A stretch of DNA of 64,000 nucleotides from an uncultured Thermotogaceae bacterium (GTDB taxonomy: Bacteria; Thermotogota; Thermotogae; MWEM01). Shown here in pieces: positions 1 through 64,000 of this stretch; position 1 is the stretch's first letter, and the number at the start of each line of letters is the position of its first letter. The stretch spans positions 9,691 to 73,690 of the forward strand of contig CAZOJQ010000005.1 in the NCBI GenBank assembly GCA_964580185.1. The letters run 5' to 3'. A program made the position numbers and the translations under genes. The notes beneath the pieces were generated by a model. The model made no database searches. It saw only the letters and a list, made by a program, of their open reading frames with translations, and was not told the DNA's origin.

Positions 1-1
1 A

Positions 2-991
2 AACCCTGAATTGTTGGTCAATCGGGTATCGATGGTCTATCCTCCTGCGTTTCTGGCGACAAAAGCATTGACTGCACCGGCATTTCAGGGGTTTGGATGG
101 CTCCTGCTCTTTCTGGGGGTACATACTGGCTTGTTTCTGGTCTTGTTGGGTTTCGGAAACCGGTTTTATTTACAAGTATATTCGGATTTGCAGGAGAAAT
201 TTGCCCAACGCAGCGTTTTGAAAGAAGGAGAGCTTGGTTTGAGGTTTGGCGCGCAAAAAGCGCCAATCCGGGCCCTTTGGCAGAGAGAATGGCGGTATTT
301 CTTGCGGGAACCTTCATTTGCCTTTAACGGTTTGGGCGCGGTTGTTATCTTCCCTATTCTCCTCCTCGTAATGGCGGCTGCGGGAACGAGCGGATCCAAT
401 GAAATCAAAGCCTTGACGGAGATGATTCTAGAGTTTTCGCAATTTACGGTGCCGATCGGGATCCTTTTGGGTACCCTACCCGGAGCGATGAATTCATTAT
501 CTTCATCTTTGTTCAGCCGGGAAGGAAAGATGATCAAAGAGCTTCGAATGCTCCCGTTTACGCCAATCCAGATCCTCAAGGTCAAACTGGCGCAAATTCT
601 AAGCCTGAGCCTGATTGGGCCGATTATGACTGGTGTGGCTATGTATATCCTATTTCGGATCAATTTTGGCGAGATCCTTGCGATTGTTTTTGGATCGGCA
701 GTATGCATGACTTTTCTCAATCTAATCCAGGCCCTAATCGACGCCGCTCGTCCGGTTCTGGATTGGGATAACCCCCACAAAGCCATGAAAGCCAATCTCA
801 ATGTTGCTCTTTCCATACCGATCATATTTGGATTCTCTATTGGATTGGGTTTTCTCGGGTTTCTTCTCCAGGATGTCTTACCTCCAATGGGTATGACCGC
901 GCTCTTGTTTTTGATTGGAATCTTCGGTTCATGGATCACATGGCCAGCAGTGGTTAAAAGAACAACGGCATTATTCGCCAGAGATCTCTAG
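2..991 (+). CDS. ABC-2-type transporter permease subunit (5' truncated by window edge)
   Basis: Frame is open from base 2. Multiple hydrophobic TM stretches, with 'REWRYFLREP' and 'SREGK...LRMLP' segments typical of putative ABC exporter permeases. Confidence 0.75.
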   Translation, partial: NPELLVNRVSMVYPPAFLATKALTAPAFQGFGWLLLFLGVHTGLFLVLLGFGNRFYLQVYSDLQEKFAQRSVLKEGELGLRFGAQKAPIRALWQREWRYFLREPSFAFNGLGAVVIFPILLLVMAAAGTSGSNEIKALTEMILEFSQFTVPIGILLGTLPGAMNSLSSSLFSREGKMIKELRMLPFTPIQILKVKLAQILSLSLIGPIMTGVAMYILFRINFGEILAIVFGSAVCMTFLNLIQALIDAARPVLDWDNPHKAMKANLNVALSIPIIFGFSIGLGFLGFLLQDVLPPMGMTALLFLIGIFGSWITWPAVVKRTTALFARDL

Positions 992-1015
992 TTGGGAAAA
1001 CTGTAAGGAGGGAAA

Positions 1016-2338
1016 ATGATGAACAAAAAAGGAATGATCGGAATCTTGTTGATTGGATCGCTCTGTGCGGTGATCTTTTCAGTCAATCCGATCGACCGGG
1101 CGCAGGAATACTTGGGCCATTTTTTTGAGCGCCAGTATGATCAGGCTGCTCGATTCCACGACGAGCAGATGCGGCAAGCTTTTCCAATCGCTGCAATGGC
1201 TCAGAGTGGCTTGCAGATTTGGCAACAGTTTGGGAACCCAGTTCGAATGGTCCAAATCGATACCCGTATTGTTCAGACAAATACGATCGTCAGAATGCAA
1301 GTGGAGATGGACCGCGGGTGGGTCGAGTTCATTGTCTCTGTAACGGAATCGGGAATGGTTGCCGGGTTCTTTCTCGATGTCGTTCCTGAACCGGAGCAGA
1401 AGCTTCCCGAATATATCGACCCAGACCGAATCCAGGATACGGTTCTGACCCTGGGTGAAGAACCATGGACCTTCCGCGTGGGGTTGACGGTGCCCCTTGA
1501 TGCAAAATCCTTCCCTGTTTTAATTATCATGCAAGGTTCGGGAACGCAAGATGTGGACGGGACCATTGGACCCAACAAGATCTATCGAGACATAGCCTAT
1601 GGTCTTGCGACCATGGGAATTGCGGTGGTTCGGATGGAGAAACGGTATTATGGGAAATCCCAGGAGCTTTATGAAACCTTAACACCCAGTATTGAGGATG
1701 AATACACAAACGATGCCCGTACCACCATTGAATGGGTCCGTTCTTTGCCTGGCGCGCGTCAGATTATCCTGGGTGGACATAGTCTGGGAGGGATGGTCGC
1801 GCCCAAAATAGCTTCCATGAGTTCTGAGGTGGATGGGATCGTTCTTTTAGCGAGCACCACAAGGCGGTTGATCGAGGTGATTAAAGACCAGAATCAAGCT
1901 GCTTTCGACGGATTAGAACCGTTGACTCCAGAGTTAAAGGCGTTGAAAGAGCAAGTGTTTGCTTTTCTGGATCGGGTAGTTTCTCATGAAGCGTCTCCTG
2001 AAGAGATGCTGGATACGATTCCGGTATCATACCTGTATGAGCTGGATGGCTATGATCCCTTTTATTGGCTTGAGAAGACGGATCTTCCGGTTTTGGTTCT
2101 CCATGCGGAGGATGATTTTCAGGTTACCGACAAGGATTACCTTCCATTGAAGGAAGCCTTCTATAACCGCGAGTCCTTTTCCTTTGTGTCCTTTCCAGGC
2201 CTTAGCCACCTGTTTATGGATTCAAAGGGGATGAGAGACTTGAAGTCTTTGGAATCCGTCATGGAATTGTATGCCATCCCCGCTTTTGTCGATGAGGGTG
2301 TCATTCGCGTCTTGGCTGAATGGATCTTTGCCTTGTAA
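1016..2338 (+). CDS. Secreted alpha/beta-hydrolase (esterase) with N-terminal DUF3887-like domain, Thermotoga EstD-like
   Basis: RBS AAGGAGGG and an N-terminal signal-like segment. Nucleophile elbow GHSLGG, the 'GSGTQDVDGTIGPNKIYRDIA' block, and C-terminal D (DDFQV) and H (LSHLF). Confidence 0.8.
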   Translation: MMNKKGMIGILLIGSLCAVIFSVNPIDRAQEYLGHFFERQYDQAARFHDEQMRQAFPIAAMAQSGLQIWQQFGNPVRMVQIDTRIVQTNTIVRMQVEMDRGWVEFIVSVTESGMVAGFFLDVVPEPEQKLPEYIDPDRIQDTVLTLGEEPWTFRVGLTVPLDAKSFPVLIIMQGSGTQDVDGTIGPNKIYRDIAYGLATMGIAVVRMEKRYYGKSQELYETLTPSIEDEYTNDARTTIEWVRSLPGARQIILGGHSLGGMVAPKIASMSSEVDGIVLLASTTRRLIEVIKDQNQAAFDGLEPLTPELKALKEQVFAFLDRVVSHEASPEEMLDTIPVSYLYELDGYDPFYWLEKTDLPVLVLHAEDDFQVTDKDYLPLKEAFYNRESFSFVSFPGLSHLFMDSKGMRDLKSLESVMELYAIPAFVDEGVIRVLAEWIFAL

Positions 2339-2361
2339 TACACCAAATCCCGTAAAAAACG

Positions 2362-2389
2362 AAGGGGTGAGCCGTTCTCACCCCTTTTT
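2362..2389 (+). terminator. Rho-independent terminator
   Basis: Stem AAGGGGTGAG / CTCACCCCTT with a 5-nt loop and a T run, 23 nt after the esterase stop. Confidence 0.8.
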
Positions 2390-2426
2390 CTATGAAATAT
2401 CCTTTCCGAAGGCCTGATTCATGGCT

Positions 2427-2454
2427 TTGTATTATAAACAATACGTGCTATAAT
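2427..2454 (+). promoter_or_regulatory. sigma70-type promoter of the gntR-hydrolase-anmK operon
   Basis: TTGTAT-16 nt-TATAAT with extended -10 (TGC-TATAAT). An imperfect inverted repeat TATTATAAACAATA overlaps the spacer. Confidence 0.55.
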
Positions 2455-2478
2455 TATGCGAAGAAAGGGGGGATCAGC

Positions 2479-3221
2479 ATCAACAGCTTAGACCGAACTC
2501 TGCCTGTACCTTTGTACTATCAATTGTACCAAAGGCTCAAAAAGAAGATTATCGAGGGACAATGGCAATCCGAAGACCGGCTTCCATCCGAACATGATTT
2601 GTGCGATACCTATGGAATCAGCAGATTAACGGTTCGGAAGGCTTTGGAGGAGCTGTTTCGGGAGGGCCATATTACGCGAACGCGGGGGAAAGGCACATTT
2701 GTTTCCGAGAAAAAGCGGGAGGAAAACCTGACAACCTTACAAGGGTTTACGCAAGAGGTTCTAAAAAGGGGCAAACCACGAGCTCAACGGTGCTTGATAA
2801 TCGATTGATCCAAGCCCCTCCCGAGGTGCTGCAACCCTTCATCATTTCGGAGGACACACCCGTTATCCTGCTCAAACGATTGAGGTATGTCGATCAACTT
2901 CCCATGGCTTTGGAAAAGGCGTATATAAACCCGAACACGAGTTCGAGAGTCCTAAAGATTTTAAACATGGACTGGGCGCACGATTCCATTTATCGGTTTT
3001 TCCAAGAGGATCTAGGCATCACTTTGGAATATGCGGACGAAACCATTGAAGTTACCCATCCGACCGAAGAAGACGCCGCTTTGTTGAAAATTCATACCCA
3101 AGAAAGCGTGATTCTCCGTCGAAGGTTTACCTACAGTGGCCAAGAGGACTGTATCGAGTATGTCATTTCCCTTTACAGAGCAGATAAATACAAATTTAAG
3201 GTTCGTCTGCGATCGGGATAA
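2479..3221 (+). pseudogene. GntR/HutC-family regulator (wHTH + UTRA), frameshifted, with ATC at the expected start position
   Basis: The wHTH ('PLYYQLY...LPSEHDL...SRLTVRKAL...RGKGTFV') and the UTRA domain ('KRLRYVDQLPMALE...EYVISLYRADKY') are in different frames. One extra base in the A5G4 run at 2763-2771 would join them as ...LKRGQTTSSTVL... into a 247-aa protein. The RBS AAGGGGGG is followed by ATC, not ATG. Confidence 0.8.
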
Positions 3222-3274
3222 TCATCCAGAAAACGGCGAAAGCATAATGATATGAAATTGGGAGGGAACACCCT

Positions 3275-4303
3275 ATGATCGTCAACCAAATTCATCGAAC
3301 TTTCGAAGAAGCCATTCGTGATCAGCTGATTCCCGGAGGTGTTCTCCTCGTGGGAACGAGCGAAAAGGTTTTGTTTCATCAAGGATTTGGAACCTTGGAT
3401 GGACAGATTCCTACCCAGCCTACCAGCATTTATGATTTGGCCAGCGTGACCAAAGTGGTATCGACTTTGCCAGTGATCCTCACTTTGTATCAGCAAGGCC
3501 AAATTGATCTGGAAGATCCGATCCAAAGGTATATCCCCGTGGAGTCCAAAGAGATTCTCATTCGTCATTTGTTAACCCACACCTCGGGATATCCTCCTTA
3601 TTCGGAAGGATGGCGATATACCAAAACATCAGCCGAGTTGGCAAACCTGATCATTACCATCCAACCCCAAAGAGCCCCAGAACAGGAAGTGGTCTATTCA
3701 TGCTTGAACTTTATTCTCCTGATGAAACTGGCTGAATCCGTTACAGGGGATTTCAAAGGGTTTTTGCGTGACCATATTTACGCCCCTTTGCAGATGAATG
3801 ATACAGGGTACTGCCCAGAGCAAACAAGTTCAATCGCTCCAACCTCAATACGCGATGACCGCAGACTCCAAGGACAGGTGGATGACGAATTGGCCTATTA
3901 CTTAGGAGGAGTGAGCGGAAACGCGGGGCTTTTTTCTCATGCGGTCGATCTTTGTCGTTATGCGCAGGCATGGCTGAATCCGGGTCGATTGTTGGTCCCC
4001 ACCCTAATGAAACGCGCGACTCAGCCATGGACGGATTCGATCCCAGGTGATCGAAAAGGTCTTGGATGGATGCTCTTCACACACCGCGTATCCTGTGGAG
4101 CGCTTTTCTCTGACCGTTCTTTCGGGCATACCGGATTCACGGGCACTTCTTTGTGGATTGATCCGTTGAATCAGTTCTTTGTGGTTCTCCTGACCAATCG
4201 AGTTTACTACCGAAGACATGATCAACCCGAATTGATTTGGGCGTTTCGACGGAAGATCCATACTCTCAGCATGGTCGCAAAAGAACAGGGGGAATGGGAA
4301 TGA
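3275..4303 (+). CDS. Serine hydrolase, beta-lactamase/AmpC-like fold (AmiE-like; probable muropeptide amidase or esterase)
   Basis: SxxK (SVTK), YSCLN and HTGFTG motifs. No signal peptide. Coupled to anmK by an ATGA overlap. Confidence 0.8.
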   Translation: MIVNQIHRTFEEAIRDQLIPGGVLLVGTSEKVLFHQGFGTLDGQIPTQPTSIYDLASVTKVVSTLPVILTLYQQGQIDLEDPIQRYIPVESKEILIRHLLTHTSGYPPYSEGWRYTKTSAELANLIITIQPQRAPEQEVVYSCLNFILLMKLAESVTGDFKGFLRDHIYAPLQMNDTGYCPEQTSSIAPTSIRDDRRLQGQVDDELAYYLGGVSGNAGLFSHAVDLCRYAQAWLNPGRLLVPTLMKRATQPWTDSIPGDRKGLGWMLFTHRVSCGALFSDRSFGHTGFTGTSLWIDPLNQFFVVLLTNRVYYRRHDQPELIWAFRRKIHTLSMVAKEQGEWE

Positions 4304-5442
4304 CCCGGATTATTGGAGCCATGTCTGGCACTTCATGCGATGGACTGGACCTTGTGTATTGCGAATTCGAAGGACATGGGATCCAAACCAAGGCAAACCC
4401 GCAGTTTTTTGAGTGGATTCCTTACCCGGACGAAATCCATAAATGGCTGCTTCACATGACTTCTGGAACGGTTTCTGTGGGAGAAGTATGTCAAGGTCAT
4501 GCGTTTCTGGGGGATCTTTTCGGGAAGATGATCCGGGAATACATGGAACGGAACTCCCTTTCGAATCGCGTAGACTTGATCGTCAGTCATGGTCAAACGA
4601 TCTATCACATCACCGAAGTCGGGAACGAGTTCCATGAAACGTCTTCTACTCTGCAAATTGCAGATGGGGATCGGATCAGTGTCATTACGGGAAAGCAAGT
4701 CCTTTCGGATCTACGGGCCAAAGATATGGCAGTAGGCGGACAAGGAGCGCCGTTAGTGGTCTACACAGATTACGCTCTTTTTTCCGTTCCCGAGAAAAAC
4801 ATTGTAATGCTCAATCTGGGGGGCATTGCGAACCTGACTATGCTTCCCGCGAATCACGATTTCCAGCAAGTGATGGCCTTTGATACGGGCCCTTCCAATG
4901 TTTTGATTGATTGGGGCATGCGCACCTTCTTTAATCAACTGTACGACCATCAAGGAGAATGTGCTCGATCTGGGGCGCATAATGATGAACTGTTTCACTT
5001 TCTAATCGAGCTGGAAAAACCCTACGCAGATCAAAAACCTCCGAAATCCACAGGGAAAGAGGTACGGTACAATGAAAGCTATCTGTCCCGCATTTTCCAA
5101 TGGATGTTGGAACATGAAACTCCGCCCCAAGATTTGATCCGTACACTCACCGATTTTACGATTGATTCTGTAATCGACGCGATCCATTCCTACCTGCCAT
5201 CAATAGACAAGATGCTGATTGCCGGGGGAGGCGGATTGAATCCAATGCTTGTTGAAGGCATTCGGAAAGCTCTTCCGGAAGTCGACGTGTCTGTGATGGA
5301 TGAAATGTGGATCAAAGCAAAGGAAGCGATTGCATTTGCTTTAATGGGGAATGAGTACCTTCATCATCGCCCTGCAAACGTTCCTTCTGCAACGGGAGCC
5401 AGTCGGCCAGTCGTTTTGGGAAAGCTTTCCCTACCCGATTAA
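4300..5442 (+). CDS. anmK: Anhydro-N-acetylmuramic acid kinase
   Basis: Motifs GAMSGTSCDGLD, HGQT, GGQGAPL, NLGGIANLT, DTGPSN, PPKSTGKE, KEAIAFA and NVPSATGA. Start moved to the ATG at 4300, which overlaps the upstream TGA. Confidence 0.93.
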   Translation: MTRIIGAMSGTSCDGLDLVYCEFEGHGIQTKANPQFFEWIPYPDEIHKWLLHMTSGTVSVGEVCQGHAFLGDLFGKMIREYMERNSLSNRVDLIVSHGQTIYHITEVGNEFHETSSTLQIADGDRISVITGKQVLSDLRAKDMAVGGQGAPLVVYTDYALFSVPEKNIVMLNLGGIANLTMLPANHDFQQVMAFDTGPSNVLIDWGMRTFFNQLYDHQGECARSGAHNDELFHFLIELEKPYADQKPPKSTGKEVRYNESYLSRIFQWMLEHETPPQDLIRTLTDFTIDSVIDAIHSYLPSIDKMLIAGGGGLNPMLVEGIRKALPEVDVSVMDEMWIKAKEAIAFALMGNEYLHHRPANVPSATGASRPVVLGKLSLPD

Positions 5443-5465
5443 TCATTGAAAGAGAGTGAACCGGT

Positions 5466-6620
5466 TCATTCTTTGGAACGGTTAATAATTCGTCCTTTCC
5501 AAGTAAGGTCGGTTTTTTTCCCTCGGAAGGATGCTATGAAAATGGGAAGCATGGCGAAGTACCCCAAAGGAGCCACAAGGGAGAATTTCCAGGGCGTTCG
5601 GATCATCCGGTCTGTCAAAACCCGACTGAGCCATGATCCAATGGCAACAATGATCGGGATCCAATAGATTCCGTTTTGAACGTGGTATCCAAGAAGGATC
5701 CAAGGAGAAATTTGGTATAAAAAGAGGCCAAATATGGTCAGGAGCATAAGGGGTGTCGAATACCCCATCGTTGCGAAGGCGTTTTTGGAAAAGCCCCGAA
5801 ATGCATCCCGATAGTTTTGATACATGTGTGTTTGAATCATATGGGCTATGTAGGTAAAGATAATCTTCCCTCCCCCTTTTTTTGCTTCCAAAGGCAGATG
5901 AAAATCATCAACGATTCGATTGCGGATCTTTTGGTGACCGCCTACGCGATTGTACAAGGGTTTGGAGATCGCCATATATTGGCCGATGCTGGCGACTGGA
6001 AACCACCATCGGCTTTTGGGGATCAAACGAATCGGTACGATTCCGAAGATCAACCAGCTCATGTATGGGACTGTAAAGCCGACGCCTAGGCTTTTCATCA
6101 TTTGCGTGGGGAATCCAGAGATGAAATCAGCTTTGGTTAGGTAAATCAGTTCACTCAGTTTTTCTAAGTTGTCTTCAGAGAACCGTGTATCAGCATCAAT
6201 AAAAACAAAGAAATCCCCAGAAGCTTCTTGAGCGAGTTGGTGACATGCCCAGTTCTTTCCAATCCAGCCTTTCGGCAGCGGTTTTCCCGTCATTAGTTTC
6301 AAACGAGGATCTAGGGTTTTTTGGATGATGGATAAAGTTTGGTCAGTTGATTGATCATCCAATACAATGACTTCGAATCTCGGATACGGATTGGCCAAAA
6401 CCGATCGGATGCACTTTTCAATCATGTCTTCTTCGTTTCGTGCTGGAATCAACACAGAGAAAAAGGGACGGTTTTTTCTGTCCCTTTTTCTTTGGATATT
6501 TAGTTTTCTCGATGCGCGGTTCCATCGAGTATATTCCCAAAGATTCCAGAGGATATACCCGATATGAATCAACACAAACCAAAGGCTGAAAAGGGTAAAT
6601 CCCCATAGAATACTCTGCAT
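5466..6620 (-). CDS. Membrane glycosyltransferase family 2 (CrtQ-like subtype)
   Basis: N-terminal TM, then 'SVLIPARNEE', 'VLDDQSTD', 'GWIGKNWACHQL', DAD and 'VDDFHL', and C-terminal TMs. Confidence 0.85.
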   Translation of the reverse strand: MQSILWGFTLFSLWFVLIHIGYILWNLWEYTRWNRASRKLNIQRKRDRKNRPFFSVLIPARNEEDMIEKCIRSVLANPYPRFEVIVLDDQSTDQTLSIIQKTLDPRLKLMTGKPLPKGWIGKNWACHQLAQEASGDFFVFIDADTRFSEDNLEKLSELIYLTKADFISGFPTQMMKSLGVGFTVPYMSWLIFGIVPIRLIPKSRWWFPVASIGQYMAISKPLYNRVGGHQKIRNRIVDDFHLPLEAKKGGGKIIFTYIAHMIQTHMYQNYRDAFRGFSKNAFATMGYSTPLMLLTIFGLFLYQISPWILLGYHVQNGIYWIPIIVAIGSWLSRVLTDRMIRTPWKFSLVAPLGYFAMLPIFIASFRGKKTDLTWKGRIINRSKE

Positions 6621-6622
6621 TT

Positions 6623-6901
6623 CTAGGATTGAGAACCAGCGGATTCAGACTCTTTTTGGGTCTGTTGCTGATGGAGCAACCGAGCGATGTCTTGAACGGT
6701 TTTAATCTCATACAACTTTTGTGGGTCGATCGAGATCCCAGTTTCTTTTTCGAATTCCATCACCATATCGATCAGTTCCAGAGAACTGGCGCCCAGATCA
6801 TCTGTTAGAGTAGATTCCGGTCGGATCTTTGTTGCTTCCAGTTCCAGTTTCTCAACCAGTACCTCAACAACGCGCTTGTAAATTGCTTCCTCTGTCATCA
6901 T
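6623..6901 (-). CDS. Acyl carrier protein (variant SSL attachment motif)
   Basis: Small acidic protein containing 'LTDDLGASSLELIDMVMEFEKETGISI'. Strong RBS GGGAGGAG. Confidence 0.85.
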   Translation of the reverse strand: MMTEEAIYKRVVEVLVEKLELEATKIRPESTLTDDLGASSLELIDMVMEFEKETGISIDPQKLYEIKTVQDIARLLHQQQTQKESESAGSQS

Positions 6902-7043
6902 CGCAATTCTCCTCCCTTTTCACAAACGGATCATTCATGGTTATTGTACCATAAAATTCTCCCGGGTAGGTACCATTCGCGGCGTAACGAAGGGGTCATG
7001 ACCGTTTCTTCCTTCTGTGAATGCCTACAATTGATCAGAAACA

Positions 7044-7052
7044 TGGTATAAT
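7044..7052 (+). promoter_or_regulatory. Extended -10 promoter element upstream of the ferredoxin/AOR/flagellar run
   Basis: TGGTATAAT about 50 nt upstream of the ATG at 7103. No clear -35. Confidence 0.4.
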
Positions 7053-7102
7053 CAATAGGAAAGATATTTCTTTTCTCGTATTATGGGGGGTGCGAAGCCA
7101 TT

Positions 7103-7531
7103 ATGGCCCGATTGCTTCGTGTGATACACCGAGAACAGTGCATTGGATGCTATAGCTGTATGTACGCGTGCAGCAGGCAGTGGTTCCAAGCAATCACTGT
7201 TGAAAAGGCGGCGTTGCGTGTCAAAAACTACCATGGTGTAGAAGGCGCCTTTTCCATAAGGCCATGCTATGGATGCATCAATCCGGATTGCGCGCAGGCT
7301 TGCCCTACCGGAGCTTTGACAGCGCGAAAAGGGGGCGGAATCACATTCAAACCTGATTTATGCTCCCATTGTGGATTATGTGTTCAAGCGTGCGCACCGA
7401 AAGCCCTTCAATGGGATGCTTTGGCAGGGAAACCCATTCCTTGTCATCAGTGTGGAATATGCGTGCAGTTTTGCCCCAATGATGTGATCGCAATGGTTGA
7501 TGTTCCGGAAGGGGGCGAACCGAATGCATGA
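7103..7531 (+). CDS. 4Fe-4S dicluster/polyferredoxin subunit (AOR electron-transfer partner)
   Basis: Cys motifs CIGCYSCMYAC, CYGCINPDCAQACP, CSHCGLCVQAC and CHQCGICVQFCP. Confidence 0.9.
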   Translation: MARLLRVIHREQCIGCYSCMYACSRQWFQAITVEKAALRVKNYHGVEGAFSIRPCYGCINPDCAQACPTGALTARKGGGITFKPDLCSHCGLCVQACAPKALQWDALAGKPIPCHQCGICVQFCPNDVIAMVDVPEGGEPNA

Positions 7532-9290
7532 TTTTTTTCTTCTGGATATCGATTTGTCAAATCAGCGATGGGAAAAGCGGAATATTACTGAGCTCTTCTC
7601 AAAATGGTTGGGTGGGACGGCTGTTTGTTCCGTTCTTCTTGAAGAGTGTGGTATGGATTATGAACCCTATGATCCGAAAGCCCCGATCATTTTTGGGATT
7701 GGCCCCTTCAGTTCGGTCTTTCCTGTAGCCACGAAGACCGTGGCCCTCTTTCGTTCCCCCCTGACCAATGATTTGGGAGAATCCCATGCCGGTGGAAGGC
7801 TAGCCATGGCCATGTATGGCGCTGGATACCAGATGATCCGTCTGCGGGGTATTTTCCCATCCCTCTCATATATTGTCATCGATGAGGACGAAGTCCACTT
7901 CAAAAGGGCCAACTCTCTTAAAGGTATGTCAGCCTTGGCAACAGAACGGGTGTTGAGGGAAAGGGAAGATTCACAGTTTAAGCGTTCAATCGTTCGAATC
8001 GGGCCAGCGGGAGAACGAAAATCCCCTATCGCGTGCGCAACGGTTGACGCCTCAAGGCATTTCGGACGATTGGGCCTGGGCGGAGTGATGGGGAGTAAAA
8101 ACCTGAAAGCGATTGTCGTTTCTGGAGGGCGATACTGGACAATCAACGATCGGAAAGCGATGAACGCCTATTACAAAAAATTATACGATACCGTCGTTCA
8201 TTCCTCTACCATGAAAAAGTACCACAATCTGGGCACCGCAATGAACATCATTCCGATGAGCGCGATCAACGGTCTCCCAACCCGGAATTTTTCTCAAGGA
8301 TTCTTTGAATCAGCGGAACAGATCAGCGGGGAAGCATTTGCTCGTTCATACCTGAGCCAACAAATCGCCTGCGCGCATTGTCAGACTGGTTGTATCCACA
8401 TGGCAACACTCCGGGAAATCTATCATCAAGAAGACAACATGGTCAAAACCATAAAAGTTTCCTATGATCACGAGTTGATTTACGCTTGGGGGAGCAATCT
8501 GTCCATTCAGAGTCCTGAGTCGGTCCTGAGCCTTCTCCTATTTGTCGAGAAGCAAGGATGGGACGCCATCAGTATGGGTGTAACGGTAGCATGGGCCGTG
8601 GAGGCTTTTCAGAAAGGGCATATCACTCAGGAAGATACTGACGGACTGGTTCTCAACTTTGGAGACGCAAAGACCTATATGCAAATATTGGAACGAATTC
8701 AACACTGTTATAACCCATTTTTCCGCAATTTGGAACAAGGGGCAGCATACTGCGCCCGGCAATATGGCGGACAAGATCTTTGCATGACCTTTGGAAAGAA
8801 TGAAGCCCCGGGATATATGACCGGTATTTTCGCCTTCGCCGGATACGCAAGCGGTGTCCGACATTCACATTTGGATGCGGCGGGGTATTCTATAGACCAG
8901 ACCGTTCTTCAACAGCCTATGGAACTACAACAAGCCAACCGGCGCATGTATGACGAAGCATGTTGGAGAATGATTCTGAATTCGTTGGGCATCTGTCTTT
9001 TTGCCCGAAATGTCTATACGCCCTCGATCATCAGCGAAGGACTGTCTCTGTTGGGGTTTGATGGCTTTGATGAAGCCCGATTGCTTTCTTTGGGACGATC
9101 GATCCACGCATTGAAGTATCGGATGAAACGAAAGTGGGGGTTTGATCTGACAAAAGAGAAGCTTCCCGGAAAGCTTACCCAAGTGATGACTAGCACTGGG
9201 AAGCTTTCCGAAGAAGATTATCGGCTCGTTCTGGATCAGTTTGACGCATGGGTGACAGAAGACATCCAACGGTTGGGAGTTCAAACATGA
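7524..9290 (+). CDS. Aldehyde:ferredoxin oxidoreductase family protein (W/Mo-pterin)
   Basis: Motifs RSPLT...ESHAGG, GRLGLGGVMGSKNLKAI, CxxCxxxC (CAHCQTGC), GWDAISMG and LGICLF. Start set at ATG 7524 after RBS GAAGGGGG. Confidence 0.9.
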   Translation: MHDFFLLDIDLSNQRWEKRNITELFSKWLGGTAVCSVLLEECGMDYEPYDPKAPIIFGIGPFSSVFPVATKTVALFRSPLTNDLGESHAGGRLAMAMYGAGYQMIRLRGIFPSLSYIVIDEDEVHFKRANSLKGMSALATERVLREREDSQFKRSIVRIGPAGERKSPIACATVDASRHFGRLGLGGVMGSKNLKAIVVSGGRYWTINDRKAMNAYYKKLYDTVVHSSTMKKYHNLGTAMNIIPMSAINGLPTRNFSQGFFESAEQISGEAFARSYLSQQIACAHCQTGCIHMATLREIYHQEDNMVKTIKVSYDHELIYAWGSNLSIQSPESVLSLLLFVEKQGWDAISMGVTVAWAVEAFQKGHITQEDTDGLVLNFGDAKTYMQILERIQHCYNPFFRNLEQGAAYCARQYGGQDLCMTFGKNEAPGYMTGIFAFAGYASGVRHSHLDAAGYSIDQTVLQQPMELQQANRRMYDEACWRMILNSLGICLFARNVYTPSIISEGLSLLGFDGFDEARLLSLGRSIHALKYRMKRKWGFDLTKEKLPGKLTQVMTSTGKLSEEDYRLVLDQFDAWVTEDIQRLGVQT

Positions 9291-9553
9291 CGATCGAATC
9301 CTTTCTGGATGTAATCCAGAACGGAGTAATTACCTTCTTGATGGTTGCAGCCCCTGTGTTGCTGCTTAGTTTGGGTGTTGGGCTTTTAATCGGAATCTTC
9401 CAAGCCGTAACGCAGATCAACGAGCAGACATTGAGCTTTGTGCCCAAAATCCTGGTGGTCTTTTTGAGTATTGCCGTTTTTGGGGGATGGATGCTCCAGA
9501 TGATGATGGATTACTTTATGGATATCATGAATGTATATTTCCCATTGATTTAG
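9287..9553 (+). CDS. fliQ: Flagellar export protein FliQ
   Basis: 'GLLIGIFQAVTQINEQTLSFVPK'. The start ATG overlaps the AOR stop (ATGA). Confidence 0.95.
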   Translation: MTIESFLDVIQNGVITFLMVAAPVLLLSLGVGLLIGIFQAVTQINEQTLSFVPKILVVFLSIAVFGGWMLQMMMDYFMDIMNVYFPLI

Positions 9554-9559
9554 GGTCTC

Positions 9560-10342
9560 ATGGAAGCCGAACTGCAGAGTTTTGTCTTGACAAGATTTTT
9601 GACCTGGAGCGCAATTGTATCCAGGCTTTCGGGTTTGTTTCTCTTTGCTCCGTTTTTTGGAGGAAGGTTGATCCCTGGGGCGATCAAACCCCTTGCTGTT
9701 TTGGCTCTATCGTTCGTCACGCTACCAGTAGTCCCTGATGTGATTCCCATCCAATTGCCAGTATATGTCATCGTCCTGATGAATGTCATGAACTTCACCT
9801 TTGGGCTGGCCGCAGGAATGGTGGCAAGCGTGTTGTTCTATGGTCTTCAATTTGCCGGAGATACCTACGGGTATCAGTTGGGTTTGGCAGCGGCTAGTAT
9901 CTTTGACCCGCTGACCGAAGTGGAAAACGTGATCATGGGGCAGTTGATCTATTACATCGGGTTGTTTATTTTTGTCGCGATCAAAGGGCCGATGTATCTT
10001 CTCATGGCCATTCAAAATAGTTTTCAAAGCATCCCGCCCTTGATGTTGACTATGGATGGTTCGTTCAATCTCCGGTTTTCGGAGATCATGGGAAAAACAC
10101 TGGAGTTGGGGATCCAAATCGGGATTCCCATGATTGTTTTCATGCTACTGGTTACATTTGTTTTGGGGATTATGTCCAAGCTTCTCCCTCAGCTGAATGT
10201 ATTTGTTGTGGGGATGCCTTTGAAAATGCTTGTGGGCATGTTGATCCTGATCGGGTTGCTTCCAGTGTGGGCTGATATGGTCTTTCACTTCTCCAAGGAG
10301 CTGGTTCCGTGGTTGGAAGAGATCTGGAATACATTCCGCTGA
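9560..10342 (+). CDS. fliR: Flagellar export protein FliR
   Basis: 'RLSGLFLFAPFF', 'QFAGDTYGYQLGL' and 'PQLNVFVVGMPLK'. Lies between fliQ and flhB. Confidence 0.93.
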   Translation: MEAELQSFVLTRFLTWSAIVSRLSGLFLFAPFFGGRLIPGAIKPLAVLALSFVTLPVVPDVIPIQLPVYVIVLMNVMNFTFGLAAGMVASVLFYGLQFAGDTYGYQLGLAAASIFDPLTEVENVIMGQLIYYIGLFIFVAIKGPMYLLMAIQNSFQSIPPLMLTMDGSFNLRFSEIMGKTLELGIQIGIPMIVFMLLVTFVLGIMSKLLPQLNVFVVGMPLKMLVGMLILIGLLPVWADMVFHFSKELVPWLEEIWNTFR

Positions 10343-11427
10343 AAACGAATCCGTTCGATATTCAGAGGTTTGCCGATCCCGACAAGACGGAAAAAGCAAC
10401 ACCTCGACGGCGGCAAAAAGCTAGAGAGGAAGGGCAAACCGCTTATTCCAAAGATCTTGCCATGGCAGTTGTGTTCATTGGCCTGTTGGTCGTCCTTTTT
10501 TTCCTCGCAGGGTCATTGGTTAGCAATCTTGGGCAGATCATCTCGTTTTTCTTATCGCTCCCCAATCGCGGCGAACTGGATGATCCTCAGGTGATTTGGG
10601 AGTATTTAACCATCGAAGGGCAACAGACAGTTCTCCTGGTTTTACTGGCTTTGTTCAGCGGGTTTTTCCTGGCGCTATTCTTGGGGTTCTATCAGACCAA
10701 ATTGATGATTTCGCTTAAATCCCTAAAATTTGACCTAAATCGAATTAATCCGATCAGCGGGTTTAAACGGCTTTTTTCTCTGCGATCGGTCGTAGAATTG
10801 ATGAAAAACCTGGTGAAACTTGCCATCCTCGGATTCATCGGTTGGGCGTATATCACCGGGTTGTGGGAACAGTTGTTTTTGCTGCCCGATTTTTCCGTAG
10901 AGCAGTCTATGGGCTTTATGGGACATTCTCTGTTTCAAATGGGGGTGCAGATTGGCGCTGCGTTGCTCGCTTTGGGGTTCTTTGACTTCTTCTATCAGAA
11001 GTGGGAATTTGAACGGAATATCCGAATGTCAAAAAAGGAGGTCAAGGACGAATACAAAGATATCGAAGGGAACCCGGAGATCAAGAGAAAACAGAGAGAG
11101 AAGATGCAAGAAATCTTGAATAAGCGGATGATGCAAGAGGTTCCCTCCGCAACGGTCGTAGTGACCAACCCGACCCACTATGCGGTTGCTTTATTGTTTG
11201 AGTTGGAAAAGATGGATGCCCCCGTTGTTGTTGCCAAAGGAGTCGATCTGATTGCCCAAAGGATCAAAGATATCGCATCAGACCATCATGTTCCCATTAT
11301 AGAAAATCCCCCGCTGGCCAAAAGTTTGTACGAAAAGGTAGATATTGGAGAAAGTATTCCGGTCGAACTCTATCAATTGGTGGCCGAGGTGCTGGCGCAT
11401 GTTTTCAAGACTGTGAAGAGCGTTTAG
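10309..11427 (+). CDS. flhB: Flagellar export switch protein FlhB
   Basis: 'KTEKATPRRRQKAREEGQ', 'EGNPEIK' and the NPTH autocleavage site. GTG start with AAGGAG RBS. Confidence 0.96.
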   Translation: MVGRDLEYIPLKTNPFDIQRFADPDKTEKATPRRRQKAREEGQTAYSKDLAMAVVFIGLLVVLFFLAGSLVSNLGQIISFFLSLPNRGELDDPQVIWEYLTIEGQQTVLLVLLALFSGFFLALFLGFYQTKLMISLKSLKFDLNRINPISGFKRLFSLRSVVELMKNLVKLAILGFIGWAYITGLWEQLFLLPDFSVEQSMGFMGHSLFQMGVQIGAALLALGFFDFFYQKWEFERNIRMSKKEVKDEYKDIEGNPEIKRKQREKMQEILNKRMMQEVPSATVVVTNPTHYAVALLFELEKMDAPVVVAKGVDLIAQRIKDIASDHHVPIIENPPLAKSLYEKVDIGESIPVELYQLVAEVLAHVFKTVKSV

Positions 11428-11430
11428 GGT

Positions 11431-13524
11431 ATGAAGAATATTGATATTATTGTAGCCATAATGATCGTAGCCATTGTGCTGCTGATGATCCTTCCGGTTC
11501 CTGCGGCGCTTTTGGACCTCTTGCAGATTGCAAATATCACCCTTGCCCTTGTGATCATTCTCTCGACAATGTATGTCCGACAGGCGCTCGAACTATCCTC
11601 CTTTCCAAGCATCCTCCTTGTCTTGACCTTATTCCGGCTGGCTTTGAACGTTACTTCCACCCGCTTGATCCTTCTTCAAGGCAGAAATTTCGAAGGGACC
11701 GTCATCCGGACCTTCGGGAACTTTGTCGTGCAAGGAAACTATGTGGTCGGGATCATTGTCTTTTTGATCTTGGTCATCATCCAATTCATCGTCATTACCA
11801 AAGGTTCGGAACGAATCGCTGAAGTAGCCGCTCGATTTACTCTAGACGCAATGCCCGGAAAGCAGATGAGTGTAGATGCGGATTATAATGCCGGATTGAT
11901 TACGGAAGATGAAGCGAGAAAAAGACGAACCGACATTCGCAGAGAAGCGGACTTTTATGGAGCCATGGATGGAGCCAGCAAGTTTGTTCGAGGGGATGCG
12001 ATCGCGGGGATTATTATTGTTTTTGTTAACATCCTGGGGGGATTAATCATCGGTAGTGTTCAGCAGGGATTGGGGTTCGAGGAAGCAGCCCAGATTTATA
12101 CGCTGTTAACCGTGGGTGATGGTCTTGCAGCTCAAATTCCTGCCTTGTTGATCTCCACCGCAAGCGGTATTCTAGTATCACGCGCAGCTTCCGAATCGAA
12201 TTTGGGAACCGATATGATCCGTGAATTGATTCGAGAAAACCGGGTTATGTTCATTACTGGTGGGGTGTTGATCTTTTTGGGCTTGTTTACTCCGCTGCCG
12301 TCTTTTTGGACCCTTCTATTTGGAGTCGGTTTGATTGTCCTGGCAGTTACTTCTCATAGAAAAACTCCTACACCTGCCGTAGAGATGGCTGGGGGCAAAC
12401 CTGGCTTGCGAGGGCCCGAGGCTCCTCCGCCAAGTGGTGAAGGTGCTCCACCCGGTCAGCCTTCCCCTCCATCGATGACATCCGCGGAAGAAGTATCGGA
12501 AATTATCCAATCCGACACCGTTGAAACCGAGATTGGCTATGGCCTCATTCCTTTGGCTGATCCATCTCAGGGAGGAGACTTGTTGGATCGAATCACGATG
12601 ATTCGAAAGCAAATCGCATATGAACTAGGACTTGTATTGAGCCCTATACGCGTACGGGACAGCGTTTTGCTAAAAGGGAACGAATATATGATAAAATTGA
12701 AGGGGGCAGAAGTGGCTCGATATGAGCTATGGCCCAATCGGCTTCTGGCCATCAATCCAGGAACCGCCACAGGGACGCTGGCAGGGATCCCTACATCCGA
12801 ACCAGCCTTTCAGCTCGAGGCAGTTTGGATCGATGAAGTACAGAGAGAGAATGCCATCAATCAAGGATACACCGTAGTCGATCCACCCAGTGTCTTTGCC
12901 ACGCATCTTTCGGAGATGATCAAAAGAAACGCCCATGAGATTCTGGGGCGGAGAGAAATGGAACTCCTGGTGGAAGGTTTGAAAAAGAAGTTTCCGTCTC
13001 TCGTTGATGAAATTATCCCCGATGCCCTGAAAACGCATGAGATCCGCAGAATTTTGCAGAATCTGCTGCGAGAACGGATTGCGATTCGGAATCTCCCTGT
13101 AATATTTGAAACCATTGCCGAGAACTTGGATCGAACAAAGGATATCGATTTCTTGGTGGAGTATGTCCGACGGGCTTTAAAGAGACAGATATGCATGGAT
13201 GCGAAGTCGGAAGATGGGCAAATCCATGCAGTAGGGATTGAACCAGCCTTGGAGAGGCAATTAGGGGGGATGATCCGTGAAACGGAAGATGAACGGTATT
13301 TGGCCATTGACCCAAATATGCTTCAATCGATTGTGGATCGATTCTCTCGATCGATGGAAGAAATCATGAGAAAAGGGTTCATGCCTGTGATCATTTGCTC
13401 TGGCAGTTTGAGACCCTATCTGCGAAAAACGATCGAAAGATCCTTGCCCGGAATCATGGTCCTCTCCTATGAAGAGCTAGTGGATGATATTCCATTTCGG
13501 ATTGAAGCGGTGGTGTCGGTATGA
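11431..13524 (+). CDS. flhA: Flagellar export gate protein FlhA
   Basis: 'RIAEVAARFTLDAMPGKQMSVDAD' and 'FYGAMDGASKFVRGDA', with a Pro-rich linker before the cytoplasmic domain. Confidence 0.97.
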   Translation: MKNIDIIVAIMIVAIVLLMILPVPAALLDLLQIANITLALVIILSTMYVRQALELSSFPSILLVLTLFRLALNVTSTRLILLQGRNFEGTVIRTFGNFVVQGNYVVGIIVFLILVIIQFIVITKGSERIAEVAARFTLDAMPGKQMSVDADYNAGLITEDEARKRRTDIRREADFYGAMDGASKFVRGDAIAGIIIVFVNILGGLIIGSVQQGLGFEEAAQIYTLLTVGDGLAAQIPALLISTASGILVSRAASESNLGTDMIRELIRENRVMFITGGVLIFLGLFTPLPSFWTLLFGVGLIVLAVTSHRKTPTPAVEMAGGKPGLRGPEAPPPSGEGAPPGQPSPPSMTSAEEVSEIIQSDTVETEIGYGLIPLADPSQGGDLLDRITMIRKQIAYELGLVLSPIRVRDSVLLKGNEYMIKLKGAEVARYELWPNRLLAINPGTATGTLAGIPTSEPAFQLEAVWIDEVQRENAINQGYTVVDPPSVFATHLSEMIKRNAHEILGRREMELLVEGLKKKFPSLVDEIIPDALKTHEIRRILQNLLRERIAIRNLPVIFETIAENLDRTKDIDFLVEYVRRALKRQICMDAKSEDGQIHAVGIEPALERQLGGMIRETEDERYLAIDPNMLQSIVDRFSRSMEEIMRKGFMPVIICSGSLRPYLRKTIERSLPGIMVLSYEELVDDIPFRIEAVVSV

Positions 13525-14807
13525 AAATCAAAAAATACGTAGTTGAAGATATCAAAGACGCCCTCCGCCAAATCAAAAGCGAATTGGGTGAAGATGCTGT
13601 CATTCTTCAGACCCGGAAGTTTAAGAAAGGGGGTTTTTTGGGTCTGGGGAGCCGATTGATGTATGAAGTGACGGCCGTCGCGGAAGAGAAACGGGCAAAT
13701 GAATCTTCGAATGCCAATCCTCGGGAAAACAAAGAGGAATGGATCGATCGAGAAAAGCTGTATGCCTTAAAGCAAATCCTTGCCAAGAATACTCAGAAGC
13801 CCCAGCCGTATCCATCCACAAGGCCATCGATTCCTTCCATACCAGAACCCCAGGACAACCATCCCGAACCTGCATCCCCCGGGATGCGGCGAGATGATTT
13901 TGCCGATCGCGAAATCACCCAAATCCGGAAAGATATGATGGAAATGAAACGGTTGATTACAGATATGAGCACCCGAGTCCAAAGCGCTCAATACTTGCCC
14001 AATATGCCCGAAGAGTATCGGAGGATCTACGAAGGGCTACGTAAGCAGGAGATCAACGAAGAAGTATCCAAACGGATCTTGGAATCTCTTCGGATCGTTG
14101 TGGGAGAAGGGGTGAGCAATACATACGAGTATGAAAAAAAATTCGCCGAGTTGATTGCTCCCACCATCAAAACCGATCACCCCATTAGCGAAATACACAA
14201 AGGCGACATTATCTTTTTCATTGGGCCTACGGGGGTAGGAAAAACCACGACCCTCACAAAGATCGCAGCTATGATGTCTTTAGAAATGAGGAAAAGGGTA
14301 GGCATCTTGACCATCGATACCTACCGGATTGCCGCAGTGGACCAATTGAAGACCAGCGCCGATATCATGGGCATTCAGGTTGGAGTCGCATATAATCCCA
14401 AAGAGTTGAAACAACTCCTTGAACGATTCCAGAATTATGACTGTATCCTAGTAGATACGGCTGGCAGAAGTCAATGGAATGACCTTCAGATGTCAGAATT
14501 AACGAGTTATTTGGAAGTGGTCCGACCCCAGCAGACATACCTCACGTTCGGGATGAATATGAGAATGCAAGATCTTTTCGACGTTGTGGAACGATTTTCT
14601 GTCGCGTCGCCAACCCATCTGGTGTTGACGAAGATGGATGAAACCAATGTATATGGTTCGCTCGTCGAAATATCCCAAATGTATGATTTGCCGATCGCTT
14701 TTGTCACAAATGGCCAGAGGATTCCCGAAGATATTATGGTTGCTGATTCGAAACGGTTGGGATCCATGATTGTGAAAGAGGTGCTGAAGTATGCCCGATC
14801 AGCTTGA
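13521..14807 (+). CDS. flhF: SRP-type GTPase FlhF
   Basis: N-terminal 'IKSELGEDAVIL', then GPTGVGKTTT, DTYRIAA, DTAGR and TKMDE. Confidence 0.95.
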   Translation: MKIKKYVVEDIKDALRQIKSELGEDAVILQTRKFKKGGFLGLGSRLMYEVTAVAEEKRANESSNANPRENKEEWIDREKLYALKQILAKNTQKPQPYPSTRPSIPSIPEPQDNHPEPASPGMRRDDFADREITQIRKDMMEMKRLITDMSTRVQSAQYLPNMPEEYRRIYEGLRKQEINEEVSKRILESLRIVVGEGVSNTYEYEKKFAELIAPTIKTDHPISEIHKGDIIFFIGPTGVGKTTTLTKIAAMMSLEMRKRVGILTIDTYRIAAVDQLKTSADIMGIQVGVAYNPKELKQLLERFQNYDCILVDTAGRSQWNDLQMSELTSYLEVVRPQQTYLTFGMNMRMQDLFDVVERFSVASPTHLVLTKMDETNVYGSLVEISQMYDLPIAFVTNGQRIPEDIMVADSKRLGSMIVKEVLKYARSA

Positions 14808-15645
14808 GACCTTGATTCGAGCAGTGTCCTCCAAAACCCTGGAAGTGATCTTGGTGGCCAGCGGAAAAGGGGGAGTTGGAAAGAGCATTCTTTCTGCGAA
14901 CCTGGCTGTATCTCTGGCCCGTTCCCAGAAAAATGTCCTCTTGTTCGATGCGGATGCGGGGTTTGCAAATGCAGACATCCTCCTAGGAGTGACAACCCGG
15001 AATACCCTCAAAGACTATCTCATCGGAAAGATGGAACTGAAAGAGGTATTATATCCCACACGGTATGGGGTTTGGCTTTTAAGCAGTGGCACAGATGCCC
15101 AAGACTTAATGGCTTTTCGAACCGAGTCCAAGCATGAACTCCTTCAAGATTTTTTGGAAATCGCGTACGATATGAATTATGCAGTGGTGGACACAGGGGC
15201 CGGATATACCGAAGAGCTGTATTCCTTTTATTCAGCGGCAGACAAGCTGTTTCTCGTGACAACACCAGAACCGACCGCTTTGATGAATGTATATACCATG
15301 GCAAAAATCCTTGCGAATAAAGGGATCTATCCAAAGCTCTATCTGGTCATGAATCAATCGCGAAATACCATCAAAGATACAAAAGTCTTGGAGCGGTTCA
15401 GCTACGTTCTGGAGAAGTTCGCTGGATGGGAAGTAGAAGACAAGTTTATTCTCAGGTATGATGTCAGTGTTGGGAATAGTGTATTGAAACAAGTTCCTTT
15501 GATTGAAGCGAACAAACACTCTCAACCGGCTCAGGCAATCCTCAGAATTGCTCAGCAAATCGTGACTCGTTCTGAAGATCGCGCAGAACCGGACGAGTCG
15601 AAAGGGTTTATTTCAAAAGTCAAACGACTCTTTGGGATTAAGTGA
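14791..15645 (+). CDS. flhG: MinD-like ATPase FlhG/FleN
   Basis: SGKGGVGKS, DADAGFAN and 'TTPEPTA'. Directly follows flhF. Confidence 0.9.
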   Translation: MPDQLETLIRAVSSKTLEVILVASGKGGVGKSILSANLAVSLARSQKNVLLFDADAGFANADILLGVTTRNTLKDYLIGKMELKEVLYPTRYGVWLLSSGTDAQDLMAFRTESKHELLQDFLEIAYDMNYAVVDTGAGYTEELYSFYSAADKLFLVTTPEPTALMNVYTMAKILANKGIYPKLYLVMNQSRNTIKDTKVLERFSYVLEKFAGWEVEDKFILRYDVSVGNSVLKQVPLIEANKHSQPAQAILRIAQQIVTRSEDRAEPDESKGFISKVKRLFGIK

Positions 15646-15657
15646 GGGTATGGCCAA

Positions 15658-16296
15658 ATGCCCATTCCGGAGCGAATTCAAAGGTTTCTCGCTTACAATA
15701 AGTGGAAATCCTTGATGCAGTCTGGAGACCTTTCGATTCATTGTGTATATGTGGGCAAGTATAAAGAATGGATGGTCTTTGAAGCCGATGAAACACAGCA
15801 ACCAACCATTCAGAGTATGAACGATCTTGTTGGATTTAAAGTCTTTTTGCCCTATGGATACATCGAAGGGCAAGGGACAATAACCAAACGGAAATACCCA
15901 GAACCATCCGCCCTAAAGATGAACCCTGTTTTTATCGGAGTCCGCCCCGAGCGCATGCAATTTGCTCAAAAGCGTCGATTCAAACGCTTTTATATGATGA
16001 AACCCGCGGTTTTTATTGCTGAAGGAGTGCGGATTCGCGCAATGCTTCTTGATCTCAGTTTTTATGGAATGGGAGTAATGAGCGACCAACAGATCCTCAG
16101 TAACCAAGGGGTGATTCAGATTCCTGATTATTCGCTGGAGCTGCCCGTGACAAAGTGTCACGAGGCGAAACAGTTTGATTTTTTCTATTATGGCTTTTCC
16201 ATCCCGTTTTTGAATCAGGAGTCAAAGAAAAGAATGGCTGATCTTTTGAGTTCTTTTCAAAAAGCATTTCAGGAACATAATCTCAAACTGGGATAA
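15658..16296 (+). CDS. PilZ-domain protein
   Basis: RxxxR-like 'KRRFKRF' followed by DxSxxG 'DLSFYG'. Confidence 0.7.
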   Translation: MPIPERIQRFLAYNKWKSLMQSGDLSIHCVYVGKYKEWMVFEADETQQPTIQSMNDLVGFKVFLPYGYIEGQGTITKRKYPEPSALKMNPVFIGVRPERMQFAQKRRFKRFYMMKPAVFIAEGVRIRAMLLDLSFYGMGVMSDQQILSNQGVIQIPDYSLELPVTKCHEAKQFDFFYYGFSIPFLNQESKKRMADLLSSFQKAFQEHNLKLG

Positions 16297-16306
16297 GGAG
16301 AAGTAG

Positions 16307-16993
16307 ATGTCCCTATACTCCGTTAAGGTCAATCCCAAAGAGTGTCTCAAACCCGGTAAGCCATTGATTATCAGTATTTCCGATCCTGATTTGAAAGGCA
16401 CCTACAAAAGCACCATCTTTGATTTGGACTATACCAATAACCTGATTCGGATCGGAATGCCCAGTTATCAGGGGAGATTTATCCCTGTCCCGAATGGTAC
16501 GCGCTTATATGTGAAGATGATGGACCGAAGTTCCATGTTTGTCTTTCAAAGCGTGAGTATCAATTACGAGAAAGACAAAGATGGATTTCTAGTTGCCTAT
16601 ATTGCCATGCCCGAAGAGGTTCGCAAAATCCAAAGGCGGCAGTTTGTTCGTGTTCCGATGGTCCGTAGGGGAGAATTTTATCGGGTTCGGGATGACAAAA
16701 CCTATCCTTTCGTTTCTCGCGATATCAGCGCCGGAGGGATATTAATCATTAGCAATACTCGATTGGATTTGGGTGAGTTGATTGAGATCCACTTTATTCC
16801 CGATGATACGATCACATTGAATCAAGTAAAAAGCATTGTGAAACGATTCGGACCACAGATTGACCTGAAACACTGGAGTTACGGAATCCAATTTCAAGAA
16901 TTGACAAGAAGCACGGAAGATGAGTTGGTTCGTTTCATTTTCCGATTGGAACAGGAAATCCGGAAGAAAACAGGAAAAAAGGAGGAAGAATAA
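16307..16993 (+). CDS. YcgR-like flagellar brake protein (N-terminal domain + PilZ)
   Basis: 'QRRQFVR' and 'DISAGG' c-di-GMP-binding motifs. Located immediately before cheC. Confidence 0.88.
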   Translation: MSLYSVKVNPKECLKPGKPLIISISDPDLKGTYKSTIFDLDYTNNLIRIGMPSYQGRFIPVPNGTRLYVKMMDRSSMFVFQSVSINYEKDKDGFLVAYIAMPEEVRKIQRRQFVRVPMVRRGEFYRVRDDKTYPFVSRDISAGGILIISNTRLDLGELIEIHFIPDDTITLNQVKSIVKRFGPQIDLKHWSYGIQFQELTRSTEDELVRFIFRLEQEIRKKTGKKEEE

Positions 16994-16994
16994 C

Positions 16995-17609
16995 GTGTCG
17001 TACTATGACCAAATCCAGGGGATTCACATGGATATGCTCAAAGAAATCAGCAATATCGGTACAGGTAATGCAGCGACAGCGCTCTCTTCGATGACCTCAA
17101 AAAAGGTGGAAATCACTGTACCCAATGTGTCTTTGGCAGAAGTCTCTCAGATCCCCTTCCTATTCAAGGATCCCGAAAAAGTGACTGTGGGGATCCCCAT
17201 CATGTTCCATGGAGATCTCAATGGGAAAATCCTCCTCCTCTTCGATACCGAACCGGCGAGAGAGATCCTGGAGCTGCTGCTCGGGTTCGGAAACGAAGAC
17301 CTAACGGCAATGGATGAGATGCAAAAATCAGTGTTTACCGAGATTTGCAATATTGTTTGCGGGTCATACATCGTTGCATTATCGCAGTTTTCGAATCTTT
17401 TTTTGAACTCTGAGGTTCCGCAAATTACGGTAGATATGCTGACAGCGATTATTGCGGAATCCTGTTTGGAATATGCGATCGAAGAAGACCGGACCATTCT
17501 CATTGAAACCCGGTTTCATATTGAGGATCAGTCCAACATTGGAGCATACCTTTTCCTAATCCTGGAACCCGCTTCCATCCCCAAACTTTTGGAGAGCTTG
17601 GGGATGTAA
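16995..17609 (+). CDS. cheC: Chemotaxis phosphatase CheC
   Basis: Two ExxN motifs (EISNIGTGNAATAL and EICNIVCG). GTG start after GGAGG. Confidence 0.92.
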   Translation: MSYYDQIQGIHMDMLKEISNIGTGNAATALSSMTSKKVEITVPNVSLAEVSQIPFLFKDPEKVTVGIPIMFHGDLNGKILLLFDTEPAREILELLLGFGNEDLTAMDEMQKSVFTEICNIVCGSYIVALSQFSNLFLNSEVPQITVDMLTAIIAESCLEYAIEEDRTILIETRFHIEDQSNIGAYLFLILEPASIPKLLESLGM

Positions 17610-17612
17610 TTG

Positions 17613-18101
17613 ATGGAGAAAAAAACAATCATCGGTATCGGTGAATATAAAGCCGCGATCAACCCCATGACTTTGGTGACATTGGGCTTAGGTTCTTGTG
17701 TGGGAGTTTGTTTGAGGGATCCTCGGCAAAGAGTGGGCGGAATGATTCACATTATGCTCCCAGAGAGTGGCGGAAAATCGGTTTCAAAACCGGGAAAATA
17801 TGCAGATGTTGGGATTCCGCTGCTTATCGCTGAAATGAAAAAACTGGGCGCGTCGCCTTCCGCTCTTGAGGCCAAAATTGCCGGAGGAGCAGCCATGTTC
17901 AAATCCGATAAAAGCACGATGGAGGTTGGAAGACGAAACATCGATTCCGTGAAGCTAATCTTAAAACAGTGCGGGATACCAATCCTCAGCGAAGAATGTG
18001 GAGGAAGCCGAGCGCGAAGCATCGAGTATTCTGTAGAAACCGGAGCACTGATGATCCGAAAAGTCGGTGGTGGGGAAAAAACGGAGATTCTTACCCTTTG
18101 A
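17613..18101 (+). CDS. cheD: Chemoreceptor glutamine deamidase CheD
   Basis: 'LGLGSCVGV', 'HIMLP', 'KYAD' and 'AKIAGGAAMF'. Confidence 0.95.
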   Translation: MEKKTIIGIGEYKAAINPMTLVTLGLGSCVGVCLRDPRQRVGGMIHIMLPESGGKSVSKPGKYADVGIPLLIAEMKKLGASPSALEAKIAGGAAMFKSDKSTMEVGRRNIDSVKLILKQCGIPILSEECGGSRARSIEYSVETGALMIRKVGGGEKTEILTL

Positions 18102-18112
18102 AAGGAAGACAA

Positions 18113-18832
18113 ATGAAACAAGAAGATGGTCTCTCACCCATCCAGTATCAGGATCGAAAAAGAAAAGCCATCGAGCAGCTCTTACCGAGAGTGAAATCAG
18201 TTGCGCTCAACCTGATGACTACGCTGCCTCGCAACGTGGAATTGAATGACCTAGTGCAGGAAGGTGTAATCGCTCTTTTACAGTCTTTTGACCGATACGA
18301 TCCAACCAAAGGGGCTACTTTTTTTACTTTTTCCATGAAACGGGTCAAAGGCGCGATGTACGACTATCTCAGAAAGATTGATTGGTTGCCTCGGACAACG
18401 CGCCAGCAGGTAAAAACTGTCGAGCGCGCAATGGTCGAGCTTGAAGGGGAGTTGGGAAAAACCCCTTCCATTTCGGAAATCAGTGATCGGTCGGGTATGA
18501 CAGTCGAAGAGGTGGAAACGACTTTCAATGAAATCAGTCGAGGGCAGATTCTCCATTTGGATGAGCATACCAATATGGACGAAGAAGAGTTTATCGATTT
18601 CATTCCTTCCAAAGAAGATTCTCCTGACGAACACTTGGTTCGATCAGAACTCAAGACGGCGTTGTATGAAGAAATCCGTAGCTTGAGTGAAAGAGAACAG
18701 TTGATCTTGTCGTTATATTATGTAGAGGAACTGACCTTCAAAGAAATCGGTTCTATATTGGGTGTATCGGAATCCAGGATTTCCCAATTGCATACCATAA
18801 TCATTGCCAAACTCAGACAAAAGCTTTCTTAA
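18113..18832 (+). CDS. fliA: RNA polymerase sigma-28 factor FliA/WhiG
   Basis: 'DLVQEGVIALL', 'RVKGAMYDYLRKIDWLPR' and 'LTFKEIGSILGVSESRISQLH'. Start at ATG 18113. Confidence 0.95.
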   Translation: MKQEDGLSPIQYQDRKRKAIEQLLPRVKSVALNLMTTLPRNVELNDLVQEGVIALLQSFDRYDPTKGATFFTFSMKRVKGAMYDYLRKIDWLPRTTRQQVKTVERAMVELEGELGKTPSISEISDRSGMTVEEVETTFNEISRGQILHLDEHTNMDEEEFIDFIPSKEDSPDEHLVRSELKTALYEEIRSLSEREQLILSLYYVEELTFKEIGSILGVSESRISQLHTIIIAKLRQKLS

Positions 18833-18867
18833 AGCTCAAGGAGGCGGAGAACGAAAGGAGCAAGGAA

Positions 18868-19188
18868 ATGGTAGGGCCGGTAGAGTTTCAGAGCGGGTTC
18901 ATACGGGGTCCGGAGGCCGCACAAACCTATAGTCATCAGGAGACCTTACAGCAAGCTGCGCAGCAGCTGACAGCTAAGGAAATGCAGGATAAGACAAAGA
19001 AATCGACACAGACTGCAAGAGAAGCGGCCAAAGACGAAAAGGCAGAAATCCAAGATTCCACGCAGAAAGAAGGCGGCAGTGGTGGTTATCTGCCCGGGCA
19101 GAAAAAGGAGACAGAACAAACAGAAGGCAAGCCCAAAAGCCTGGCTCAAGATGAATATAAAGGGAATTTTATCGATATACGGCTCTAA
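18868..19188 (+). CDS. Hypothetical hydrophilic protein, probably flagellar-associated
   Basis: RBS AAGGAG/AAGGA. Q/K/E-rich and low-complexity, ending 'YKGNFIDIRL'. Follows fliA. Confidence 0.7.
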   Translation: MVGPVEFQSGFIRGPEAAQTYSHQETLQQAAQQLTAKEMQDKTKKSTQTAREAAKDEKAEIQDSTQKEGGSGGYLPGQKKETEQTEGKPKSLAQDEYKGNFIDIRL

Positions 19189-19226
19189 GCGAGGCAACCC
19201 TTAGCTATGGAATCAGGAGGTTTCTG

Positions 19227-19760
19227 TTGGCAGAAATCAACGCGCTCATCGCCTATCTAATGATTCTTAAGGAATCTGAAGAGACATACACAGGAGGGAT
19301 CATGGTAACGGATCCCTACACGATTCCTGTCGAGTTTAAGTATACAGAACCACTGAAACCTACGGGTTTGCAAAAAATCCTATATGGAAAGTCAATCGAG
19401 AAGTTCATTTGGGTCGATGTGATTGCCCGAAAACTGATCCAAGGACTCCAGGAAAACCCGAGGTTGCTTTTGATCCAGGATAAGATCCTATTTCCCATAC
19501 CAGCAAAAAATCCCGTATGCATGATTGCTTCTGCAGCAGGCGAAACCAAAGCCGAAGAACAGGAGTATGAGGATCTCTTTTCGGACCAGCTGGAGGGTGG
19601 ATACCAATTGATTTCCAAAATGAAACCATCACCGGATCTGGTCCAATGGATTCAAAGAGTTTCCAAAGAAGTCGATATTTTGGAACCCTTCAATCGCCTC
19701 AAGGAGGCCCTCCAATACGTGTGTTTGAACGAACCCGAAAAACCATCAAAGAAATCGTAG
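19227..19760 (+). CDS. Hypothetical protein
   Basis: TTG start after AGGAGG. Globular-looking, containing 'GGIMVTDPYTIPVEFKYTEPLKPT'. Confidence 0.75.
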   Translation: MAEINALIAYLMILKESEETYTGGIMVTDPYTIPVEFKYTEPLKPTGLQKILYGKSIEKFIWVDVIARKLIQGLQENPRLLLIQDKILFPIPAKNPVCMIASAAGETKAEEQEYEDLFSDQLEGGYQLISKMKPSPDLVQWIQRVSKEVDILEPFNRLKEALQYVCLNEPEKPSKKS

Positions 19761-20500
19761 AATCGATCCGAAACCAGTTTCTTTCAGTCCGGGTAAAAGA
19801 TCCCGGTTTTGCTTTCCATACCAATCTCTTATCCGAATCGTACTCCGTTCCTGTTCATTCATGGGACGGGTATGTCGGTTTGCCCACACATTCCGCTTTC
19901 ATTGGAACCATTGCTCAAGAAGCAGTCGCGCTGAATGCGGTCTCATTGTCGGTAATGGGGAAAGAGGCGGAACCAGTGGATTTTTCTTTTATGCACGAGG
20001 CAAAAATCAATACCATTTCGCCTGATTCATTGATCGCATGCCTTCGCAATCAACCGCTGAGAACGCGGATATGTCATCTAGTGCCCGTACCTTTACCCAA
20101 AGCTCAAGTGGAGCGAAAATCTGCAAGCATGACGATCCATCAGCAACCGATCTGCCCGATTCCTCTGGAAATGATTCCCAAAGCAATCAGGAACCCGAAA
20201 TGGTTTTGGACGATCATGATCACCAGGAAACCCGCTTCACGCTCTGAATACACAGATTACGAGATTCAAAAAGGATTGCGCTTCATCATGAAACGATTGG
20301 ATCCAAAATCTAAGTTCAGGGTATTGGGTGTGTATCGAGATATTCCCATTGATCGAATTGATCGAATTCAATTCTCGGGAAATGAAATGCAGTTTTCGCT
20401 CAAGGAACCCACAGGCAGAGACGTGATTTTGGATGTCATCATCGTTCGAGACGAAGAGGAGAAGCGGTATCATGTTGGACCCATTGTTCGAAAAGCTTAA
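19721..20500 (+). CDS. Hypothetical protein
   Basis: Long ORF filling the gap between the previous ORF and mfd. Probable GTG start at 19721 downstream of AAGGAGG; the start is uncertain. Confidence 0.65.
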   Translation: MFERTRKTIKEIVESIRNQFLSVRVKDPGFAFHTNLLSESYSVPVHSWDGYVGLPTHSAFIGTIAQEAVALNAVSLSVMGKEAEPVDFSFMHEAKINTISPDSLIACLRNQPLRTRICHLVPVPLPKAQVERKSASMTIHQQPICPIPLEMIPKAIRNPKWFWTIMITRKPASRSEYTDYEIQKGLRFIMKRLDPKSKFRVLGVYRDIPIDRIDRIQFSGNEMQFSLKEPTGRDVILDVIIVRDEEEKRYHVGPIVRKA

Positions 20501-23500
20501 AAGCAATCCTGCTCGTTTAAAAATCGGCATTACGTCGCGTTCGGATCAGATCGATTCGGTCGCTGCAGATCTTCTCTCCGGGGTGGAATTCCTTTCCGTT
20601 CCCGTATTTCTTGTCTTCCCAGAAATGAAAAGCCTCAAAGGGTTTTCCGTTACGATGGATGCCGGTTTGTCGAGAAAGGGATATGAGTTTCCCCCTATCG
20701 ATATTTTGCCTTTCGAACCCATACGCGCTTCCTTTTCCACTATGAAGACGCGGATGAACGCGTTGTTGTCTCTGGCCCAACCCATTGAGAATGGGCCAAA
20801 GATGTACCTTACAACGTATTTGAGTTTGCTCCAACGAACCATAGCGCCTTATCGGTTGGAATCCTATCATCTGACTCTCAAAATCGGGGATCAGATTCGG
20901 TTTTCTCAGATGGCGCGTTGGCTGGAGAACAGCGGATTCGAAAGGGTGTTTCAAGTTCAAAATCCGGGTGAATACTCGATCCGAGGATTTATCTTCGATG
21001 TCTTCCCCCTGAATCAGGTTGAGCCATATCGGATTGAAACTTTTGATGAAGAAATTGAAGAGATTCGGGTTTTTTCTCATAGCACCCAGAAGACCGTTGG
21101 AAAAGAAGCCCGGTTGGATTTGTACCCGGCCTCCGAATCCGTTCACAGCAAAGAAAGCCAAGCAGTGTTTGCGGAGCGGATTCAGGGACTTTCTCATAAA
21201 TATCCGGATAGTGTATTGATCCAATCTTTGGAGAAACAGCCCTTCGATTACCCGGCTTTGGCGCCTTTGTTTCATGATGATTTTCAAGCCTTAATCCGGA
21301 CCCTTCCCGCCGATTCACTCTTCGTTTTTTTCTCTTTTGAAGAAGGAATCCATCAGATCCAAGAGTATGAACGGGGTTTGTTTGATTTATACCCTCAGAA
21401 AGAGTATCGGGATATCTACTACCGATACGTGCGAATTCCTGAATCCGCTCTTCTCCAGGTCAATCGAGCCGTATTTCTCTCCCACTCGACCCAATCGATC
21501 CAGGTAGACCATCAGATTCGTGCCGAAGGATATGCCTCCAAAGAAGCGAGAAAAAAACCGTCTCTCTTTCTCCAATTTCCTTCGCAACCGATTCCTTCGT
21601 ATGAAGATCTCTCGATCGGGAATTTGGTCGTGCATGAAGACTTTGGCGTTGCTCGATACCTAGGCAACCAGAGAATCACCAATTTCTTGGGAACTAGGGA
21701 ATATCTGAAATTGGAGTATGATGATCAGGCAGTCATTTTTGTTCCTGTCGAAAAGATGCATCGAATCCACCTATACGTGGGGGATGAACGGATCGTTCAA
21801 CTGACGCGGCTGAAATCTCAGCATTGGCAAAGAGCAAAAAGACAGACATTGGAAGAGATCGAACGGAAGGTTCAAGAGTTGATCGAGTTATATGCCGTTC
21901 GCTCGGAGATTCCTGGATATTCCTTTACACCGGAACACGAACTCGAGAAACAGTTTCTTGATTCTTTTCCGTATATTGAAACTCCCCCCCAACTCAGGGC
22001 CGTAGAGCGTGTTCTTAGCGATATGGAACACCCGCATCCCATGGATCATCTGATATGCGGAGACGCTGGGGCGGGAAAGACAGAAATCGCATTGCGGGCC
22101 TCATTTCGCGCCATAGCCAATGGGAAACAAGTCGCTCTATTGGTCCCGACAACCGTCCTGACACAACAACACTTCGATACCTTTCGGCAACGACTACAGC
22201 CATTTGGAATTCAGGTCCGGATGCTGGACAGGATGGTTTCTCCCGCCCAGGAGCGGAACATTCATAAAGGTCTCAAAGAGGGGACTGTCGAAATGGTAAT
22301 TGGGACTCACAAACTGCTCAGTAGGAGGATTCAGTTTCGCGACTTGGGTTTGCTGATCCTGGATGAGGAGCAAAAATTCGGAGTGGATCACAAAGAAAAG
22401 CTGCAACAGATAAAGAAAGGCGTCGATGTCCTGACGCTTACCGCCACCCCGATTCCTCGAACCCTCTATATGGGTCTGTCGGGAATCAAATCCATGTCTG
22501 TGATTGACACATTGCCGCCAGGGAGAGTTCCGATACAGACGTTTGTCGGATATTATGACGATCGGGTTGTAAAAACGGCCATATTGAGAGAGCTGAGTAG
22601 AGGGGGGCAAGTCATCTATGTGCACAACCGGGTCGAGGATATGGTGGAAGTTTTCGAGAACCTAAGGCGTTTGGTTCCGGAAGCAAGAATGGAGATGGCT
22701 CACGGGCAGATGAAAAAGTCCGAATTCGAGAGAGTTGTATCCATGTTCTACTCCCAAGATACCGATATCCTGGTCTGTACGACGATCATCGAGAATGGAG
22801 TGGACATTCCCACAGCCAACACCTTGATCGTTGACGATGCCAATCGGTATGGATTGTCGCAATTGTACCAATTGCGGGGCAGAGTCGGTAGGAGTGATCG
22901 GCGGGCCTTTGCGTATTTTCTGTATCCGCGAACGTCTCGGCTTACCCCCCAGGCGCAATCTCGATTGGAAGCGATCTTCGAGCACCACGGATCCGGAAGC
23001 GGGATGAAACTAGCCATGAAAGACATGGAAATCCGGGGTGTGGGGAATGTTTTGGGGTTTGAACAACATGGAAATGCCCAAATCGTCGGCTTATACTTGT
23101 ATCAGCAGATGTTGGATCAAGTATTGATCCAAAAAGGCCTTATCAAGCAGGGCGACCCCACTGTTTCCACGAAAGATCGGGGGCAACAATCCGATCAAGT
23201 GGAGATTTCTGGAATCCCATTCGATATTGTGATTCCTGACTCCTATGTGGAAAATAGCATTGAACGTATGCGCTTGTACCGGAGAATCGCGCAAAGCGAA
23301 ACCGTAAAGGGGTTGGAAGAACTTAAAGATGAACTCCGAGATCGATTTGGTCCTTTGCCGGACGAAGCCCGAAGTTTATTTGAATATGCGACTCTTCGTA
23401 TGCTCTCTGTTCATTTAGGAATCCGAAGAATCGAAGTCAATCAAAAAGACCGCAGAACCAAGATCGCGTTTTTTTCAATCCGAGAAACCGATCGGTTTTC

Positions 23501-23618
23501 TCTGCGGCCTTTTCGAGGGATGATCCATCGCGATGAAGGGTTTGCCGTTCTATATGACGCATCCAAACCCGTTCTCACCAAACTATTGATGGAGAACCAT
23601 GGAAGATTGATCCGGTAG
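20472..23618 (+). CDS. mfd: Transcription-repair coupling factor
   Basis: UvrB-like N-terminal region, CarD/RID ('VVHEDFGVARY'), helicase motifs GDAGAGKTE, DEEQKFG, TATPIPRT and QLRGRVGRS, and a C-terminal TRCF domain. Confidence 0.96.
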   Translation: MLDPLFEKLKSNPARLKIGITSRSDQIDSVAADLLSGVEFLSVPVFLVFPEMKSLKGFSVTMDAGLSRKGYEFPPIDILPFEPIRASFSTMKTRMNALLSLAQPIENGPKMYLTTYLSLLQRTIAPYRLESYHLTLKIGDQIRFSQMARWLENSGFERVFQVQNPGEYSIRGFIFDVFPLNQVEPYRIETFDEEIEEIRVFSHSTQKTVGKEARLDLYPASESVHSKESQAVFAERIQGLSHKYPDSVLIQSLEKQPFDYPALAPLFHDDFQALIRTLPADSLFVFFSFEEGIHQIQEYERGLFDLYPQKEYRDIYYRYVRIPESALLQVNRAVFLSHSTQSIQVDHQIRAEGYASKEARKKPSLFLQFPSQPIPSYEDLSIGNLVVHEDFGVARYLGNQRITNFLGTREYLKLEYDDQAVIFVPVEKMHRIHLYVGDERIVQLTRLKSQHWQRAKRQTLEEIERKVQELIELYAVRSEIPGYSFTPEHELEKQFLDSFPYIETPPQLRAVERVLSDMEHPHPMDHLICGDAGAGKTEIALRASFRAIANGKQVALLVPTTVLTQQHFDTFRQRLQPFGIQVRMLDRMVSPAQERNIHKGLKEGTVEMVIGTHKLLSRRIQFRDLGLLILDEEQKFGVDHKEKLQQIKKGVDVLTLTATPIPRTLYMGLSGIKSMSVIDTLPPGRVPIQTFVGYYDDRVVKTAILRELSRGGQVIYVHNRVEDMVEVFENLRRLVPEARMEMAHGQMKKSEFERVVSMFYSQDTDILVCTTIIENGVDIPTANTLIVDDANRYGLSQLYQLRGRVGRSDRRAFAYFLYPRTSRLTPQAQSRLEAIFEHHGSGSGMKLAMKDMEIRGVGNVLGFEQHGNAQIVGLYLYQQMLDQVLIQKGLIKQGDPTVSTKDRGQQSDQVEISGIPFDIVIPDSYVENSIERMRLYRRIAQSETVKGLEELKDELRDRFGPLPDEARSLFEYATLRMLSVHLGIRRIEVNQKDRRTKIAFFSIRETDRFSLRPFRGMIHRDEGFAVLYDASKPVLTKLLMENHGRLIR

Positions 23619-23632
23619 GTACCTCTTGAATC

Positions 23633-24772
23633 CTACACAACATTTTTCTCTCTTTGTGTTTTCCCGCTAAACCGGTGTATGTTTAGAGGAGCGAGATCAA
23701 GATAGGGACTGGAACCATTCATGATCATGTGCGCCAAACCCTCCGCCACAGCGGGGGCAATCATGAACCCATGGCCCGAATACCCGACAGAGTAATAGAA
23801 TCCCTTGATGTGTGGAGATTCACCGATAACCGGTTGAGCGTCGGGCGACATGTTGTATTCCCCGGACCAGTGCCGGAGGATCCTCAGGTTTTCCAGGAAA
23901 GGAAAGACTTTTACCATTTTGATTGCCATTTCTTTCGCAAACCGATAGGTCACATTCCGGTTAATCCCCGGAACTTCGTCTGCATCTCCTTTTCCCATGA
24001 TAAACTGGCCATGCAACGCTTGGCGGATATAGAAATTTCCGGAAAAGCTAATGGCCATAAAGGGGAAAAAGTAGTCCAGCGCTTCCGTGACGAAGATCTG
24101 GTGCCGGAAGCTTTCGGTAGGTAAGTCGATACCGGCGAGCTGTCCCACTTCTTTGGACCATGGTCCGGCTGCGTTTATTACGATATCTGCTGGGAAATAC
24201 CCTCTTGTAGTATGCACCCCTTTGACAGCCCCTGATTGCACATCAACCTGTTTGGCGAGGGTATGGGTATGAATCGAGACGCCCAGTTTCTTTGCGGCGT
24301 TGGCATATCCAAAAGTTGCTTTATGGGGATTGGCATGGCCATCGGTTTTGCAGAAGGTGGCCATTTTCAGCCCTTCTGTACGGATATACGGATACTTCTG
24401 AGAGACTTCTTTTGACGAGAGAATATCGACCTTCAAACCTTCCTCTCGCTGCATGCGCACATTCTCCTCAAATTGGGTTGCTTCCTCTTCATCAAACGAA
24501 AGCAATAGATATCCTCCTTGATAGTACTCGATATCCATATCCATCTCTTCCCGAAACCGAGTGAAGTGTTCGACACTCTTCATCGCCAGACGAACGTTGT
24601 AAGGAGAGCTCCATTGTTGGCGGATTCCTCCCCCGCACCGTCCCGTAGATCCGGAAGAAAGATAGTCTTTTTCCAGGACTGTTACTTGTTTTGCGCCCAA
24701 TTTCGCGAGATGATAAGCGATCGCTGTACCTGTGATTCCGCCTCCAATGATCACAACCTGAGGATTATTCAT
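23633..24772 (-). CDS. FAD-dependent amino-acid oxidoreductase, DAO family (sarcosine oxidase beta / proline dehydrogenase beta-like)
   Basis: 'VVIIGGGITG', 'GSTGRCGGGIR' and 'GYSGHGFMIAPAV'. Start reset to ATG 24772. Confidence 0.88.
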   Translation of the reverse strand: MNNPQVVIIGGGITGTAIAYHLAKLGAKQVTVLEKDYLSSGSTGRCGGGIRQQWSSPYNVRLAMKSVEHFTRFREEMDMDIEYYQGGYLLLSFDEEEATQFEENVRMQREEGLKVDILSSKEVSQKYPYIRTEGLKMATFCKTDGHANPHKATFGYANAAKKLGVSIHTHTLAKQVDVQSGAVKGVHTTRGYFPADIVINAAGPWSKEVGQLAGIDLPTESFRHQIFVTEALDYFFPFMAISFSGNFYIRQALHGQFIMGKGDADEVPGINRNVTYRFAKEMAIKMVKVFPFLENLRILRHWSGEYNMSPDAQPVIGESPHIKGFYYSVGYSGHGFMIAPAVAEGLAHMIMNGSSPYLDLAPLNIHRFSGKTQREKNVV

Positions 24773-26567
24773 CTGCCTCACCCCTTCGGATCGCACGGAA
24801 TGGCAATGGAATGGAGGGAGCCCGGAAGATTCCTGGTTCCAATTCGGCGATAGGGATCTCCAGCTTGGATGATAGGATCTGCAACGTTTGAGCCCGACAC
24901 ACACGGCCCCCACAAGGTCCCATGCCAATACGGAGATACCGTCTCAATTCTTCATAGTCCGTATACCCCATATCGATCGCGCGTTCGATTTCTTCTACTG
25001 TTACTTCTTCGCATCGGCATATATAATCATTCTTTTTTTGTTCAGGCACTTGCACGGACCGAACTGTATCAACCCATGCGAATGGTACTTCAATGAAAAC
25101 GAGGTGAGTCTTCTCCTTCGGATTTTTCATGACCCGAACGACATTGGCTTCTCCAAGAATCTGTCCTTTCCGGTCTTGAGCGAAAACAACATCCTCTTTT
25201 TCGGGTAAAGGAAGCAATTCGTATGGAATGCCGATCACTGCTTTATCCCCTTTTTTCTGAACCATGAATATCGCCAAACCCGGGCAAATCATCGCGCAGA
25301 TCCCACACCCCGTGCAGGCCTCATAGTTAACCCACGGGATTCCGTTGAGGTTTCCTCCCACTTCGATGGCTTTCGTGGGACAAGAAGTTTCGCACGGATT
25401 GCACGGTATACACTGCGGACACTCTATTAACGCCTTCATGGTATCATACGGTCCCGTTTGCGTTTGGATTTCGGTTCGGTATCCTCCCGAGGGGAAATGA
25501 ATCCCAAAATGCCCCAACCCATCGCGCACTTTGAATGAGAACGGGCCTCTCCGAAGAGCAGTCAGCTCATCCCGCATTTGGTTCATCTCTTCTTGCATAT
25601 CTTTTCCTATGAGGTCTTGCGTGACTTGAAACCCAGCAATAAACCCTTCCATCATTGCAGTAGAGGCTTCTTCGATGCTTGATACATCTCCCGCAACAAA
25701 GACCGTAGGGATTGTAGTGCGCATATGGGCGTCCCGAACGGGTATATACCCACCTAGAGAGGAGATATATTCGATTTTGCTCCCGGCTTGAGCCGCTAAT
25801 TCGACAGAGGGCTGAAGGCCTACCGCCAAACAGATGGAGTCAACGAATAGCTCCCGTGATTCACTCATGATCGGTTTCCATTGATCGTTGACAGGTGCGA
25901 TTACCGCGCCTCGGACTTTTTGTTTTCCGATCGCTTTCACAATGGTATGGGTAAGCAGGATGGGAATCCCTAAGCGTTCGATTTTTCGAGAATGAACTTC
26001 ATATCCGCCAATTTTGGGAGCGATATCGACAATCGCTTTCACTCGAGCCCCAGCCTGAACCAATTGGTACCCCACAATAAGGCCAATGTTGCCACTACCG
26101 ACAATTAAGAAATCCTTTCCCGGTAAGACGCCATATTGGTTCATCAGGGTTTGAACGGCTCCAGCTCCATATACTCCAACCAGGAGGTTATTCTCAAAAG
26201 GGATGAATCGTTCCGAAGCTCCCGATGCAATCAGGATTCGCTCGGGTTTTGATTCCCATACGCGGTCTTCCTTTCGGTCCCAAAGGGCAATGCAATCTTC
26301 ATAGATCCCTGCAACCGATGTCTCTAACCGGATTTCTACCCCCGCCTTTTCCGCCCGTTCCACAAGCCGATGAGCAATGTCGAACCCCCGAACCGAAGCA
26401 AAAAACCCTTTATGACCAAAAAACTTGTGGGTCTGCTTTGGAAGCTGTCCTCCGGGCATAAACCCTTCGTCAACAATCAGGGTTTTTACGCCTTGCTCGG
26501 CTGCGGCAATACCTGCGCAAAGCCCTGCGGGTCCTGCGCCAACAATCAAAAACTGTGGGTTTACCAT
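24765..26567 (-). CDS. Pyridine nucleotide-disulfide-type FAD oxidoreductase fused to a 2x[4Fe-4S] domain and a C-terminal BFD-like [2Fe-2S] domain
   Basis: GAGPAG, 'SGASER...GVYGAG', CPQCIPCNPCETSCP, CTGCGICAMICP and CRCEEVT...GPCGGRVC. Confidence 0.88.
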   Translation of the reverse strand: MVNPQFLIVGAGPAGLCAGIAAAEQGVKTLIVDEGFMPGGQLPKQTHKFFGHKGFFASVRGFDIAHRLVERAEKAGVEIRLETSVAGIYEDCIALWDRKEDRVWESKPERILIASGASERFIPFENNLLVGVYGAGAVQTLMNQYGVLPGKDFLIVGSGNIGLIVGYQLVQAGARVKAIVDIAPKIGGYEVHSRKIERLGIPILLTHTIVKAIGKQKVRGAVIAPVNDQWKPIMSESRELFVDSICLAVGLQPSVELAAQAGSKIEYISSLGGYIPVRDAHMRTTIPTVFVAGDVSSIEEASTAMMEGFIAGFQVTQDLIGKDMQEEMNQMRDELTALRRGPFSFKVRDGLGHFGIHFPSGGYRTEIQTQTGPYDTMKALIECPQCIPCNPCETSCPTKAIEVGGNLNGIPWVNYEACTGCGICAMICPGLAIFMVQKKGDKAVIGIPYELLPLPEKEDVVFAQDRKGQILGEANVVRVMKNPKEKTHLVFIEVPFAWVDTVRSVQVPEQKKNDYICRCEEVTVEEIERAIDMGYTDYEELRRYLRIGMGPCGGRVCRAQTLQILSSKLEIPIAELEPGIFRAPSIPLPFRAIRRGEADE

Positions 26568-26872
26568 ATTGGTTTCCCTTTTCCAGCTTGAGCCGAGACG
26601 CGCATTCCTTCTTGCAGAGGGGTAAGGCAAGCGCGAATATTGGGAACCCCATCAACCTCGACCATACATGCGCTGCATTTACCAATCGCGCAGAATATGC
26701 CGCGAGGAGTCCCTTTTTCGGTTTGTCCAAACGAGTCAATTCCGTTGGCAATCAACGCAGCGGCAATGCTATCGCCAGCATGACCGATCAAACGCTTTCC
26801 TTCAAACCAGAAGGACAGGTTTTCCCCACCCCATTCGTCCAGTATTGGGTGTTCCTTCAACCGTGTATCCAT
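26561..26872 (-). CDS. [2Fe-2S] protein (HcnA / proline dehydrogenase gamma-like)
   Basis: 'GDSIAAAL...RGIFCAIGKCSACMV...RAC'. RBS GGAGGT. Confidence 0.9.
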   Translation of the reverse strand: MDTRLKEHPILDEWGGENLSFWFEGKRLIGHAGDSIAAALIANGIDSFGQTEKGTPRGIFCAIGKCSACMVEVDGVPNIRACLTPLQEGMRVSAQAGKGKPIW

Positions 26873-26916
26873 ACCATACCTCCCTGGAGTCGATAGACGA
26901 ACTTAGCTGTGTTGTG

Positions 26917-26945
26917 ATTATACACGTTCCCAAAACAACTGTCAA
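26917..26945 (-). promoter_or_regulatory. Consensus sigma70 promoter for the three-gene dehydrogenase operon
   Basis: TTGACA-17 nt-TATAAT on the minus strand. The -35 overlaps the RluA TGA stop. Confidence 0.85.
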
Positions 26946-27874
26946 GAAAAAGCGTGCTGATCACAGCGATCCAAAAAAGCTTGAAGATCCTCCCATAAGG
27001 GCGCATCCAAAGAAAAAGCCCTTTGATCTGTATGAATCCAACTCATCCGACTGCAGTGCAAAAAAGTGCGTTGCAACCCAACTCGTTTCAACGCTCGATT
27101 CAGACCGAAATCTCCATATTGGTCGTCTGCCAGAATAGGCCACCCTTTTGATGAAAGATGCAACCGGATTTGATGTTTTCTCCCTGTAGCCATCCCCACT
27201 TCGCATAAACTGAGTGTTCCAAATGGGGTATCAAAGGATCGTTTGGCGACCAGATGCGTTTCCGCTTCCTTTCCTTCAATCGGTTCGTTGATCGTTTGAT
27301 GGTAGGGAGGAGAACCCGCAACCATGACCCAATACCATTTTTGAACCAAGCGTTCTCGAAAGACTCTGGAGAGATGTCGGGACTGGAATCGGTCTTTTGC
27401 TACGACAAGCAATCCAGATGTCTGCCGATCCAAACGATGGACCAGGAATGGTTCAAACCCCTTGCTTTGGCCAAAAAACAGGAGACCTTCAATTAAGGTA
27501 GATCGGTTTCTTTCCCCTTTTCCCGGATGGACAGATATGCCTGGAGGTTTGTTGATCACCAGCATTTCATCATCCTCATACAAGATATGTAGGTCCATTT
27601 CCCGCGGTTGTAATTTGCGTTTTCCCTGAGTGTTTCGTTGGATTCGCTCCCATTTTGGGGTAGATTCCGGTAAAAAAACGCTGACTTCATCCCCGAGCCG
27701 CAAAGGATAGGAGGGGTCACGGACAACTGCGTCATTAACCCGAACTTCCTTCTTCCGGATCAAAGCCAATAAAGAGGATCGTTGAATATCGGGATAGAGA
27801 TGAAGGAGGTACTTATCCAAGCGGGTAAAGAACGTATTCGGGTTAACAGTGTGCGATTTTCGCAAGATTCTCAC
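26942..27874 (-). CDS. RluA-family pseudouridine synthase with S4 domain
   Basis: S4-like N-terminus, INKPPG, the catalytic HRLDRQTSG, and TGRKHQIR. Confidence 0.93.
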   Translation of the reverse strand: MRILRKSHTVNPNTFFTRLDKYLLHLYPDIQRSSLLALIRKKEVRVNDAVVRDPSYPLRLGDEVSVFLPESTPKWERIQRNTQGKRKLQPREMDLHILYEDDEMLVINKPPGISVHPGKGERNRSTLIEGLLFFGQSKGFEPFLVHRLDRQTSGLLVVAKDRFQSRHLSRVFRERLVQKWYWVMVAGSPPYHQTINEPIEGKEAETHLVAKRSFDTPFGTLSLCEVGMATGRKHQIRLHLSSKGWPILADDQYGDFGLNRALKRVGLQRTFLHCSRMSWIHTDQRAFSLDAPLWEDLQAFLDRCDQHAFS

Positions 27875-27920
27875 AGTCCTTTGAGTTTGTGGGGTCGCAG
27901 TTCATTCTTTGCGCGAAACG

Positions 27921-27950
27921 ATTATACCATGCAAAATCGATCATTGACAA
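27921..27950 (-). promoter_or_regulatory. sigma70 promoter for the RluA gene
   Basis: TTGTCA-18 nt-TATAAT with extended -10 (TGG-TATAAT). Confidence 0.6.
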
Positions 27951-27973
27951 TGGGTTTTCGTGAGGAGTATAAT
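27944..27973 (+). promoter_or_regulatory. Near-consensus sigma70 promoter facing a region with no convincing ORF
   Basis: TTGACA (27944-27949)-18 nt-TATAAT (27968-27973). Confidence 0.65.
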
Positions 27974-28256
27974 TATCTATTCCTTGTTGAAAACCATAGC
28001 TTCTGAAAGAGTCCTATTTCGAATGGAGGTACCAACCCCTTTTGCTGAGCGGGCACACAGGAGATTGGCTTTCCGGAAGGAGGGCAAGTCCGGATCAATG
28101 ATGGAGAATGGGGTGATACCCAGACAGAAAGGATTGCAGAAAACAGCCTCGTAACGGTCGAAGCAACACTCAAAGCGGTATTCGTGAAGATCGAGTTTCC
28201 GGGTTCTCCCGAACCATAAGGGGATCCATTGGTTGAACCGGTGATGAACTACTTGT

Positions 28257-30002
28257 TCACCCTTCGATTCGGGGCAATTGCGGATTCACGATGATGGTTT
28301 CATAGTCTTTGTATATGACCAGTCCAGGTTTGGCTCCTTTGGGTTTGCGCACATTTTGGACAAGGGTATAGTCAACCGGAATTTTGGTGGATTGGTTGGC
28401 TTTGGAGTAAAAAGCAGCAAGAGAAGCTGCGGTTTCGATTACGGATGAAGGGATCCTTTTTCCGGCATGAACGATTACGACATGCGATCCGGGAATCTGT
28501 TGGGTATGAAACCACAAATCTTTTTGAGCGGATTCCCGAACAAGGCGATCGTTTTGCTGATTGTTCCTTCCGACCATTATGCGGAACCCATCGATGTCAT
28601 AGATCCTTGGTTGATGCGGGATCGGTCGGCTTTTCTGTTTGGGGGACGATTTGCGAGTTCCTTTCTTTGGAGGAATCAGTTTTTGCGTAAGGAGTTCTTC
28701 CTCGATTTCTGCCAGTTCATCCGATGATTCAACATGGTTCAGGGAATCCTGAATCTGCGTGAGGTAGAACAACCATACATCCGTCTCTCTGATTTTTGTG
28801 TCCAAAAAAGCAATGCGTCTTTTCCATTTTGCCACTTGCTTGAACCATTTCTGGGCATTTTCGGAGATACTCAGTCGCCGGTCGAGGGAAATAGCGTGAA
28901 TGTCGCCCGTTTGCCAATCCGTAATCTCCACAGACGATTGTTTGGATAAAGGGTTCAGCTGATAGAGATTCGCTACAATCATCTGAGCCTTCCATTGAAG
29001 CGTAGGGTGATCGCGGGCAGGGATCAGATCCCGATTCAGGTTTTCCAGTAGCGTTTCCGCTTTTCGGATATGCCGCTCGAGTTTTCGTTGCAACCCCTGT
29101 CGATGGGCCTGCCACGGTAAAGTTTGTTCTTTTGCGTTGAAGAGGCGGTTTACGGCTTCATACGGGTTTTTCTTCTCTGTATCCCATCCTTTGTTCATCA
29201 CCGAGAGCAATCCGAAAGGAGAAACCGTTTTGGGTATCCCTTGATCCAAATATAGGTACAGATGATCTCCGGTACTATACTCTTGTTTCATCTCTCCCAA
29301 AACCGATAAGAGGCCTGCCAACGGATCTTCGGTTGAAAGCTCTTTTTTTTGGGGATTGCGCCATTGCCACCGAAAAAGGACTTCATCCACGTGAATTCGG
29401 CCAAATCCCTGAAAGAATCGAGGAATCGCCTGTTTCAACGCGTCTCTCGAGCTGGAATGATCAGTGAACCACAGGGCTGCCTGTTCTTGAATCGATTCTT
29501 CCCATGGTCCGTCAAAAGCGAACGCATCATGGACATCGGGTACATACGCTACACCCGGGATGATCGACCGTTTTTCATTGATGATCCGCCGATAGGCATC
29601 GAGTATGACTCCCTCAGCGGTACACAAGATGATGTTGGTATTTTGCCCCATGATTTCGAAAAACACATTCAAAGGGTTTGATTCTCCGATTTCGTTGCGC
29701 CCTTCCATTTCCATGCAGACCATGCGGTCTCCCTGAAGCTGGGTAACGCGGATCAATTTCGCGTTGCGGAGGTGTTTTCTCAGCAGCATTACGAAAGCTG
29801 GCGGTGTTTCCAGCGAAGGGCTTTCCTTTGGAGAAAGAGAGAGGCAAACGCGTCCGGGTAAGAGAGAAAGTAGGATTGTCGACTGAGAAAAGACCCAATA
29901 AAACAACCCTTGTTGGACCATAAAGATCTGACGCAATCGTTGATTGGCTGTTACTCGATCTATCTCTTTGACAACCCGTCGAAGAGTCAATCCATCAATC
30001 AT
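28257..30002 (-). CDS. rqcH: Ribosome quality-control factor RqcH (NFACT/FbpA family)
   Basis: N-terminal 'IDGLTLRR', 'FEIMGQNTNIIL', a coiled coil, and the NFACT-R domain 'VGRNNQQND...WFHTQQIPGSHV...VDYT...KPKGAKPG'. Confidence 0.9.
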   Translation of the reverse strand: MIDGLTLRRVVKEIDRVTANQRLRQIFMVQQGLFYWVFSQSTILLSLLPGRVCLSLSPKESPSLETPPAFVMLLRKHLRNAKLIRVTQLQGDRMVCMEMEGRNEIGESNPLNVFFEIMGQNTNIILCTAEGVILDAYRRIINEKRSIIPGVAYVPDVHDAFAFDGPWEESIQEQAALWFTDHSSSRDALKQAIPRFFQGFGRIHVDEVLFRWQWRNPQKKELSTEDPLAGLLSVLGEMKQEYSTGDHLYLYLDQGIPKTVSPFGLLSVMNKGWDTEKKNPYEAVNRLFNAKEQTLPWQAHRQGLQRKLERHIRKAETLLENLNRDLIPARDHPTLQWKAQMIVANLYQLNPLSKQSSVEITDWQTGDIHAISLDRRLSISENAQKWFKQVAKWKRRIAFLDTKIRETDVWLFYLTQIQDSLNHVESSDELAEIEEELLTQKLIPPKKGTRKSSPKQKSRPIPHQPRIYDIDGFRIMVGRNNQQNDRLVRESAQKDLWFHTQQIPGSHVVIVHAGKRIPSSVIETAASLAAFYSKANQSTKIPVDYTLVQNVRKPKGAKPGLVIYKDYETIIVNPQLPRIEG

Positions 30003-30915
30003 CAACAGGGATCCTCCAGTCCCAAATATCCGATGGGTCAATCTGGTGCATAATCTCGCGGATCAACATAAGATCCCGATGATGATCCGCATTATCCCCA
30101 GGTGTTTCCAGCAACCAAGGAACACCATGAAATTCCGGATGGGAAAAGAAATGAGTAAACCCATCCATGCCGATCATCCCTTTGCCAATATTTTCATGTC
30201 GATCTTTATTAGCACCCAAGGGATATTTCGAGTCGTTCAGATGAATCATCTTTAACAAATCCCATCCCAAGCGCCCGTCTAATTCTGTCATCAATTCCTT
30301 TACACCATCGGGTGTGGTGATATCGTATCCCGAATCGAACCCATGACAGGTGTCATAACAATATCCCAATCGATGCCGGTATTGCGGATCCACCTGATCG
30401 ATGATTGCGCGGATTTGAGGAATCCGATACCCGATATTCCCCCCTTTTTGGGAAACGCCTTCCAAGAGAATCATGACGGGAGAATTGAATGTTGCTTCGA
30501 AAATCCGGTGCAGAGCGTCACGAATTCGTTCAATCCCGATCGCTTCTCCCGTTCCAAGATGGCTTCCCGGGTGAACGTTCAAGTAAGGCAATAAAAGACG
30601 ATCGCAAATCTGCACTTCGCGGATCATGAGATTGATGGATTGCTCATACACCTCTTCTTTTGGACCGGCAAGGTTGATGAGATAACTCGAATGGACCAAA
30701 GCGTCTTGGGGTTTGATTCCAAAAAACTGCATCTGTTGCCCGAAGAGTTCTGCATCTTCTGGTTCCGGATCACGGACCTTCCAAAATCGAGGACTATGAT
30801 TGAAAATCTGAAAGGCGTTTCCACCCACTTCTTCAACCGTTTCTTTGGGGACTCGGGCAAACCCACCCGATATTCCCATATGAGAACCAACCCGTAATGG
30901 GTATGGATGTTTCAT
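29995..30915 (-). CDS. nfo: Endonuclease IV (AP endonuclease)
   Basis: 'VGSHMGISGG', HSSYLINL, HPGSH, LLEG, DTCH, HLNDSK, DRHE and ETP metal-ligand motifs. Confidence 0.95.
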   Translation of the reverse strand: MKHPYPLRVGSHMGISGGFARVPKETVEEVGGNAFQIFNHSPRFWKVRDPEPEDAELFGQQMQFFGIKPQDALVHSSYLINLAGPKEEVYEQSINLMIREVQICDRLLLPYLNVHPGSHLGTGEAIGIERIRDALHRIFEATFNSPVMILLEGVSQKGGNIGYRIPQIRAIIDQVDPQYRHRLGYCYDTCHGFDSGYDITTPDGVKELMTELDGRLGWDLLKMIHLNDSKYPLGANKDRHENIGKGMIGMDGFTHFFSHPEFHGVPWLLETPGDNADHHRDLMLIREIMHQIDPSDIWDWRIPVDD

Positions 30916-30939
30916 CCTATCCCAATCCTTTCGAACTAA

Positions 30940-33900
30940 TTATCGGCCGACCATTCCTACCCCATCAATTACTCTTTGGATCATCTGGTCCACAGCGGTA
31001 ATCACACGAGCTGCCGCATTGAAGGCATGCTGGTATTTGATCATATTGGACATCTCTTCGTCCAAAGAGACTCCTTTGACCCGCTCGCGTTCATTATCGA
31101 TGGATAGACGCATCGTTTCACTGTTGGATTTCATACGCATGGCTGTCTCGGCTTCGATCCCCATTTCTGAGACGAATACACCAAAAAAATCGGAAAAGGA
31201 TACCCTTCCGTCATCCATTTGGAGCGAATGACGAGAGAAGTTCATGATCGTTACCAAATCAACATTGGTTCCGCCCCTTGGGACATGAACGTCCGAGATC
31301 CAATCTCCGTTGAGATCCATCCTTTTCCCAAAATCAACGGCAAACAGTTGGGGGTTTGCCTGTAACTGGGATGATAGCGCCATCCGATTCACAAAGTTAT
31401 AGATTCCGTTTGCTTGACGCTGATCGATGTTCAAAGCGTCGAAAATGATTTCTTGATGGTGCTGGGAGCGGGGATCCAGATAGTTTCGGATGATATCCGG
31501 ATTATATCCCCACGAACTGGAGAAGAAGGGATCAGCGTTCATGAACCCCATTTTTTCCAAAAAGATCGTAGGCGCTTTGATATCGTACATTTGAACGATC
31601 CGCCCGTCTTGGAGACGTTGGCCAAAGCTGAAATCCATTGTGCGTCCCGCTCGGAAGACCAGTTTCTGATCAGGCGTCAAGTCTGCTTGAATGCCTGAAG
31701 GCGCTTGCTGGTTAATCATTTGAACCAGATCAGTGAGTGTGGATTGGTTCATATCGACTCGGATCGGTTTCCGCCCGACCGTCAGTTCAAACTGATCGGG
31801 TGGAAGTTGAACTTTAAGCTTGAAGTCTAGGAACGAAGGCGGGTTCGCCGGATTGGCGAAACTGACAGCGTTTTCTGATAGATCCAGAGTATAGGCGGTT
31901 CCAACCGATCCATTCAGGTTGAAGCTTTCTTGATTCCAGAAAACGATATCGACGTTTTCGCCCGGATCCCCATCCAAAACAATCTCTTTTTGTTGGGGAT
32001 CATAACGGAACGCGTATTCTGTTCCAGTAATATTCCCAAATACTTTCAGATCCAAGTTGTTGATGATTCCATCCTCATTCAGGTCGAAGATCTTGGAGAT
32101 ATCGAATCCTGTCACTCGAAACTGGGTAGATGGGAGGATTTGCTCCATGACGAACCCCAAACCACCGTTATCATCCAGAGTCGCGTACTGCAACTGAATC
32201 TTTCCATGAAAGTCTTTCAACCGGTTCACAAGAGATAGGTCAACTTGGTTGGGCGCGCCAAGAACGAGAGAATGATCCGATGAGGAGGCGTACGCAAAGG
32301 AGTACATGATATTGCTCAGGTTCTGATAGGCATCGGTATCCAGGACATTGAGCGTTGCAGATTTCAGGACATTGAACTCGTCGTGGGTAACGACGTTGGC
32401 AATCGATTCTAGCTTAGGGGTGTGAGTGACAAAGAACCGGCCTTCATGCTCGAAGGCCTTGATGTATTGGTTCAGTTCGGTATTGTTGTTGATTTTGTAG
32501 ATCAATTCATCCCGGGATCGATATTGAATTTCAAAGGTCTTATTCTCGTTCTTGAAGGTGGTTGGATGGATCACTGGAACCGTAAACGAAATGCTTCGGA
32601 ACTTCTCATCCCGGAATATTTGGGGAGTCAGAATACTCCCTGGATCTTTGACTTCGATGTTATGAAGATGATCCAGGTTTTGAAGATCAATCAACTCCTG
32701 TTTGGGGACAAGCACGTCTTTTCCGTTGATTTGAGTAAACTCGATGTATTTGTTGAGCTCTTCGTCCGCTTGAATCATGTCCCTCAGCTCTGTTTTGCTT
32801 GAAAAGGTGACCTCACGATAAAAAGTCGGGTCTTCATTCTGATCAAGCACAGGAAACCGGAATCCGATAGTCGAATTGGGCGCAACCGGGCCCACTTCGT
32901 AATACCACTGAGGTTCAAGGATATTGTCGGGGATCTGCACCACACCGATTTCCAGAAATTGCTGGGTCTTCGTGGAAAACCCCATCCGGGCCAAAAGGCC
33001 GTCTGTGTCGACCATCAACAAGTCACGCATATTGGCCAAAGAATTCACCAGTTCCTCTTGAAAGACCCCCTGATAATCGAGACCATCATGCACTTTCCCC
33101 AAAAGCATCTTGTGGTACCCAAGATCGGTATGCATTGAATCGGATCGGATCGACTCCAGATAGATCTTTATCTCGGTCTCGTCGAGCGGGTACTCCTTGA
33201 TGACAGCGACAAAATCATCTTCACTGACCCCTGCTGAAAAATCGAGAGAGAAAAAATCAACATCCGGGACACCAAGGGCGCTGTTCAAATCAATTACTCC
33301 ATCGGTTACATCTCCCCCCGCCCCTCCTTGGACGTTGGACGAAGTCCATCGTCGGATTTGAATATCTACGGTCGGATTGTCTTGAAGGGCTTGGAGAAAA
33401 CCCGCATCTGTGATGGTTAGTTCGCCTGTGGCGGCATTGTGGGTGATGTCACTGGGATCGATCACGACCCAATCGGGAATCGGTAAACTTGCATCCCACC
33501 ATCGGATTCGGAAATCCGCTCCGTTCAAGAGATCTTGTCCCAATGGGTTTGTATCCTGATTGATGTTGATCCAATCGTTGGCGTCGATCACTTCGGAATT
33601 GACGCTCAGAGCTTCCTGAGTCACATAGTACAGTTTGAGCGAATCATTGTATGCATATTCAATCGGAGCGACAGTATAGTCATCGAGAGTAAGGGTTTCA
33701 GAACCAGGAGTCGCATCATAGGTCGTATCGGTATTGACGATCCTCAAGGAAGGGAATAGGTTTTGCAGGGTGCGAATGTCATCGTAGATTCCTTCGGAAA
33801 TGCTGATCATTTCTGATTTCCATTGACCGATTCGCACGTAACCGGAGTATCCACGATCCGCGCCGGTAATCATAATCTCTCCGCGTTCTCGGTCATAAAG

Positions 33901-35427
33901 AAACCCGCTGACTTCTTGCCAAATCGAAGAAGAATCGTCCCAATAGGAGATCGTCAAATCGTCGCGGGTGAACAACCCATCGGTATTGATATCGATCAGT
34001 CTTTCATCGACTTGGATGATTCCCATCTCCGACCGGATCGGCTCCATAAAGGTTCGATAGAAGATCTCCGCTTCTCCCGTATAGGTATTGAAATCCTGCA
34101 AACGGATTTCATAGTCGTTGGCTGAACCAGCGGGGGGGAAGTATGTAAAATTATGCGCTTGTGTGCTAAGGAGTTTGGCGCGATTCAGCGCTTGGATCAC
34201 ATCTTCATAGACTTGATCAGCAGTAAAAATATTGGTCGTGATGGTTCGGTTCTGGAATCCATGCGTCAGATCGATCATACCGATGCTCCCGCCTTTGGCC
34301 AACGACACATTTTGCGGATTTACGGTCGATATTGCGTTGACCAAACGGATGGGTCCACTCATGACCGCGTTCTGTCCCGCCAGGCGAAAGAGATTGGGCA
34401 GGCTGGTTCGAGAAGCTTCCATGGTCTTGAAAAAATCGATTCCCGAGATAACGCCGTTTTGGTCAAAACCCGAACGATGGATTAAGTTAATCTTGTCAGT
34501 AAGCATCAGCGCCATTTCATCGTAGCGGTCCAGGTACTTCGGAATGACCGTGTCCCTAAGATTGACGATGGCGCCTAAGTGCCCTCCGGTTACGGAAATT
34601 TTCGTGCTCCGAACGAAAAGATCATAGGTATCCAACGTTCCGGGCCGAGCAGAAGCGGTAAGAGGACTGACATGATCCCCGTGCACAACTACCTGATCTC
34701 CAATATAGACTTCCAGATGGCCATTCGGACCCGTTCGATAGGTAACTCCCGCAATCTCATTCAATCGATCCATCAGCTTATCCCGCTCATCAAGCAAGTC
34801 ATTGGGTTCTGTCTGGATGATATAGGATGATCGGACTTTGTTATTGAGGTCTGCAATCTGCCGCAAGATATTGTTGATCTGATCTACGGAGAGTCGGATA
34901 TCCTGATTGAGGTTTGTTCGCAACTCTTCAAACCGGTTGTAGGTATCTTTCAGCATGACGATGAACGTTTCAGTTTTCGATGCGACCTGCGCGATTGTTG
35001 CTGAATTGAGGGGATCATTCATCACTTCGGCAAAAGAAGACCACATATCGTCAAAGTGTTTCCGAAGGCCAGCTTCTGACGGTTCTGCCAGCAATTGTTC
35101 CATGTAGTGCAGGTTATGGGTCATTTTATCCCAATACGCATAATTCTTGGTGATTTCGCGATATTGAATATCCAAGAACACATCGCGGACCCGTTCCACC
35201 CGTTTGACCATGGATCCTGTTCCGAGCATCATCGGAACACCCGATTGGGTCATCGATGAATAAGGGACTGGAGGAGTGGCGTGGATCTCCGGGCGTTGGC
35301 GAGAAAAACCCGGGGTGTTGACATTCGCAATATTATGGGCGGTGATGCTCATAGCAAGTTTTGAGGTATATGTTCCAAGGACACCCGTATTCAAAATCGA
35401 AAAGATGCTGAAATTACTCATAATCAT
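30940..35427 (-). CDS. flgK: Flagellar hook-associated protein FlgK, very large (1495 aa)
   Basis: N-terminal 'TAHNIANVNTPGFSRQR', 'RVRDVFLD' and 'PNDLLDERD', and C-terminal 'GVSLDEEMSNMIKYQHAFNAAARVI'. About 1000 aa of extra central sequence. Confidence 0.93.
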   Translation of the reverse strand: MIMSNFSIFSILNTGVLGTYTSKLAMSITAHNIANVNTPGFSRQRPEIHATPPVPYSSMTQSGVPMMLGTGSMVKRVERVRDVFLDIQYREITKNYAYWDKMTHNLHYMEQLLAEPSEAGLRKHFDDMWSSFAEVMNDPLNSATIAQVASKTETFIVMLKDTYNRFEELRTNLNQDIRLSVDQINNILRQIADLNNKVRSSYIIQTEPNDLLDERDKLMDRLNEIAGVTYRTGPNGHLEVYIGDQVVVHGDHVSPLTASARPGTLDTYDLFVRSTKISVTGGHLGAIVNLRDTVIPKYLDRYDEMALMLTDKINLIHRSGFDQNGVISGIDFFKTMEASRTSLPNLFRLAGQNAVMSGPIRLVNAISTVNPQNVSLAKGGSIGMIDLTHGFQNRTITTNIFTADQVYEDVIQALNRAKLLSTQAHNFTYFPPAGSANDYEIRLQDFNTYTGEAEIFYRTFMEPIRSEMGIIQVDERLIDINTDGLFTRDDLTISYWDDSSSIWQEVSGFLYDRERGEIMITGADRGYSGYVRIGQWKSEMISISEGIYDDIRTLQNLFPSLRIVNTDTTYDATPGSETLTLDDYTVAPIEYAYNDSLKLYYVTQEALSVNSEVIDANDWININQDTNPLGQDLLNGADFRIRWWDASLPIPDWVVIDPSDITHNAATGELTITDAGFLQALQDNPTVDIQIRRWTSSNVQGGAGGDVTDGVIDLNSALGVPDVDFFSLDFSAGVSEDDFVAVIKEYPLDETEIKIYLESIRSDSMHTDLGYHKMLLGKVHDGLDYQGVFQEELVNSLANMRDLLMVDTDGLLARMGFSTKTQQFLEIGVVQIPDNILEPQWYYEVGPVAPNSTIGFRFPVLDQNEDPTFYREVTFSSKTELRDMIQADEELNKYIEFTQINGKDVLVPKQELIDLQNLDHLHNIEVKDPGSILTPQIFRDEKFRSISFTVPVIHPTTFKNENKTFEIQYRSRDELIYKINNNTELNQYIKAFEHEGRFFVTHTPKLESIANVVTHDEFNVLKSATLNVLDTDAYQNLSNIMYSFAYASSSDHSLVLGAPNQVDLSLVNRLKDFHGKIQLQYATLDDNGGLGFVMEQILPSTQFRVTGFDISKIFDLNEDGIINNLDLKVFGNITGTEYAFRYDPQQKEIVLDGDPGENVDIVFWNQESFNLNGSVGTAYTLDLSENAVSFANPANPPSFLDFKLKVQLPPDQFELTVGRKPIRVDMNQSTLTDLVQMINQQAPSGIQADLTPDQKLVFRAGRTMDFSFGQRLQDGRIVQMYDIKAPTIFLEKMGFMNADPFFSSSWGYNPDIIRNYLDPRSQHHQEIIFDALNIDQRQANGIYNFVNRMALSSQLQANPQLFAVDFGKRMDLNGDWISDVHVPRGGTNVDLVTIMNFSRHSLQMDDGRVSFSDFFGVFVSEMGIEAETAMRMKSNSETMRLSIDNERERVKGVSLDEEMSNMIKYQHAFNAAARVITAVDQMIQRVIDGVGMVGR

Positions 35428-35492
35428 ACCATCCTGTATGGAGTCTGATCCCTCAAACCCTTCATTGGATTTCCATCCATAGTCGCTTTCTT

Positions 35493-35519
35493 ATATCGGT
35501 TGAAGGGAGAACGGACTTA
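35493..35519 (-). promoter_or_regulatory. sigma28 (FliA)-type promoter upstream of flgK
   Basis: TAAG-15 nt-ACCGATAT, compared with the consensus TAAA-N15-GCCGATA(A/T). Confidence 0.7.
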
Positions 35520-35526
35520 AATGATC

Positions 35527-38500
35527 CTAGTGAGGATCTTCTTTCATCAATTCAAGAAAAACTTCAACAAGGTTGGGATCAAATTGACTTCCCGAAGATC
35601 GCTTTATTTCTTTGATGGCCACTTCTTTAGACAGAGCTTGCCTGTATGGTCGGTCGCTGGTCATGGCGTCAAATGCGTCGGCAATCGCCAGAATACGGCA
35701 CTCTAAGGGGATTGCCTCTCTGGCCAACCCCAGCGGATATCCTGTTCCATCCCATTTTTCATGGTGTTTCAGGATAAAGTCAGCGATTCCGGATAGATCA
35801 GGGGAAGCAGAAGCAATTCGAAATCCTTTTTCCGGGTGGAGACGCATGATCTCCCATTCTTCCTTCGTCAATGGCCCTTCTTTAAAAAGGATTTGGTCTG
35901 GAATGCCGACCTTACCCAAATCATGCACTTGAGCGAGGAGTTTGAGTGTATCGATCTGGGATTGAGAAAGCCCAATGCGGATGGCCAAACGCTCGCACAG
36001 TTCCGAAAGACGAATGGCATGACCTTGGGTGATAAAATCCCTCTCTCCCAAAGCCGTCATTAAGGTCTCAATGATGTGGGACCGGACACTTGTTCCCTTA
36101 TGCAGTTTCTGCCGCATCATCGCATTTTCAGATTCCTGGAACAGTTCCTCTAACGAACGATCCGGTTCTTGGGCATGAGCCATTCCGATCGAAATACTGA
36201 TCGGCAGATTTGGGTGAGAGTGGTTAAAGGTTTCAGTTGTCGACTCGATCCGTTTTTGAATGAGTTTCGCTGTATCCTCTTCCGTATTGGGAAGCAGGAC
36301 GGCAAACTCATCACCACCCACTCGGGCGATGATATCTGTTTCCCGAAGGCTTTCTTTCAAGATTTGCGCGCACGCTTTCAAGACTTCGTTGCCTTGCTCA
36401 TGACCGAAGGATTCGTTAATCAGCTTTAACCCATCCACATCTGCCGACAGGATGGTAAAGGGTGATACTCCCTTGTTTTCCCAATGGTTGAGTTCCTTTT
36501 CGAAGTAGGATCGGTTGAACAGGCTGGTTAACGAATCGTGACCACTGGAAAACTCTGCTTGCTCTTTGTACGTGACCAAATCGCTGGTATCTGAGATGAT
36601 GGTGGAGTAGTATTGGGCTACTCCGTTTTCATCTTTATGGCACATGATCACTTGGTTTACCGGTATCTCTCGACCCGTTTTATGGATCAGAATCGATTCT
36701 CCTGACCAAACCCCATGGGCAAACGCAGTGGGCAGCGCAGTCTCAAAGATGGAAGGAGATATCCGATCTGGATACAGCTCTCGAATCCCTTTTCCTTGGA
36801 CGGTTTCTTCCTCGTCCCAACCAATGAGGTTCTTTCCTTGCTGATTCATATATACCAAAGAAAAATCCGCGTCCATGAGGGCAATTAGGTCACTGCTCGA
36901 TTCGAATATGGACACGAATAGCGCGTTTTCTTCATCCAGTTTACGTCTTTCCCGAATGGCCAATACTTGGGATACGATAGTCGCAGCTGTGGTAATGAAG
37001 GATTCTTCATCGGGATGCCACTTCCGCTTGGGGCCGATATGTTCCAAGCTGACTACCCCCACAATTTTCCCTTCGGAGGTAATGGACGCGTCCAAGAGAG
37101 AGGTGATTCCCGTGGGAATGAGGTATTTTTCTGCCAATTCATAGGTCCGTTGATCCTGTTGCGCCTCTTCCGCATTGATCCGAGAATCGCGATACAGCGC
37201 TTGAAAGTAGCTTGGGAACATGTCCATCGGCAGGATTGCTCCAGAAAGGTGTTTGCTTTTGGCCTTTTGAAAAAGATCGACACACTGTAACTCTCGTTTT
37301 TCTTCATCGATCAACCAAACGCTCGCCCGCTCGACTTGCATGGAAGAAGAGAGTACCTCGGTCAGCATTTTTGCGGTTGCTTCCATATTTCCGGACGCGA
37401 TCGATGGGTCCAAAAAGAGCTTCACAACCGCCGATCTTTGGTTAAGGGCTCGGGTTTTGTTCTCAATCAATTCGTTTTCACGCGCTTGCAAGATCTTCTC
37501 CGATTCTGACAAGATCTGATTGTTGGCTTCCAGCTGCTCCATCGATGACAACAGCTCTTCATTAGTCGCTTCCAGTTGCTCTTTCATTGCTTGTAACTCT
37601 TCTTGAGAGGCTTGAATTTCCGTGTTTTTTTCGATTAGCGCCTGCTCTGCCTCTCGATGCAATTCGACCTGGCGGTTCAAGGAATGGATCGTGTTCTGAA
37701 GGGTTTGGCTCATGTGATAGAAGCTCCGGTTTAGATGGCGAATTTCTCGAATGTTGCTATGAATAGCCGGTTTTGGGATTTTCCCGTTCGCCAACTCGGA
37801 TGCGGATTGCTCCAACGCTGAGATCGGCCGAGTGACTGCTTTCGAAAGGATAAAACCAACCCCTGCTGCGAAGAAAAGAGCCATTAGAGAAAAAATGAGA
37901 GTAGATCGATTGTTTTGGTAGATCTGACCCATAAAGAGCGATTCCGGTATGGTTGTCACCAAAAACCATCTTGCATCATCAACATGCGGAATCCCATGGG
38001 CTCGGAGATAATGGTTTTCTCCGTTAGTCCGTACTACGGAGCCTTCCAGCTCGAGAATATCTCGGCCCTCTTGTAAGGATGAGAGGACGATTTCTGCTGC
38101 GCCCCGGATCTGAGGGGAGATGCTCTCCAAAGCGTGGATTCTCATCGACCCAATGTCGGGGTTGTTCATAGATATGATCGGTTCAAAGGAGGAGGTTGCA
38201 ATCAGGAACCCCGATGAATCCATGAGAAAGCTTTTTCCTTGAGCTCCTAATCGGGTATTGGATAGGAAGTGATTCAGATGAGACAAAAAGACATCAACCG
38301 AAACAACCCCCATCAATTGCTTGTAATCATCATGCACGGGCATACTCAAGGCAATGGCCAAATCCTGACCAGTTGCCAATAGATACGGTTCATTCCAGAC
38401 AAGTTCTCCGGCTGAAACCGCATTCTGATACCAGGGACGGATCGTTGCATCGAAACCAGGAACGACAGCGATCAGGGATATTTCTTCTCCTTCTTCGCTG

Positions 38501-38931
38501 AGCCCGACTTTACGGAAGGTGCCTTTTTGAAAGCGATCAGTCATAATCGCGTATAAATCTCCTTCAGGCCCTTCCCGACCCGCATTGACCAACCCTCCTT
38601 GGGGATTGCCAAAATAGATACTCGATACTGATGGGAATAGGCGAATCTCTGATAAGAAATATTCCTTCAAAGCATCGGGGTCAGAATCGTCGATCCAGCC
38701 TTTGCCGATTGCAGTGGCATTCATCCGGATTATGTGAGAGGGAACCTCGAAAAAACGATCGATTTGCTGTTTGGTATGAGCAGAGATTTCCTCCATAAGG
38801 GGCATGACTAGATCGCTTACGGCTCTTTGCGCGCTCAAAAAAGAAATCATCCCGACCAAAGCGATGACCAAAACGATCACAAACAAGAACGGGATTGTGA
38901 GTATGGAGCGTAATGAATGGGTTCGACGCAT
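35527..38931 (-). CDS. Membrane sensor diguanylate cyclase/phosphodiesterase (dCache-HAMP-coiled coil-GAF-PAS-GGDEF-HD-GYP)
   Basis: Two TMs flank a Cache-like region ('RPWYQ...WNEPY'). GAF 'RASVWL', PAS, intact GGDEF with RxxD I-site (RETD), and HDLGK and HHEKWDGTGYP motifs. Confidence 0.92.
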   Translation of the reverse strand: MRRTHSLRSILTIPFLFVIVLVIALVGMISFLSAQRAVSDLVMPLMEEISAHTKQQIDRFFEVPSHIIRMNATAIGKGWIDDSDPDALKEYFLSEIRLFPSVSSIYFGNPQGGLVNAGREGPEGDLYAIMTDRFQKGTFRKVGLSEEGEEISLIAVVPGFDATIRPWYQNAVSAGELVWNEPYLLATGQDLAIALSMPVHDDYKQLMGVVSVDVFLSHLNHFLSNTRLGAQGKSFLMDSSGFLIATSSFEPIISMNNPDIGSMRIHALESISPQIRGAAEIVLSSLQEGRDILELEGSVVRTNGENHYLRAHGIPHVDDARWFLVTTIPESLFMGQIYQNNRSTLIFSLMALFFAAGVGFILSKAVTRPISALEQSASELANGKIPKPAIHSNIREIRHLNRSFYHMSQTLQNTIHSLNRQVELHREAEQALIEKNTEIQASQEELQAMKEQLEATNEELLSSMEQLEANNQILSESEKILQARENELIENKTRALNQRSAVVKLFLDPSIASGNMEATAKMLTEVLSSSMQVERASVWLIDEEKRELQCVDLFQKAKSKHLSGAILPMDMFPSYFQALYRDSRINAEEAQQDQRTYELAEKYLIPTGITSLLDASITSEGKIVGVVSLEHIGPKRKWHPDEESFITTAATIVSQVLAIRERRKLDEENALFVSIFESSSDLIALMDADFSLVYMNQQGKNLIGWDEEETVQGKGIRELYPDRISPSIFETALPTAFAHGVWSGESILIHKTGREIPVNQVIMCHKDENGVAQYYSTIISDTSDLVTYKEQAEFSSGHDSLTSLFNRSYFEKELNHWENKGVSPFTILSADVDGLKLINESFGHEQGNEVLKACAQILKESLRETDIIARVGGDEFAVLLPNTEEDTAKLIQKRIESTTETFNHSHPNLPISISIGMAHAQEPDRSLEELFQESENAMMRQKLHKGTSVRSHIIETLMTALGERDFITQGHAIRLSELCERLAIRIGLSQSQIDTLKLLAQVHDLGKVGIPDQILFKEGPLTKEEWEIMRLHPEKGFRIASASPDLSGIADFILKHHEKWDGTGYPLGLAREAIPLECRILAIADAFDAMTSDRPYRQALSKEVAIKEIKRSSGSQFDPNLVEVFLELMKEDPH

Positions 38932-38950
38932 ACGCCTCTCCTTATTGTGT

Positions 38951-38979
38951 TCCAAGAATCTCTGCAAAACGCAGTGCTC
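38951..38979. repeat. 29-bp direct repeat, left copy
   Basis: TCCAAGAATCTCTGCAAAACGCAGTGCTC, 27/29 identical to 39850-39878. Confidence 0.9.
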
Positions 38980-38994
38980 GATGGTTACAGAAGA

Positions 38995-39813
38995 CTATGA
39001 CTCAGTAACTCTTACAAGCCACTCCCTAACTAACGCTTTGAATAGGTCTTCTTGCTCAATCTGTAGATTATGTCCTGCGCGATCCAATACGCAAAAGGTG
39101 GCTCTTGGATAGGCATCCAAAATTCTCCATGCATCTTTATACCCTACGCTTGAATCTTGGCGCCCCATAAGAATGAGAGTAGGTTTCTGATACTTTTCCT
39201 CTAACTTATCTACATCAAATGAAAACGCATAACCATTGTTTTTAAGATTACTTAAAAACCTTTCATCTGCAATTTTTAATCCGCATAATATTTCATTTTT
39301 ATATCTCTTCCATGTTCTTTCATTTTGAACGACAGCAATATCATCAAAATCTTCCGCATCAATTGGATTGATTTGCTGCAATAAGGAATCATCTTTTTTC
39401 AAAACAATATGTGGGGGAATATTCCGTTTTCGAACATCTGCTATAATACACGGACATAACAGTAATAACCCATCAACCCAGTCTCCCATTTTGTAAACGA
39501 TCCCCCGTGCTAAATATCCTCCATATGATTCACCAGCAAGTAAGAACGTTTTATTTGGAATAATTTCATGAACAAAGTCAATCACAATATCAAGCATTGT
39601 ATCCGAATTTTTAATCCATTCTTCTGCTTTTGTTTTACCCATACCTGGTAAATCCATATATATTCTTTTATATTCTTTGTTGCCTTGTAATACTGGCTCA
39701 AAACAACCGGCCATTAATCTGTGGTCAGGATAGCAACCATGAAGCATAATAATCGGCTTGCCTTCACCATAAATTTCATAATTTATATCTAAGTTTTTTA
39801 TTTTACACTTCAT
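38995..39813 (-). CDS. Alpha/beta-hydrolase, low-GC (probably horizontally acquired)
   Basis: GESYGG nucleophile motif and AGHNLQ. RBS GAGGAGGA. Visibly AT-rich relative to its neighbours. Confidence 0.9.
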   Translation of the reverse strand: MKCKIKNLDINYEIYGEGKPIIMLHGCYPDHRLMAGCFEPVLQGNKEYKRIYMDLPGMGKTKAEEWIKNSDTMLDIVIDFVHEIIPNKTFLLAGESYGGYLARGIVYKMGDWVDGLLLLCPCIIADVRKRNIPPHIVLKKDDSLLQQINPIDAEDFDDIAVVQNERTWKRYKNEILCGLKIADERFLSNLKNNGYAFSFDVDKLEEKYQKPTLILMGRQDSSVGYKDAWRILDAYPRATFCVLDRAGHNLQIEQEDLFKALVREWLVRVTES

Positions 39814-39849
39814 TATATCCTCCTCGGATCCCGCTCCGATCATGATTGC

Positions 39850-39878
39850 TCCGAGAATCTCTTCAAAACGCAGTGCTC
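39850..39878. repeat. 29-bp direct repeat, right copy
   Basis: TCCGAGAATCTCTTCAAAACGCAGTGCTC, 899 bp from the left copy and in the same orientation. Confidence 0.9.
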
Positions 39879-39887
39879 AAATGGGTT

Positions 39888-41132
39888 TCAATAATGAATC
39901 AATGGTTTTGGACGCAACCGGGCCAACCAAGCGATCAGATTGTCAGGGATTCTTCGTAACCGCGTATTATAAAATGTTGCGATATCATTGTAATAAGAAC
40001 GAGCCAACTGAATCCGATCTTCGGTGTCGATCATCGCTTTTTGCAGGTTCATCACAGAATCGCTGGATTTCAGTTCGGGGTAATTTTCAACCATTGCAAT
40101 TAGCGCCTTCTCTGTCTGTACCGGGCTTTGCACTGCTTCAGCCCTCAATTCTCCGAGGCGGTTCTGGACCGCTTGTTCATGGTTCATCAACCCTCGGATC
40201 ACCGAAACCAATGCAGGAATGAGGTCGGACCGTCTTTGCAGTTGAATTTTGACTTGGGATTCTGCTTGGCGGACTTTTTCATGCAGCCCTTTCAATCCAT
40301 TATACTCTTTCCATAGGTAACCAACGAGCCAAAAACTCGTATAGATCATTGCGGTCCAAAGGTAAAATCGACCATAATTGGGTGGTAAAGGATAGATCAT
40401 CAATTCCCCAAACCAAACAACCAGTTCAGCGATGGCAAGACCGAGAATCGTGAACACCCAGAAATAGATCCCGTAAGCCCGGCTGATCTTTTTTTCGTCT
40501 TTTGATGAGATCAAAAAAATCGGAGCTTTTTTATCGGAAGCAATTTCGGGAGCCACAATATCTTCTCGCTCCCGCGACTGCCCAATGACGTAAAGTTGAC
40601 GATCGATCGGGATGATGGTTTCGAAAAACTTCCTGCGGTGTGTGGAATCCGGTATCTCTAGCGAAGGACCTTTTCCAAAGTACAACGGATCCTTCCAACC
40701 ACAGATAGTGTTCATGACAAGCTCGCCATCAAATGTAGCCCCTTCCGGACGAACTTGGATCGATCCCGTATCATCACAGAGATCAAAACGGACATTTTTT
40801 TGTCCTCCGGCAACCTCTTTCCATCCGCTTTCTACCTTTGTTCGGGTCTGTGTGTTTCCCTTGGCATCTTTATAGGTTTCTGTTCGGGTTCGCCTCCATT
40901 GTTCCTGAATCCGCCAACGATACTGGACGCATTCTGTTTCAGTCAGATGGCTTATAAGAGGCGAGGGGCAATGAACCGTCCCCGAAACCTCTACCAAACC
41001 AATAAATACCCCTTTGGTCTTTGAGGTGGGTGTATCATCAATTAGACGTTTTTTCTTCAAATTAGACATGGCAAACAGAAGAAACAAAACGCCCAATCCC
41101 ATCCCAACTCCGAAATAGACGAGTACCCCCAT
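39888..41132 (-). CDS. Membrane protein: GIDE-like soluble domain fused to a C-terminal LemA domain
   Basis: N-terminal TM; 'LIDDTPTSKTKGVFIGLVEVSG...FDLCDDTGSIQVRPEGA' (GIDE-like); two TMs; LemA block 'QLQRRSDLIPALV...ENYPELKS...EDRIQLARSYYND...YNTR'. Confidence 0.8.
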   Translation of the reverse strand: MGVLVYFGVGMGLGVLFLLFAMSNLKKKRLIDDTPTSKTKGVFIGLVEVSGTVHCPSPLISHLTETECVQYRWRIQEQWRRTRTETYKDAKGNTQTRTKVESGWKEVAGGQKNVRFDLCDDTGSIQVRPEGATFDGELVMNTICGWKDPLYFGKGPSLEIPDSTHRRKFFETIIPIDRQLYVIGQSREREDIVAPEIASDKKAPIFLISSKDEKKISRAYGIYFWVFTILGLAIAELVVWFGELMIYPLPPNYGRFYLWTAMIYTSFWLVGYLWKEYNGLKGLHEKVRQAESQVKIQLQRRSDLIPALVSVIRGLMNHEQAVQNRLGELRAEAVQSPVQTEKALIAMVENYPELKSSDSVMNLQKAMIDTEDRIQLARSYYNDIATFYNTRLRRIPDNLIAWLARLRPKPLIHY

Positions 41133-41148
41133 TGGATGTCTCCTTCCC

Positions 41149-42201
41149 TTACAACAATACCGATGCGATTTGCTTCCGCGTTACGCTTTCCATATCTCCA
41201 CCTGAAAAAAAAGCCCGATACCATTGAAGAGTCTTTTCCAGACTTTGCTCAATAGACCATCTCGGGCGCCAAGGGAGGGAACCCAATGCTTTGGAAATAT
41301 CGAGGCGCAATTGAGGGGCTTCAAAGGGTTGTTTCTTTTGTTCCACTTCATAATGACCCGTTCCCCAAATGTGAATCGCCCTCTGAACAATCGCTTCCAC
41401 CGAAATTGCATCATCATGCTTCGGACCAAAATTCCAAGCTTGCGCATATGCCTGTCCATCCTCGTACAAGGCTTTTCCCAGAAAGAGATATCCCGATAGA
41501 GCATCCAATACATGCTGCCATGGTCTGGTGGCATGAGGGTTCCGAAGCCTTATGGGTTTATCGACTGACAGGCTACGGACAATATCGGGAATCAGTCGAT
41601 CTGGGGCCCAATCGCCCCCTCCGATTACATTTCCCGCTCGAGCGCTCGCAACGGCTGTGTCGGTATCCTGAAAATAGGAACAACGATAAGCCGTGGTAAC
41701 CAACTCGCTGCATGCTTTGCTCGAACTGTACGGATCATGCCCACCCAGCGGATCGGTTTCTCGGTATCCCCATAGTTGATTTTGGTTTTCATAACACTTA
41801 TCGGAGGTAATGTTGACAATTGCGCGGATGGCCGGATGGGATCGGATCGAATCAAGAAGGTTGACCGTTCCCATGATGTTGGTTTCAAAGGTAGTTTTTG
41901 GCTGTTGATATGACAGACGAACGATGGGTTGAGCGGCGAGATGGAAAACCAGATCCGGTCGAAAGGAGTGAATGGCAGCATTCAATCGATCCCCATCCCG
42001 AATGTCGTCAATCCTATGATTCATTTGCTTATCAAGCGAAAGGGTTTCAAAAATGCTAGGTTGAGTATTGGGATCTAGGGCGTAACCCATAACATCCGCC
42101 CCCATCGATAGGAGCCACATGCTAAGCCACGTCCCTTTGAATCCGGTATGACCCGTAACAAAGACGCGTTTTCCTGCATAGAACGAGGCAAGGGTACTCA
42201 T
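41149..42201 (-). CDS. rfbG: CDP-glucose 4,6-dehydratase
   Basis: 'VTGHTGFKGTWL', 'HLAAQPIVR', 'TSDKCYEN', 'DPYSSSKAC', 'ARAGNVIGGGDWA' and 'RPWQHVL'. Confidence 0.96.
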   Translation of the reverse strand: MSTLASFYAGKRVFVTGHTGFKGTWLSMWLLSMGADVMGYALDPNTQPSIFETLSLDKQMNHRIDDIRDGDRLNAAIHSFRPDLVFHLAAQPIVRLSYQQPKTTFETNIMGTVNLLDSIRSHPAIRAIVNITSDKCYENQNQLWGYRETDPLGGHDPYSSSKACSELVTTAYRCSYFQDTDTAVASARAGNVIGGGDWAPDRLIPDIVRSLSVDKPIRLRNPHATRPWQHVLDALSGYLFLGKALYEDGQAYAQAWNFGPKHDDAISVEAIVQRAIHIWGTGHYEVEQKKQPFEAPQLRLDISKALGSLPWRPRWSIEQSLEKTLQWYRAFFSGGDMESVTRKQIASVLL

Positions 42202-42752
42202 TGGCAGTCTTCCTTTCGAAAGGGGCTTTCAAACGCTTCAAACGGCGGAAAGCTTTGATCCCTCTCCGATATGATCGGTTCAGCGACATCCCAGGAATAC
42301 CCGAAAGAGTTCCAAAGAATCCCCGTATCGTGCGCCGGCGAATGGACCGATGTGGTCAGATAACAGACGAGGGTCTCCGGCTCCAGCGATAGGAACCCAT
42401 GGGCCATTCCGGCCGGGATATATACTGCTTTTCGGTTTGATTCGGATAATTCAATTGCAAAAAAAGAACCATAGGTCTTGTAATCGTTTCTGAGATCAAG
42501 AACAACATCTGTGATCGAACCCGTTAGGACAAAAACCAGTTTGTCGTGATGAAAAGGAGGGAGCTGAAAATGCATGCCTCGAATCGTGTTTGGACCCGAT
42601 TTTGAGGCAAAAAATTCGTGGAATTCCGGACGGATTCCCTGTTCATGGAATACCCCCGAATGATACGTCTTTGTAAAGGACCCGCGGGGGTCGCTCGAAT
42701 AAAAGGTTTCGATCACAACCAAACCATCGAACTCTGTTTGCATACATTTCAT
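42198..42752 (-). CDS. RmlC-like NDP-4-keto-sugar epimerase (dTDP-4-dehydrorhamnose 3,5-epimerase family; AscE-like by context)
   Basis: 'DPRGSFTK', 'IRGMHFQ', 'KLVFVLTGSITDVVLDLR' and 'GMAHGF'. Start reset to ATG 42752. Confidence 0.88.
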   Translation of the reverse strand: MKCMQTEFDGLVVIETFYSSDPRGSFTKTYHSGVFHEQGIRPEFHEFFASKSGPNTIRGMHFQLPPFHHDKLVFVLTGSITDVVLDLRNDYKTYGSFFAIELSESNRKAVYIPAGMAHGFLSLEPETLVCYLTTSVHSPAHDTGILWNSFGYSWDVAEPIISERDQSFPPFEAFESPFRKEDCQ

Positions 42753-43699
42753 ATGAATCCATCGCCTTTCTGTCGTGCGGCGGATTGCGTCCAATCGATA
42801 GTCCTTCGCAAAGCCTCCGCAAAGGATACACGGGATTGCCAACCAAGAATCGAATTGGCTTTCGTAGGGTTTGCGCATGCATAAGCGATCTCCTTTGGGG
42901 CATCGGATCCCCAAGATACAGCCACTGGTTTGCGCACTACACTTTCAATGGCAGAAGCGATCTGCCTCAGCGAATGGGTTTCACCCGTGCCGATATTGAA
43001 TGTGTGATAAGAGCCATCCAAAGTAGAGATTTTTTTTGTTGCCATCAAAAAGGCGTTTGCCACATCTTCACTGTACACATAATCCCACTGTTGGGTACCC
43101 GAAGAATGGACTTCGATCATTTCGCCTGAAATGGCAGCTTGGATCATCGAAGGGATGATTTTCCCTTGTCGGTCATACGGTCCAAACGGCGCAAACAGCT
43201 TGAGTGTCATGGCAATGATTCCATAATGGATGGTATAATACTTGAGAATCTCTTCGAAAGATGCTTTCGTGCTTGCGTACAAATTATACGCCCGTTTGGG
43301 ATGTGTTTCATCGATTTTGCTTCTCCCTTGAAGATCATACTCGAAAAAGGTGCCGGTATTAATGAAAAAACGGGTTCGACTACTAGCCATAGCTTGCAAA
43401 AGGAGGGCGGGAAATTCGATATTGGCTCGAATCATCCTCTTTGTATCTTCATCGGAATGTTGTTTCACATAGTCAGTGGCCAGGTGGATCACCAGATCGA
43501 TCTCTTTGTCCAAAAACAAACGGTCCAGTGTTGTTTTTCCTTCAACTACTGTTTCCCAGTGGTCAGCGGGAAAATGATCCAAAAACGCAGTCTTCGATGC
43601 AGGGCGAACATAAAGAATGACATGATGGGTTTCCCTGATCAAGGCTGGCACGAGGGTTTTTCCCAAAAAACCGGTACCCCCAGTGAGCAATATGGTCAT
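42749..43699 (-). CDS. NAD(P)-dependent epimerase/reductase (CDP-3,6-dideoxy-4-hexulose 4-reductase-like)
   Basis: TGGTGFLG and YxxxK (YASTK), 'INTGTFFEY', 'WDYVYSEDV'. ATGA overlap with rfbF. Confidence 0.85.
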   Translation of the reverse strand: MTILLTGGTGFLGKTLVPALIRETHHVILYVRPASKTAFLDHFPADHWETVVEGKTTLDRLFLDKEIDLVIHLATDYVKQHSDEDTKRMIRANIEFPALLLQAMASSRTRFFINTGTFFEYDLQGRSKIDETHPKRAYNLYASTKASFEEILKYYTIHYGIIAMTLKLFAPFGPYDRQGKIIPSMIQAAISGEMIEVHSSGTQQWDYVYSEDVANAFLMATKKISTLDGSYHTFNIGTGETHSLRQIASAIESVVRKPVAVSWGSDAPKEIAYACANPTKANSILGWQSRVSFAEALRRTIDWTQSAARQKGDGFI

Positions 43700-44469
43700 G
43701 ACCAAACGTTCCAAGGAGCTTTTTTGATTTCCCAAAGCCGTTCCAGTTCGTTTTTGTCACGCAAGGTATCCATCGGCTTCCAAAACCCCTCGTGCCGATA
43801 CGCGACCAGTTGGCCTTCCTTGGCCAGCTGTTCCATGGGCGCCCGTTCCCAAATGGATTGATCGGAATCAATCAATGAGAAAACGGAAGGTTCTAGGACA
43901 AAAAAACCGCCATTGATCCACGATCCATCACCTGCCGGTTTTTCGACAAATTCATCAACTGAGCCCGTATCATCGATCCGTAATGATCCAAAGCGTCCCA
44001 TGGGTTTGACCGCTGTTACGGTAGCCGCTTTTCCATGAGCTTTGTGGAATTGAAGCAGTTGATCGATGGCAATATCACCCACTCCATCCCCATAAGTGAG
44101 CATGAATGGTTCATCCCCCACAAAACTTTGGATCCGTTTTATTCGACCACCAGTATTCGTGTACAGTCCTGTATCCACCAAAGTAACCTTCCAGGGATCG
44201 CTCTTCGAGTTATGGATGGCTGTGGATCCACAGGATAGATCGACGGTAATATCGCTCATGTGTTCGAAATAGTGAAGAAAGTACTCCTTAATAACATATC
44301 CCATATACCCAAGGCAAATCACATATTCGTGAAACCCATAGTGCCCATACAGTTTCATAATGTGCCAAAGAATCGGTTTTCCTCCGATTTCCACCATGGG
44401 TTTGGGTTTTCGTTCCGTTTCTTCACTCAGGCGGGTACCAAACCCTCCTGCCAATAGGACAACCTTCAA
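43696..44469 (-). CDS. rfbF: Glucose-1-phosphate cytidylyltransferase
   Basis: 'LAGGFGTRLSEET..KPKPMVEIGG', 'VDTG..TNTGGR', 'LTYGDG' and 'GFWKPMDTLRD'. Confidence 0.96.
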   Translation of the reverse strand: MKVVLLAGGFGTRLSEETERKPKPMVEIGGKPILWHIMKLYGHYGFHEYVICLGYMGYVIKEYFLHYFEHMSDITVDLSCGSTAIHNSKSDPWKVTLVDTGLYTNTGGRIKRIQSFVGDEPFMLTYGDGVGDIAIDQLLQFHKAHGKAATVTAVKPMGRFGSLRIDDTGSVDEFVEKPAGDGSWINGGFFVLEPSVFSLIDSDQSIWERAPMEQLAKEGQLVAYRHEGFWKPMDTLRDKNELERLWEIKKAPWNVWS

Positions 44470-45815
44470 TTTGCTCCCTCCCTTTTTGCAGAGATGGTTT
44501 TGTGTTGGCGAATGGGTTTTTCTGCAAATGCTTTGATAGTATCCACCATATAATCGACCATTTCATCGGTGATTCCCGGATATACTCCAATGAAGAAGGT
44601 ATCATTCATGATTGCATCGGTGTTTTTTAGATTCCCGAATACGCGATACTTGGTTTCCTGATAGGCAGGCTGACGCGTCAGATTGCCGCCAAACAGCATA
44701 CGGGTCATGATCATGTTGGCTTCCAGATGCGAGACAAGGTCATTCCGAGAAAACGGGGCCTGTGGTTTTACCGTAATCGGAAATGCAAACCAAGAAGGAT
44801 CGGAATGGGGTGTGGGCATAGGCAGAACAAGCTGGTCAGATAGAGAATGAAGTCCGTCCCTCATCCGTTGAAAGTTGTGTTTCCGTCTTTCGATAAACCA
44901 TGGAAGCTTTTTGAGTTGGGCAAGACCAATGGCGGCTTGGAAGTCAGTTATTTTCAGATTATACCCTACATGCGAGTACACATACTTATGGTCATACCCA
45001 AAAGGAAGAGTACCATGCTGTTGGGTAAACCGTTGACCGCAGCTGTTGGAGGCCCCCGGATCACAGAAACAATCCCGTCCCCAATCCCGGAAGGACCGGA
45101 CGAGCTTTTCCCATTCAGAGGAACGGGTCAGGACTGCACCGCCTTCTCCCATGGTCATATGATGCGCAGGAAAAAAGCTAACGGTTGCCATTTCCCCAAA
45201 AGTTCCCACGAGCTTGTCTCGAAAGGCGCTTCCCACAGCATCACAGCAATCTTCGATCAGAAAGAGGCCATATCGATTCGCCAAGGCGCCAATTCCATCA
45301 AGGTCGAATGGATTACCCAGCGTATGAGCAAGGATGATGGCTTTTGTTCGGGGTGTGATGGCTCCCTCTACTTCTTCAACAATTGCGTTGTATGTTCCAA
45401 TATCAACATCCACAAAGACAGGAGTTAACTGATTCTGGATGATGGGATTGACCGTGGTGGGAAACCCCGCAGCAACCGTAATCACTTCATCGCCAGGTTT
45501 GGCACGGCGATGCCCGAGAAGCGGGGAGGTAATGGCTGAAAGGGCCAGCAAATTTGCTGATGACCCCGAATTGGTAAGCAAACAACTCTTCAAGCCAAAA
45601 AAATCTGCAAATGAAGTCTCAAAAGCATCGGAGAATCGCCCAGAAGTAAACCACCCATCCAATGCTGCTTCGGTTGCATTGGTGATTTCTTCTTCATCAA
45701 TGACTCGTGCTGCAAAAGGAATGGGCGTCATTCCGGGGATGAACTCCTTTTTCGGTTGAGATTGAGCATACGCTTGTACGGAACGGAGAATCGATTCTCT
45801 TGAATTCATACCCAC
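44466..45815 (-). CDS. rfbH: CDP-4-keto-6-deoxy-D-glucose 3-dehydrase (E1, DdhC/RfbH)
   Basis: NSGSSANL, EDCCD, SFFPAHHMTMGEGG (His in place of the aminotransferase Lys), Fe-S motif GRDCFC...NSCG, and YDHKY. Confidence 0.95.
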   Translation of the reverse strand: MGMNSRESILRSVQAYAQSQPKKEFIPGMTPIPFAARVIDEEEITNATEAALDGWFTSGRFSDAFETSFADFFGLKSCLLTNSGSSANLLALSAITSPLLGHRRAKPGDEVITVAAGFPTTVNPIIQNQLTPVFVDVDIGTYNAIVEEVEGAITPRTKAIILAHTLGNPFDLDGIGALANRYGLFLIEDCCDAVGSAFRDKLVGTFGEMATVSFFPAHHMTMGEGGAVLTRSSEWEKLVRSFRDWGRDCFCDPGASNSCGQRFTQQHGTLPFGYDHKYVYSHVGYNLKITDFQAAIGLAQLKKLPWFIERRKHNFQRMRDGLHSLSDQLVLPMPTPHSDPSWFAFPITVKPQAPFSRNDLVSHLEANMIMTRMLFGGNLTRQPAYQETKYRVFGNLKNTDAIMNDTFFIGVYPGITDEMVDYMVDTIKAFAEKPIRQHKTISAKREGAN

Positions 45816-45822
45816 CTCCGGT

Positions 45823-47022
45823 TCACTCGTTTTTTTTGAATGAAATTTTATTGGAATTGAATATAATTTTAAATATTATGGAAAAATAAATAACGCTGAA
45901 AACAAAAACCATAGTAAACAAAAAAATAAAAGTATAAAAGATTGTTTTCAGGATAGATGATTTGAGCAAAACAGAATGAAAAGATATTTCAATTGCTACT
46001 ATTGTTGAGACAACGGCCAACGGAACCAAGAAGAAGATCGATTGAAAGATGAACAAAGAAGAGACAACAAGAGAAAAAACCAATGTGCCAAGGGATATGG
46101 CCAAATACTCATGGAGCAGATAATAAGGGATCCCATGGGTCAACCAGTTAATCCTCTGGCGAATAAACCCTTTGAAGGTTTCTGGAGCTCGTTCGTGCGC
46201 AAATAGCGTATAAAAGTACTCGATCCGTTGTGTTTTCTCTTTGATCTTTTTGAACAGGTAGTGGTCATCGCTTATGGCTGTCTTATGGTAAGAAAAACCG
46301 CTGACAACCGATTGGCGGACGATATACCCTGATCCTGCAAACACCCATGGCTGCAATCGGAGAACCTTCAACCCCATCTCCATCCATTCATCCACTTCAG
46401 CCAACCGATACGTAAACAGCGGTTTTTGATCGTTTCTACGGGCAAAGTGGAGCACATCGATTTCTTGGGAACCCATCGCGCTGATGGCTTTGCGAAAATC
46501 CCCCCACTCAATAATGGTATCGGCGTCAATATCTACGAAAAAATCCGTATCGACAGTTTGAAAGGCATGCTCACGGGCCAACCCCTTGGGGTGAACAAAG
46601 GTGTCTTTTTTGGGCAGTTTGCGAATGGTTAATCGATCGCTATATTGGGTTTGCAGTTCCATCAGCAATTCATAGGTATTATCAGTTGAGTAATTGTCAT
46701 ACACAACCATCCGTACATTGGACGGAAACTGCATATAATGATGGACTGTCTGCTGAATGGTCGTATTTTCATTGAAACACACCGAAAAAACGCAGATTCT
46801 GAGCGATGGATCCATATGGTCCTTGGCATACGCGGATTTTTCCGTTCGAATTCTCTTCGATAGACGAGATGTCATGATCCAAAGGATGATCAGGAAAACG
46901 GCAATGGCAAAAATCGCCGAAACCAACGGATGGTTGTACCGGGTGAACACGCACAAAAGAATGGACAGGACGCTGATTGCGACTTGACCGACAGCTTTGA
47001 TTCGAATCTGTTTCACTAGCAA
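45823..47022 (-). CDS. Membrane glycosyltransferase family 2
   Basis: N-terminal TMs, 'FNE', 'DNYSTD', DxD (DIDAD), a QxxRW-like 'QRINW', and C-terminal TMs. Confidence 0.8.
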   Translation of the reverse strand: MLVKQIRIKAVGQVAISVLSILLCVFTRYNHPLVSAIFAIAVFLIILWIMTSRLSKRIRTEKSAYAKDHMDPSLRICVFSVCFNENTTIQQTVHHYMQFPSNVRMVVYDNYSTDNTYELLMELQTQYSDRLTIRKLPKKDTFVHPKGLAREHAFQTVDTDFFVDIDADTIIEWGDFRKAISAMGSQEIDVLHFARRNDQKPLFTYRLAEVDEWMEMGLKVLRLQPWVFAGSGYIVRQSVVSGFSYHKTAISDDHYLFKKIKEKTQRIEYFYTLFAHERAPETFKGFIRQRINWLTHGIPYYLLHEYLAISLGTLVFSLVVSSLFIFQSIFFLVPLAVVSTIVAIEISFHSVLLKSSILKTIFYTFIFLFTMVFVFSVIYFSIIFKIIFNSNKISFKKNE

Positions 47023-47056
47023 AGACCTCCTCTATCTTGAACCCAAGTAGGGAAAA

Positions 47057-48196
47057 CTAAAACCCAATCATTGCTTTTCGCAAACGGCCGGGGATTTTCT
47101 GGGCTGCAGTTCCGATTGCATAGGGCACAAAAAGACCGGAACCAGCCAAAATCATAAGGCGAAAAAAAGGATGCAACGGAAACCCAGCCAAACCTTCGAT
47201 CGCCATGAGAATAAACCATTGAAAAGGCAAATGCAATAGGAAGATTAACAGCGAATGTTTGCCGAACCGCATGAGCCATCGGTGCCACAGGGTGGTGATT
47301 CCTCTTGCCATCCGTTCTGTTTGGCGGATGACATAACGCACGATGATGACCAGAAAGACCAATCCAAAGAGAAATCCAGACAAGGTAAACTGGTCAATGA
47401 CCAATACCCCACCCCATTTTCGGAGCAAAAACACCAATTCAAAGGAACCGAATGCCCACAAAATCAAAAACAGAAAGGATTCAAGCCATGATTTTTTTGG
47501 AAGCACTCCGGTTTTTTTCGTCCCAAGATAAAAGCCGAAATAGAAGGCAAAAGCCCAAGCAATCGGGTTGGGATAGATAAAGGCGCTCATGAATGGAAGG
47601 GGAATTTGATCTGGCCGACCCATCCAGAGGATTAGCGTAATGACAGTCAAAAAACTCGCATGGAACATAAGCATGAATCGGGTGGTTTTCCATAATTGAC
47701 CTTCTGATTGATGTCGAATTCGGTAGGCATACCATTGAAAAAAAAGATAAATGCCTAGAAAATAGTATTGCCAGCTGATCATAAAACTGCCCATCGATGC
47801 AATGTACTGGATCAACAAGGGTAAGTTTCCATAAAGACCCCGTCCGGTAAACGGATACCAAAAGGGTTCTTTCAGGATCAGGTAGAGGATAAAAGAAATT
47901 GAGGCCCAGAAGAGATATGGGTAGAGGATGTTTGTCACCCGCTGGATCACTTGAGCCCGCGAAATACGCTTTTTCTTCAACCCTTGACCATACCCCATCA
48001 AGATAACGAAGAAAAACACACAAGGCGCAGTGAGCTTCCCTACGATTCCAGCAACGATTTGCTCGGAAAGCTGGAGATTATCAATAATCAAGGCAATGGA
48101 ATGACCAAGGACGACCATTGAGATGGCCAATCCACGCAACATTGTTTGCGCCCCGAGGCTCAACACTCTGGGTTGGTTGTTCATCGGATCGTTCAT
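47057..48196 (-). CDS. Acyltransferase-3 (OafA-like) membrane O-acyltransferase
   Basis: 'LRGLAISMVVLGH', about 10 TMs, 'WQYYFL', and 'FGKHSLLIFLLH'. Confidence 0.8.
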   Translation of the reverse strand: MNDPMNNQPRVLSLGAQTMLRGLAISMVVLGHSIALIIDNLQLSEQIVAGIVGKLTAPCVFFFVILMGYGQGLKKKRISRAQVIQRVTNILYPYLFWASISFILYLILKEPFWYPFTGRGLYGNLPLLIQYIASMGSFMISWQYYFLGIYLFFQWYAYRIRHQSEGQLWKTTRFMLMFHASFLTVITLILWMGRPDQIPLPFMSAFIYPNPIAWAFAFYFGFYLGTKKTGVLPKKSWLESFLFLILWAFGSFELVFLLRKWGGVLVIDQFTLSGFLFGLVFLVIIVRYVIRQTERMARGITTLWHRWLMRFGKHSLLIFLLHLPFQWFILMAIEGLAGFPLHPFFRLMILAGSGLFVPYAIGTAAQKIPGRLRKAMIGF

Positions 48197-48250
48197 ATCT
48201 TCTTTTCCTCCAAAAGCAAAGCGGGCCGATCCAAATCCCTTATATCGTGA

Positions 48251-49120
48251 TCAATGAATCGGCAGGATAAAGAGGAAGGTAAATCCCACCGAGAATCCTT
48301 GCGATCCAAAAGTGATGCCAATCTCTGGGTCTGGAGGAGAAATCCGAATGGAGTACCCGACAAAGCTTTTCATTACGAAGTTTGGAGTATCCCAGATGTA
48401 CTCCAAGCCAATCCCAATCAGACTGTTTGGATACAACGGAAACCATTCGTACGTATACCGCACATCATCATCAATACCGGTAAAGGCTCTCCAAGAACTC
48501 ATTTGAAAACGGTATTCGCCCATCAGACGAAGAAAAGGATTGACCAATCCTTCTATGCCCATGCCAACGTATGTTTGGCCGATTTCTTGCGATTCGCCTT
48601 CAGGATCAGTCATAAACTGAGGGGATACAAGAATGTTGTACCCTGCTGAAAACCGAAAGGGAGGCAGCGACTTTTTCAATACCATATTCATCGTATACGA
48701 TTCAACAAATGGCCGACTTTGCGATCCTTGCAAGGATAAGGGAACCATCACGGCAACGCTGAACTCAGGCCATATCAATTGCTCGGGTAGGCTGAAATAC
48801 CCCCCCAACCAAGGCCAGCTTCCAATGAGCGTAAGATCGCCTGGAAGGCCCGCTTTGATTCCAATTGAACCAGGGACGATTGCCAAACCTTCTGTATCCG
48901 GTGATATGCGGCTTAGGTTATCGACATCTGCAAAGGAGCCAACAAAAAACTCGATTTGTAGAGGGCGTGGGCTCCGATAATCGTAGGTGAATGAAAAAGG
49001 CAGCATCGGGTTCATCGTCTGCAGGGCATTGATATGGGATTCGATCTGATCGCCCTGAGCGCAAACTATGGGAATCATTAGAACAAACAGTACCAGGATC
49101 ACACCGCACACGTTTTTCAT
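48251..49120 (-). CDS. Secreted protein, predicted outer-envelope beta-barrel
   Basis: Signal peptide ending VCA-Q. Many alternating hydrophobic/aromatic beta-strand-like segments (FRFSAGYNI, YVGMGIEG, LRLMGEYRFQ, IGIGLEYIW, FSVGFTFLF). Confidence 0.55.
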   Translation of the reverse strand: MKNVCGVILVLFVLMIPIVCAQGDQIESHINALQTMNPMLPFSFTYDYRSPRPLQIEFFVGSFADVDNLSRISPDTEGLAIVPGSIGIKAGLPGDLTLIGSWPWLGGYFSLPEQLIWPEFSVAVMVPLSLQGSQSRPFVESYTMNMVLKKSLPPFRFSAGYNILVSPQFMTDPEGESQEIGQTYVGMGIEGLVNPFLRLMGEYRFQMSSWRAFTGIDDDVRYTYEWFPLYPNSLIGIGLEYIWDTPNFVMKSFVGYSIRISPPDPEIGITFGSQGFSVGFTFLFILPIH

Positions 49121-49153
49121 TAAATCGGTCCTTTCGTTCGTTCCGACATAGGG

Positions 49154-50398
49154 TTAATCAATCCGGTGGATAATCAACCCGCTTTTGAGTTTGGGCTCAA
49201 ACCATGTGGATTTTGGCGGCATCACTTGCTCTGCGTCAGCTACATTCAATAGTTCCTCCATGGAGGTGGGAAACAGGGAAAACCCAATATCGGCATTCTG
49301 ATCCACTTCATCTTGAAGCGCATTCAACCCTCGGATCCCCCCGATAAAGGAGATGCGGGAATCAGTTCGGGGGTCTTCGATTCCCAATACAGGGTTGAGT
49401 AAGTGATTCTGAAGAATCGCTACATCTAGAGAAAGAATAGGGTCAGATTCATCAACAAGGGTCTCTTTCGCTTTCAAGCAAAACCACTTGCCTTGGCAAT
49501 ACATGCCGAATTCATGCCGATTCCGTGGAGAATACGGACTTTGGGGCGCCTCATATATGCTGAACCCTTCGGCAATCCGGTTGATCAATCCCTCAAAGCT
49601 CCATCCATTCAGCCCTTTAATAATCCGATTGTAGTCCAGGATCTTTAAGTGGGTGTGTGGGAACGCGACTGCCATAAAAAAATTATATTCTTCCGTACCA
49701 TTATGATTCGGATTTTTGGATGCCATAATGTTGCATACACGTGAAGAAGAAGCGGCCCGGTGATGGCCATCCGCAATGTACAACTCCGGAATCTCATGAA
49801 AGAAGGAGACGATGCGCTCAATCTGTTGAGGGGTTCGAATGATCCATAAAAGGTGACGGGCTTCTTCCGAATCGATGAAATCATAATCCGCTTCGTTGTG
49901 GGTAAGGGACTCGATCAAATCGTCGGTATTTTCTTTGGAACGAAAGGCCAGGAACACTTGGCCCGTTTGCGCCCCAGTCGTGAGGATGTGGTTGACACGA
50001 TCATCCTCTTTTTCCTTGCGAGTAAATTCGTGTTTTCTGATCCGATTCTTCTCGTATTCACGGACCGAAAAACACCCTCCAAAGCCTGTCTGCATTCTGC
50101 CCTGCCAGACTTGCCGATACAAAAATAAAACCGGTTCATCTTCTTGGATCAATATCTGATCGGAGATGAATCGTTCCAGATTCTCTTTGGCTTTTGTGTA
50201 AATTTTTGGGTCGTACGGATGGATTTCTTTGGGCAAATCCACTTCCGATTTGACCACATGCAAAAACGACAAGGGTTTTCCTTGCACCTCGATTCTTGCC
50301 TCGTCAGAATTGATGACATCATACGGTTTTGCAGCTACATCGGCGCTATGCTCCTTTTTGGGACGCAAAGCGCGAAATGGACGAATCAGTGCCATCAT
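49154..50398 (-). CDS. DUF1015-family protein (ParB-like fold)
   Basis: 'IRPFRALRP', 'PYDVIN', 'IRKHEFTRKEKEDDR', 'YIADGHHRAA' and 'MPPKSTWFEPKL'. Confidence 0.9.
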   Translation of the reverse strand: MMALIRPFRALRPKKEHSADVAAKPYDVINSDEARIEVQGKPLSFLHVVKSEVDLPKEIHPYDPKIYTKAKENLERFISDQILIQEDEPVLFLYRQVWQGRMQTGFGGCFSVREYEKNRIRKHEFTRKEKEDDRVNHILTTGAQTGQVFLAFRSKENTDDLIESLTHNEADYDFIDSEEARHLLWIIRTPQQIERIVSFFHEIPELYIADGHHRAASSSRVCNIMASKNPNHNGTEEYNFFMAVAFPHTHLKILDYNRIIKGLNGWSFEGLINRIAEGFSIYEAPQSPYSPRNRHEFGMYCQGKWFCLKAKETLVDESDPILSLDVAILQNHLLNPVLGIEDPRTDSRISFIGGIRGLNALQDEVDQNADIGFSLFPTSMEELLNVADAEQVMPPKSTWFEPKLKSGLIIHRID

Positions 50399-50904
50399 TC
50401 AACCTCCCTTTTCTTTTTTCGAAAGATTTTATGATCCACCTTTGTATGGGTTCCTTTGGAAACCAACAAATCCAATGCTTGTCGAAAAAGCATCGGGTTG
50501 AAAAACTTTCTGCATAGGACCTCATCAATCTCCTCAAGTTCTTCAAGAAGGAGGCTGATTTCTTCCGGACTCTGTATACCGGGTTGTTTGATCCACTGCT
50601 CCATCTGGCGCGAGATCCCTTCAGCCAATCTACGGTATTCATCTCCGATCAACAAGGCCTTTGCTTGGGGTGAAGAATACTGTTCCAAAGAAGCCTTCTT
50701 AACACATTCGGCAGTAAAGGTATAATTCCCGCCAACGGCAGCTTCGATCCCGATCAAGTCTCCTGGCATTGAGAACCCAATAAAAACCGGGGATTTCAGA
50801 GCAAAATAGCACGCGATTATTCCGGATTGCAATCGGTACATATGCTTACCCGGCATCCCTTGAAAAAAGAGGGTTTCTCCCGGTTCTATTCGATGAATTT
50901 CCAT
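50395..50904 (-). CDS. Compact Crp/Fnr-like protein (cNMP-binding fold plus possible HTH)
   Basis: 'GETLFFQG...MYRLQSG', 'PGDLIG', 'TAEC' and C-terminal 'FRQALDLLVSKG'. Confidence 0.65.
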   Translation of the reverse strand: MEIHRIEPGETLFFQGMPGKHMYRLQSGIIACYFALKSPVFIGFSMPGDLIGIEAAVGGNYTFTAECVKKASLEQYSSPQAKALLIGDEYRRLAEGISRQMEQWIKQPGIQSPEEISLLLEELEEIDEVLCRKFFNPMLFRQALDLLVSKGTHTKVDHKIFRKKKREVE

Positions 50905-50919
50905 AGCAGCCTCGTTGCG

Positions 50920-52314
50920 TTAATCCGCCCACTGATAGCCAGTCGTTCCATCCCCTTCGTCCAATAGAGTGATCCCTAAGGATCCCAAATAATCTCGAAT
51001 TCGATCTGCTTCCGCGAAATCCTTCTGCTTCCTTGCTCTTGAGCGCCGGTCGATATAGTCTTGAATCAAAGTTCGAATGAGTTGATCCGATCCTCTCGCA
51101 AGTGATTCATCGGGACTATCGAACAACCCTAACACTTCAGAGAAATATTCTGTGATAAGATAATGGGATTCTTTGAGGCGTTCCAGATTCGCGCGATCCG
51201 AGCGTGAAAGCTCAAAAATCTGAGAAATGGCTTTGGGTGTATTGAAATCATCTCGAAGGGCTTCATGAAATCGATCGATCTGATCATTCATCCAGGATGA
51301 TCGCTTCATAACGATTGGATGGGATTCCCATTGTTTTTTCCATTCCGACAGGGTTTGCCTCATCTTTTGGGCAGCTGTCTTCCAGCCAGTCAAGATCTCT
51401 TCGCTGAACTCGATGGGATTTCGATAGTGAGCCGAAAAAAAGAAAAGACGGATGGCATCCCTGCCAAAGCGATGGACCGCTTCTTGAATGGTGATGATGT
51501 TTCCGATTGATTTGGCCATCTTAGCCCCACCAGTTTGGAGCATCCCATTGTGCAACCAGTAATTGGCAAACCCTCCACGATTGAGCGCTTCACTCTGGGC
51601 TCGTTCGTTCTCATGATGCGGGAATATCAGATCATTGCCTCCCGCGTGAATGTCGAATCGGTCACCTAAAAGACCTAATGCCATACTCGAACACTCAATA
51701 TGCCAAGCGGGCCGGCCGTATCCCCATGGACTGGGCCAAGAGGGTTCGTCGGGTTTGACTGCTTTCCAAAGGGCAAAATCAGCTGGGTGCTTTTTCCGAG
51801 GGTCAATTTCGATCCGACTCCCTGCGATCATATCTTCAACTTTCCTGTGCGACAAAGCCCCGTATCCTTCGTATGAAGACACATCAAAGAAAACGTCACC
51901 TTCGATTTCATACGCATGGTTCTTGTTGATCAGGTCTTTGATGAACTGAATGATCGGTTCAAGAAAATGGGTTGTACGGGGTTGAAAATTGGCTTCTCGG
52001 ACGCCCAAGCGAAGCATATCCTTGCGAAATGCACGGATAAAGGTGTGGGTAATCGACTCAAAATCCCAGCCTTCCTGCTTCATCCGAAGGATAATCTTAT
52101 CATCGATATCGGTGAAGTTTTGCGCGTACGTAACTTGAAATCCTTCCAGCTCCAAAAACCGGCGCACACTGTCAAAGACAACTGGTGGTCTGGCATTTCC
52201 TATATGAACGGTATTATAAACGGTGGGACCGCATACATACATACTTACTTTTCCAGGTGTGATGGGAATAAACGGTCGCTTCGTTCCGGTCAACGTATCG
52301 GTAAATTGGATCAT
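50920..52314 (-). CDS. cysS: Cysteine--tRNA ligase
   Basis: CGPTVY, HIGN, GRPAWHIECS, FPHHENE and KMAKS. Confidence 0.97.
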   Translation of the reverse strand: MIQFTDTLTGTKRPFIPITPGKVSMYVCGPTVYNTVHIGNARPPVVFDSVRRFLELEGFQVTYAQNFTDIDDKIILRMKQEGWDFESITHTFIRAFRKDMLRLGVREANFQPRTTHFLEPIIQFIKDLINKNHAYEIEGDVFFDVSSYEGYGALSHRKVEDMIAGSRIEIDPRKKHPADFALWKAVKPDEPSWPSPWGYGRPAWHIECSSMALGLLGDRFDIHAGGNDLIFPHHENERAQSEALNRGGFANYWLHNGMLQTGGAKMAKSIGNIITIQEAVHRFGRDAIRLFFFSAHYRNPIEFSEEILTGWKTAAQKMRQTLSEWKKQWESHPIVMKRSSWMNDQIDRFHEALRDDFNTPKAISQIFELSRSDRANLERLKESHYLITEYFSEVLGLFDSPDESLARGSDQLIRTLIQDYIDRRSRARKQKDFAEADRIRDYLGSLGITLLDEGDGTTGYQWAD

Positions 52315-53756
52315 AATTGTTCCACAACCCGCTTAATCCGTTTGATCATTTCATTTCGACCCAAAAGATGAACCACATTGACGAGTTCCGGACCATCTTC
52401 TGTTCCGGTGATCAGTTTTCGCAGCATCTTATAAAAAGGTCTGGGTTTGGTTTTTGTTTGCTGAAGAACGGATTGAAACAACTGCTGGACCATTTCTGTC
52501 TTCCATCCATCCAGATCATCCAATTTTTCCGAAAGCAAGATAAATGCGGGTTCCAAATCCTGATCTTTCAGCTCTTCTATCCAATCTCTTTCAATTGGAG
52601 GTTCCTTGGTGAAGACTTCCATCCGTTCAGGGAATTCCGATAATTCATGCACTCGGTTCCGTACAGCTTCTATGGCCTCTCGGTACCATTTGTAATTGGC
52701 GTGCACCGCTTGAGGATCCGTATGCGTTTTTTTGAGGAATGGGATAACTTCTCGAGTCAGCTGATCTAGATCCATATTTCGAATATAATGGCCATTCATC
52801 CACCGAAGCTTGGTCTCGTCATAGATGGCCGCATTCGAACTGACACGAGTCAATTCAAACGCGTCAATCATCTCCTGGAGCTCTATGACCTCTTTTCCGT
52901 CCGGATGAGACCATCCCAGCAGGGATAGGTAGTTCACAATACTCTGAGGCATGTAACCCATTTCCCGATACTTCTCTACGGAAGTAGCCCCATGACGTTT
53001 GCTCAAACGCGCTCCATCCTGCCCCAGAATCATCGAAACATGGGCAAATTCGGGTAAAGGAAACCCAAAGGCTTCATACATGGCCAATTGGCGTAGTGTA
53101 TTGGAAAGATGATCGTCCCCTCGGATCACATGAGAGATCTTCATCAGGGCGTCGTCGATCACGCAGGCATAGTTGTAGATGGGAATCCCGTTGCTTCGAA
53201 GGATCACAAAGTCTCCAATGGTTCCCGTTTTGAACACTACCTCTCCTTTGATCAAGTCATGGAGAACATAGTCTTTCTGTTCCATTTGAAAGTAGATTAC
53301 CGGCGAAAGGCCCCGATCCGCATACTCTTTTCGCCGTTGGGGTGTGTCGAACGTGCTGATGATCTCTTTGGTATAGTGAGAAGACTCCTTATTGGCCAGC
53401 ATCTTCCCGCGCAAGCTCTCAAGTTCTTCGGGATAGACATAGGCTTCATACGCCTTTTCCTTTTTCACAAGCTCGTCCGCCATGGCCCGGTACTTGTCCA
53501 ATCGTTCCGATTGCCGATACGGTCCATACGCTCCGCCAACGTCGGGACCTTCATCCCAACTCAAACCTAACCAATGGAGGGTTTCAAGAAGAGACTGTTC
53601 GGATTCGATCGTGGAACGAGACACATCGGTATCTTCGATACGCAAAACCAAGGATCCTTTCATATGTCGAGCAAAAAGGTAGTTGAAAAGAGCTGTTCGC
53701 GCGCCACCAACATGCAGATATCCTGTAGGACTAGGTGCAAATCGAACCCGAATCAT
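52311..53756 (-). CDS. gltX: Glutamate--tRNA ligase
   Basis: 'RVRFAPSPTGYLHVGG', LRIEDTD, RGDDH and 'LSKRHGA'. Confidence 0.97.
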   Translation of the reverse strand: MIRVRFAPSPTGYLHVGGARTALFNYLFARHMKGSLVLRIEDTDVSRSTIESEQSLLETLHWLGLSWDEGPDVGGAYGPYRQSERLDKYRAMADELVKKEKAYEAYVYPEELESLRGKMLANKESSHYTKEIISTFDTPQRRKEYADRGLSPVIYFQMEQKDYVLHDLIKGEVVFKTGTIGDFVILRSNGIPIYNYACVIDDALMKISHVIRGDDHLSNTLRQLAMYEAFGFPLPEFAHVSMILGQDGARLSKRHGATSVEKYREMGYMPQSIVNYLSLLGWSHPDGKEVIELQEMIDAFELTRVSSNAAIYDETKLRWMNGHYIRNMDLDQLTREVIPFLKKTHTDPQAVHANYKWYREAIEAVRNRVHELSEFPERMEVFTKEPPIERDWIEELKDQDLEPAFILLSEKLDDLDGWKTEMVQQLFQSVLQQTKTKPRPFYKMLRKLITGTEDGPELVNVVHLLGRNEMIKRIKRVVEQL

Positions 53757-53829
53757 CCTGCTCAATCCTCCTCCAATCAAATTGATCCCAGGGATCCTTT
53801 ACCGTTTTGATTATATCATAGAAAGCCAA

Positions 53830-53859
53830 GAAAAAAAGCCTCAGTTCGAGGCTTTTTTC
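53830..53859 (-). terminator. Rho-independent terminator of the sugar ABC operon
   Basis: AAAAAAGCCTC / GAGGCTTTTTT hairpin, with a 7-T tract on the minus strand. Confidence 0.85.
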
Positions 53860-53896
53860 GTATCGATTGTAGGAAAATCCAACGGATCGGTTTGGT

Positions 53897-54766
53897 TCAA
53901 ATCCCTCCAAATCCGCTCATAACAAATCCCTTAACGTAATTTTTCTGGAGGTACAAGAAAACGATAACCATGGGAATGACTTGGTAGACAAGCGCAGCCA
54001 TCACCAAATGCTGGGTTTCTGTTGTGGAAAAAGCGAGTGTTAGTCTTGATACGCCCACCGGGAGTGTCATCAGGTGTTGCGCGTTGGTAGTCACAATCAT
54101 AGGCCACAGGAACGAGTTCCATTGACCGATAAAGGTGAGCGTGCCCAAAGTAGCAAGAGCGGGTTTGATCATCGGGAGGATAATCCTCAGATAGATCTTC
54201 CACAAACCGGCCCCGTCAATTCGCGCAGAGTCCATAAGCGCGTTGGGAATGGTCATAACAAACTGCCGGATCAGAAAAATCCCATATCCACTGACCACAA
54301 AAGGGATGATCAACGAGAGGTGATTGTCTAACCAACCGAAGTTTTTCATTAAATAGAATACAGGGATCAAAAAGATAAAAACCGGAAACATCATCGTGGA
54401 AAGAACAAATCGAAAAAGGATCTTCCGTCCCGGAAACGGGATTTTTGCAAAAGCAAATCCCGCAAGAGATCCCGTGAACAGAACCCCAAAGGTGCCGAGA
54501 CCTGCTACCAGTAGACTGTTCCCATAATAGCGCAGGATGGGAATTCTCCGGGGGATTTCCAGATAGTTCTTCCATTGCGGAGTTTCCGGAATCCAACGGG
54601 GTGGATCTGCAATCAATTCTTGAGAAGTCATCAGAGATGCTGAAAAAAGCCAAAAGAATGGCAGGATCATGCAAAAGGCTCCGATACACAAAATGGAGTA
54701 TTTTGCGACCGTTAAAACGACCCGAGATACTGGATACTTACGTCTCTTTTTCCGCAAAACCTTCAT
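53897..54766 (-). CDS. Carbohydrate ABC transporter permease (MalG-type)
   Basis: EAA loop 'LMDSARIDGA' and multiple TMs. Confidence 0.93.
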   Translation of the reverse strand: MKVLRKKRRKYPVSRVVLTVAKYSILCIGAFCMILPFFWLFSASLMTSQELIADPPRWIPETPQWKNYLEIPRRIPILRYYGNSLLVAGLGTFGVLFTGSLAGFAFAKIPFPGRKILFRFVLSTMMFPVFIFLIPVFYLMKNFGWLDNHLSLIIPFVVSGYGIFLIRQFVMTIPNALMDSARIDGAGLWKIYLRIILPMIKPALATLGTLTFIGQWNSFLWPMIVTTNAQHLMTLPVGVSRLTLAFSTTETQHLVMAALVYQVIPMVIVFLYLQKNYVKGFVMSGFGGI

Positions 54767-55643
54767 ACCCCCCTTTCCGAAAGGCTCGAAGGATCAGAAG
54801 TGTAATGACAAAGATAATGATGAAAAGGAGAAAGGCTCCAGCCGATGCGCGTCCCATCCGCATGGAGCCAAATGCGGTCTCATAGATATACCAAGAAACC
54901 GTCATGATACTCATTGCAGGGGCATTCCGGCCCATGATAAAGGGGAGATCAAAGACCTGCCATGCGCCGATCATCCCTGTAGCCATCAGAAAAAGCAAGG
55001 TAGGCTGAATCAAGGGAATGGTAATGGAGAAAAACCTCCGGAAAATACCCGCTCCGTCGATTTTTGCTGCGTCATAGTAGTCATTCGGGATATTTTTCAG
55101 CGCTGCGGTGAAAATGAGCATGGATCCACCGATTCCGGCCCAAATTGCTACCAGCATGACTGAGAAAAGAACGACATTCCCATCGGTAAGCCAGTATACT
55201 GGGCGAATTCCGAACCAACCCAAGATCTGGTTGAGAAGCCCGTTGTTGGGCCTATAGAGATAGTTCCAGATCGTTCCGATGGCTACCGAGGGTGTGACAA
55301 CGGGCGTGAAAAAGAGAAATCTCCATAGGACAGGAAAACGAGCGCTGTTTATGAGCACAGCCAGAAACAGGGAAATCCCTAAAGAAGCGCACACGGTAAT
55401 CACCGCATATAACGAAGTGTTCAATAAGGCACGTAAGAACATCTCATTTTGAAGCAGAAATTCGAAATTGTCCCAACCCAAAAACCGAGCGTCGAAGAGT
55501 GGAACCAGCATGTTCCATCTTCGAAACGAAGCGGCCAGAGAAAAGATGACCGGAAACCCGAAGAAAAAGATATAGAAGATAAGGGCGGGGCTGATGAAGC
55601 CATACCCGGATACTGCCCGAAGCCGTATGTCCCTTCTCATCAC
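54738..55643 (-). CDS. Carbohydrate ABC transporter permease (MalF-type)
   Basis: 'YYDAAKIDGA' EAA loop and 'MGRASA'. Confidence 0.93.
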   Translation of the reverse strand: MMRRDIRLRAVSGYGFISPALIFYIFFFGFPVIFSLAASFRRWNMLVPLFDARFLGWDNFEFLLQNEMFLRALLNTSLYAVITVCASLGISLFLAVLINSARFPVLWRFLFFTPVVTPSVAIGTIWNYLYRPNNGLLNQILGWFGIRPVYWLTDGNVVLFSVMLVAIWAGIGGSMLIFTAALKNIPNDYYDAAKIDGAGIFRRFFSITIPLIQPTLLFLMATGMIGAWQVFDLPFIMGRNAPAMSIMTVSWYIYETAFGSMRMGRASAGAFLLFIIIFVITLLILRAFRKGGYEGFAEKET

Positions 55644-55664
55644 TCAGTCCCGCCCTTCATCAGC

Positions 55665-56954
55665 TCAGTAGAACTCTCTCAGGATTTGGTCAATCTCTCG
55701 CTTTGCGGCAGAAAGAGCCTGTTGAGGGGTCTTTCGACCATGCCAGGCTTCGATGATTTCCCTCATCAGCACAACTTTGATTTCCTGGCCTTGAGCTACG
55801 TTTGGCTCTGAAATTGTGTTTTCCAGTTCTTGCACAAAGACCGAAGTATATAAGTCGTTCAGTTCATCTGGGAACCCATCAAGATCTGCCAGATGAGTGG
55901 GAATCGATCCAATATTCCTGGCCATCAGTTCACCCATTCTTGTCGTACCCGCTTCGGTCATTTCAGTGGTCATCCATTGGATAAACTTCCATGCTTCCTC
56001 TTTGTGACGGGAATTCCTGTCGACCCCGATGAACCAAGTATAGCCGCAATTTGCGGGCGTTTTGAGGTATGGGAAAGGCGCAACGCCAACAGTCTCTTCA
56101 TATTCATCACCGAATCCGAGTTTCAAACTTGATTCATACCATGACGCCATAATCATCATGGCTACTCGTCCTGTTGGGAAAGCCCAAACGCTCCCTGCTG
56201 TATCGGTGCCACCGCGTTTGAACAACTCGATCTGTTTTTCAAGCGCCAATAGGGCTTCGGGAGAATCCAACAACGAACGGCTGAAATCGTCGGTGAAGAG
56301 TCTGCCTTCCAAACTGTACAGCATAGATAAATAGGGGTGGACGACGGCAGAATCCCATCCTGATAAAAAAGCGAACCCGTACTGATGAATCGTGCCGTCT
56401 TCATTTCTCTTGGTCAGATTAACCGCCATATCGATCAGTTCATCCCACGTTTTCGGAGGATGTTGATACCCTGCCTCCGCAAATAGCTTTTTGTTGTAGA
56501 TCAGCGTATAATTTGAAATTTCCATGGGAACGCCCCAAATTTTGCCCTCAATGGTTGACCCTTGAACAGAAACAGGGATAAAATTCTTCCGAACGGTTTC
56601 GATAAGAGCCGGTGACGGAGCGTCAAGGATGTAGGAATCCACCAACTGGACTGCCCATAAAGAATACAGATTATAGATATCCGAGTATTGGCCTGCCGTA
56701 TGGCCGATCAGAATCCGCTTTAGGTAATCGTCGAAAGGAACCGGTTGAATCTCGATCTCGACAGTGGGGTTTTCTTTCATGTATTGATCTACGTATTGTT
56801 GGACCCCTTTTACCGTCAGGTTTTCATCTTCATCATAGATACCATCAACCTGGAAATCGGACCAGTGAACAGCCCAAACAAGCTTCGTGTTTCCCAGAGA
56901 GATCACAGACAGAATCATAATCAGTACACATGCTACCAAGAAAGCCTTTTTCAT
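55665..56954 (-). CDS. Carbohydrate ABC transporter substrate-binding protein
   Basis: Signal peptide without lipobox, 'LIYNKKLFAEAG...PKTWDEL' and 'F..GRVAM'. Confidence 0.92.
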   Translation of the reverse strand: MKKAFLVACVLIMILSVISLGNTKLVWAVHWSDFQVDGIYDEDENLTVKGVQQYVDQYMKENPTVEIEIQPVPFDDYLKRILIGHTAGQYSDIYNLYSLWAVQLVDSYILDAPSPALIETVRKNFIPVSVQGSTIEGKIWGVPMEISNYTLIYNKKLFAEAGYQHPPKTWDELIDMAVNLTKRNEDGTIHQYGFAFLSGWDSAVVHPYLSMLYSLEGRLFTDDFSRSLLDSPEALLALEKQIELFKRGGTDTAGSVWAFPTGRVAMMIMASWYESSLKLGFGDEYEETVGVAPFPYLKTPANCGYTWFIGVDRNSRHKEEAWKFIQWMTTEMTEAGTTRMGELMARNIGSIPTHLADLDGFPDELNDLYTSVFVQELENTISEPNVAQGQEIKVVLMREIIEAWHGRKTPQQALSAAKREIDQILREFY

Positions 56955-59155
56955 ACCCTTCCCTCCTCATCAAAATGGGGTTTTTCAAGAACATAGACCC
57001 CGGTTTCATTCTTTTCGATCAGTAAATCCAGCTTTACCACGCCGTTTGAGCATTGAATCACTCTTTCTTCCCCTGTCTTTAGGTTTTTCCAGACGAGCTC
57101 GAAATCCGAGAGGGGCAACGGTATTTCCAATCCGATGGTCAATGGCTCAGCGGAATCATTGAATACAAATACAATCCTTCTCTCGCCGGAAATGTTGATT
57201 CGGACTTCATATTGCGCGTTGGAGCCTTTGGGAGCATTAATGAAAGACCGGCAGAAGGGAGCAATTCCCGCTTCTGTTACAGCGGATGAAAGAAACGTTC
57301 GGATTCCTGAATGATCCTCTTCTTCCAGAACACAACCGATTTGCGTTCCGATCATGTATGCAGTACCTTGTCCATGGAGGTTCTTTACAATAACAGGCCG
57401 ACCGTTATACTCAGCAAGGGTTTCCCCATCAGTTACCACGAATGTGGACAGATGTTCATGGGCAGGAATGGTCCCGAATAAACGAGAAGAGATGATCTTC
57501 TGATCCCGGTTATCAACCGTATCGTCTTCATAACAGCCAAAGACTCGATCAAGTCCCATCCCAGGGATTTTTAACGACAATTCCCCTAGATCATTCATCC
57601 AACCCACTCGGAAATCTGCCATCACCGTGCCACCCTGAAAAACAAACTCCTGGATTTTTCTGGCATGTAGGCCGGTTAACACATAAGAACTGGGCATGTA
57701 GAGAAATCGATATCGATCGAGCATCCCACCAGCAATATCATCGAGATGCACAAATTCTACCGGGATTCCCATTTCCATCAAAACGCGGTAAAACCCGAAC
57801 ATATCTTTCCGGATTTGCGTCGCTGCTGAAACCCTTAACCCCGCGAGAGAGCCGTGAGCCTCTATGTTGTACAGAATCGCGACGTCTGCCGGTGCTGGTT
57901 TTGCCTTCATAAAGAGGTCTTCGTTTTCGGAAACGATCCGACCAACATTTCCTGCGCTCCGCACGCGATCGTTTACCGATCCATCGGGTTCACAAAGACC
58001 AAACCCCGAGATCTCATATCCACAACTCATGGGATACCAAGCATAGTAGTGGAGACCGGTCGCGCCTCGAGACACACATCGCCAAGCCCATCGATCAACG
58101 TCTTCAGCGGTTACCGACTCCCCAAATCGCATACCGGTAACCCCATCCCCCGTTTGCAACTCACCGACCCAGAAGGGTTTTGTCGCACTTCTGCACGAAC
58201 TTGCGGTCGCATCCAGAGCAACGCAAATCTGATGGGGTTTCAGAGGCATCCAAGGCCCGGTATGTTTTGGATACAAAGAAGTGCCCCACACATCAACCTG
58301 TCGCGCCAAAAGCCAGTCATCGGAGGCTCCATATCCGATTCCGGGCATACCGTAGACCGACGAGATCGCAGCATGCGAACTGACGACATGATCGGGATCG
58401 GCCTTCTTGACATGATCCACTTTCCATGCAAGGTCTTCGGCGATCTTTTCTGTATTGAAATGAATCCAGTCCACAACGTCTCTGAAAGTGGAGAGAGAAA
58501 TATATCCGGGGGCCTGAACCTCCTCCCAATAGCGGTACGTGCGATACCAATTGCGATTCAAATGATCCAGGTCACCCTGATACCTTTTTTGGAGCCATGC
58601 TCGAAACCGATTCTGCGAATGGCGGCAAAAACAAAACCACGGGTCTTTCATATAATCGATCCAAGACCACTCTACAATATGCGGTTCCGACCAAACATCC
58701 CATCCAAGAAAATGGGGAAAGCGCGACGCAACCTCGGCCAACCGAAAATAGAAATCGCCCACGTGTTCTCGAACCTTTGGATGATCGGTACAATAACCGG
58801 GAGAGGCTTGATTTCGGATCACCAATCCCGAACGATCCATAAACAAAGAATCGGGGTATTCGGATTCGACCCAATTGGGCGCAGAGTCTGAGTAGACCTG
58901 GATCACTGCCTTCAAATCCGCCTGATGAGATAAATCCAAAAGCATTTTGATTCCCGAGAAATCCCACTGATCCGGTCTTTTTTCAGCAGTTAGCCAATCA
59001 TACCAGAGGCGTACAGTATTGAATCCGGATGAACGGATCGATTGAAAGTCTGATCGAATCCGTTTATGGTCTGCTTCTTGGATCTCCCAAAACATGGGTG
59101 CTCTTGCTCGATTGGCGCCATACCATACAGAGACTGGAAAGGTTTTTGGATCCAT
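56951..59155 (-). CDS. GH42-like (clan GH-A) glycoside hydrolase with trimerisation domain
   Basis: 'GFNTVRLW', 'WDVWSEPH' (acid/base position), 'FWVGELQ' (nucleophile position), and 'ADVAILY...YRVL' C-terminal domain. Start set at ATG 59155. Confidence 0.82.
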   Translation of the reverse strand: MDPKTFPVSVWYGANRARAPMFWEIQEADHKRIRSDFQSIRSSGFNTVRLWYDWLTAEKRPDQWDFSGIKMLLDLSHQADLKAVIQVYSDSAPNWVESEYPDSLFMDRSGLVIRNQASPGYCTDHPKVREHVGDFYFRLAEVASRFPHFLGWDVWSEPHIVEWSWIDYMKDPWFCFCRHSQNRFRAWLQKRYQGDLDHLNRNWYRTYRYWEEVQAPGYISLSTFRDVVDWIHFNTEKIAEDLAWKVDHVKKADPDHVVSSHAAISSVYGMPGIGYGASDDWLLARQVDVWGTSLYPKHTGPWMPLKPHQICVALDATASSCRSATKPFWVGELQTGDGVTGMRFGESVTAEDVDRWAWRCVSRGATGLHYYAWYPMSCGYEISGFGLCEPDGSVNDRVRSAGNVGRIVSENEDLFMKAKPAPADVAILYNIEAHGSLAGLRVSAATQIRKDMFGFYRVLMEMGIPVEFVHLDDIAGGMLDRYRFLYMPSSYVLTGLHARKIQEFVFQGGTVMADFRVGWMNDLGELSLKIPGMGLDRVFGCYEDDTVDNRDQKIISSRLFGTIPAHEHLSTFVVTDGETLAEYNGRPVIVKNLHGQGTAYMIGTQIGCVLEEEDHSGIRTFLSSAVTEAGIAPFCRSFINAPKGSNAQYEVRINISGERRIVFVFNDSAEPLTIGLEIPLPLSDFELVWKNLKTGEERVIQCSNGVVKLDLLIEKNETGVYVLEKPHFDEEGRV

Positions 59156-59159
59156 CTCT

Positions 59160-59936
59160 TCACTCCTCCTGGTTTTTGGCCATATGCCGCGCCATTCTCC
59201 GGTTATGGAGATCAAATACGCCCAGATTATAGTCCACTCCAAATCCGGGCACATTGGGTGACACAAAAATTTCTAAATCTTGCCCCATCTCATTAAGGTA
59301 TTCGGCTGTTTGTGCTGTTAAAGACATAGTGACCGTAATAGCTGCTATGCTGGAAGTAGCACCAACTTTCTGCCGTTTCCCCGGTAAGGAGACAACCGCA
59401 TCTTCTGGGGGGACACAGTTGTCAATACACAGATCGGCAATATCCGAAAGCTTTTTCCCGCTGCTATGGGTCGGACGAGCCTCCGATTGGTGCGTCATGG
59501 AGGTGATCGCGATTACGTAAGCTCCCACTTTGTTTCCATAAAGGGCTGCTTCAACAGGCGCGGCATTTAGGCCTCCATGAGAATAAACAACCAAAACATC
59601 TCCCCGAAAAACCGGTTGGTATCTCAGAAACCCGTCTTCCACATACCCCTCTCTCCGTTCGATATTAAGAAGCCCGGGAGCATTTGCGGATCCAGTCGCG
59701 CTAAACCACATTAACCGCGCGTCCATCAGGGGATTCAGTCCAAGAAACCCCCCATACCGTGGAAAAGCGTCCAGAACTGGAATGATGGAGTGACCGCTCC
59801 CGAAAAAATGGCAGAACCCCCCCTGCTGAATGCATGTTGCCATCTTCCGCGCGCCGGTTTCAATCGATTCTCCATTCTGGGACTCAATGGTCTGAATTAA
59901 TCGTTGAACCTCTTGCAAATACCTACGATATGCCAT
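59160..59936 (-). CDS. SIS (sugar isomerase) domain protein
   Basis: 'FFGSGHS', 'SHGGLNAAPVEAA', 'IAITS' and 'ADLCIDN'. Confidence 0.88.
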   Translation of the reverse strand: MAYRRYLQEVQRLIQTIESQNGESIETGARKMATCIQQGGFCHFFGSGHSIIPVLDAFPRYGGFLGLNPLMDARLMWFSATGSANAPGLLNIERREGYVEDGFLRYQPVFRGDVLVVYSHGGLNAAPVEAALYGNKVGAYVIAITSMTHQSEARPTHSSGKKLSDIADLCIDNCVPPEDAVVSLPGKRQKVGATSSIAAITVTMSLTAQTAEYLNEMGQDLEIFVSPNVPGFGVDYNLGVFDLHNRRMARHMAKNQEE

Positions 59937-59947
59937 ATTTCCCTCCT

Positions 59948-60817
59948 TCAAGGTTCTACCATCATCATTTGGATCTTCGCCATGCCCAACAAACATGCAT
60001 CGTCCATCAGTTGGGACACAACGATATTTGGGGCTTCAAGCATGGGTGAAAGTTGGGTTTTCAAAGCCATACGGGTCCTTTCTTCAAAATGGCTCCATTG
60101 TTTGCTTACGCTTCCGGCCAAAACGATCAAAGAGGGATCCAAAAGGTTGGTGAGCGTTCCCAACAGAGTGCCCAAAATCTCCGAGAAATGTTCGATTACC
60201 GATTTTGCGTTTGCATCAGTATTAACACGGTCGCTCTCAAAGAGAGAAGATGCATCGTTCAAATCAATTCCTGTGGCTATCTGATATTGTTGAACGATTC
60301 CTGGACCCGATAGAATCCGTTCCAAAGGAATCCCTTCTTTCGAAACCCGATTCCAGGCGATCGATCCCGCCAGACCGTGTGATCCAGCAATGGGGCGACC
60401 GCCCGATACGACACCTAGACCCAGGCCTGTACCCATGATCAAGTAGAGATAATCCTGCGCCGTTCGCGCCATTCCCATCCAACCCTCTCCGATGGCGCCG
60501 GCTGTTCGGTCGTCTGAAACGACTACGCGCGTCCCCAGCGTCTGCTCCAAGCGCTTTCGATCGGGCAAGGGTTGTCCGTGAAAGGCATTGGGAATCCATA
60601 AACGCTCTTCTTTGGGGATGTAGGCACCAGCAATGGAAATACCCAATGTACGGACCCCTTCTTCCATGGGAAGCCATTCGATCAATTGGTTTTCGAGGGT
60701 TGAAAAGTCTTTTGGTGTCGGAAAAGTCAGTTTATCACGCACCCATCCATCAGATCCGACATACGCTCTGCGGCAAAGCGATCCTCCGATGTCGATGCAC
60801 AGAAAGTCATTCATCAT
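59948..60817 (-). CDS. ROK-family sugar kinase (no HTH, no Zn-Cys motif)
   Basis: 'IDIGGS', 'DDRTAGAIGE' and 'GTGLGLG'. Confidence 0.88.
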   Translation of the reverse strand: MMNDFLCIDIGGSLCRRAYVGSDGWVRDKLTFPTPKDFSTLENQLIEWLPMEEGVRTLGISIAGAYIPKEERLWIPNAFHGQPLPDRKRLEQTLGTRVVVSDDRTAGAIGEGWMGMARTAQDYLYLIMGTGLGLGVVSGGRPIAGSHGLAGSIAWNRVSKEGIPLERILSGPGIVQQYQIATGIDLNDASSLFESDRVNTDANAKSVIEHFSEILGTLLGTLTNLLDPSLIVLAGSVSKQWSHFEERTRMALKTQLSPMLEAPNIVVSQLMDDACLLGMAKIQMMMVEP

Positions 60818-60820
60818 AGT

Positions 60821-61558
60821 TCATGTTTCCAACTGGATCTCGACGCAATAATTGTCCGAGCGCATCCAAGATTTTGTGTACTCCACAACTTGTCCGGTAT
60901 GATCATAGGCGATTCGTTCCACGTAGAACCCCGCGAACGGATACTGCACATCCAAGGTTGCGCAGTCATCTTCATCCAACATTGTAGCGAAGTATTTCTC
61001 TATTGCCCGGACAATTCGGATATGGTACATTTGCTCCAGGAATACATACAGAGATCCGGAAAAGTCATGAGAAAGGAGTTGGGGGACAAGGTATTCAGGA
61101 GAATAGAAGGTTTGGATTCCCAAAGGCTTTTGATCGGCGGTTCTCAATCGTCTCAACCACACGACTTTGCTTTTCGGAGAAATGGAGAAGATTTTTGCAA
61201 ACGCATCGTCGCATTCGATCCATCCTTTATCCAAGACGATAGATCCGGCCTTGACGCCTTTCGCGTGGAGTTCCTGGGTAAAGCTTGTCAACTCTCTTGG
61301 TCCTTGCTTGATTCGCAGGTCCAAAACAAAGGTACCTTTTCCCTGTCTTTTTACAAGAAGACCTTCATTGACCAAGGTTTGGACAGCTTGCCGCACAACA
61401 GCGAGCGAAACCTCGTACTGATGGGCAAGTTCTTGTTGCACAGGAATTTGTGAACCAGGTTCCCAACACCCGGAAAGGATCTTGTCTCGAAAGATCCGTT
61501 GCAGTTGCATATACATGGGCAATGGGGAAGAAAGATCAATCTGAGCTGGTTCGGCCAT
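60821..61558 (-). CDS. GntR/HutC-family transcriptional regulator
   Basis: 'PMYMQL...VSLAVVRQAV..LVNEG..VKRQGKGTFV' followed by a UTRA domain. Confidence 0.93.
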   Translation of the reverse strand: MAEPAQIDLSSPLPMYMQLQRIFRDKILSGCWEPGSQIPVQQELAHQYEVSLAVVRQAVQTLVNEGLLVKRQGKGTFVLDLRIKQGPRELTSFTQELHAKGVKAGSIVLDKGWIECDDAFAKIFSISPKSKVVWLRRLRTADQKPLGIQTFYSPEYLVPQLLSHDFSGSLYVFLEQMYHIRIVRAIEKYFATMLDEDDCATLDVQYPFAGFYVERIAYDHTGQVVEYTKSWMRSDNYCVEIQLET

Positions 61559-61589
61559 AGGACCTCCTTTACCCAAAAAGATTATAATG

Positions 61590-61618
61590 ATTATACTCTA
61601 TCGTATCATACGAATCAA
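61590..61618 (-). promoter_or_regulatory. sigma70 promoter with a palindromic candidate operator in the spacer
   Basis: TTGATT-17 nt-TATAAT. TCGTATCATACGA (61601-61613) is an inverted repeat with one central base. Confidence 0.65.
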
Positions 61619-61723
61619 TCACCATTAAGCCCCTTGTAGGATACGGGAGAAAAGCCTGAACCAATTACGAGGAAAATGCTCTTAATCGATGAGGATTTCG
61701 AACCCTTCCTATATCATCCGTTT

Positions 61724-63784
61724 TTACTCTTCGGAGGAATCGGATAATGCAGTGTGTTTGATGGGGTTTTTGAAAAAAATGAATAGAGAGACCACAAGAA
61801 CGGTATTCATGAGGGAAATGGCTGCAAAAAGATTCCACCTTGGGCTACCCGAAGCAATGCTCCCCACCAAAGAGCTGATTTTGATGCTCAAAGGAAAATC
61901 AATGTCGTTTGGAATAAAGATCAACGGAGCGAGAAATCCATTCCAAGCGCTCAAGAATGCAACCATAGCCGAAGGAATCAGGGTGGGAATGGAAAGCGGA
62001 AAAAGAATCCTTCGAAAGAAAAGAAACCGAGGAACCCCTTCCATACGCGCTAGATCTTCCAGGCTTTTCGGGAACCGATCAAAAAAAGCGTTCATCGAAA
62101 ATAGGGAAAAAGGAATGCTGCTCGAGACATAGATCAATACCAACGGAAGATAACTGTGAATGGCAGTCAATCCGCGAAACATCACAAACAAAGGGATAAG
62201 AGTATGCATACCACCAAAAAAACCGATTACCGTAAACACCGATAAAAGGCTGTTGGAAACAACCTTGCGCATTGTTTTGAGCGCATAGGCAGCAGGAAAA
62301 CACAGAATGGGTGTGATTAGCATGACGGGTAAAGATAAACGCAGGGAGTTACCGAGATAATGAAATATCTTCTCTTTTTCCACCGCATCGATAAATGGAC
62401 GAACGGTCCAACCCAGGGGTGGTCCTTCTGAAAGAAAGACCGTAGTGCTCATGGGAGAAAACGCCATCCGAACCAAAACAAACAGACTCATGAAAGACAA
62501 AAGAAGGATCAAACACATTCCGGAGCTCATTACCACGGGAAAAGCCCGAAAACGAAAGATGAATGCCTCTCTCCGGATTTTCCTGCGTCGATTGACCAGA
62601 AGAACCCAAACGAAAAGCGCGAAGATTGTTGGGGCGTACAGCCCTCTCAGCCAGCCGGCTTGGGTAAGGGAAAATGCCATCAGAAGAAAGTCTAGCGCCA
62701 CCGCAAAACCCATCCCTTGTTGCGCAAACCATTGCAGCGAAAATGCCTTGCATCGCTCCACTTTGGTTCCTTGACTTCGATTCCTTCTTTGCTCCAAGAA
62801 CCATCCGATTGAGGCCAGAAGATAGGCAAGAAAACGGACGACCCAAAAGGGTCCCTGGAATACGAGGTGAAGAAACAGGATCATCACAGGACCCGATTTT
62901 TTTACCCGATTGCTTTTGGCAGACAACCACAAAAACAAAAAACCAAGGACAACCATCGCCATCATGAACGAGTAGGCCGAAGCCAACCCATAGTTTTCCC
63001 GATTCTGAAACTGCTCATAGACAAAGACTTCGAGGGTTGATGTTGCCCCTACTATGTTCCGTTGGGTGATCCCGCTGACTAAAGGCGGGCCACCCGCAGT
63101 CAGAAGATAGATCACCGTAAACTCCTTGAAAAAACGGATGAAATTCAAGATGATCATGATGGTTATGGATGGCTGAATGGATGGCCAAAAGAGATGTCGA
63201 GCCATTATCCACCGGCTTGCGCCATCCATTCGGAACGATTCGAGCAGGTTTTTTGGGTTTTTCTGAATGCTTCCCAACAAGACAAAGGTGGTTAATGGAT
63301 GGGATTACCAAACCACGATCAACCCGCTGACCAGAAAGGCGGCTAGAGGTTGCGTCATCAGGTTGAGAGTAAGACCGGTCCATTGGCTCAAAAGCGAAAC
63401 TCCCGCCGGACCATGCAAGATTGCTCTCCAGATCGGAACAAGGATAAACGGCGGAACAGCCCATGGAATTAGAAGCGCCAGGTAGATCCAGCGGGAAAGC
63501 CTCTCAGAAAAAGCCATAGCGCAGGCTGTGAGAAAAGCCCCCAAAATGCTGAGGGTGGTGGTCACAAATGAAAAGAGGATGGAAAGGTTTAGGCTGAGCA
63601 CAAAACCTCCGTCCGAGAGGATCGTTTGAAAATTCTCCAACCCGGTAAAGAATCGAACGCCATAGGCGTCATAGAAGAAGGAATCACGCAACGCGCGAAA
63701 CGACGGAATCGCGCCGATCCAAAAGACAATCATCAGGACCGGCGCAAGGAAAAGGCCAACCGAAAGCCCGTTTTTTTTAGTCAA
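61724..63784 (-). pseudogene. Fused MalF-MalG-type carbohydrate ABC permease interrupted by an in-frame TAA (63305-63307)
   Basis: ORFs 63305-63991 and 61724-63280 share a frame and read through as VVW*SHPLTTFVLLGSIQ. Two EAA loops (LLESFRMDGA and LEDLARMEGV). The probable start TTG 63784 overlaps the upstream stop. Confidence 0.8.
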
Positions 63785-63998
63785 GAAGAAGCTCGATCTG
63801 TTTGACCATCTTGATCGCGCCGTGTCCATCCATATCGACTCCCTCACCGATCTTGACCGTTCGAAGAGGGCCTGGGTTTTCCGGAATGCGAACCCCGTCC
63901 ATTTCATAAGCCAGGATCCAGGTGCCTTCACTCTCATCCAAGAGATCCGAGGCATCGTAATGGATCTCGTACCAATCCAGCGCGGTGACACGAACGGT
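63777..63998 (-). CDS. C-terminal part of a molybdopterin-oxidoreductase-like (Oxidored_molyb-type) domain protein, truncated by the window edge and absent from the ORF track
   Basis: My translation is TVRVTALDWYEIHYDASDLLDESEGTWILAYEMDGVRIPENPGPLRTVKIGEGVDMDGHGAIKMVKQIELLLD*. It contains the characteristic 'ILAYEMDG...GPLR...K.V..IE' pattern. Confidence 0.7.
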   Translation of the reverse strand, partial: TVRVTALDWYEIHYDASDLLDESEGTWILAYEMDGVRIPENPGPLRTVKIGEGVDMDGHGAIKMVKQIELLLD

Positions 63999-64000
63999 AT

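Follow-up and report, generated by a model that had tools for sequence, protein, structure and literature searches.

Insertion sequences (IS), integron cassettes, IMEX/pdif modules, integrative elements, Cas1-type integration, the capture of fragments by end-joining, and gene transfer between phyla are the described systems with which the locus reported here can be compared. Ordinary IS target duplications measure 2–14 bp. The attC site of the integron cassette is an imperfect inverted repeat of 57–141 bp that folds as a hairpin, and CRISPR adaptation duplicates a whole repeat of ~30 bp, with the Cas1–Cas2 complex measuring prespacers of ~30–40 bp. Illegitimate joints, where they have been reported, usually delete recipient DNA or duplicate it at the kilobase scale; after a limited literature search, we know of no standard outcome of any described process that takes the form of a neat 42-bp duplication bracketing a single ORF. 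Gene transfer from Firmicutes to Thermotogota is reported as frequent.

Much longer direct repeats, of 8–514 bp, have been reported for IS1549 and IS1634, for which no mechanistic model was proposed (PMC2266710). In the laboratory, newly transferred genes gain host promoters when duplications and deletions mediated by microhomology arise spontaneously around them, according to two studies (PMC6614815, PMC11111574), and the genomes of Thermotogae are described as mosaic in a third (PMC5398504).

The locus lies in a stretch of 64,000 nt from the genome of an uncultured Thermotogaceae bacterium, and this whole stretch is referred to below as the window. A hydrolase gene stands there between a lemA-family gene and the gene of a large signalling protein (the sensor), with all three genes on the minus strand. 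The features, listed in the order of the coding strand, are as follows:

39888–41132, minus strand, lemA-family gene with GIDE and LemA domains, 414 aa; stop codon TGA at 39890–39888
39845–39890, minus strand, T1, the lemA-proximal copy of the target, 46 nt (42 ancestral + 4 inserted); repeat core R1 at 39847–39878
39814–39844, minus strand, insert leader CATGATCGGAGCGGGATCCGAGGAGGATATA, 31 nt, ~52% GC
38995–39813, minus strand, alpha/beta-fold hydrolase gene, an 819-nt ORF encoding 272 aa from MKCKIKNL
38988–38994, minus strand, insert trailer TCTTCTG, 7 nt
38946–38987, minus strand, T2, the sensor-proximal copy of the target, 42 nt; repeat core R2 at 38948–38979
35527–38943, minus strand, sensor gene with its Shine–Dalgarno sequence AAGGAGAGG (38943–38935), the native downstream gene

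Read along the coding strand, lemA (41132–39888) is followed, after its TGA and 9 nt, by R1 (39878–39847), and 33 nt containing GAGGAGG then lead to the hydrolase ORF (39813–38995). The TAG of this ORF and a further 15 nt precede R2 (38979–38948), from which 16 nt containing AAGGAGAGG lead to the dCache-HAMP-GAF-PAS-GGDEF-HD-GYP gene (38931–35527). A repeat search of the window returned R1 and R2 as a direct pair, 29/32 identical, with a spacing of 899 nt. They are the sole copies in the 64 kb at ≤3 mismatches (0 in 100 shuffles), and they remain so when as many as 9 of the 32 positions are allowed to differ, a level at which the chance expectation for the window is ~0.01. The preliminary description of this DNA, made from the letters of the window, had presented the pair as 29-nt repeats, 27/29 identical and in the same orientation, placed 10 nt past the lemA stop and 16 nt past the hydrolase stop, and each 5' of the next ribosome binding site (RBS). 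Its coordinates, distances, and counts are correct, and both copies do lie 5' of the following Shine–Dalgarno sequence. The length of 29 bp stands as that of a sub-stretch; gapped alignment extends the repeat to 42 ancestral nt.

The repeat does not recur within the 64-kb window or in ~62 kb of the genome of a sister species, in which 6–7 of the 32 core positions differ from those of the window. The window's core, CACTGCGTTTTGNAGAGATTC, had 0 matches in genome contigs, JGI metagenome contigs, and viral contigs, all of them collections that exclude this organism.

Both neighbours of the hydrolase gene are native. The lemA product matches the Pfam families LemA (4.9e-31) and GIDE (1.7e-12), and its orthologue in the sister species is 89% identical at the protein level; the relatives of this LemA are annotated as Thermotogota or Kosmotoga, so that the host genes have Thermotogota affinities. 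The sensor, according to its Pfam domains a dCache-HAMP-GAF-PAS-GGDEF-HD-GYP signalling protein (1134 aa, ATG at 38931), has an orthologue in the sister species that is 87% identical (protein) and is encoded directly after lemA.

The enclosed gene has different affinities. Its product matches hydrolase families only (Hydrolase_4, Abhydrolase_1, and Abhydrolase_6 in Pfam), has 3fsg as its nearest solved structure, and is predicted to be esterase-like; the ORF is intact, with the nucleophile motif GESYGG and the conserved GRQDSSVGY and AGHNLQ all kept. The gene has a GC content of 35.2% and a GC3 of 28.2%, against 47.1 ± 1.9% and 50.4 ± 3.1%, respectively, in 40 host ORFs (z = −6.2 for GC and −7.1 for GC3), and the AT-richness relative to the flanks that had been remarked upon in the preliminary description is therefore real. 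The best protein matches are at most 79% identical. Those that carry a name (63–69% identical) come, unlike the relatives of the Thermotogota-type host genes, from Clostridia or other Bacillota without exception (Clostridium tagluense, Alkaliphilus, C. manihotivorum, and C. botulinum). Composition and nearest relatives together point firmly to horizontal acquisition of the hydrolase from a low-GC, Clostridia-type donor.

At the DNA level, the hydrolase is 79.5–81% identical to genes on Clostridia-like contigs of 27–32% GC, with the closest donor-like gene that has been sampled reaching 81% at best. The similarity to these donor-like genes is confined to 39814–38989, that is, it begins at the ATG and stops 6 nt past the stop codon. 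The closest hydrolase genes lie in ordinary, unrelated chromosomal contexts, and their GC3 (19–22%) is below that of the hydrolase (28%), which is consistent with residence of the latter in the host genome. Among 5.8 billion proteins, the 90% cluster of the hydrolase has one member, the next relative is 79% identical, and no second copy of the cassette was found. A plasmid or phage vector was considered and rejected, because the best plasmid and phage matches fall below 50% identity; there were no relatives on viral contigs.

For this gene, gene callers pick an in-frame upstream ATG (39843), located within the leader, which gives the product the N-terminal extension MIGAGSEEDI. This extension is absent from all relatives of the hydrolase, and since the family begins at MKC(K/V)I (and ends with ...RVNES), the 10 upstream codons are not native.

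In the sister species, lemA is followed by the sensor gene across a spacer of 53 nt, which holds one copy of the repeat and is without the hydrolase. This spacer reads TAA CCATC GTGCATTTCGTTTTGCGAAGATTCTTGGAGCA AT ATAAGGAGAGGTTT ATG. The LemA of the sister species is the second member of the LemA 90% cluster and is found on 23 contigs (in ENA, JGI, Logan, and NCBI), ten of which were retrieved; all 10/10 places have the empty site, and the spacer is identical in all ten. The records of this species include the MAG "uncultured Thermotogaceae bacterium SRP241326_co3_41". Its DNA is 87–88% identical to that of the window, with a difference of 33–36% at four-fold sites, and the two are collinear over window positions 1435–23519 and 28988–64000 (~57 kb, all that could be compared). 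The hydrolase unit is the only indel >30 nt in the ~57 kb aligned. In a more distant relative (LemA 71% and sensor 54% identical), lemA likewise adjoins the sensor gene; relatives with a 55%-identical LemA were rejected as empty sites, since they are not syntenic. The preliminary description had proposed looking for an allele in which a single repeat joins lemA to the HD-GYP gene, and would have taken the lack of any such allele in relatives, together with a motif recurring genome-wide upstream of native co-regulated genes, as refuting its reading. The sister species carries this allele, and this half of the refuting condition therefore fails.

Comparison with the empty site also reveals what the repeats are. 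The 42 nt at positions 11243–11284 of the sister contig align twice by BLAST, with window positions 39845–39886 and with 38946–38987. Since a single block of the sister species aligns to both window copies, each repeat represents the native target, of which 42 bp have been duplicated; the duplicated stretch begins at the lemA stop codon and ends 11 nt short of the sensor's Shine–Dalgarno sequence. A long target duplication had been among the readings offered in the preliminary description, and it is the one supported by the single native spacer at the empty site.

T1 reads TGAAACCCATTT + GAGCACTGCGTTTTGAAGAGATTCTCGGAGCA + AT on the sense strand; its 5' end has two 2-nt insertions relative to the sister species, and it ends in GGAGCAAT, which is identical to the sister species. 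T2 reads TAACCATC + GAGCACTGCGTTTTGCAGAGATTCTTGGAACA + CA on the sense strand and opens with TAA, the ancestral lemA stop, present here as an orphan. Its first 9 nt, TAACCATCG, are identical to the lemA stop plus spacer of the sister species. The 4-bp hairpin that can be drawn for CTGCGTTTTGCAG is broken in the hydrolase-proximal copy.

The two copies have five core differences from the sister species in common and differ from each other at 3 of the 32 core positions; the duplication is therefore younger than the species split, and a crude ratio of core differences would make it roughly half as old. T1 and T2 differ from each other mainly at their outer edges, with 2 + 2 inserted nt and substitutions at the 5' end of T1 and three substitutions in the last 5 nt of T2. 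As the longest exact block common to both copies is only 15 nt, recombination between them should be rare. For all the time since the event, the hydrolase ORF is undamaged and keeps its catalytic motifs, which suggests selection.

Between the two copies lies an insert of 857 nt, made up of the 31-nt leader, the 819-nt ORF, and 7 nt. The leader holds the Shine–Dalgarno sequence of the hydrolase, GAGGAGG (39825–39819), 5 nt upstream of the ATG. It is unique within the window and has no homology to the DNA upstream of the hydrolase genes closest to this one. It opens with CATGAT, and in the sister species these 6 nt stand directly ahead of the lemA stop, a match of ~1 in 4,000 a priori per junction that was noticed post hoc. 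A 20-mer of the leader matches the inside of a gene on an unrelated high-GC contig; this sole match was dismissed as chance. We also rejected the leader as a patchwork of templated neighbouring copies, the 5–7-mer coverage not being significant (P = 0.09–0.37). At the other end of the insert, the first 6 nt of the trailer resemble the sequence right after the stop codon in donor-like genes, and BLAST alignments reach 38989. The repeat might seem to reach into the final codons of both lemA and the hydrolase; this was likewise rejected, since the hydrolase C-terminus ...RVTES is common to its relatives.

One way of assessing whether such a unit is mobile is to search for the features of known elements. 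Of the gene calls and ORFs checked in the 64-kb window, none was an integrase, transposase, or Cas1, and no GTTRRRY or RYYYAAC box was found on either strand of either spacer; both results agree with the preliminary description, which had noted no transposase or integrase and no attC boxes. For dif-like sites, the best match was 17/28 against a shuffle mean of 17.2, with a generic dif consensus. The search for terminal inverted repeats gave only scattered pairs of 10–20 nt at chance level, none of which pairs the two ends of the insert, and the insert, consisting of leader, hydrolase ORF, and 7 nt, holds no remnant of a transposase or Cas1. The earlier suggestion that the repeats are remnants of IS ends is refuted, since they are target DNA; the insert, moreover, is without terminal inverted repeats. 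We saw no sign that the unit is a mobile cassette system.

We consider it likely that the locus is the scar of a single horizontal transfer, by illegitimate insertion with a 42-bp target duplication, and not a working mobile system. That one very small foreign fragment went in, that 42 bp of target were duplicated, and that the site is empty in the sister species is firmly shown, and no mobile element was recognised; it is the manner of joining that we propose. In the ancestor of this Thermotogota lineage, lemA and the c-di-GMP signalling gene would have stood 53 nt apart, as in the sister species. A short piece of foreign DNA, with one Clostridia-type hydrolase ORF and its RBS, would have been joined into the spacer by illegitimate recombination, by which we mean recombination that is neither site-specific nor transposase-driven. 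The insertion event copied 42 bp of the target, so that lemA retained its stop codon and the sensor its native 5' region; their retention may explain why an insertion into a 53-nt spacer was tolerated. The insertion would now be fixed. Given the operon orientation of the hydrolase, its own Shine–Dalgarno sequence, and the fact that no terminator is predicted in either spacer, the gene is probably co-transcribed with lemA and the sensor.

The joining itself may have taken either of two routes. A break with ends staggered by ~42 nt could have been filled in and then joined to the foreign fragment, or, in a variant of this route, one end could have been lengthened by copying the sister chromosome before end-joining. 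Because CATGAT stands at the start of the insert, the structure is equally readable as a 48-bp tandem duplication (CATGAT + 42 nt) with a blunt insertion between the CATGAT and the TAA of the second copy. The tight, ORF-only boundaries would reflect a small fragment or later trimming, and the differences at the outer edges could stem from error-prone processing at the outer nick sites or from a crossover between diverged spacer alleles. There are points against illegitimate insertion that the reader should keep in mind. A duplication of 42 bp greatly exceeds what is usual at illegitimate or transposase joints, the match of CATGAT means that a simple staggered cut does not explain everything, and the clustering of differences at the outer edges is not predicted by simple neutral decay, although an allele crossover would predict it.

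Such a crossover is part of a different account, Campbell-type (ends-in) homologous integration of a small circle, or of a linear molecule whose ends face inward, carrying the hydrolase and one 42–48-bp copy of the spacer, which we regard as unlikely. The molecule would perhaps have been excised from a sibling lineage with the gene at the same locus, RecA would leave hybrid flanking repeats, and the unit would be a crude cassette moved by host recombination. All differences between the copies fit one crossover between core positions 26 and 30: to the left of it the lemA-side copy is derived and the sensor-side copy equals the sister species, and to the right the reverse is true. This partition would, however, arise by chance about half the time if each edge cluster is one mutational event. 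The excision product would read ...T-CATGAT-leader..., as is seen after the first copy, but the homology of 42 bp is imperfect and at or below the usual RecA minimum, a second cassette-bearing lineage is not on record, and the problem is merely moved back, because the first insertion and duplication still need explaining. An enzyme dedicated to the task and acting in trans, be it an IS1549/IS1634-type transposase, a Cas1/casposase-like integrase, or a novel gene-capture recombinase with the spacer as its recognition site, is in our view quite unlikely. A long, clean target duplication is indeed the product of staggered-attack integrases, the 8–514-bp direct repeats of IS1549 and IS1634 (PMC2266710) span the length seen here, and the insert is cassette-like, with a single ORF in operon orientation. 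Yet none of the gene calls and ORFs checked in the 64 kb is a candidate enzyme, the insert lacks terminal inverted repeats and any transposase or Cas1 remnant, and for a Cas1-type route its 857 bp would have to be set against prespacers of ~30–40 bp. The repeat is ordinary spacer DNA that recurs neither in the 64 kb nor in the ~62 kb of sister DNA, its two copies have already diverged (longest exact block 15 nt), the unit is the sole gene-scale difference in the ~57 kb compared with the sister species, so that a second event is absent there, and there is no second cassette among the 5.8 billion proteins. The gene-capture system acting in trans that the preliminary description had put forward is thus unsupported.

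Both copies of the repeat lie just 5' of an RBS, and a hairpin of 4 bp can be drawn for CTGCGTTTTGCAG of the sensor-proximal copy, as one might expect of a regulatory element (a transcription-factor site or 5'-UTR structure) required upstream of both genes. As the origin of the repeats, such an element is highly improbable and largely refuted: the copied stretch takes in the orphan lemA stop and corresponds exactly to 42 contiguous nt of the empty site, a pattern left by duplication and not by convergence. An Rfam scan of 34000–44000 had no match at E ≤ 1, the spacers of the window and the sister species fold no better than shuffled sequences (z from +0.15 to +0.76), no sigma-70-like promoter was found in either spacer or inside the repeat, and there are no further copies in the 64 kb. 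A conserved hairpin in the spacers was dropped as a candidate, the folds in the window and the sister species being no better than shuffles (the distant relative was also folded). A sigma-54-like reading of GAGCAC-N-TTGCA was rejected by eye, as its spacing is wrong by one nucleotide, AG stands in place of GG, and the other repeat copy has a changed hexamer. With DNA from a metagenome assembly, one should also consider a chimera, here a cluster of Clostridial reads misjoined into a Thermotogota contig at a common k-mer; the repeat length is near common k-mer sizes, and the change in composition is abrupt. We find a chimera barely credible, because a 100% identical structure is present in three records that come from different assemblers (the 89-kb contig to which the window belongs, a NODE contig of SPAdes style from ENA, and a contig from Logan), and because the repeats are non-identical, with a longest exact run of 15 nt that makes merged graph paths impossible. 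Nor would a chimera account for a second copy of 42 nt of host spacer or for an undamaged ORF preceded by a leader of host GC content, and the GC3 of the hydrolase, which exceeds that of its closest relatives, is again consistent with host residence.

Phylogenies have made cross-phylum transfer into Thermotogota familiar, but the joints themselves hardly ever survive. At this locus, both junctions, the duplicated target, and the unoccupied allele can be read to the nucleotide, and the locus offers a worked example of a single foreign ORF entering a compact operon without a mobile element and with its neighbours left unbroken. We think it very unlikely that the 42-bp duplication was left by an integrase-like activity that works in trans (a long-stagger transposase of the IS1549/IS1634 type, a relative of Cas1 or casposases, or a novel enzyme) and pastes naked, promoterless ORFs into the operon spacers of Thermotogota. 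If it were, the hydrolase unit would be the first recognised product of an integrase-less route of gene capture, and further insertions with 30–50-bp duplications would be expected in the genome and in the clade; long target duplications that recur in the clade would indicate a mode of insertion not yet described. Taken on its own, the locus is a tidy, ordinary evolutionary scar, which provides no evidence of a new system.

Among the known systems, IS insertions have in common with this locus a target that is single in the empty site and directly repeated around the insert. They differ in possessing a transposase, terminal inverted repeats, or at least an IS remnant, none of which is found here, where a lone foreign ORF and the 31 + 7 nt around it make up the insert. 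The length of the duplication has a precedent only in IS1549 and IS1634, which are absent from this locus.

Integron cassettes are likewise single promoterless ORFs with little flank, arranged in the direction of transcription in a gene-site-gene-site-gene layout. The attC site, however, is borne by the cassette, whereas the repeated site at this locus is the native target, with one full copy in the empty site. Neither R''/R' core boxes nor an attC-like hairpin was found at this locus, IntI (which CALINs do not require) was not among the gene calls and ORFs checked in the window, and the repeat unit of 42 nt, with an internal palindrome of only 4 bp, contrasts with the far longer hairpin of attC. 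The flanking genes are also syntenic core genes, unlike the cassettes of integron arrays or CALINs. IMEX/pdif modules are similar in that they are without a recombinase of their own and are bracketed by repeats of ~28 bp, being moved by the host XerCD in trans; their dif-like sites are located at the terminus or on a plasmid, whereas the repeats here occupy an operon spacer and the dif score is at chance.

Integrative elements with attL and attR have an integrase in or beside the element and recur across genomes or loci. The 857-bp insert, in contrast, encodes only the hydrolase, has no second copy among the proteins searched, and has relatives in unrelated contexts. As regards Cas1-type integration, the repeat is single in the sister species, so there is no array, and the terminal inverted repeats of casposons are missing.

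End-joining capture, as in natural transformation or break repair, is similar to what is seen here in its lack of mobile-element signatures, its one-off nature, the small size of the fragment, and junctions without long homology. The Clostridia-type gene in a Thermotogota genome also follows the pattern of Firmicutes-to-Thermotogota transfer, with the difference that here the junctions and the empty site are resolved at the nucleotide level. Foreign composition and foreign nearest relatives, together with an empty site in a close relative, are what would be expected of a horizontally acquired gene, and the locus is best filed as such a gene, probably brought in by illegitimate recombination; its target duplication is unusually long and has been well preserved.

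Relative to the empty site of the sister species (an uncultured Thermotogaceae MAG), the two copies of the 42-nt lemA–sensor spacer that bracket the acquired hydrolase gene are identical to that species at their inner edges, that is, where they adjoin the insert. Mutations arising since the duplication are concentrated at the outer edges, with two 2-nt insertions plus substitutions next to the lemA stop (window 39879–39890), and three substitutions in the final 5 nt of the copy beside the sensor gene (window 38946–38950). Apart from the hydrolase unit, the largest indel in the approximately 57 kb aligned to the sister species is found in the intergenic region near 53780–53897, where the sister species has 30 additional nt (CCTTGGACGTGATCATGAAAACGCAAGAAA) relative to window position ~53835.

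The acquired gene is not the sole member of its superfamily in the window, since the far end holds a second, native one, which has host-like composition and is also conserved in the sister species:

1016–2338, plus strand: alpha/beta-hydrolase, 440 aa

Two features lie on the lemA side of the insert:

39888–41132, minus strand: lemA-family gene, a GIDE-type N-terminal domain fused to a C-terminal LemA domain
39966–39994, minus strand: predicted sigma-70-like site, ATTACA-17-TATAAT (10/12 match), within the 3′ end of lemA

Both domains were present in all 120 of the listed matches (of 1615 in total), and on these sequence matches the GIDE–LemA fusion is a widespread architecture. The sigma-70-like site, approximately 75 nt ahead of the lemA stop, is a candidate internal promoter for the hydrolase and sensor genes.

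LemA relatives 55% identical to that of the window are found on non-syntenic contigs of another organism, some assemblies of which carry an IscB-like gene (IS200/IS605 world):

L004, 18627–19892, minus strand: RRXRR and HNH protein, 421 aa
L007, 18627–19061: RRXRR and HNH protein

Contig L005 lacks this protein and has OppC/OppB-type permease genes there instead; the compared contigs are polymorphic for the gene (present in L004 and L007, absent from L005) at a point where synteny breaks down.

Beyond the sensor gene lies an unusually large flagellar gene:

30940–35427, minus strand: flagellar hook-associated FlgK homologue, 1495 aa by ORF

By gene calling the protein has 1493 aa in the window, and the sister species, where it has 1495 aa, conserves this large size; the FlgK of model bacteria is several times shorter than the 1495-aa window homologue.

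Follow-up and report, generated by a model that had tools for sequence, protein, structure and literature searches.

A translationally coupled five-gene cassette with an E1-type rfbH gene and no E3 gene in 64 kb of a deep Thermotogota lineage

The stretch of DNA that was analysed in this work (64 kb, referred to as the window) carries on its minus strand five intact ORFs in the order rfbH (E1), rfbF, SDR, RmlC-like epimerase, and rfbG. The reading that we favour, with modest confidence, is that this translationally coupled cassette converts glucose-1-phosphate and CTP to a CDP-3,6-dideoxy-L-hexose that is then used by adjoining GT2 and AT3 proteins for a non-LPS glycan. Textbooks describe 3,6-dideoxyhexoses as sugars of the Salmonella and Yersinia O-antigens, and the way in which their C3 hydroxyl is lost serves as the model E1/E3 radical system. 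The host of the window is an uncultured sludge bacterium of a deep Thermotogota lineage. The pathway is already known and the phylum is new for it, where a deep, LPS-free lineage is added to the organisms that are probably able to make a 3,6-dideoxyhexose. No literature linking rfbH to Thermotogae was found.

Layout of the cassette and identity of its enzymes

The features of the cassette and of the adjoining genes are listed in Table 1. The five genes and the 4-nt overlaps between them that had been claimed in the preliminary description are present, where the four junctions were read directly from the sequence as TTGA, ATGA, ATGA, and ATGA. The TTGA overlap translationally couples rfbF to rfbH. 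The rfbH ORF extends to a GTG at position 45815 (44466-45815) that is an alternative start, but the ATG at 45809, which lies behind a GGAGG site and is also the choice of public gene callers, is more likely.

Table 1. Features of the cassette and of the adjoining genes in the window.
Feature	Coordinates	Strand	Assigned product or role
rfbH/ddhC	44466..45809	-	E1, PMP- and [2Fe-2S]-dependent CDP-4-keto-6-deoxyglucose 3-dehydrase, 447 aa
rfbF/ddhA	43696..44469	-	Glucose-1-phosphate cytidylyltransferase; TTG start, TTGA overlap with rfbH
Extended SDR	42749..43699	-	Putative NADPH-dependent CDP-4-keto-3,6-dideoxy-L-hexose 4-reductase, AscF-like role
RmlC-like cupin epimerase	42198..42752	-	Putative CDP-4-keto-3,6-dideoxyhexose 5-epimerase, AscE-like role
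rfbG/ddhB	41149..42201	-	CDP-glucose 4,6-dehydratase
Membrane GT2 glycosyltransferase	45823..47016	-	Likely CDP-sugar user; Pfam Glycos_transf_2 and Glyco_trans_2_3
AT3-only membrane acyltransferase	47057..48196	-	Likely glycan O-acylase; Pfam Acyl_transf_3, 57 bits
Secreted all-beta protein, 289 aa	48251..49120	-	Putative toga beta-barrel; signal peptide

The cassette alone is an ordinary, readily annotatable sugar-nucleotide operon. Against the NCBIfam HMMs, RfbF scored 420 bits on TIGR02623 (glucose-1-phosphate cytidylyltransferase, cut-off 300) over its full length, RfbG scored 493 bits on TIGR02622 (CDP-glucose 4,6-dehydratase, cut-off 278), and RfbH scored 692 bits on the RfbH equivalog (cut-off 423). 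The sequence of RfbH marks it as a genuine E1. It matches the E1 of Yersinia pseudotuberculosis (PDB 3BCX) with 561 bits, compared to about 185 bits for ColD, and its His216 aligns to the His220 column of 3BCX. The [2Fe-2S] cysteines (C189-X57-C247-X1-C249-X7-C257) have the exact spacing of the C-X57-C-X-C-X7-C motif, so that the His-for-Lys substitution and the Fe-S cysteine motif of a true E1 that had been described earlier are borne out. The full motif is kept in RfbH and all 88 of its homologues, and the C-X-C-X7-C cysteines are kept in all of the 80 nearest RfbH loci. The Streptomyces 'rfbH' products found beside a dTDP-glucose dehydratase resemble the window RfbH (55-58%) to the same degree as Salmonella RfbH does; in the window, the rfbF and rfbG genes that accompany rfbH fix the CDP-glucose route. 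The dN/dS values are 0.08-0.17 across the five cassette genes and 0.07 for CysS. The value for RfbH compared with locus L003 is 0.083 and that for CysS is 0.071, hence purifying selection is equally strong on both.

The epimerase scored 164 bits against Pfam dTDP_sugar_isom and 143.7 bits on the RmlC equivalog TIGR01221, which is under the cut-off of 155.75 and places it outside that equivalog. Its best PDB match is the CDP-sugar epimerase WbcA (5BUV) with 159 bits, whereas the RmlCs scored about 120 bits (123 or less). The closest solved relative is thus the CDP-specific WbcA, a cupin-fold enzyme that acts on a CDP-4-keto sugar, and not a dTDP RmlC, which supports the earlier interpretation. 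The RmlC catalytic residues H61, K71, Y131, and D165 are conserved, and the tyrosine distinguishes the window epimerase from WbcA, which has Cys at that column. The two also differ in their surroundings: the WbcA pathway has no E1 and its substrate is CDP-4-keto-6-deoxyglucose, whereas the window epimerase and its sampled relatives accompany E1, where five of the five sampled homologues adjoin an E1-type gene and an SDR.

The SDR scored 140 bits against Pfam Epimerase and had no match among the NCBIfam equivalogs. It carries the motifs TGGTGFLG (GxxGxxG) and YASTK (YxxxK), with Arg and not Asp after strand beta-2, and is probably NADPH-dependent. It is 50% and 42% identical to the syntenic SDRs of loci L085 and L086, respectively, and only 24% identical to the Salmonella paratose synthase. 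The 4-reductase role and its stereochemistry are assigned from context because the SDR subfamily is uncharacterised. The gene order of the window is also present in L085 and L086 (deltaproteobacterial MAG, polysaccharide locus), and the cassette recurs in Deltaproteobacteria, Bacteroidales, and Clostridium.

Proposed pathway and known counterparts

In the proposed pathway, RfbF would produce CDP-glucose and RfbG would convert it to CDP-4-keto-6-deoxyglucose. RfbH would then strip the C3 hydroxyl via PMP and [2Fe-2S] with two electrons from a donor outside the cassette, which in a ferredoxin-based anaerobe would most likely be a general low-potential ferredoxin or flavodoxin system. The RmlC-like cupin would invert C5 and the SDR would reduce the 4-keto group, presumably in this order, to give CDP-ascarylose (L-arabino) or its C4 epimer (L-xylo). 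The rare membrane GT2 encoded next door would most likely transfer the sugar to a presumed acceptor or polymerise it, and the AT3 protein may O-acylate the product to give a non-LPS envelope glycan or glycolipid.

The ascarylose module of Y. pseudotuberculosis O:5a consists of ddhD-ddhA-ddhB-ddhC, ascE, and ascF, where an epimerase and a reductase finish the L-configured 3,6-dideoxyhexose (PMC5399914). The window cassette has in common with it the cytidylyltransferase, the 4,6-dehydratase, and an E1 in which both the His and the Fe-S motif agree. The gene content of the ascarylose branch is also found, as rfbF and rfbG enclose the RmlC-like epimerase and SDR genes, all joined by 4-nt overlaps. 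However, the window cassette has no ddhD, has the order H-F-SDR-EPI-G, and is located outside any O-antigen cluster in a host of an LPS-free phylum. The Salmonella proteins are 60% (RfbF), 50% (RfbG), and 57% (RfbH) identical to those of the window. In Salmonella, rfbI immediately precedes rfbF (L083), whereas the window cassette has no rfbI. The Salmonella abequose/paratose/tyvelose route ends with paratose synthase and tyvelose epimerase to give D sugars, and the RmlC-like epimerase of the window cassette is extra relative to that route.

Adjoining genes and host

The features sought in a synthase-type GT2 protein are N- and C-terminal TM segments, the motifs D,DxD,(T/S)ED,QxxRW, and a score over the family cut-off. 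The window GT2 has two N-terminal and three to four C-terminal TM segments and the motifs DIDAD, SDD, and QRINW, where the QxxRW position is degenerate. Its best NCBIfam match, PgaC/IcaA (TIGR03937), is weak (51 bits, cut-off 422) and amounts to a resemblance only, and no match was found among PDB sequences. The 3' end of the GT2 gene lies 13 nt ahead of the rfbH ATG. The family is rare, with 10 representatives at E <= 1e-30, and it is co-conserved with the cassette in L003, L085, and L093. The AT3 protein has eight hydrophobic segments, and its gene is kept in L003 and duplicated in L085. The roles of AT3 proteins have been reviewed, including AT3 partners that acylate a polymer during export (PMC9558356). 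IcaA/PgaC with IcaC (PNAG) and OpgH with OpgC likewise combine a multi-TM GT2 with an adjoining AT3-only acyltransferase. However, the donors in those systems are UDP-GlcNAc or UDP-Glc, whereas that of the window GT2 would be a CDP-dideoxyhexose, and no equivalents of IcaD/IcaB or PgaA/PgaB were identified beside the window GT2 and AT3 genes. The CDP-sugar is probably handed to this GT2 and AT3 pair for a non-LPS glycan.

The secreted 289-aa protein was modelled with 13 strands (AF2 pTM 0.74), and its best Foldseek matches are the FapF, COG4313, and OmpG barrels (TM 0.46-0.50). Its gene is syntenic in L003 and L085, and a distant homologue is found in L088 after ExbB/ExbD with no sugar genes there. 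Its tie to the sugar module is uncertain.

The named relatives of CysS all belong to Thermotogota, and the closest MAG carries the label Thermotogaceae. The cassette follows the conserved backbone GltX-CysS-cNMP-DUF1015 and has been retained in three related assemblies. Thermotogota have been reported to be without lpx genes (PMC10160955, PMC5007114), consistent with the earlier statement that this lineage is not known for LPS. No Pfam family for Wzx/Wzy, an ABC exporter, an initiating transferase, WaaL, or lpx was found among the scanned window ORFs of at least 150 aa, and these scans did not identify the window as an LPS O-antigen cluster. Since the gene identities and E1 features hold and the phylum has been reported without lpx, the proposal that an L-configured 3,6-dideoxyhexose is made for a glycan other than LPS is upheld as the natural reading. 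The sequencing runs that contain the locus sequence were all typed as DNA ('DNA?'), with no expression data among them.

Electron supply and alternative readings

To look for E3, all stop-to-stop ORFs with a length of 60 aa or more were searched by phmmer --max with the Salmonella RfbI protein of L083 as the query. No match at E <= 10 was found over the 64-kb window, while RfbI itself as the positive control scored 752 bits. The window also has no plant-type ferredoxin motif. Pfam scans of nearly all window ORFs of at least 150 aa (those omitted are nested inside or antisense to annotated genes) identified no FAD_binding_6, NAD_binding_1, or Fer2 protein. The absence of ddhD/rfbI that had been described thus stands within the window, but its presentation as an unusual trait does not, since the 80 RfbH loci closest to that of the window, which come from three archaeal MAGs and a wide range of bacterial phyla, all lack a canonical E3 within 10 kb. 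Gene linkage of E1 to E3 is therefore not the rule. To our knowledge, no CDP-type E1 that lacks an E3 has been biochemically characterised. SpnQ, the TDP-4-keto-2,6-dideoxyglucose 3-dehydrase of spinosyn forosamine, is an E1-type PMP/[2Fe-2S] enzyme whose cluster encodes no E3 of its own, although it differs in its TDP-linked 2,6-dideoxy substrates and its place in antibiotic biosynthesis. General pairs of a reductase with ferredoxin or flavodoxin can drive it (PMC8987622). An aldehyde:ferredoxin oxidoreductase and a polyferredoxin are encoded in the window.

The same pathway may instead depend on a dedicated reductase of the E3 type whose gene is located in another part of the genome, be it of the canonical Fer2-FNR kind or minimal and FNR-like, in which case the electron supply would be nothing unusual. 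The 64 kb examined leave room for such a gene, and FNR-like genes of 230-234 aa lie directly 3' of rfbH in L004, L007, L008, L048, L080, and L090; a minimal FNR-like gene is present at five of the 80 nearest RfbH loci. The proteins of the six named loci have FAD_binding_6 or FAD_binding_8, some with NAD_binding_1, and are without Fer2. We regard this alternative as possible but rather unlikely, as the window gave no E3-like match, nor did the 21 kb of L003 and the 11 kb of L085 that were retrieved, and the survey of the 80 loci for a canonical E3 was negative.

Two further alternatives were weighed. RfbH could work without any reductase, as a ColD-like PLP/glutamate-dependent 3-dehydratase or as an aminotransferase that gives a 4-amino sugar, given that the His-for-Lys change is present in ColD too and that SpnQ without a supplied reductase showed transaminase activity (PMC8987622). 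This is very improbable, because ColD does not have the full [2Fe-2S] cysteine motif that RfbH and its homologues all keep, RfbH is far closer to E1 than to ColD by bit score, and E1 itself had no transaminase activity in the same report. It is also improbable, if slightly less so, that RfbH is idle without E3 and that RfbF, RfbG, the epimerase, and the SDR make a CDP-6-deoxyhexose of the 6-deoxy-L-altrose or 6-deoxy-D-gulose type, as Yersinia AltA/AltB or WbcA/WbcB do. The Yersinia L-altrose modules indeed consist of ddhA, ddhB, and an epimerase/reductase pair (PMC5399914), and the solved relative closest to the epimerase, WbcA, comes from an E1-free pathway (PMC9095892). However, an idle RfbH is at odds with its strong purifying selection, its fully kept catalytic and Fe-S residues, and the coupling of its gene to rfbF, and the epimerase itself keeps the RmlC tyrosine and has sampled close relatives that are all located beside an E1 gene.

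The CDP-3,6-dideoxy-L-hexose pathway could be part of a wider pattern, which we put forward as a doubtful proposal only. The CDP-type E1s of most bacteria and archaea would take their electrons straight from a housekeeping ferredoxin or flavodoxin of low potential, with the enterobacterial E3 as the exception. The product here would be a GT2-polymerised, AT3-acylated poly- or oligo-(3,6-dideoxy-L-hexose) glycan or glycolipid of an LPS-free toga, possibly exported via the adjoining lineage-specific beta-barrel. As E3, a partner that has been studied for decades, is missing beside all 80 nearest E1 genes, the reductant of E1 outside enterics is now a testable question. Minimal FNR-like proteins emerge from the survey as candidate reductases, and their position directly after rfbH indicates that some lineages do retain a dedicated reductase.

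The five-gene cassette and RfbH

The cassette consists of five ORFs on the minus strand, all of which are intact. Direct reading of the DNA shows 4-nt overlaps between each stop codon and the start codon of the following gene, where the rfbH/rfbF junction is TTGA and the rfbF/SDR, SDR/epimerase, and epimerase/rfbG junctions are each ATGA. The identities of RfbH (692 bits to its family HMM, cut-off 423), RfbF (420 bits to the glucose-1-phosphate cytidylyltransferase HMM, cut-off 300), and RfbG (493 bits to the CDP-glucose 4,6-dehydratase HMM, cut-off 278) are unambiguous. The start of rfbH is more likely the ATG at 45809, which follows a GGAGG and is the start placed by public gene callers, than the alternative GTG at 45815. 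The promoter and terminator scan returned sites no commoner than in shuffled sequence and thus did not define the ends of the operon. Rfam and tRNA scans over the whole window gave no matches.

RfbH can be aligned end to end with the E1 (CDP-4-keto-6-deoxyglucose 3-dehydrase) of Yersinia pseudotuberculosis (PDB 3BCX) at 561 bits, and it scores about 185 bits against ColD. His216 of RfbH occupies the His220 column of 3BCX. The cysteines C189-X57-C247-X1-C249-X7-C257 match exactly the spacing of the published E1 [2Fe-2S] motif (PMC8987622, citing Agnihotri 2004), and the C-X-C-X7-C cysteines are kept in 88/88 homologues. Judged by its sequence, RfbH is a true E1. The preliminary description had claimed both a five-gene cassette with 4-nt overlaps and a true E1 with His in place of Lys and Fe-S cysteines. 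The former is borne out by the ORFs and the four junctions, and the latter agrees with the score to 3BCX, His216, and the exact cysteine spacing.

Coordinates of the genes discussed, and dN/dS between the window and the sister MAG L003
Feature	Locus	Coordinates (strand)	dN/dS
Second membrane GT2, HpnB-like	window	5466-6620 (-)	
Polyferredoxin-like 4Fe-4S gene overlapping the start of aldehyde:ferredoxin oxidoreductase	window	7052-9290 (+)	
FlgK	window	30940-35427 (-)	
Multi-sensor protein	window	35527-38967 (-)	
GIDE-LemA protein	window	39888-41132 (-)	
Cassette	window	41149-45815 (-)	
rfbG	window	41149-42201 (-)	0.128
Epimerase	window	42198-42752 (-)	0.095
SDR	window	42749-43699 (-)	0.172
rfbF	window	43696-44469 (-)	0.086
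rfbH	window	44466-45809 (-)	0.083
GT2	window	45823-47016 (-)	0.082
AT3	window	47057-48196 (-)	0.139
289-aa secreted protein	window	48251-49120 (-)	
CysS (comparison)	window		0.071
FNR-like gene	L004, L007, L008	11299-11994	
FNR-like gene	L048	11320-12099	
FNR-like gene, no Pfam match	L080	11910-12851	
FNR-like gene	L090	6265-6957	
rfbI	L083	5115-6089	

Linkage of E3 to RfbH

The reductase partner of E1 (E3, RfbI/DdhD) was searched using phmmer --max with Salmonella RfbI (324 aa), recovered from a Salmonella record in which the stretch between rfbC and rfbF is unannotated, with its self-match (752 bits) as positive control. No match was found in the window at E <= 10, nor in the fetched regions of L003 (21 kb) and the related assembly L085 (11 kb). 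Nearly all ORFs of 150 aa or more in the window were scanned against Pfam, those passed over being nested in or antisense to annotated genes, and no Fer2, FAD_binding_6, or NAD_binding_1 protein was identified. The intergenic gaps over 39888-50904 are at most 54 nt and therefore no gene is hidden within the cluster. The query gene rfbI is intact in the Salmonella record (L083, a 473-kb 'plasmid' in PLSDB that bears the rfb region) yet the distributed gene table omits it.

The survey covered the 80 loci of GTDB species representatives that are closest to the window RfbH (52-93% identity); 51 of them have at least 5 kb of flank on both sides. They belong to Firmicutes, Bacteroidota, Chloroflexota, Acidobacteriota, Actinomycetota, Planctomycetota, Verrucomicrobiota, Cyanobacteria, Proteobacteria, and Patescibacteria, together with three archaeal MAGs. 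A canonical Fer2-FNR E3 is present in none of them, and therefore the absence of E3 beside E1 is usual in this gene family and is not special to the window organism. This differs from the enteric arrangement, where E3 is linked as ddhDABC in Yersinia (PMC5399914) and as rfbI-rfbF in Salmonella. A biochemical precedent for an E1-type enzyme without a dedicated E3 is SpnQ, for which ferredoxin or flavodoxin reductase pairs supply the electrons (PMC8987622). The 'rfbH' genes that Streptomyces carries beside dTDP-glucose dehydratase match the window RfbH as closely as Salmonella RfbH does.

In five of the 80 loci a short FNR-like gene that lacks a ferredoxin domain lies at the rfbH stop or just beyond it, and L090, a contig fetched via an epimerase homologue, carries one between rfbH and the epimerase. 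These genes encode about 230-320 aa (median 231 aa) and, apart from that of L080, match FAD_binding_6 or FAD_binding_8 and, in some, NAD_binding_1; they are candidate minimal E3 substitutes. A ThDP-dependent enzyme (about 600 aa, TPP_enzyme_N/M/C) is located near rfbH in 30/80 loci, including L007, L009, L010, L012, L016, and L020. We read these enzymes as YerE-like, pointing to yersiniose-type branched sugars; if so, branched dideoxy sugars of this type would be widespread. The other recurring neighbours are NeuB-like genes and small GT2 genes, the latter read as GtrB-like. The archaeal RfbH homologues (L025, L039, and L068, MAGs labelled Aenigmatarchaeota, Nitrosotalea, and Methanosarcinales) are E1-type, 55-57% identical, and accompanied by rfbF.

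The dN/dS of RfbH is close to that of CysS, and RfbH is thus held as strictly as a tRNA synthetase despite having no E3 nearby. The electron donor to RfbH is a testable question raised by this locus.

The observation in the preliminary description that no E3 gene is present is confirmed within the 64-kb window by the negative RfbI search and Pfam scans. Its core interpretation, an L-configured 3,6-dideoxyhexose for a non-LPS glycan, with ferredoxin as a putative electron donor, is reasonable, and the non-LPS part stands, as Thermotogae have been reported without lpx genes (PMC10160955, PMC5007114). The missing E3 as an unusual feature of this organism is not upheld by the survey. The cassette recurs in other phyla, and we regard it as another instance of a known pathway, here in a phylum with no earlier mention of it; a literature search for rfbH with Thermotogae found nothing useful.

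Epimerase, SDR, and the predicted product

The epimerase (184 aa) is a dTDP_sugar_isom cupin (164 bits) that scores 143.7 bits against the RmlC equivalog, below the 155.75 cut-off. It scores 159 bits against WbcA, a CDP-sugar epimerase (PDB 5BUV) and its closest solved relative, and at most 123 bits against dTDP RmlCs (PMC9095892). In the alignment, His61, Lys71, Tyr131, and Asp165 fall in the columns of the catalytic His63, Lys73, Tyr133, and Asp170 of Salmonella RfbC. WbcA has Cys at the RmlC Tyr column, whereas the window epimerase keeps Tyr131. All five relatives sampled on other contigs (L085, L086, L089, L090, and L091) are located beside an SDR and an E1-type DegT gene carrying the His and Cys motifs, and the epimerase is present in 6/80 RfbH loci (L003, Bacteroidales L006, L015, L036, L051, and Clostridium L034), which argues that this subfamily is dedicated to E1 pathways.

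The SDR (316 aa) is an extended SDR that matches no equivalog. It carries the motifs TGGTGFLG and YASTK with Arg, not Asp, after strand beta-2, which points to NADPH use and a probable function as a reductase. Its identity is only 24% with paratose synthase, about 30% with Bacteroidales SDRs, and 42-50% with the SDRs at the syntenic positions in L085 and the deltaproteobacterial MAG L086. On chemical grounds, only C5 of a 3-deoxy-4-keto sugar would be open to epimerisation, which would give an L sugar. The cassette product could be ascarylose or its L-xylo (colitose-configured) epimer. A literature search for CDP-ascarylose and ascE found nothing useful.

Host, module extent, and destination of the sugar

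A 59-kb ENA contig carries the identical region, as does a Logan contig derived from an activated-sludge metagenome. At species level, the closest genome is L003, a MAG labelled uncultured Thermotogaceae, where RfbH is 93% identical and the DUF1015-to-LemA synteny is wholly conserved. CysS, located 5 kb upstream on the same strand, has only Thermotogota among its named relatives (50-56% identity outside the genus). Together with the nearest MAG, this indicates that the host lineage is a deep and uncultured one within Thermotogota. The window encodes flagellar export and chemotaxis proteins, an aldehyde:ferredoxin oxidoreductase, and a polyferredoxin, which fits a motile, ferredoxin-based anaerobe.

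In the window lineage, DUF1015 is followed by the 289-aa secreted protein, AT3, membrane GT2, the five sugar genes, and LemA. Neither DUF1015 nor the cNMP-binding gene was accepted as part of the module, as the backbone GltX-CysS-cNMP-DUF1015 is common to the more distant Thermotogota L092, where MreB follows DUF1015. Three relatives keep the module order: L003 (about 90% amino-acid identity), L085 (50-77% identity, with two copies of AT3), and L093, which is known from its GT2 alone (91% identical). The GC content of the module is that of its surroundings. A membrane protein with a GIDE domain fused to a LemA domain lies 16 nt downstream of rfbG, a position conserved in L003 and L085.

The GT2 stop is 13 nt before the rfbH ATG. 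In GT2, two hydrophobic segments lie at the N-terminus and three to four at the C-terminus, and the motifs are DIDAD, SDD, and QRINW, the last at the QxxRW position. Its best curated match is PgaC/IcaA (51 bits, far below the 422 cut-off), and no PDB sequence matched. The family is very small, as 1.84 billion cluster representatives include 10 matches at E <= 1e-30 and 333 at E <= 1e-3, and a metagenome scan returned a single near-identical locus. The adjoining AT3-only protein is similar to partners of the IcaC or OpgC type, which acylate a glycan as it is exported (PMC9558356). Within the window, no Wzx/Wzy, ABC exporter, or initiating transferase was found. We infer that the most economical reading is a synthase-like or lipid-directed transfer onto a putative acceptor, with O-acylation as the next step.

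The 289-aa protein is all-beta, and among 5.8 billion proteins its sequence forms only 8 clusters. Its AF2 model has a pTM of 0.74 and 13 strands and resembles the outer-membrane barrels FapF, COG4313, and OmpG (TM 0.46-0.50); the protein is a candidate lineage-specific toga beta-barrel. Its role as a dedicated glycan exporter is weakened by a distant homologue (L088) that follows ExbB/ExbD and lacks sugar genes nearby. Flagellin glycosylation would be a possible target, given the flagellar genes in the window, but none of these adjoins the cassette, and the window has no Maf-type transferase.

The flagellar hook-associated FlgK is giant (1495 aa), with a very large insert between its FlgK_D1 and rod C-terminal domains. 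A 1146-aa multi-sensor protein (dCache, HAMP, GAF, and PAS) carries both GGDEF and HD-GYP outputs. The second membrane GT2 is HpnB-like (141 bits, below cut-off) and adjoins an AnmK kinase and a beta-lactamase-fold gene.
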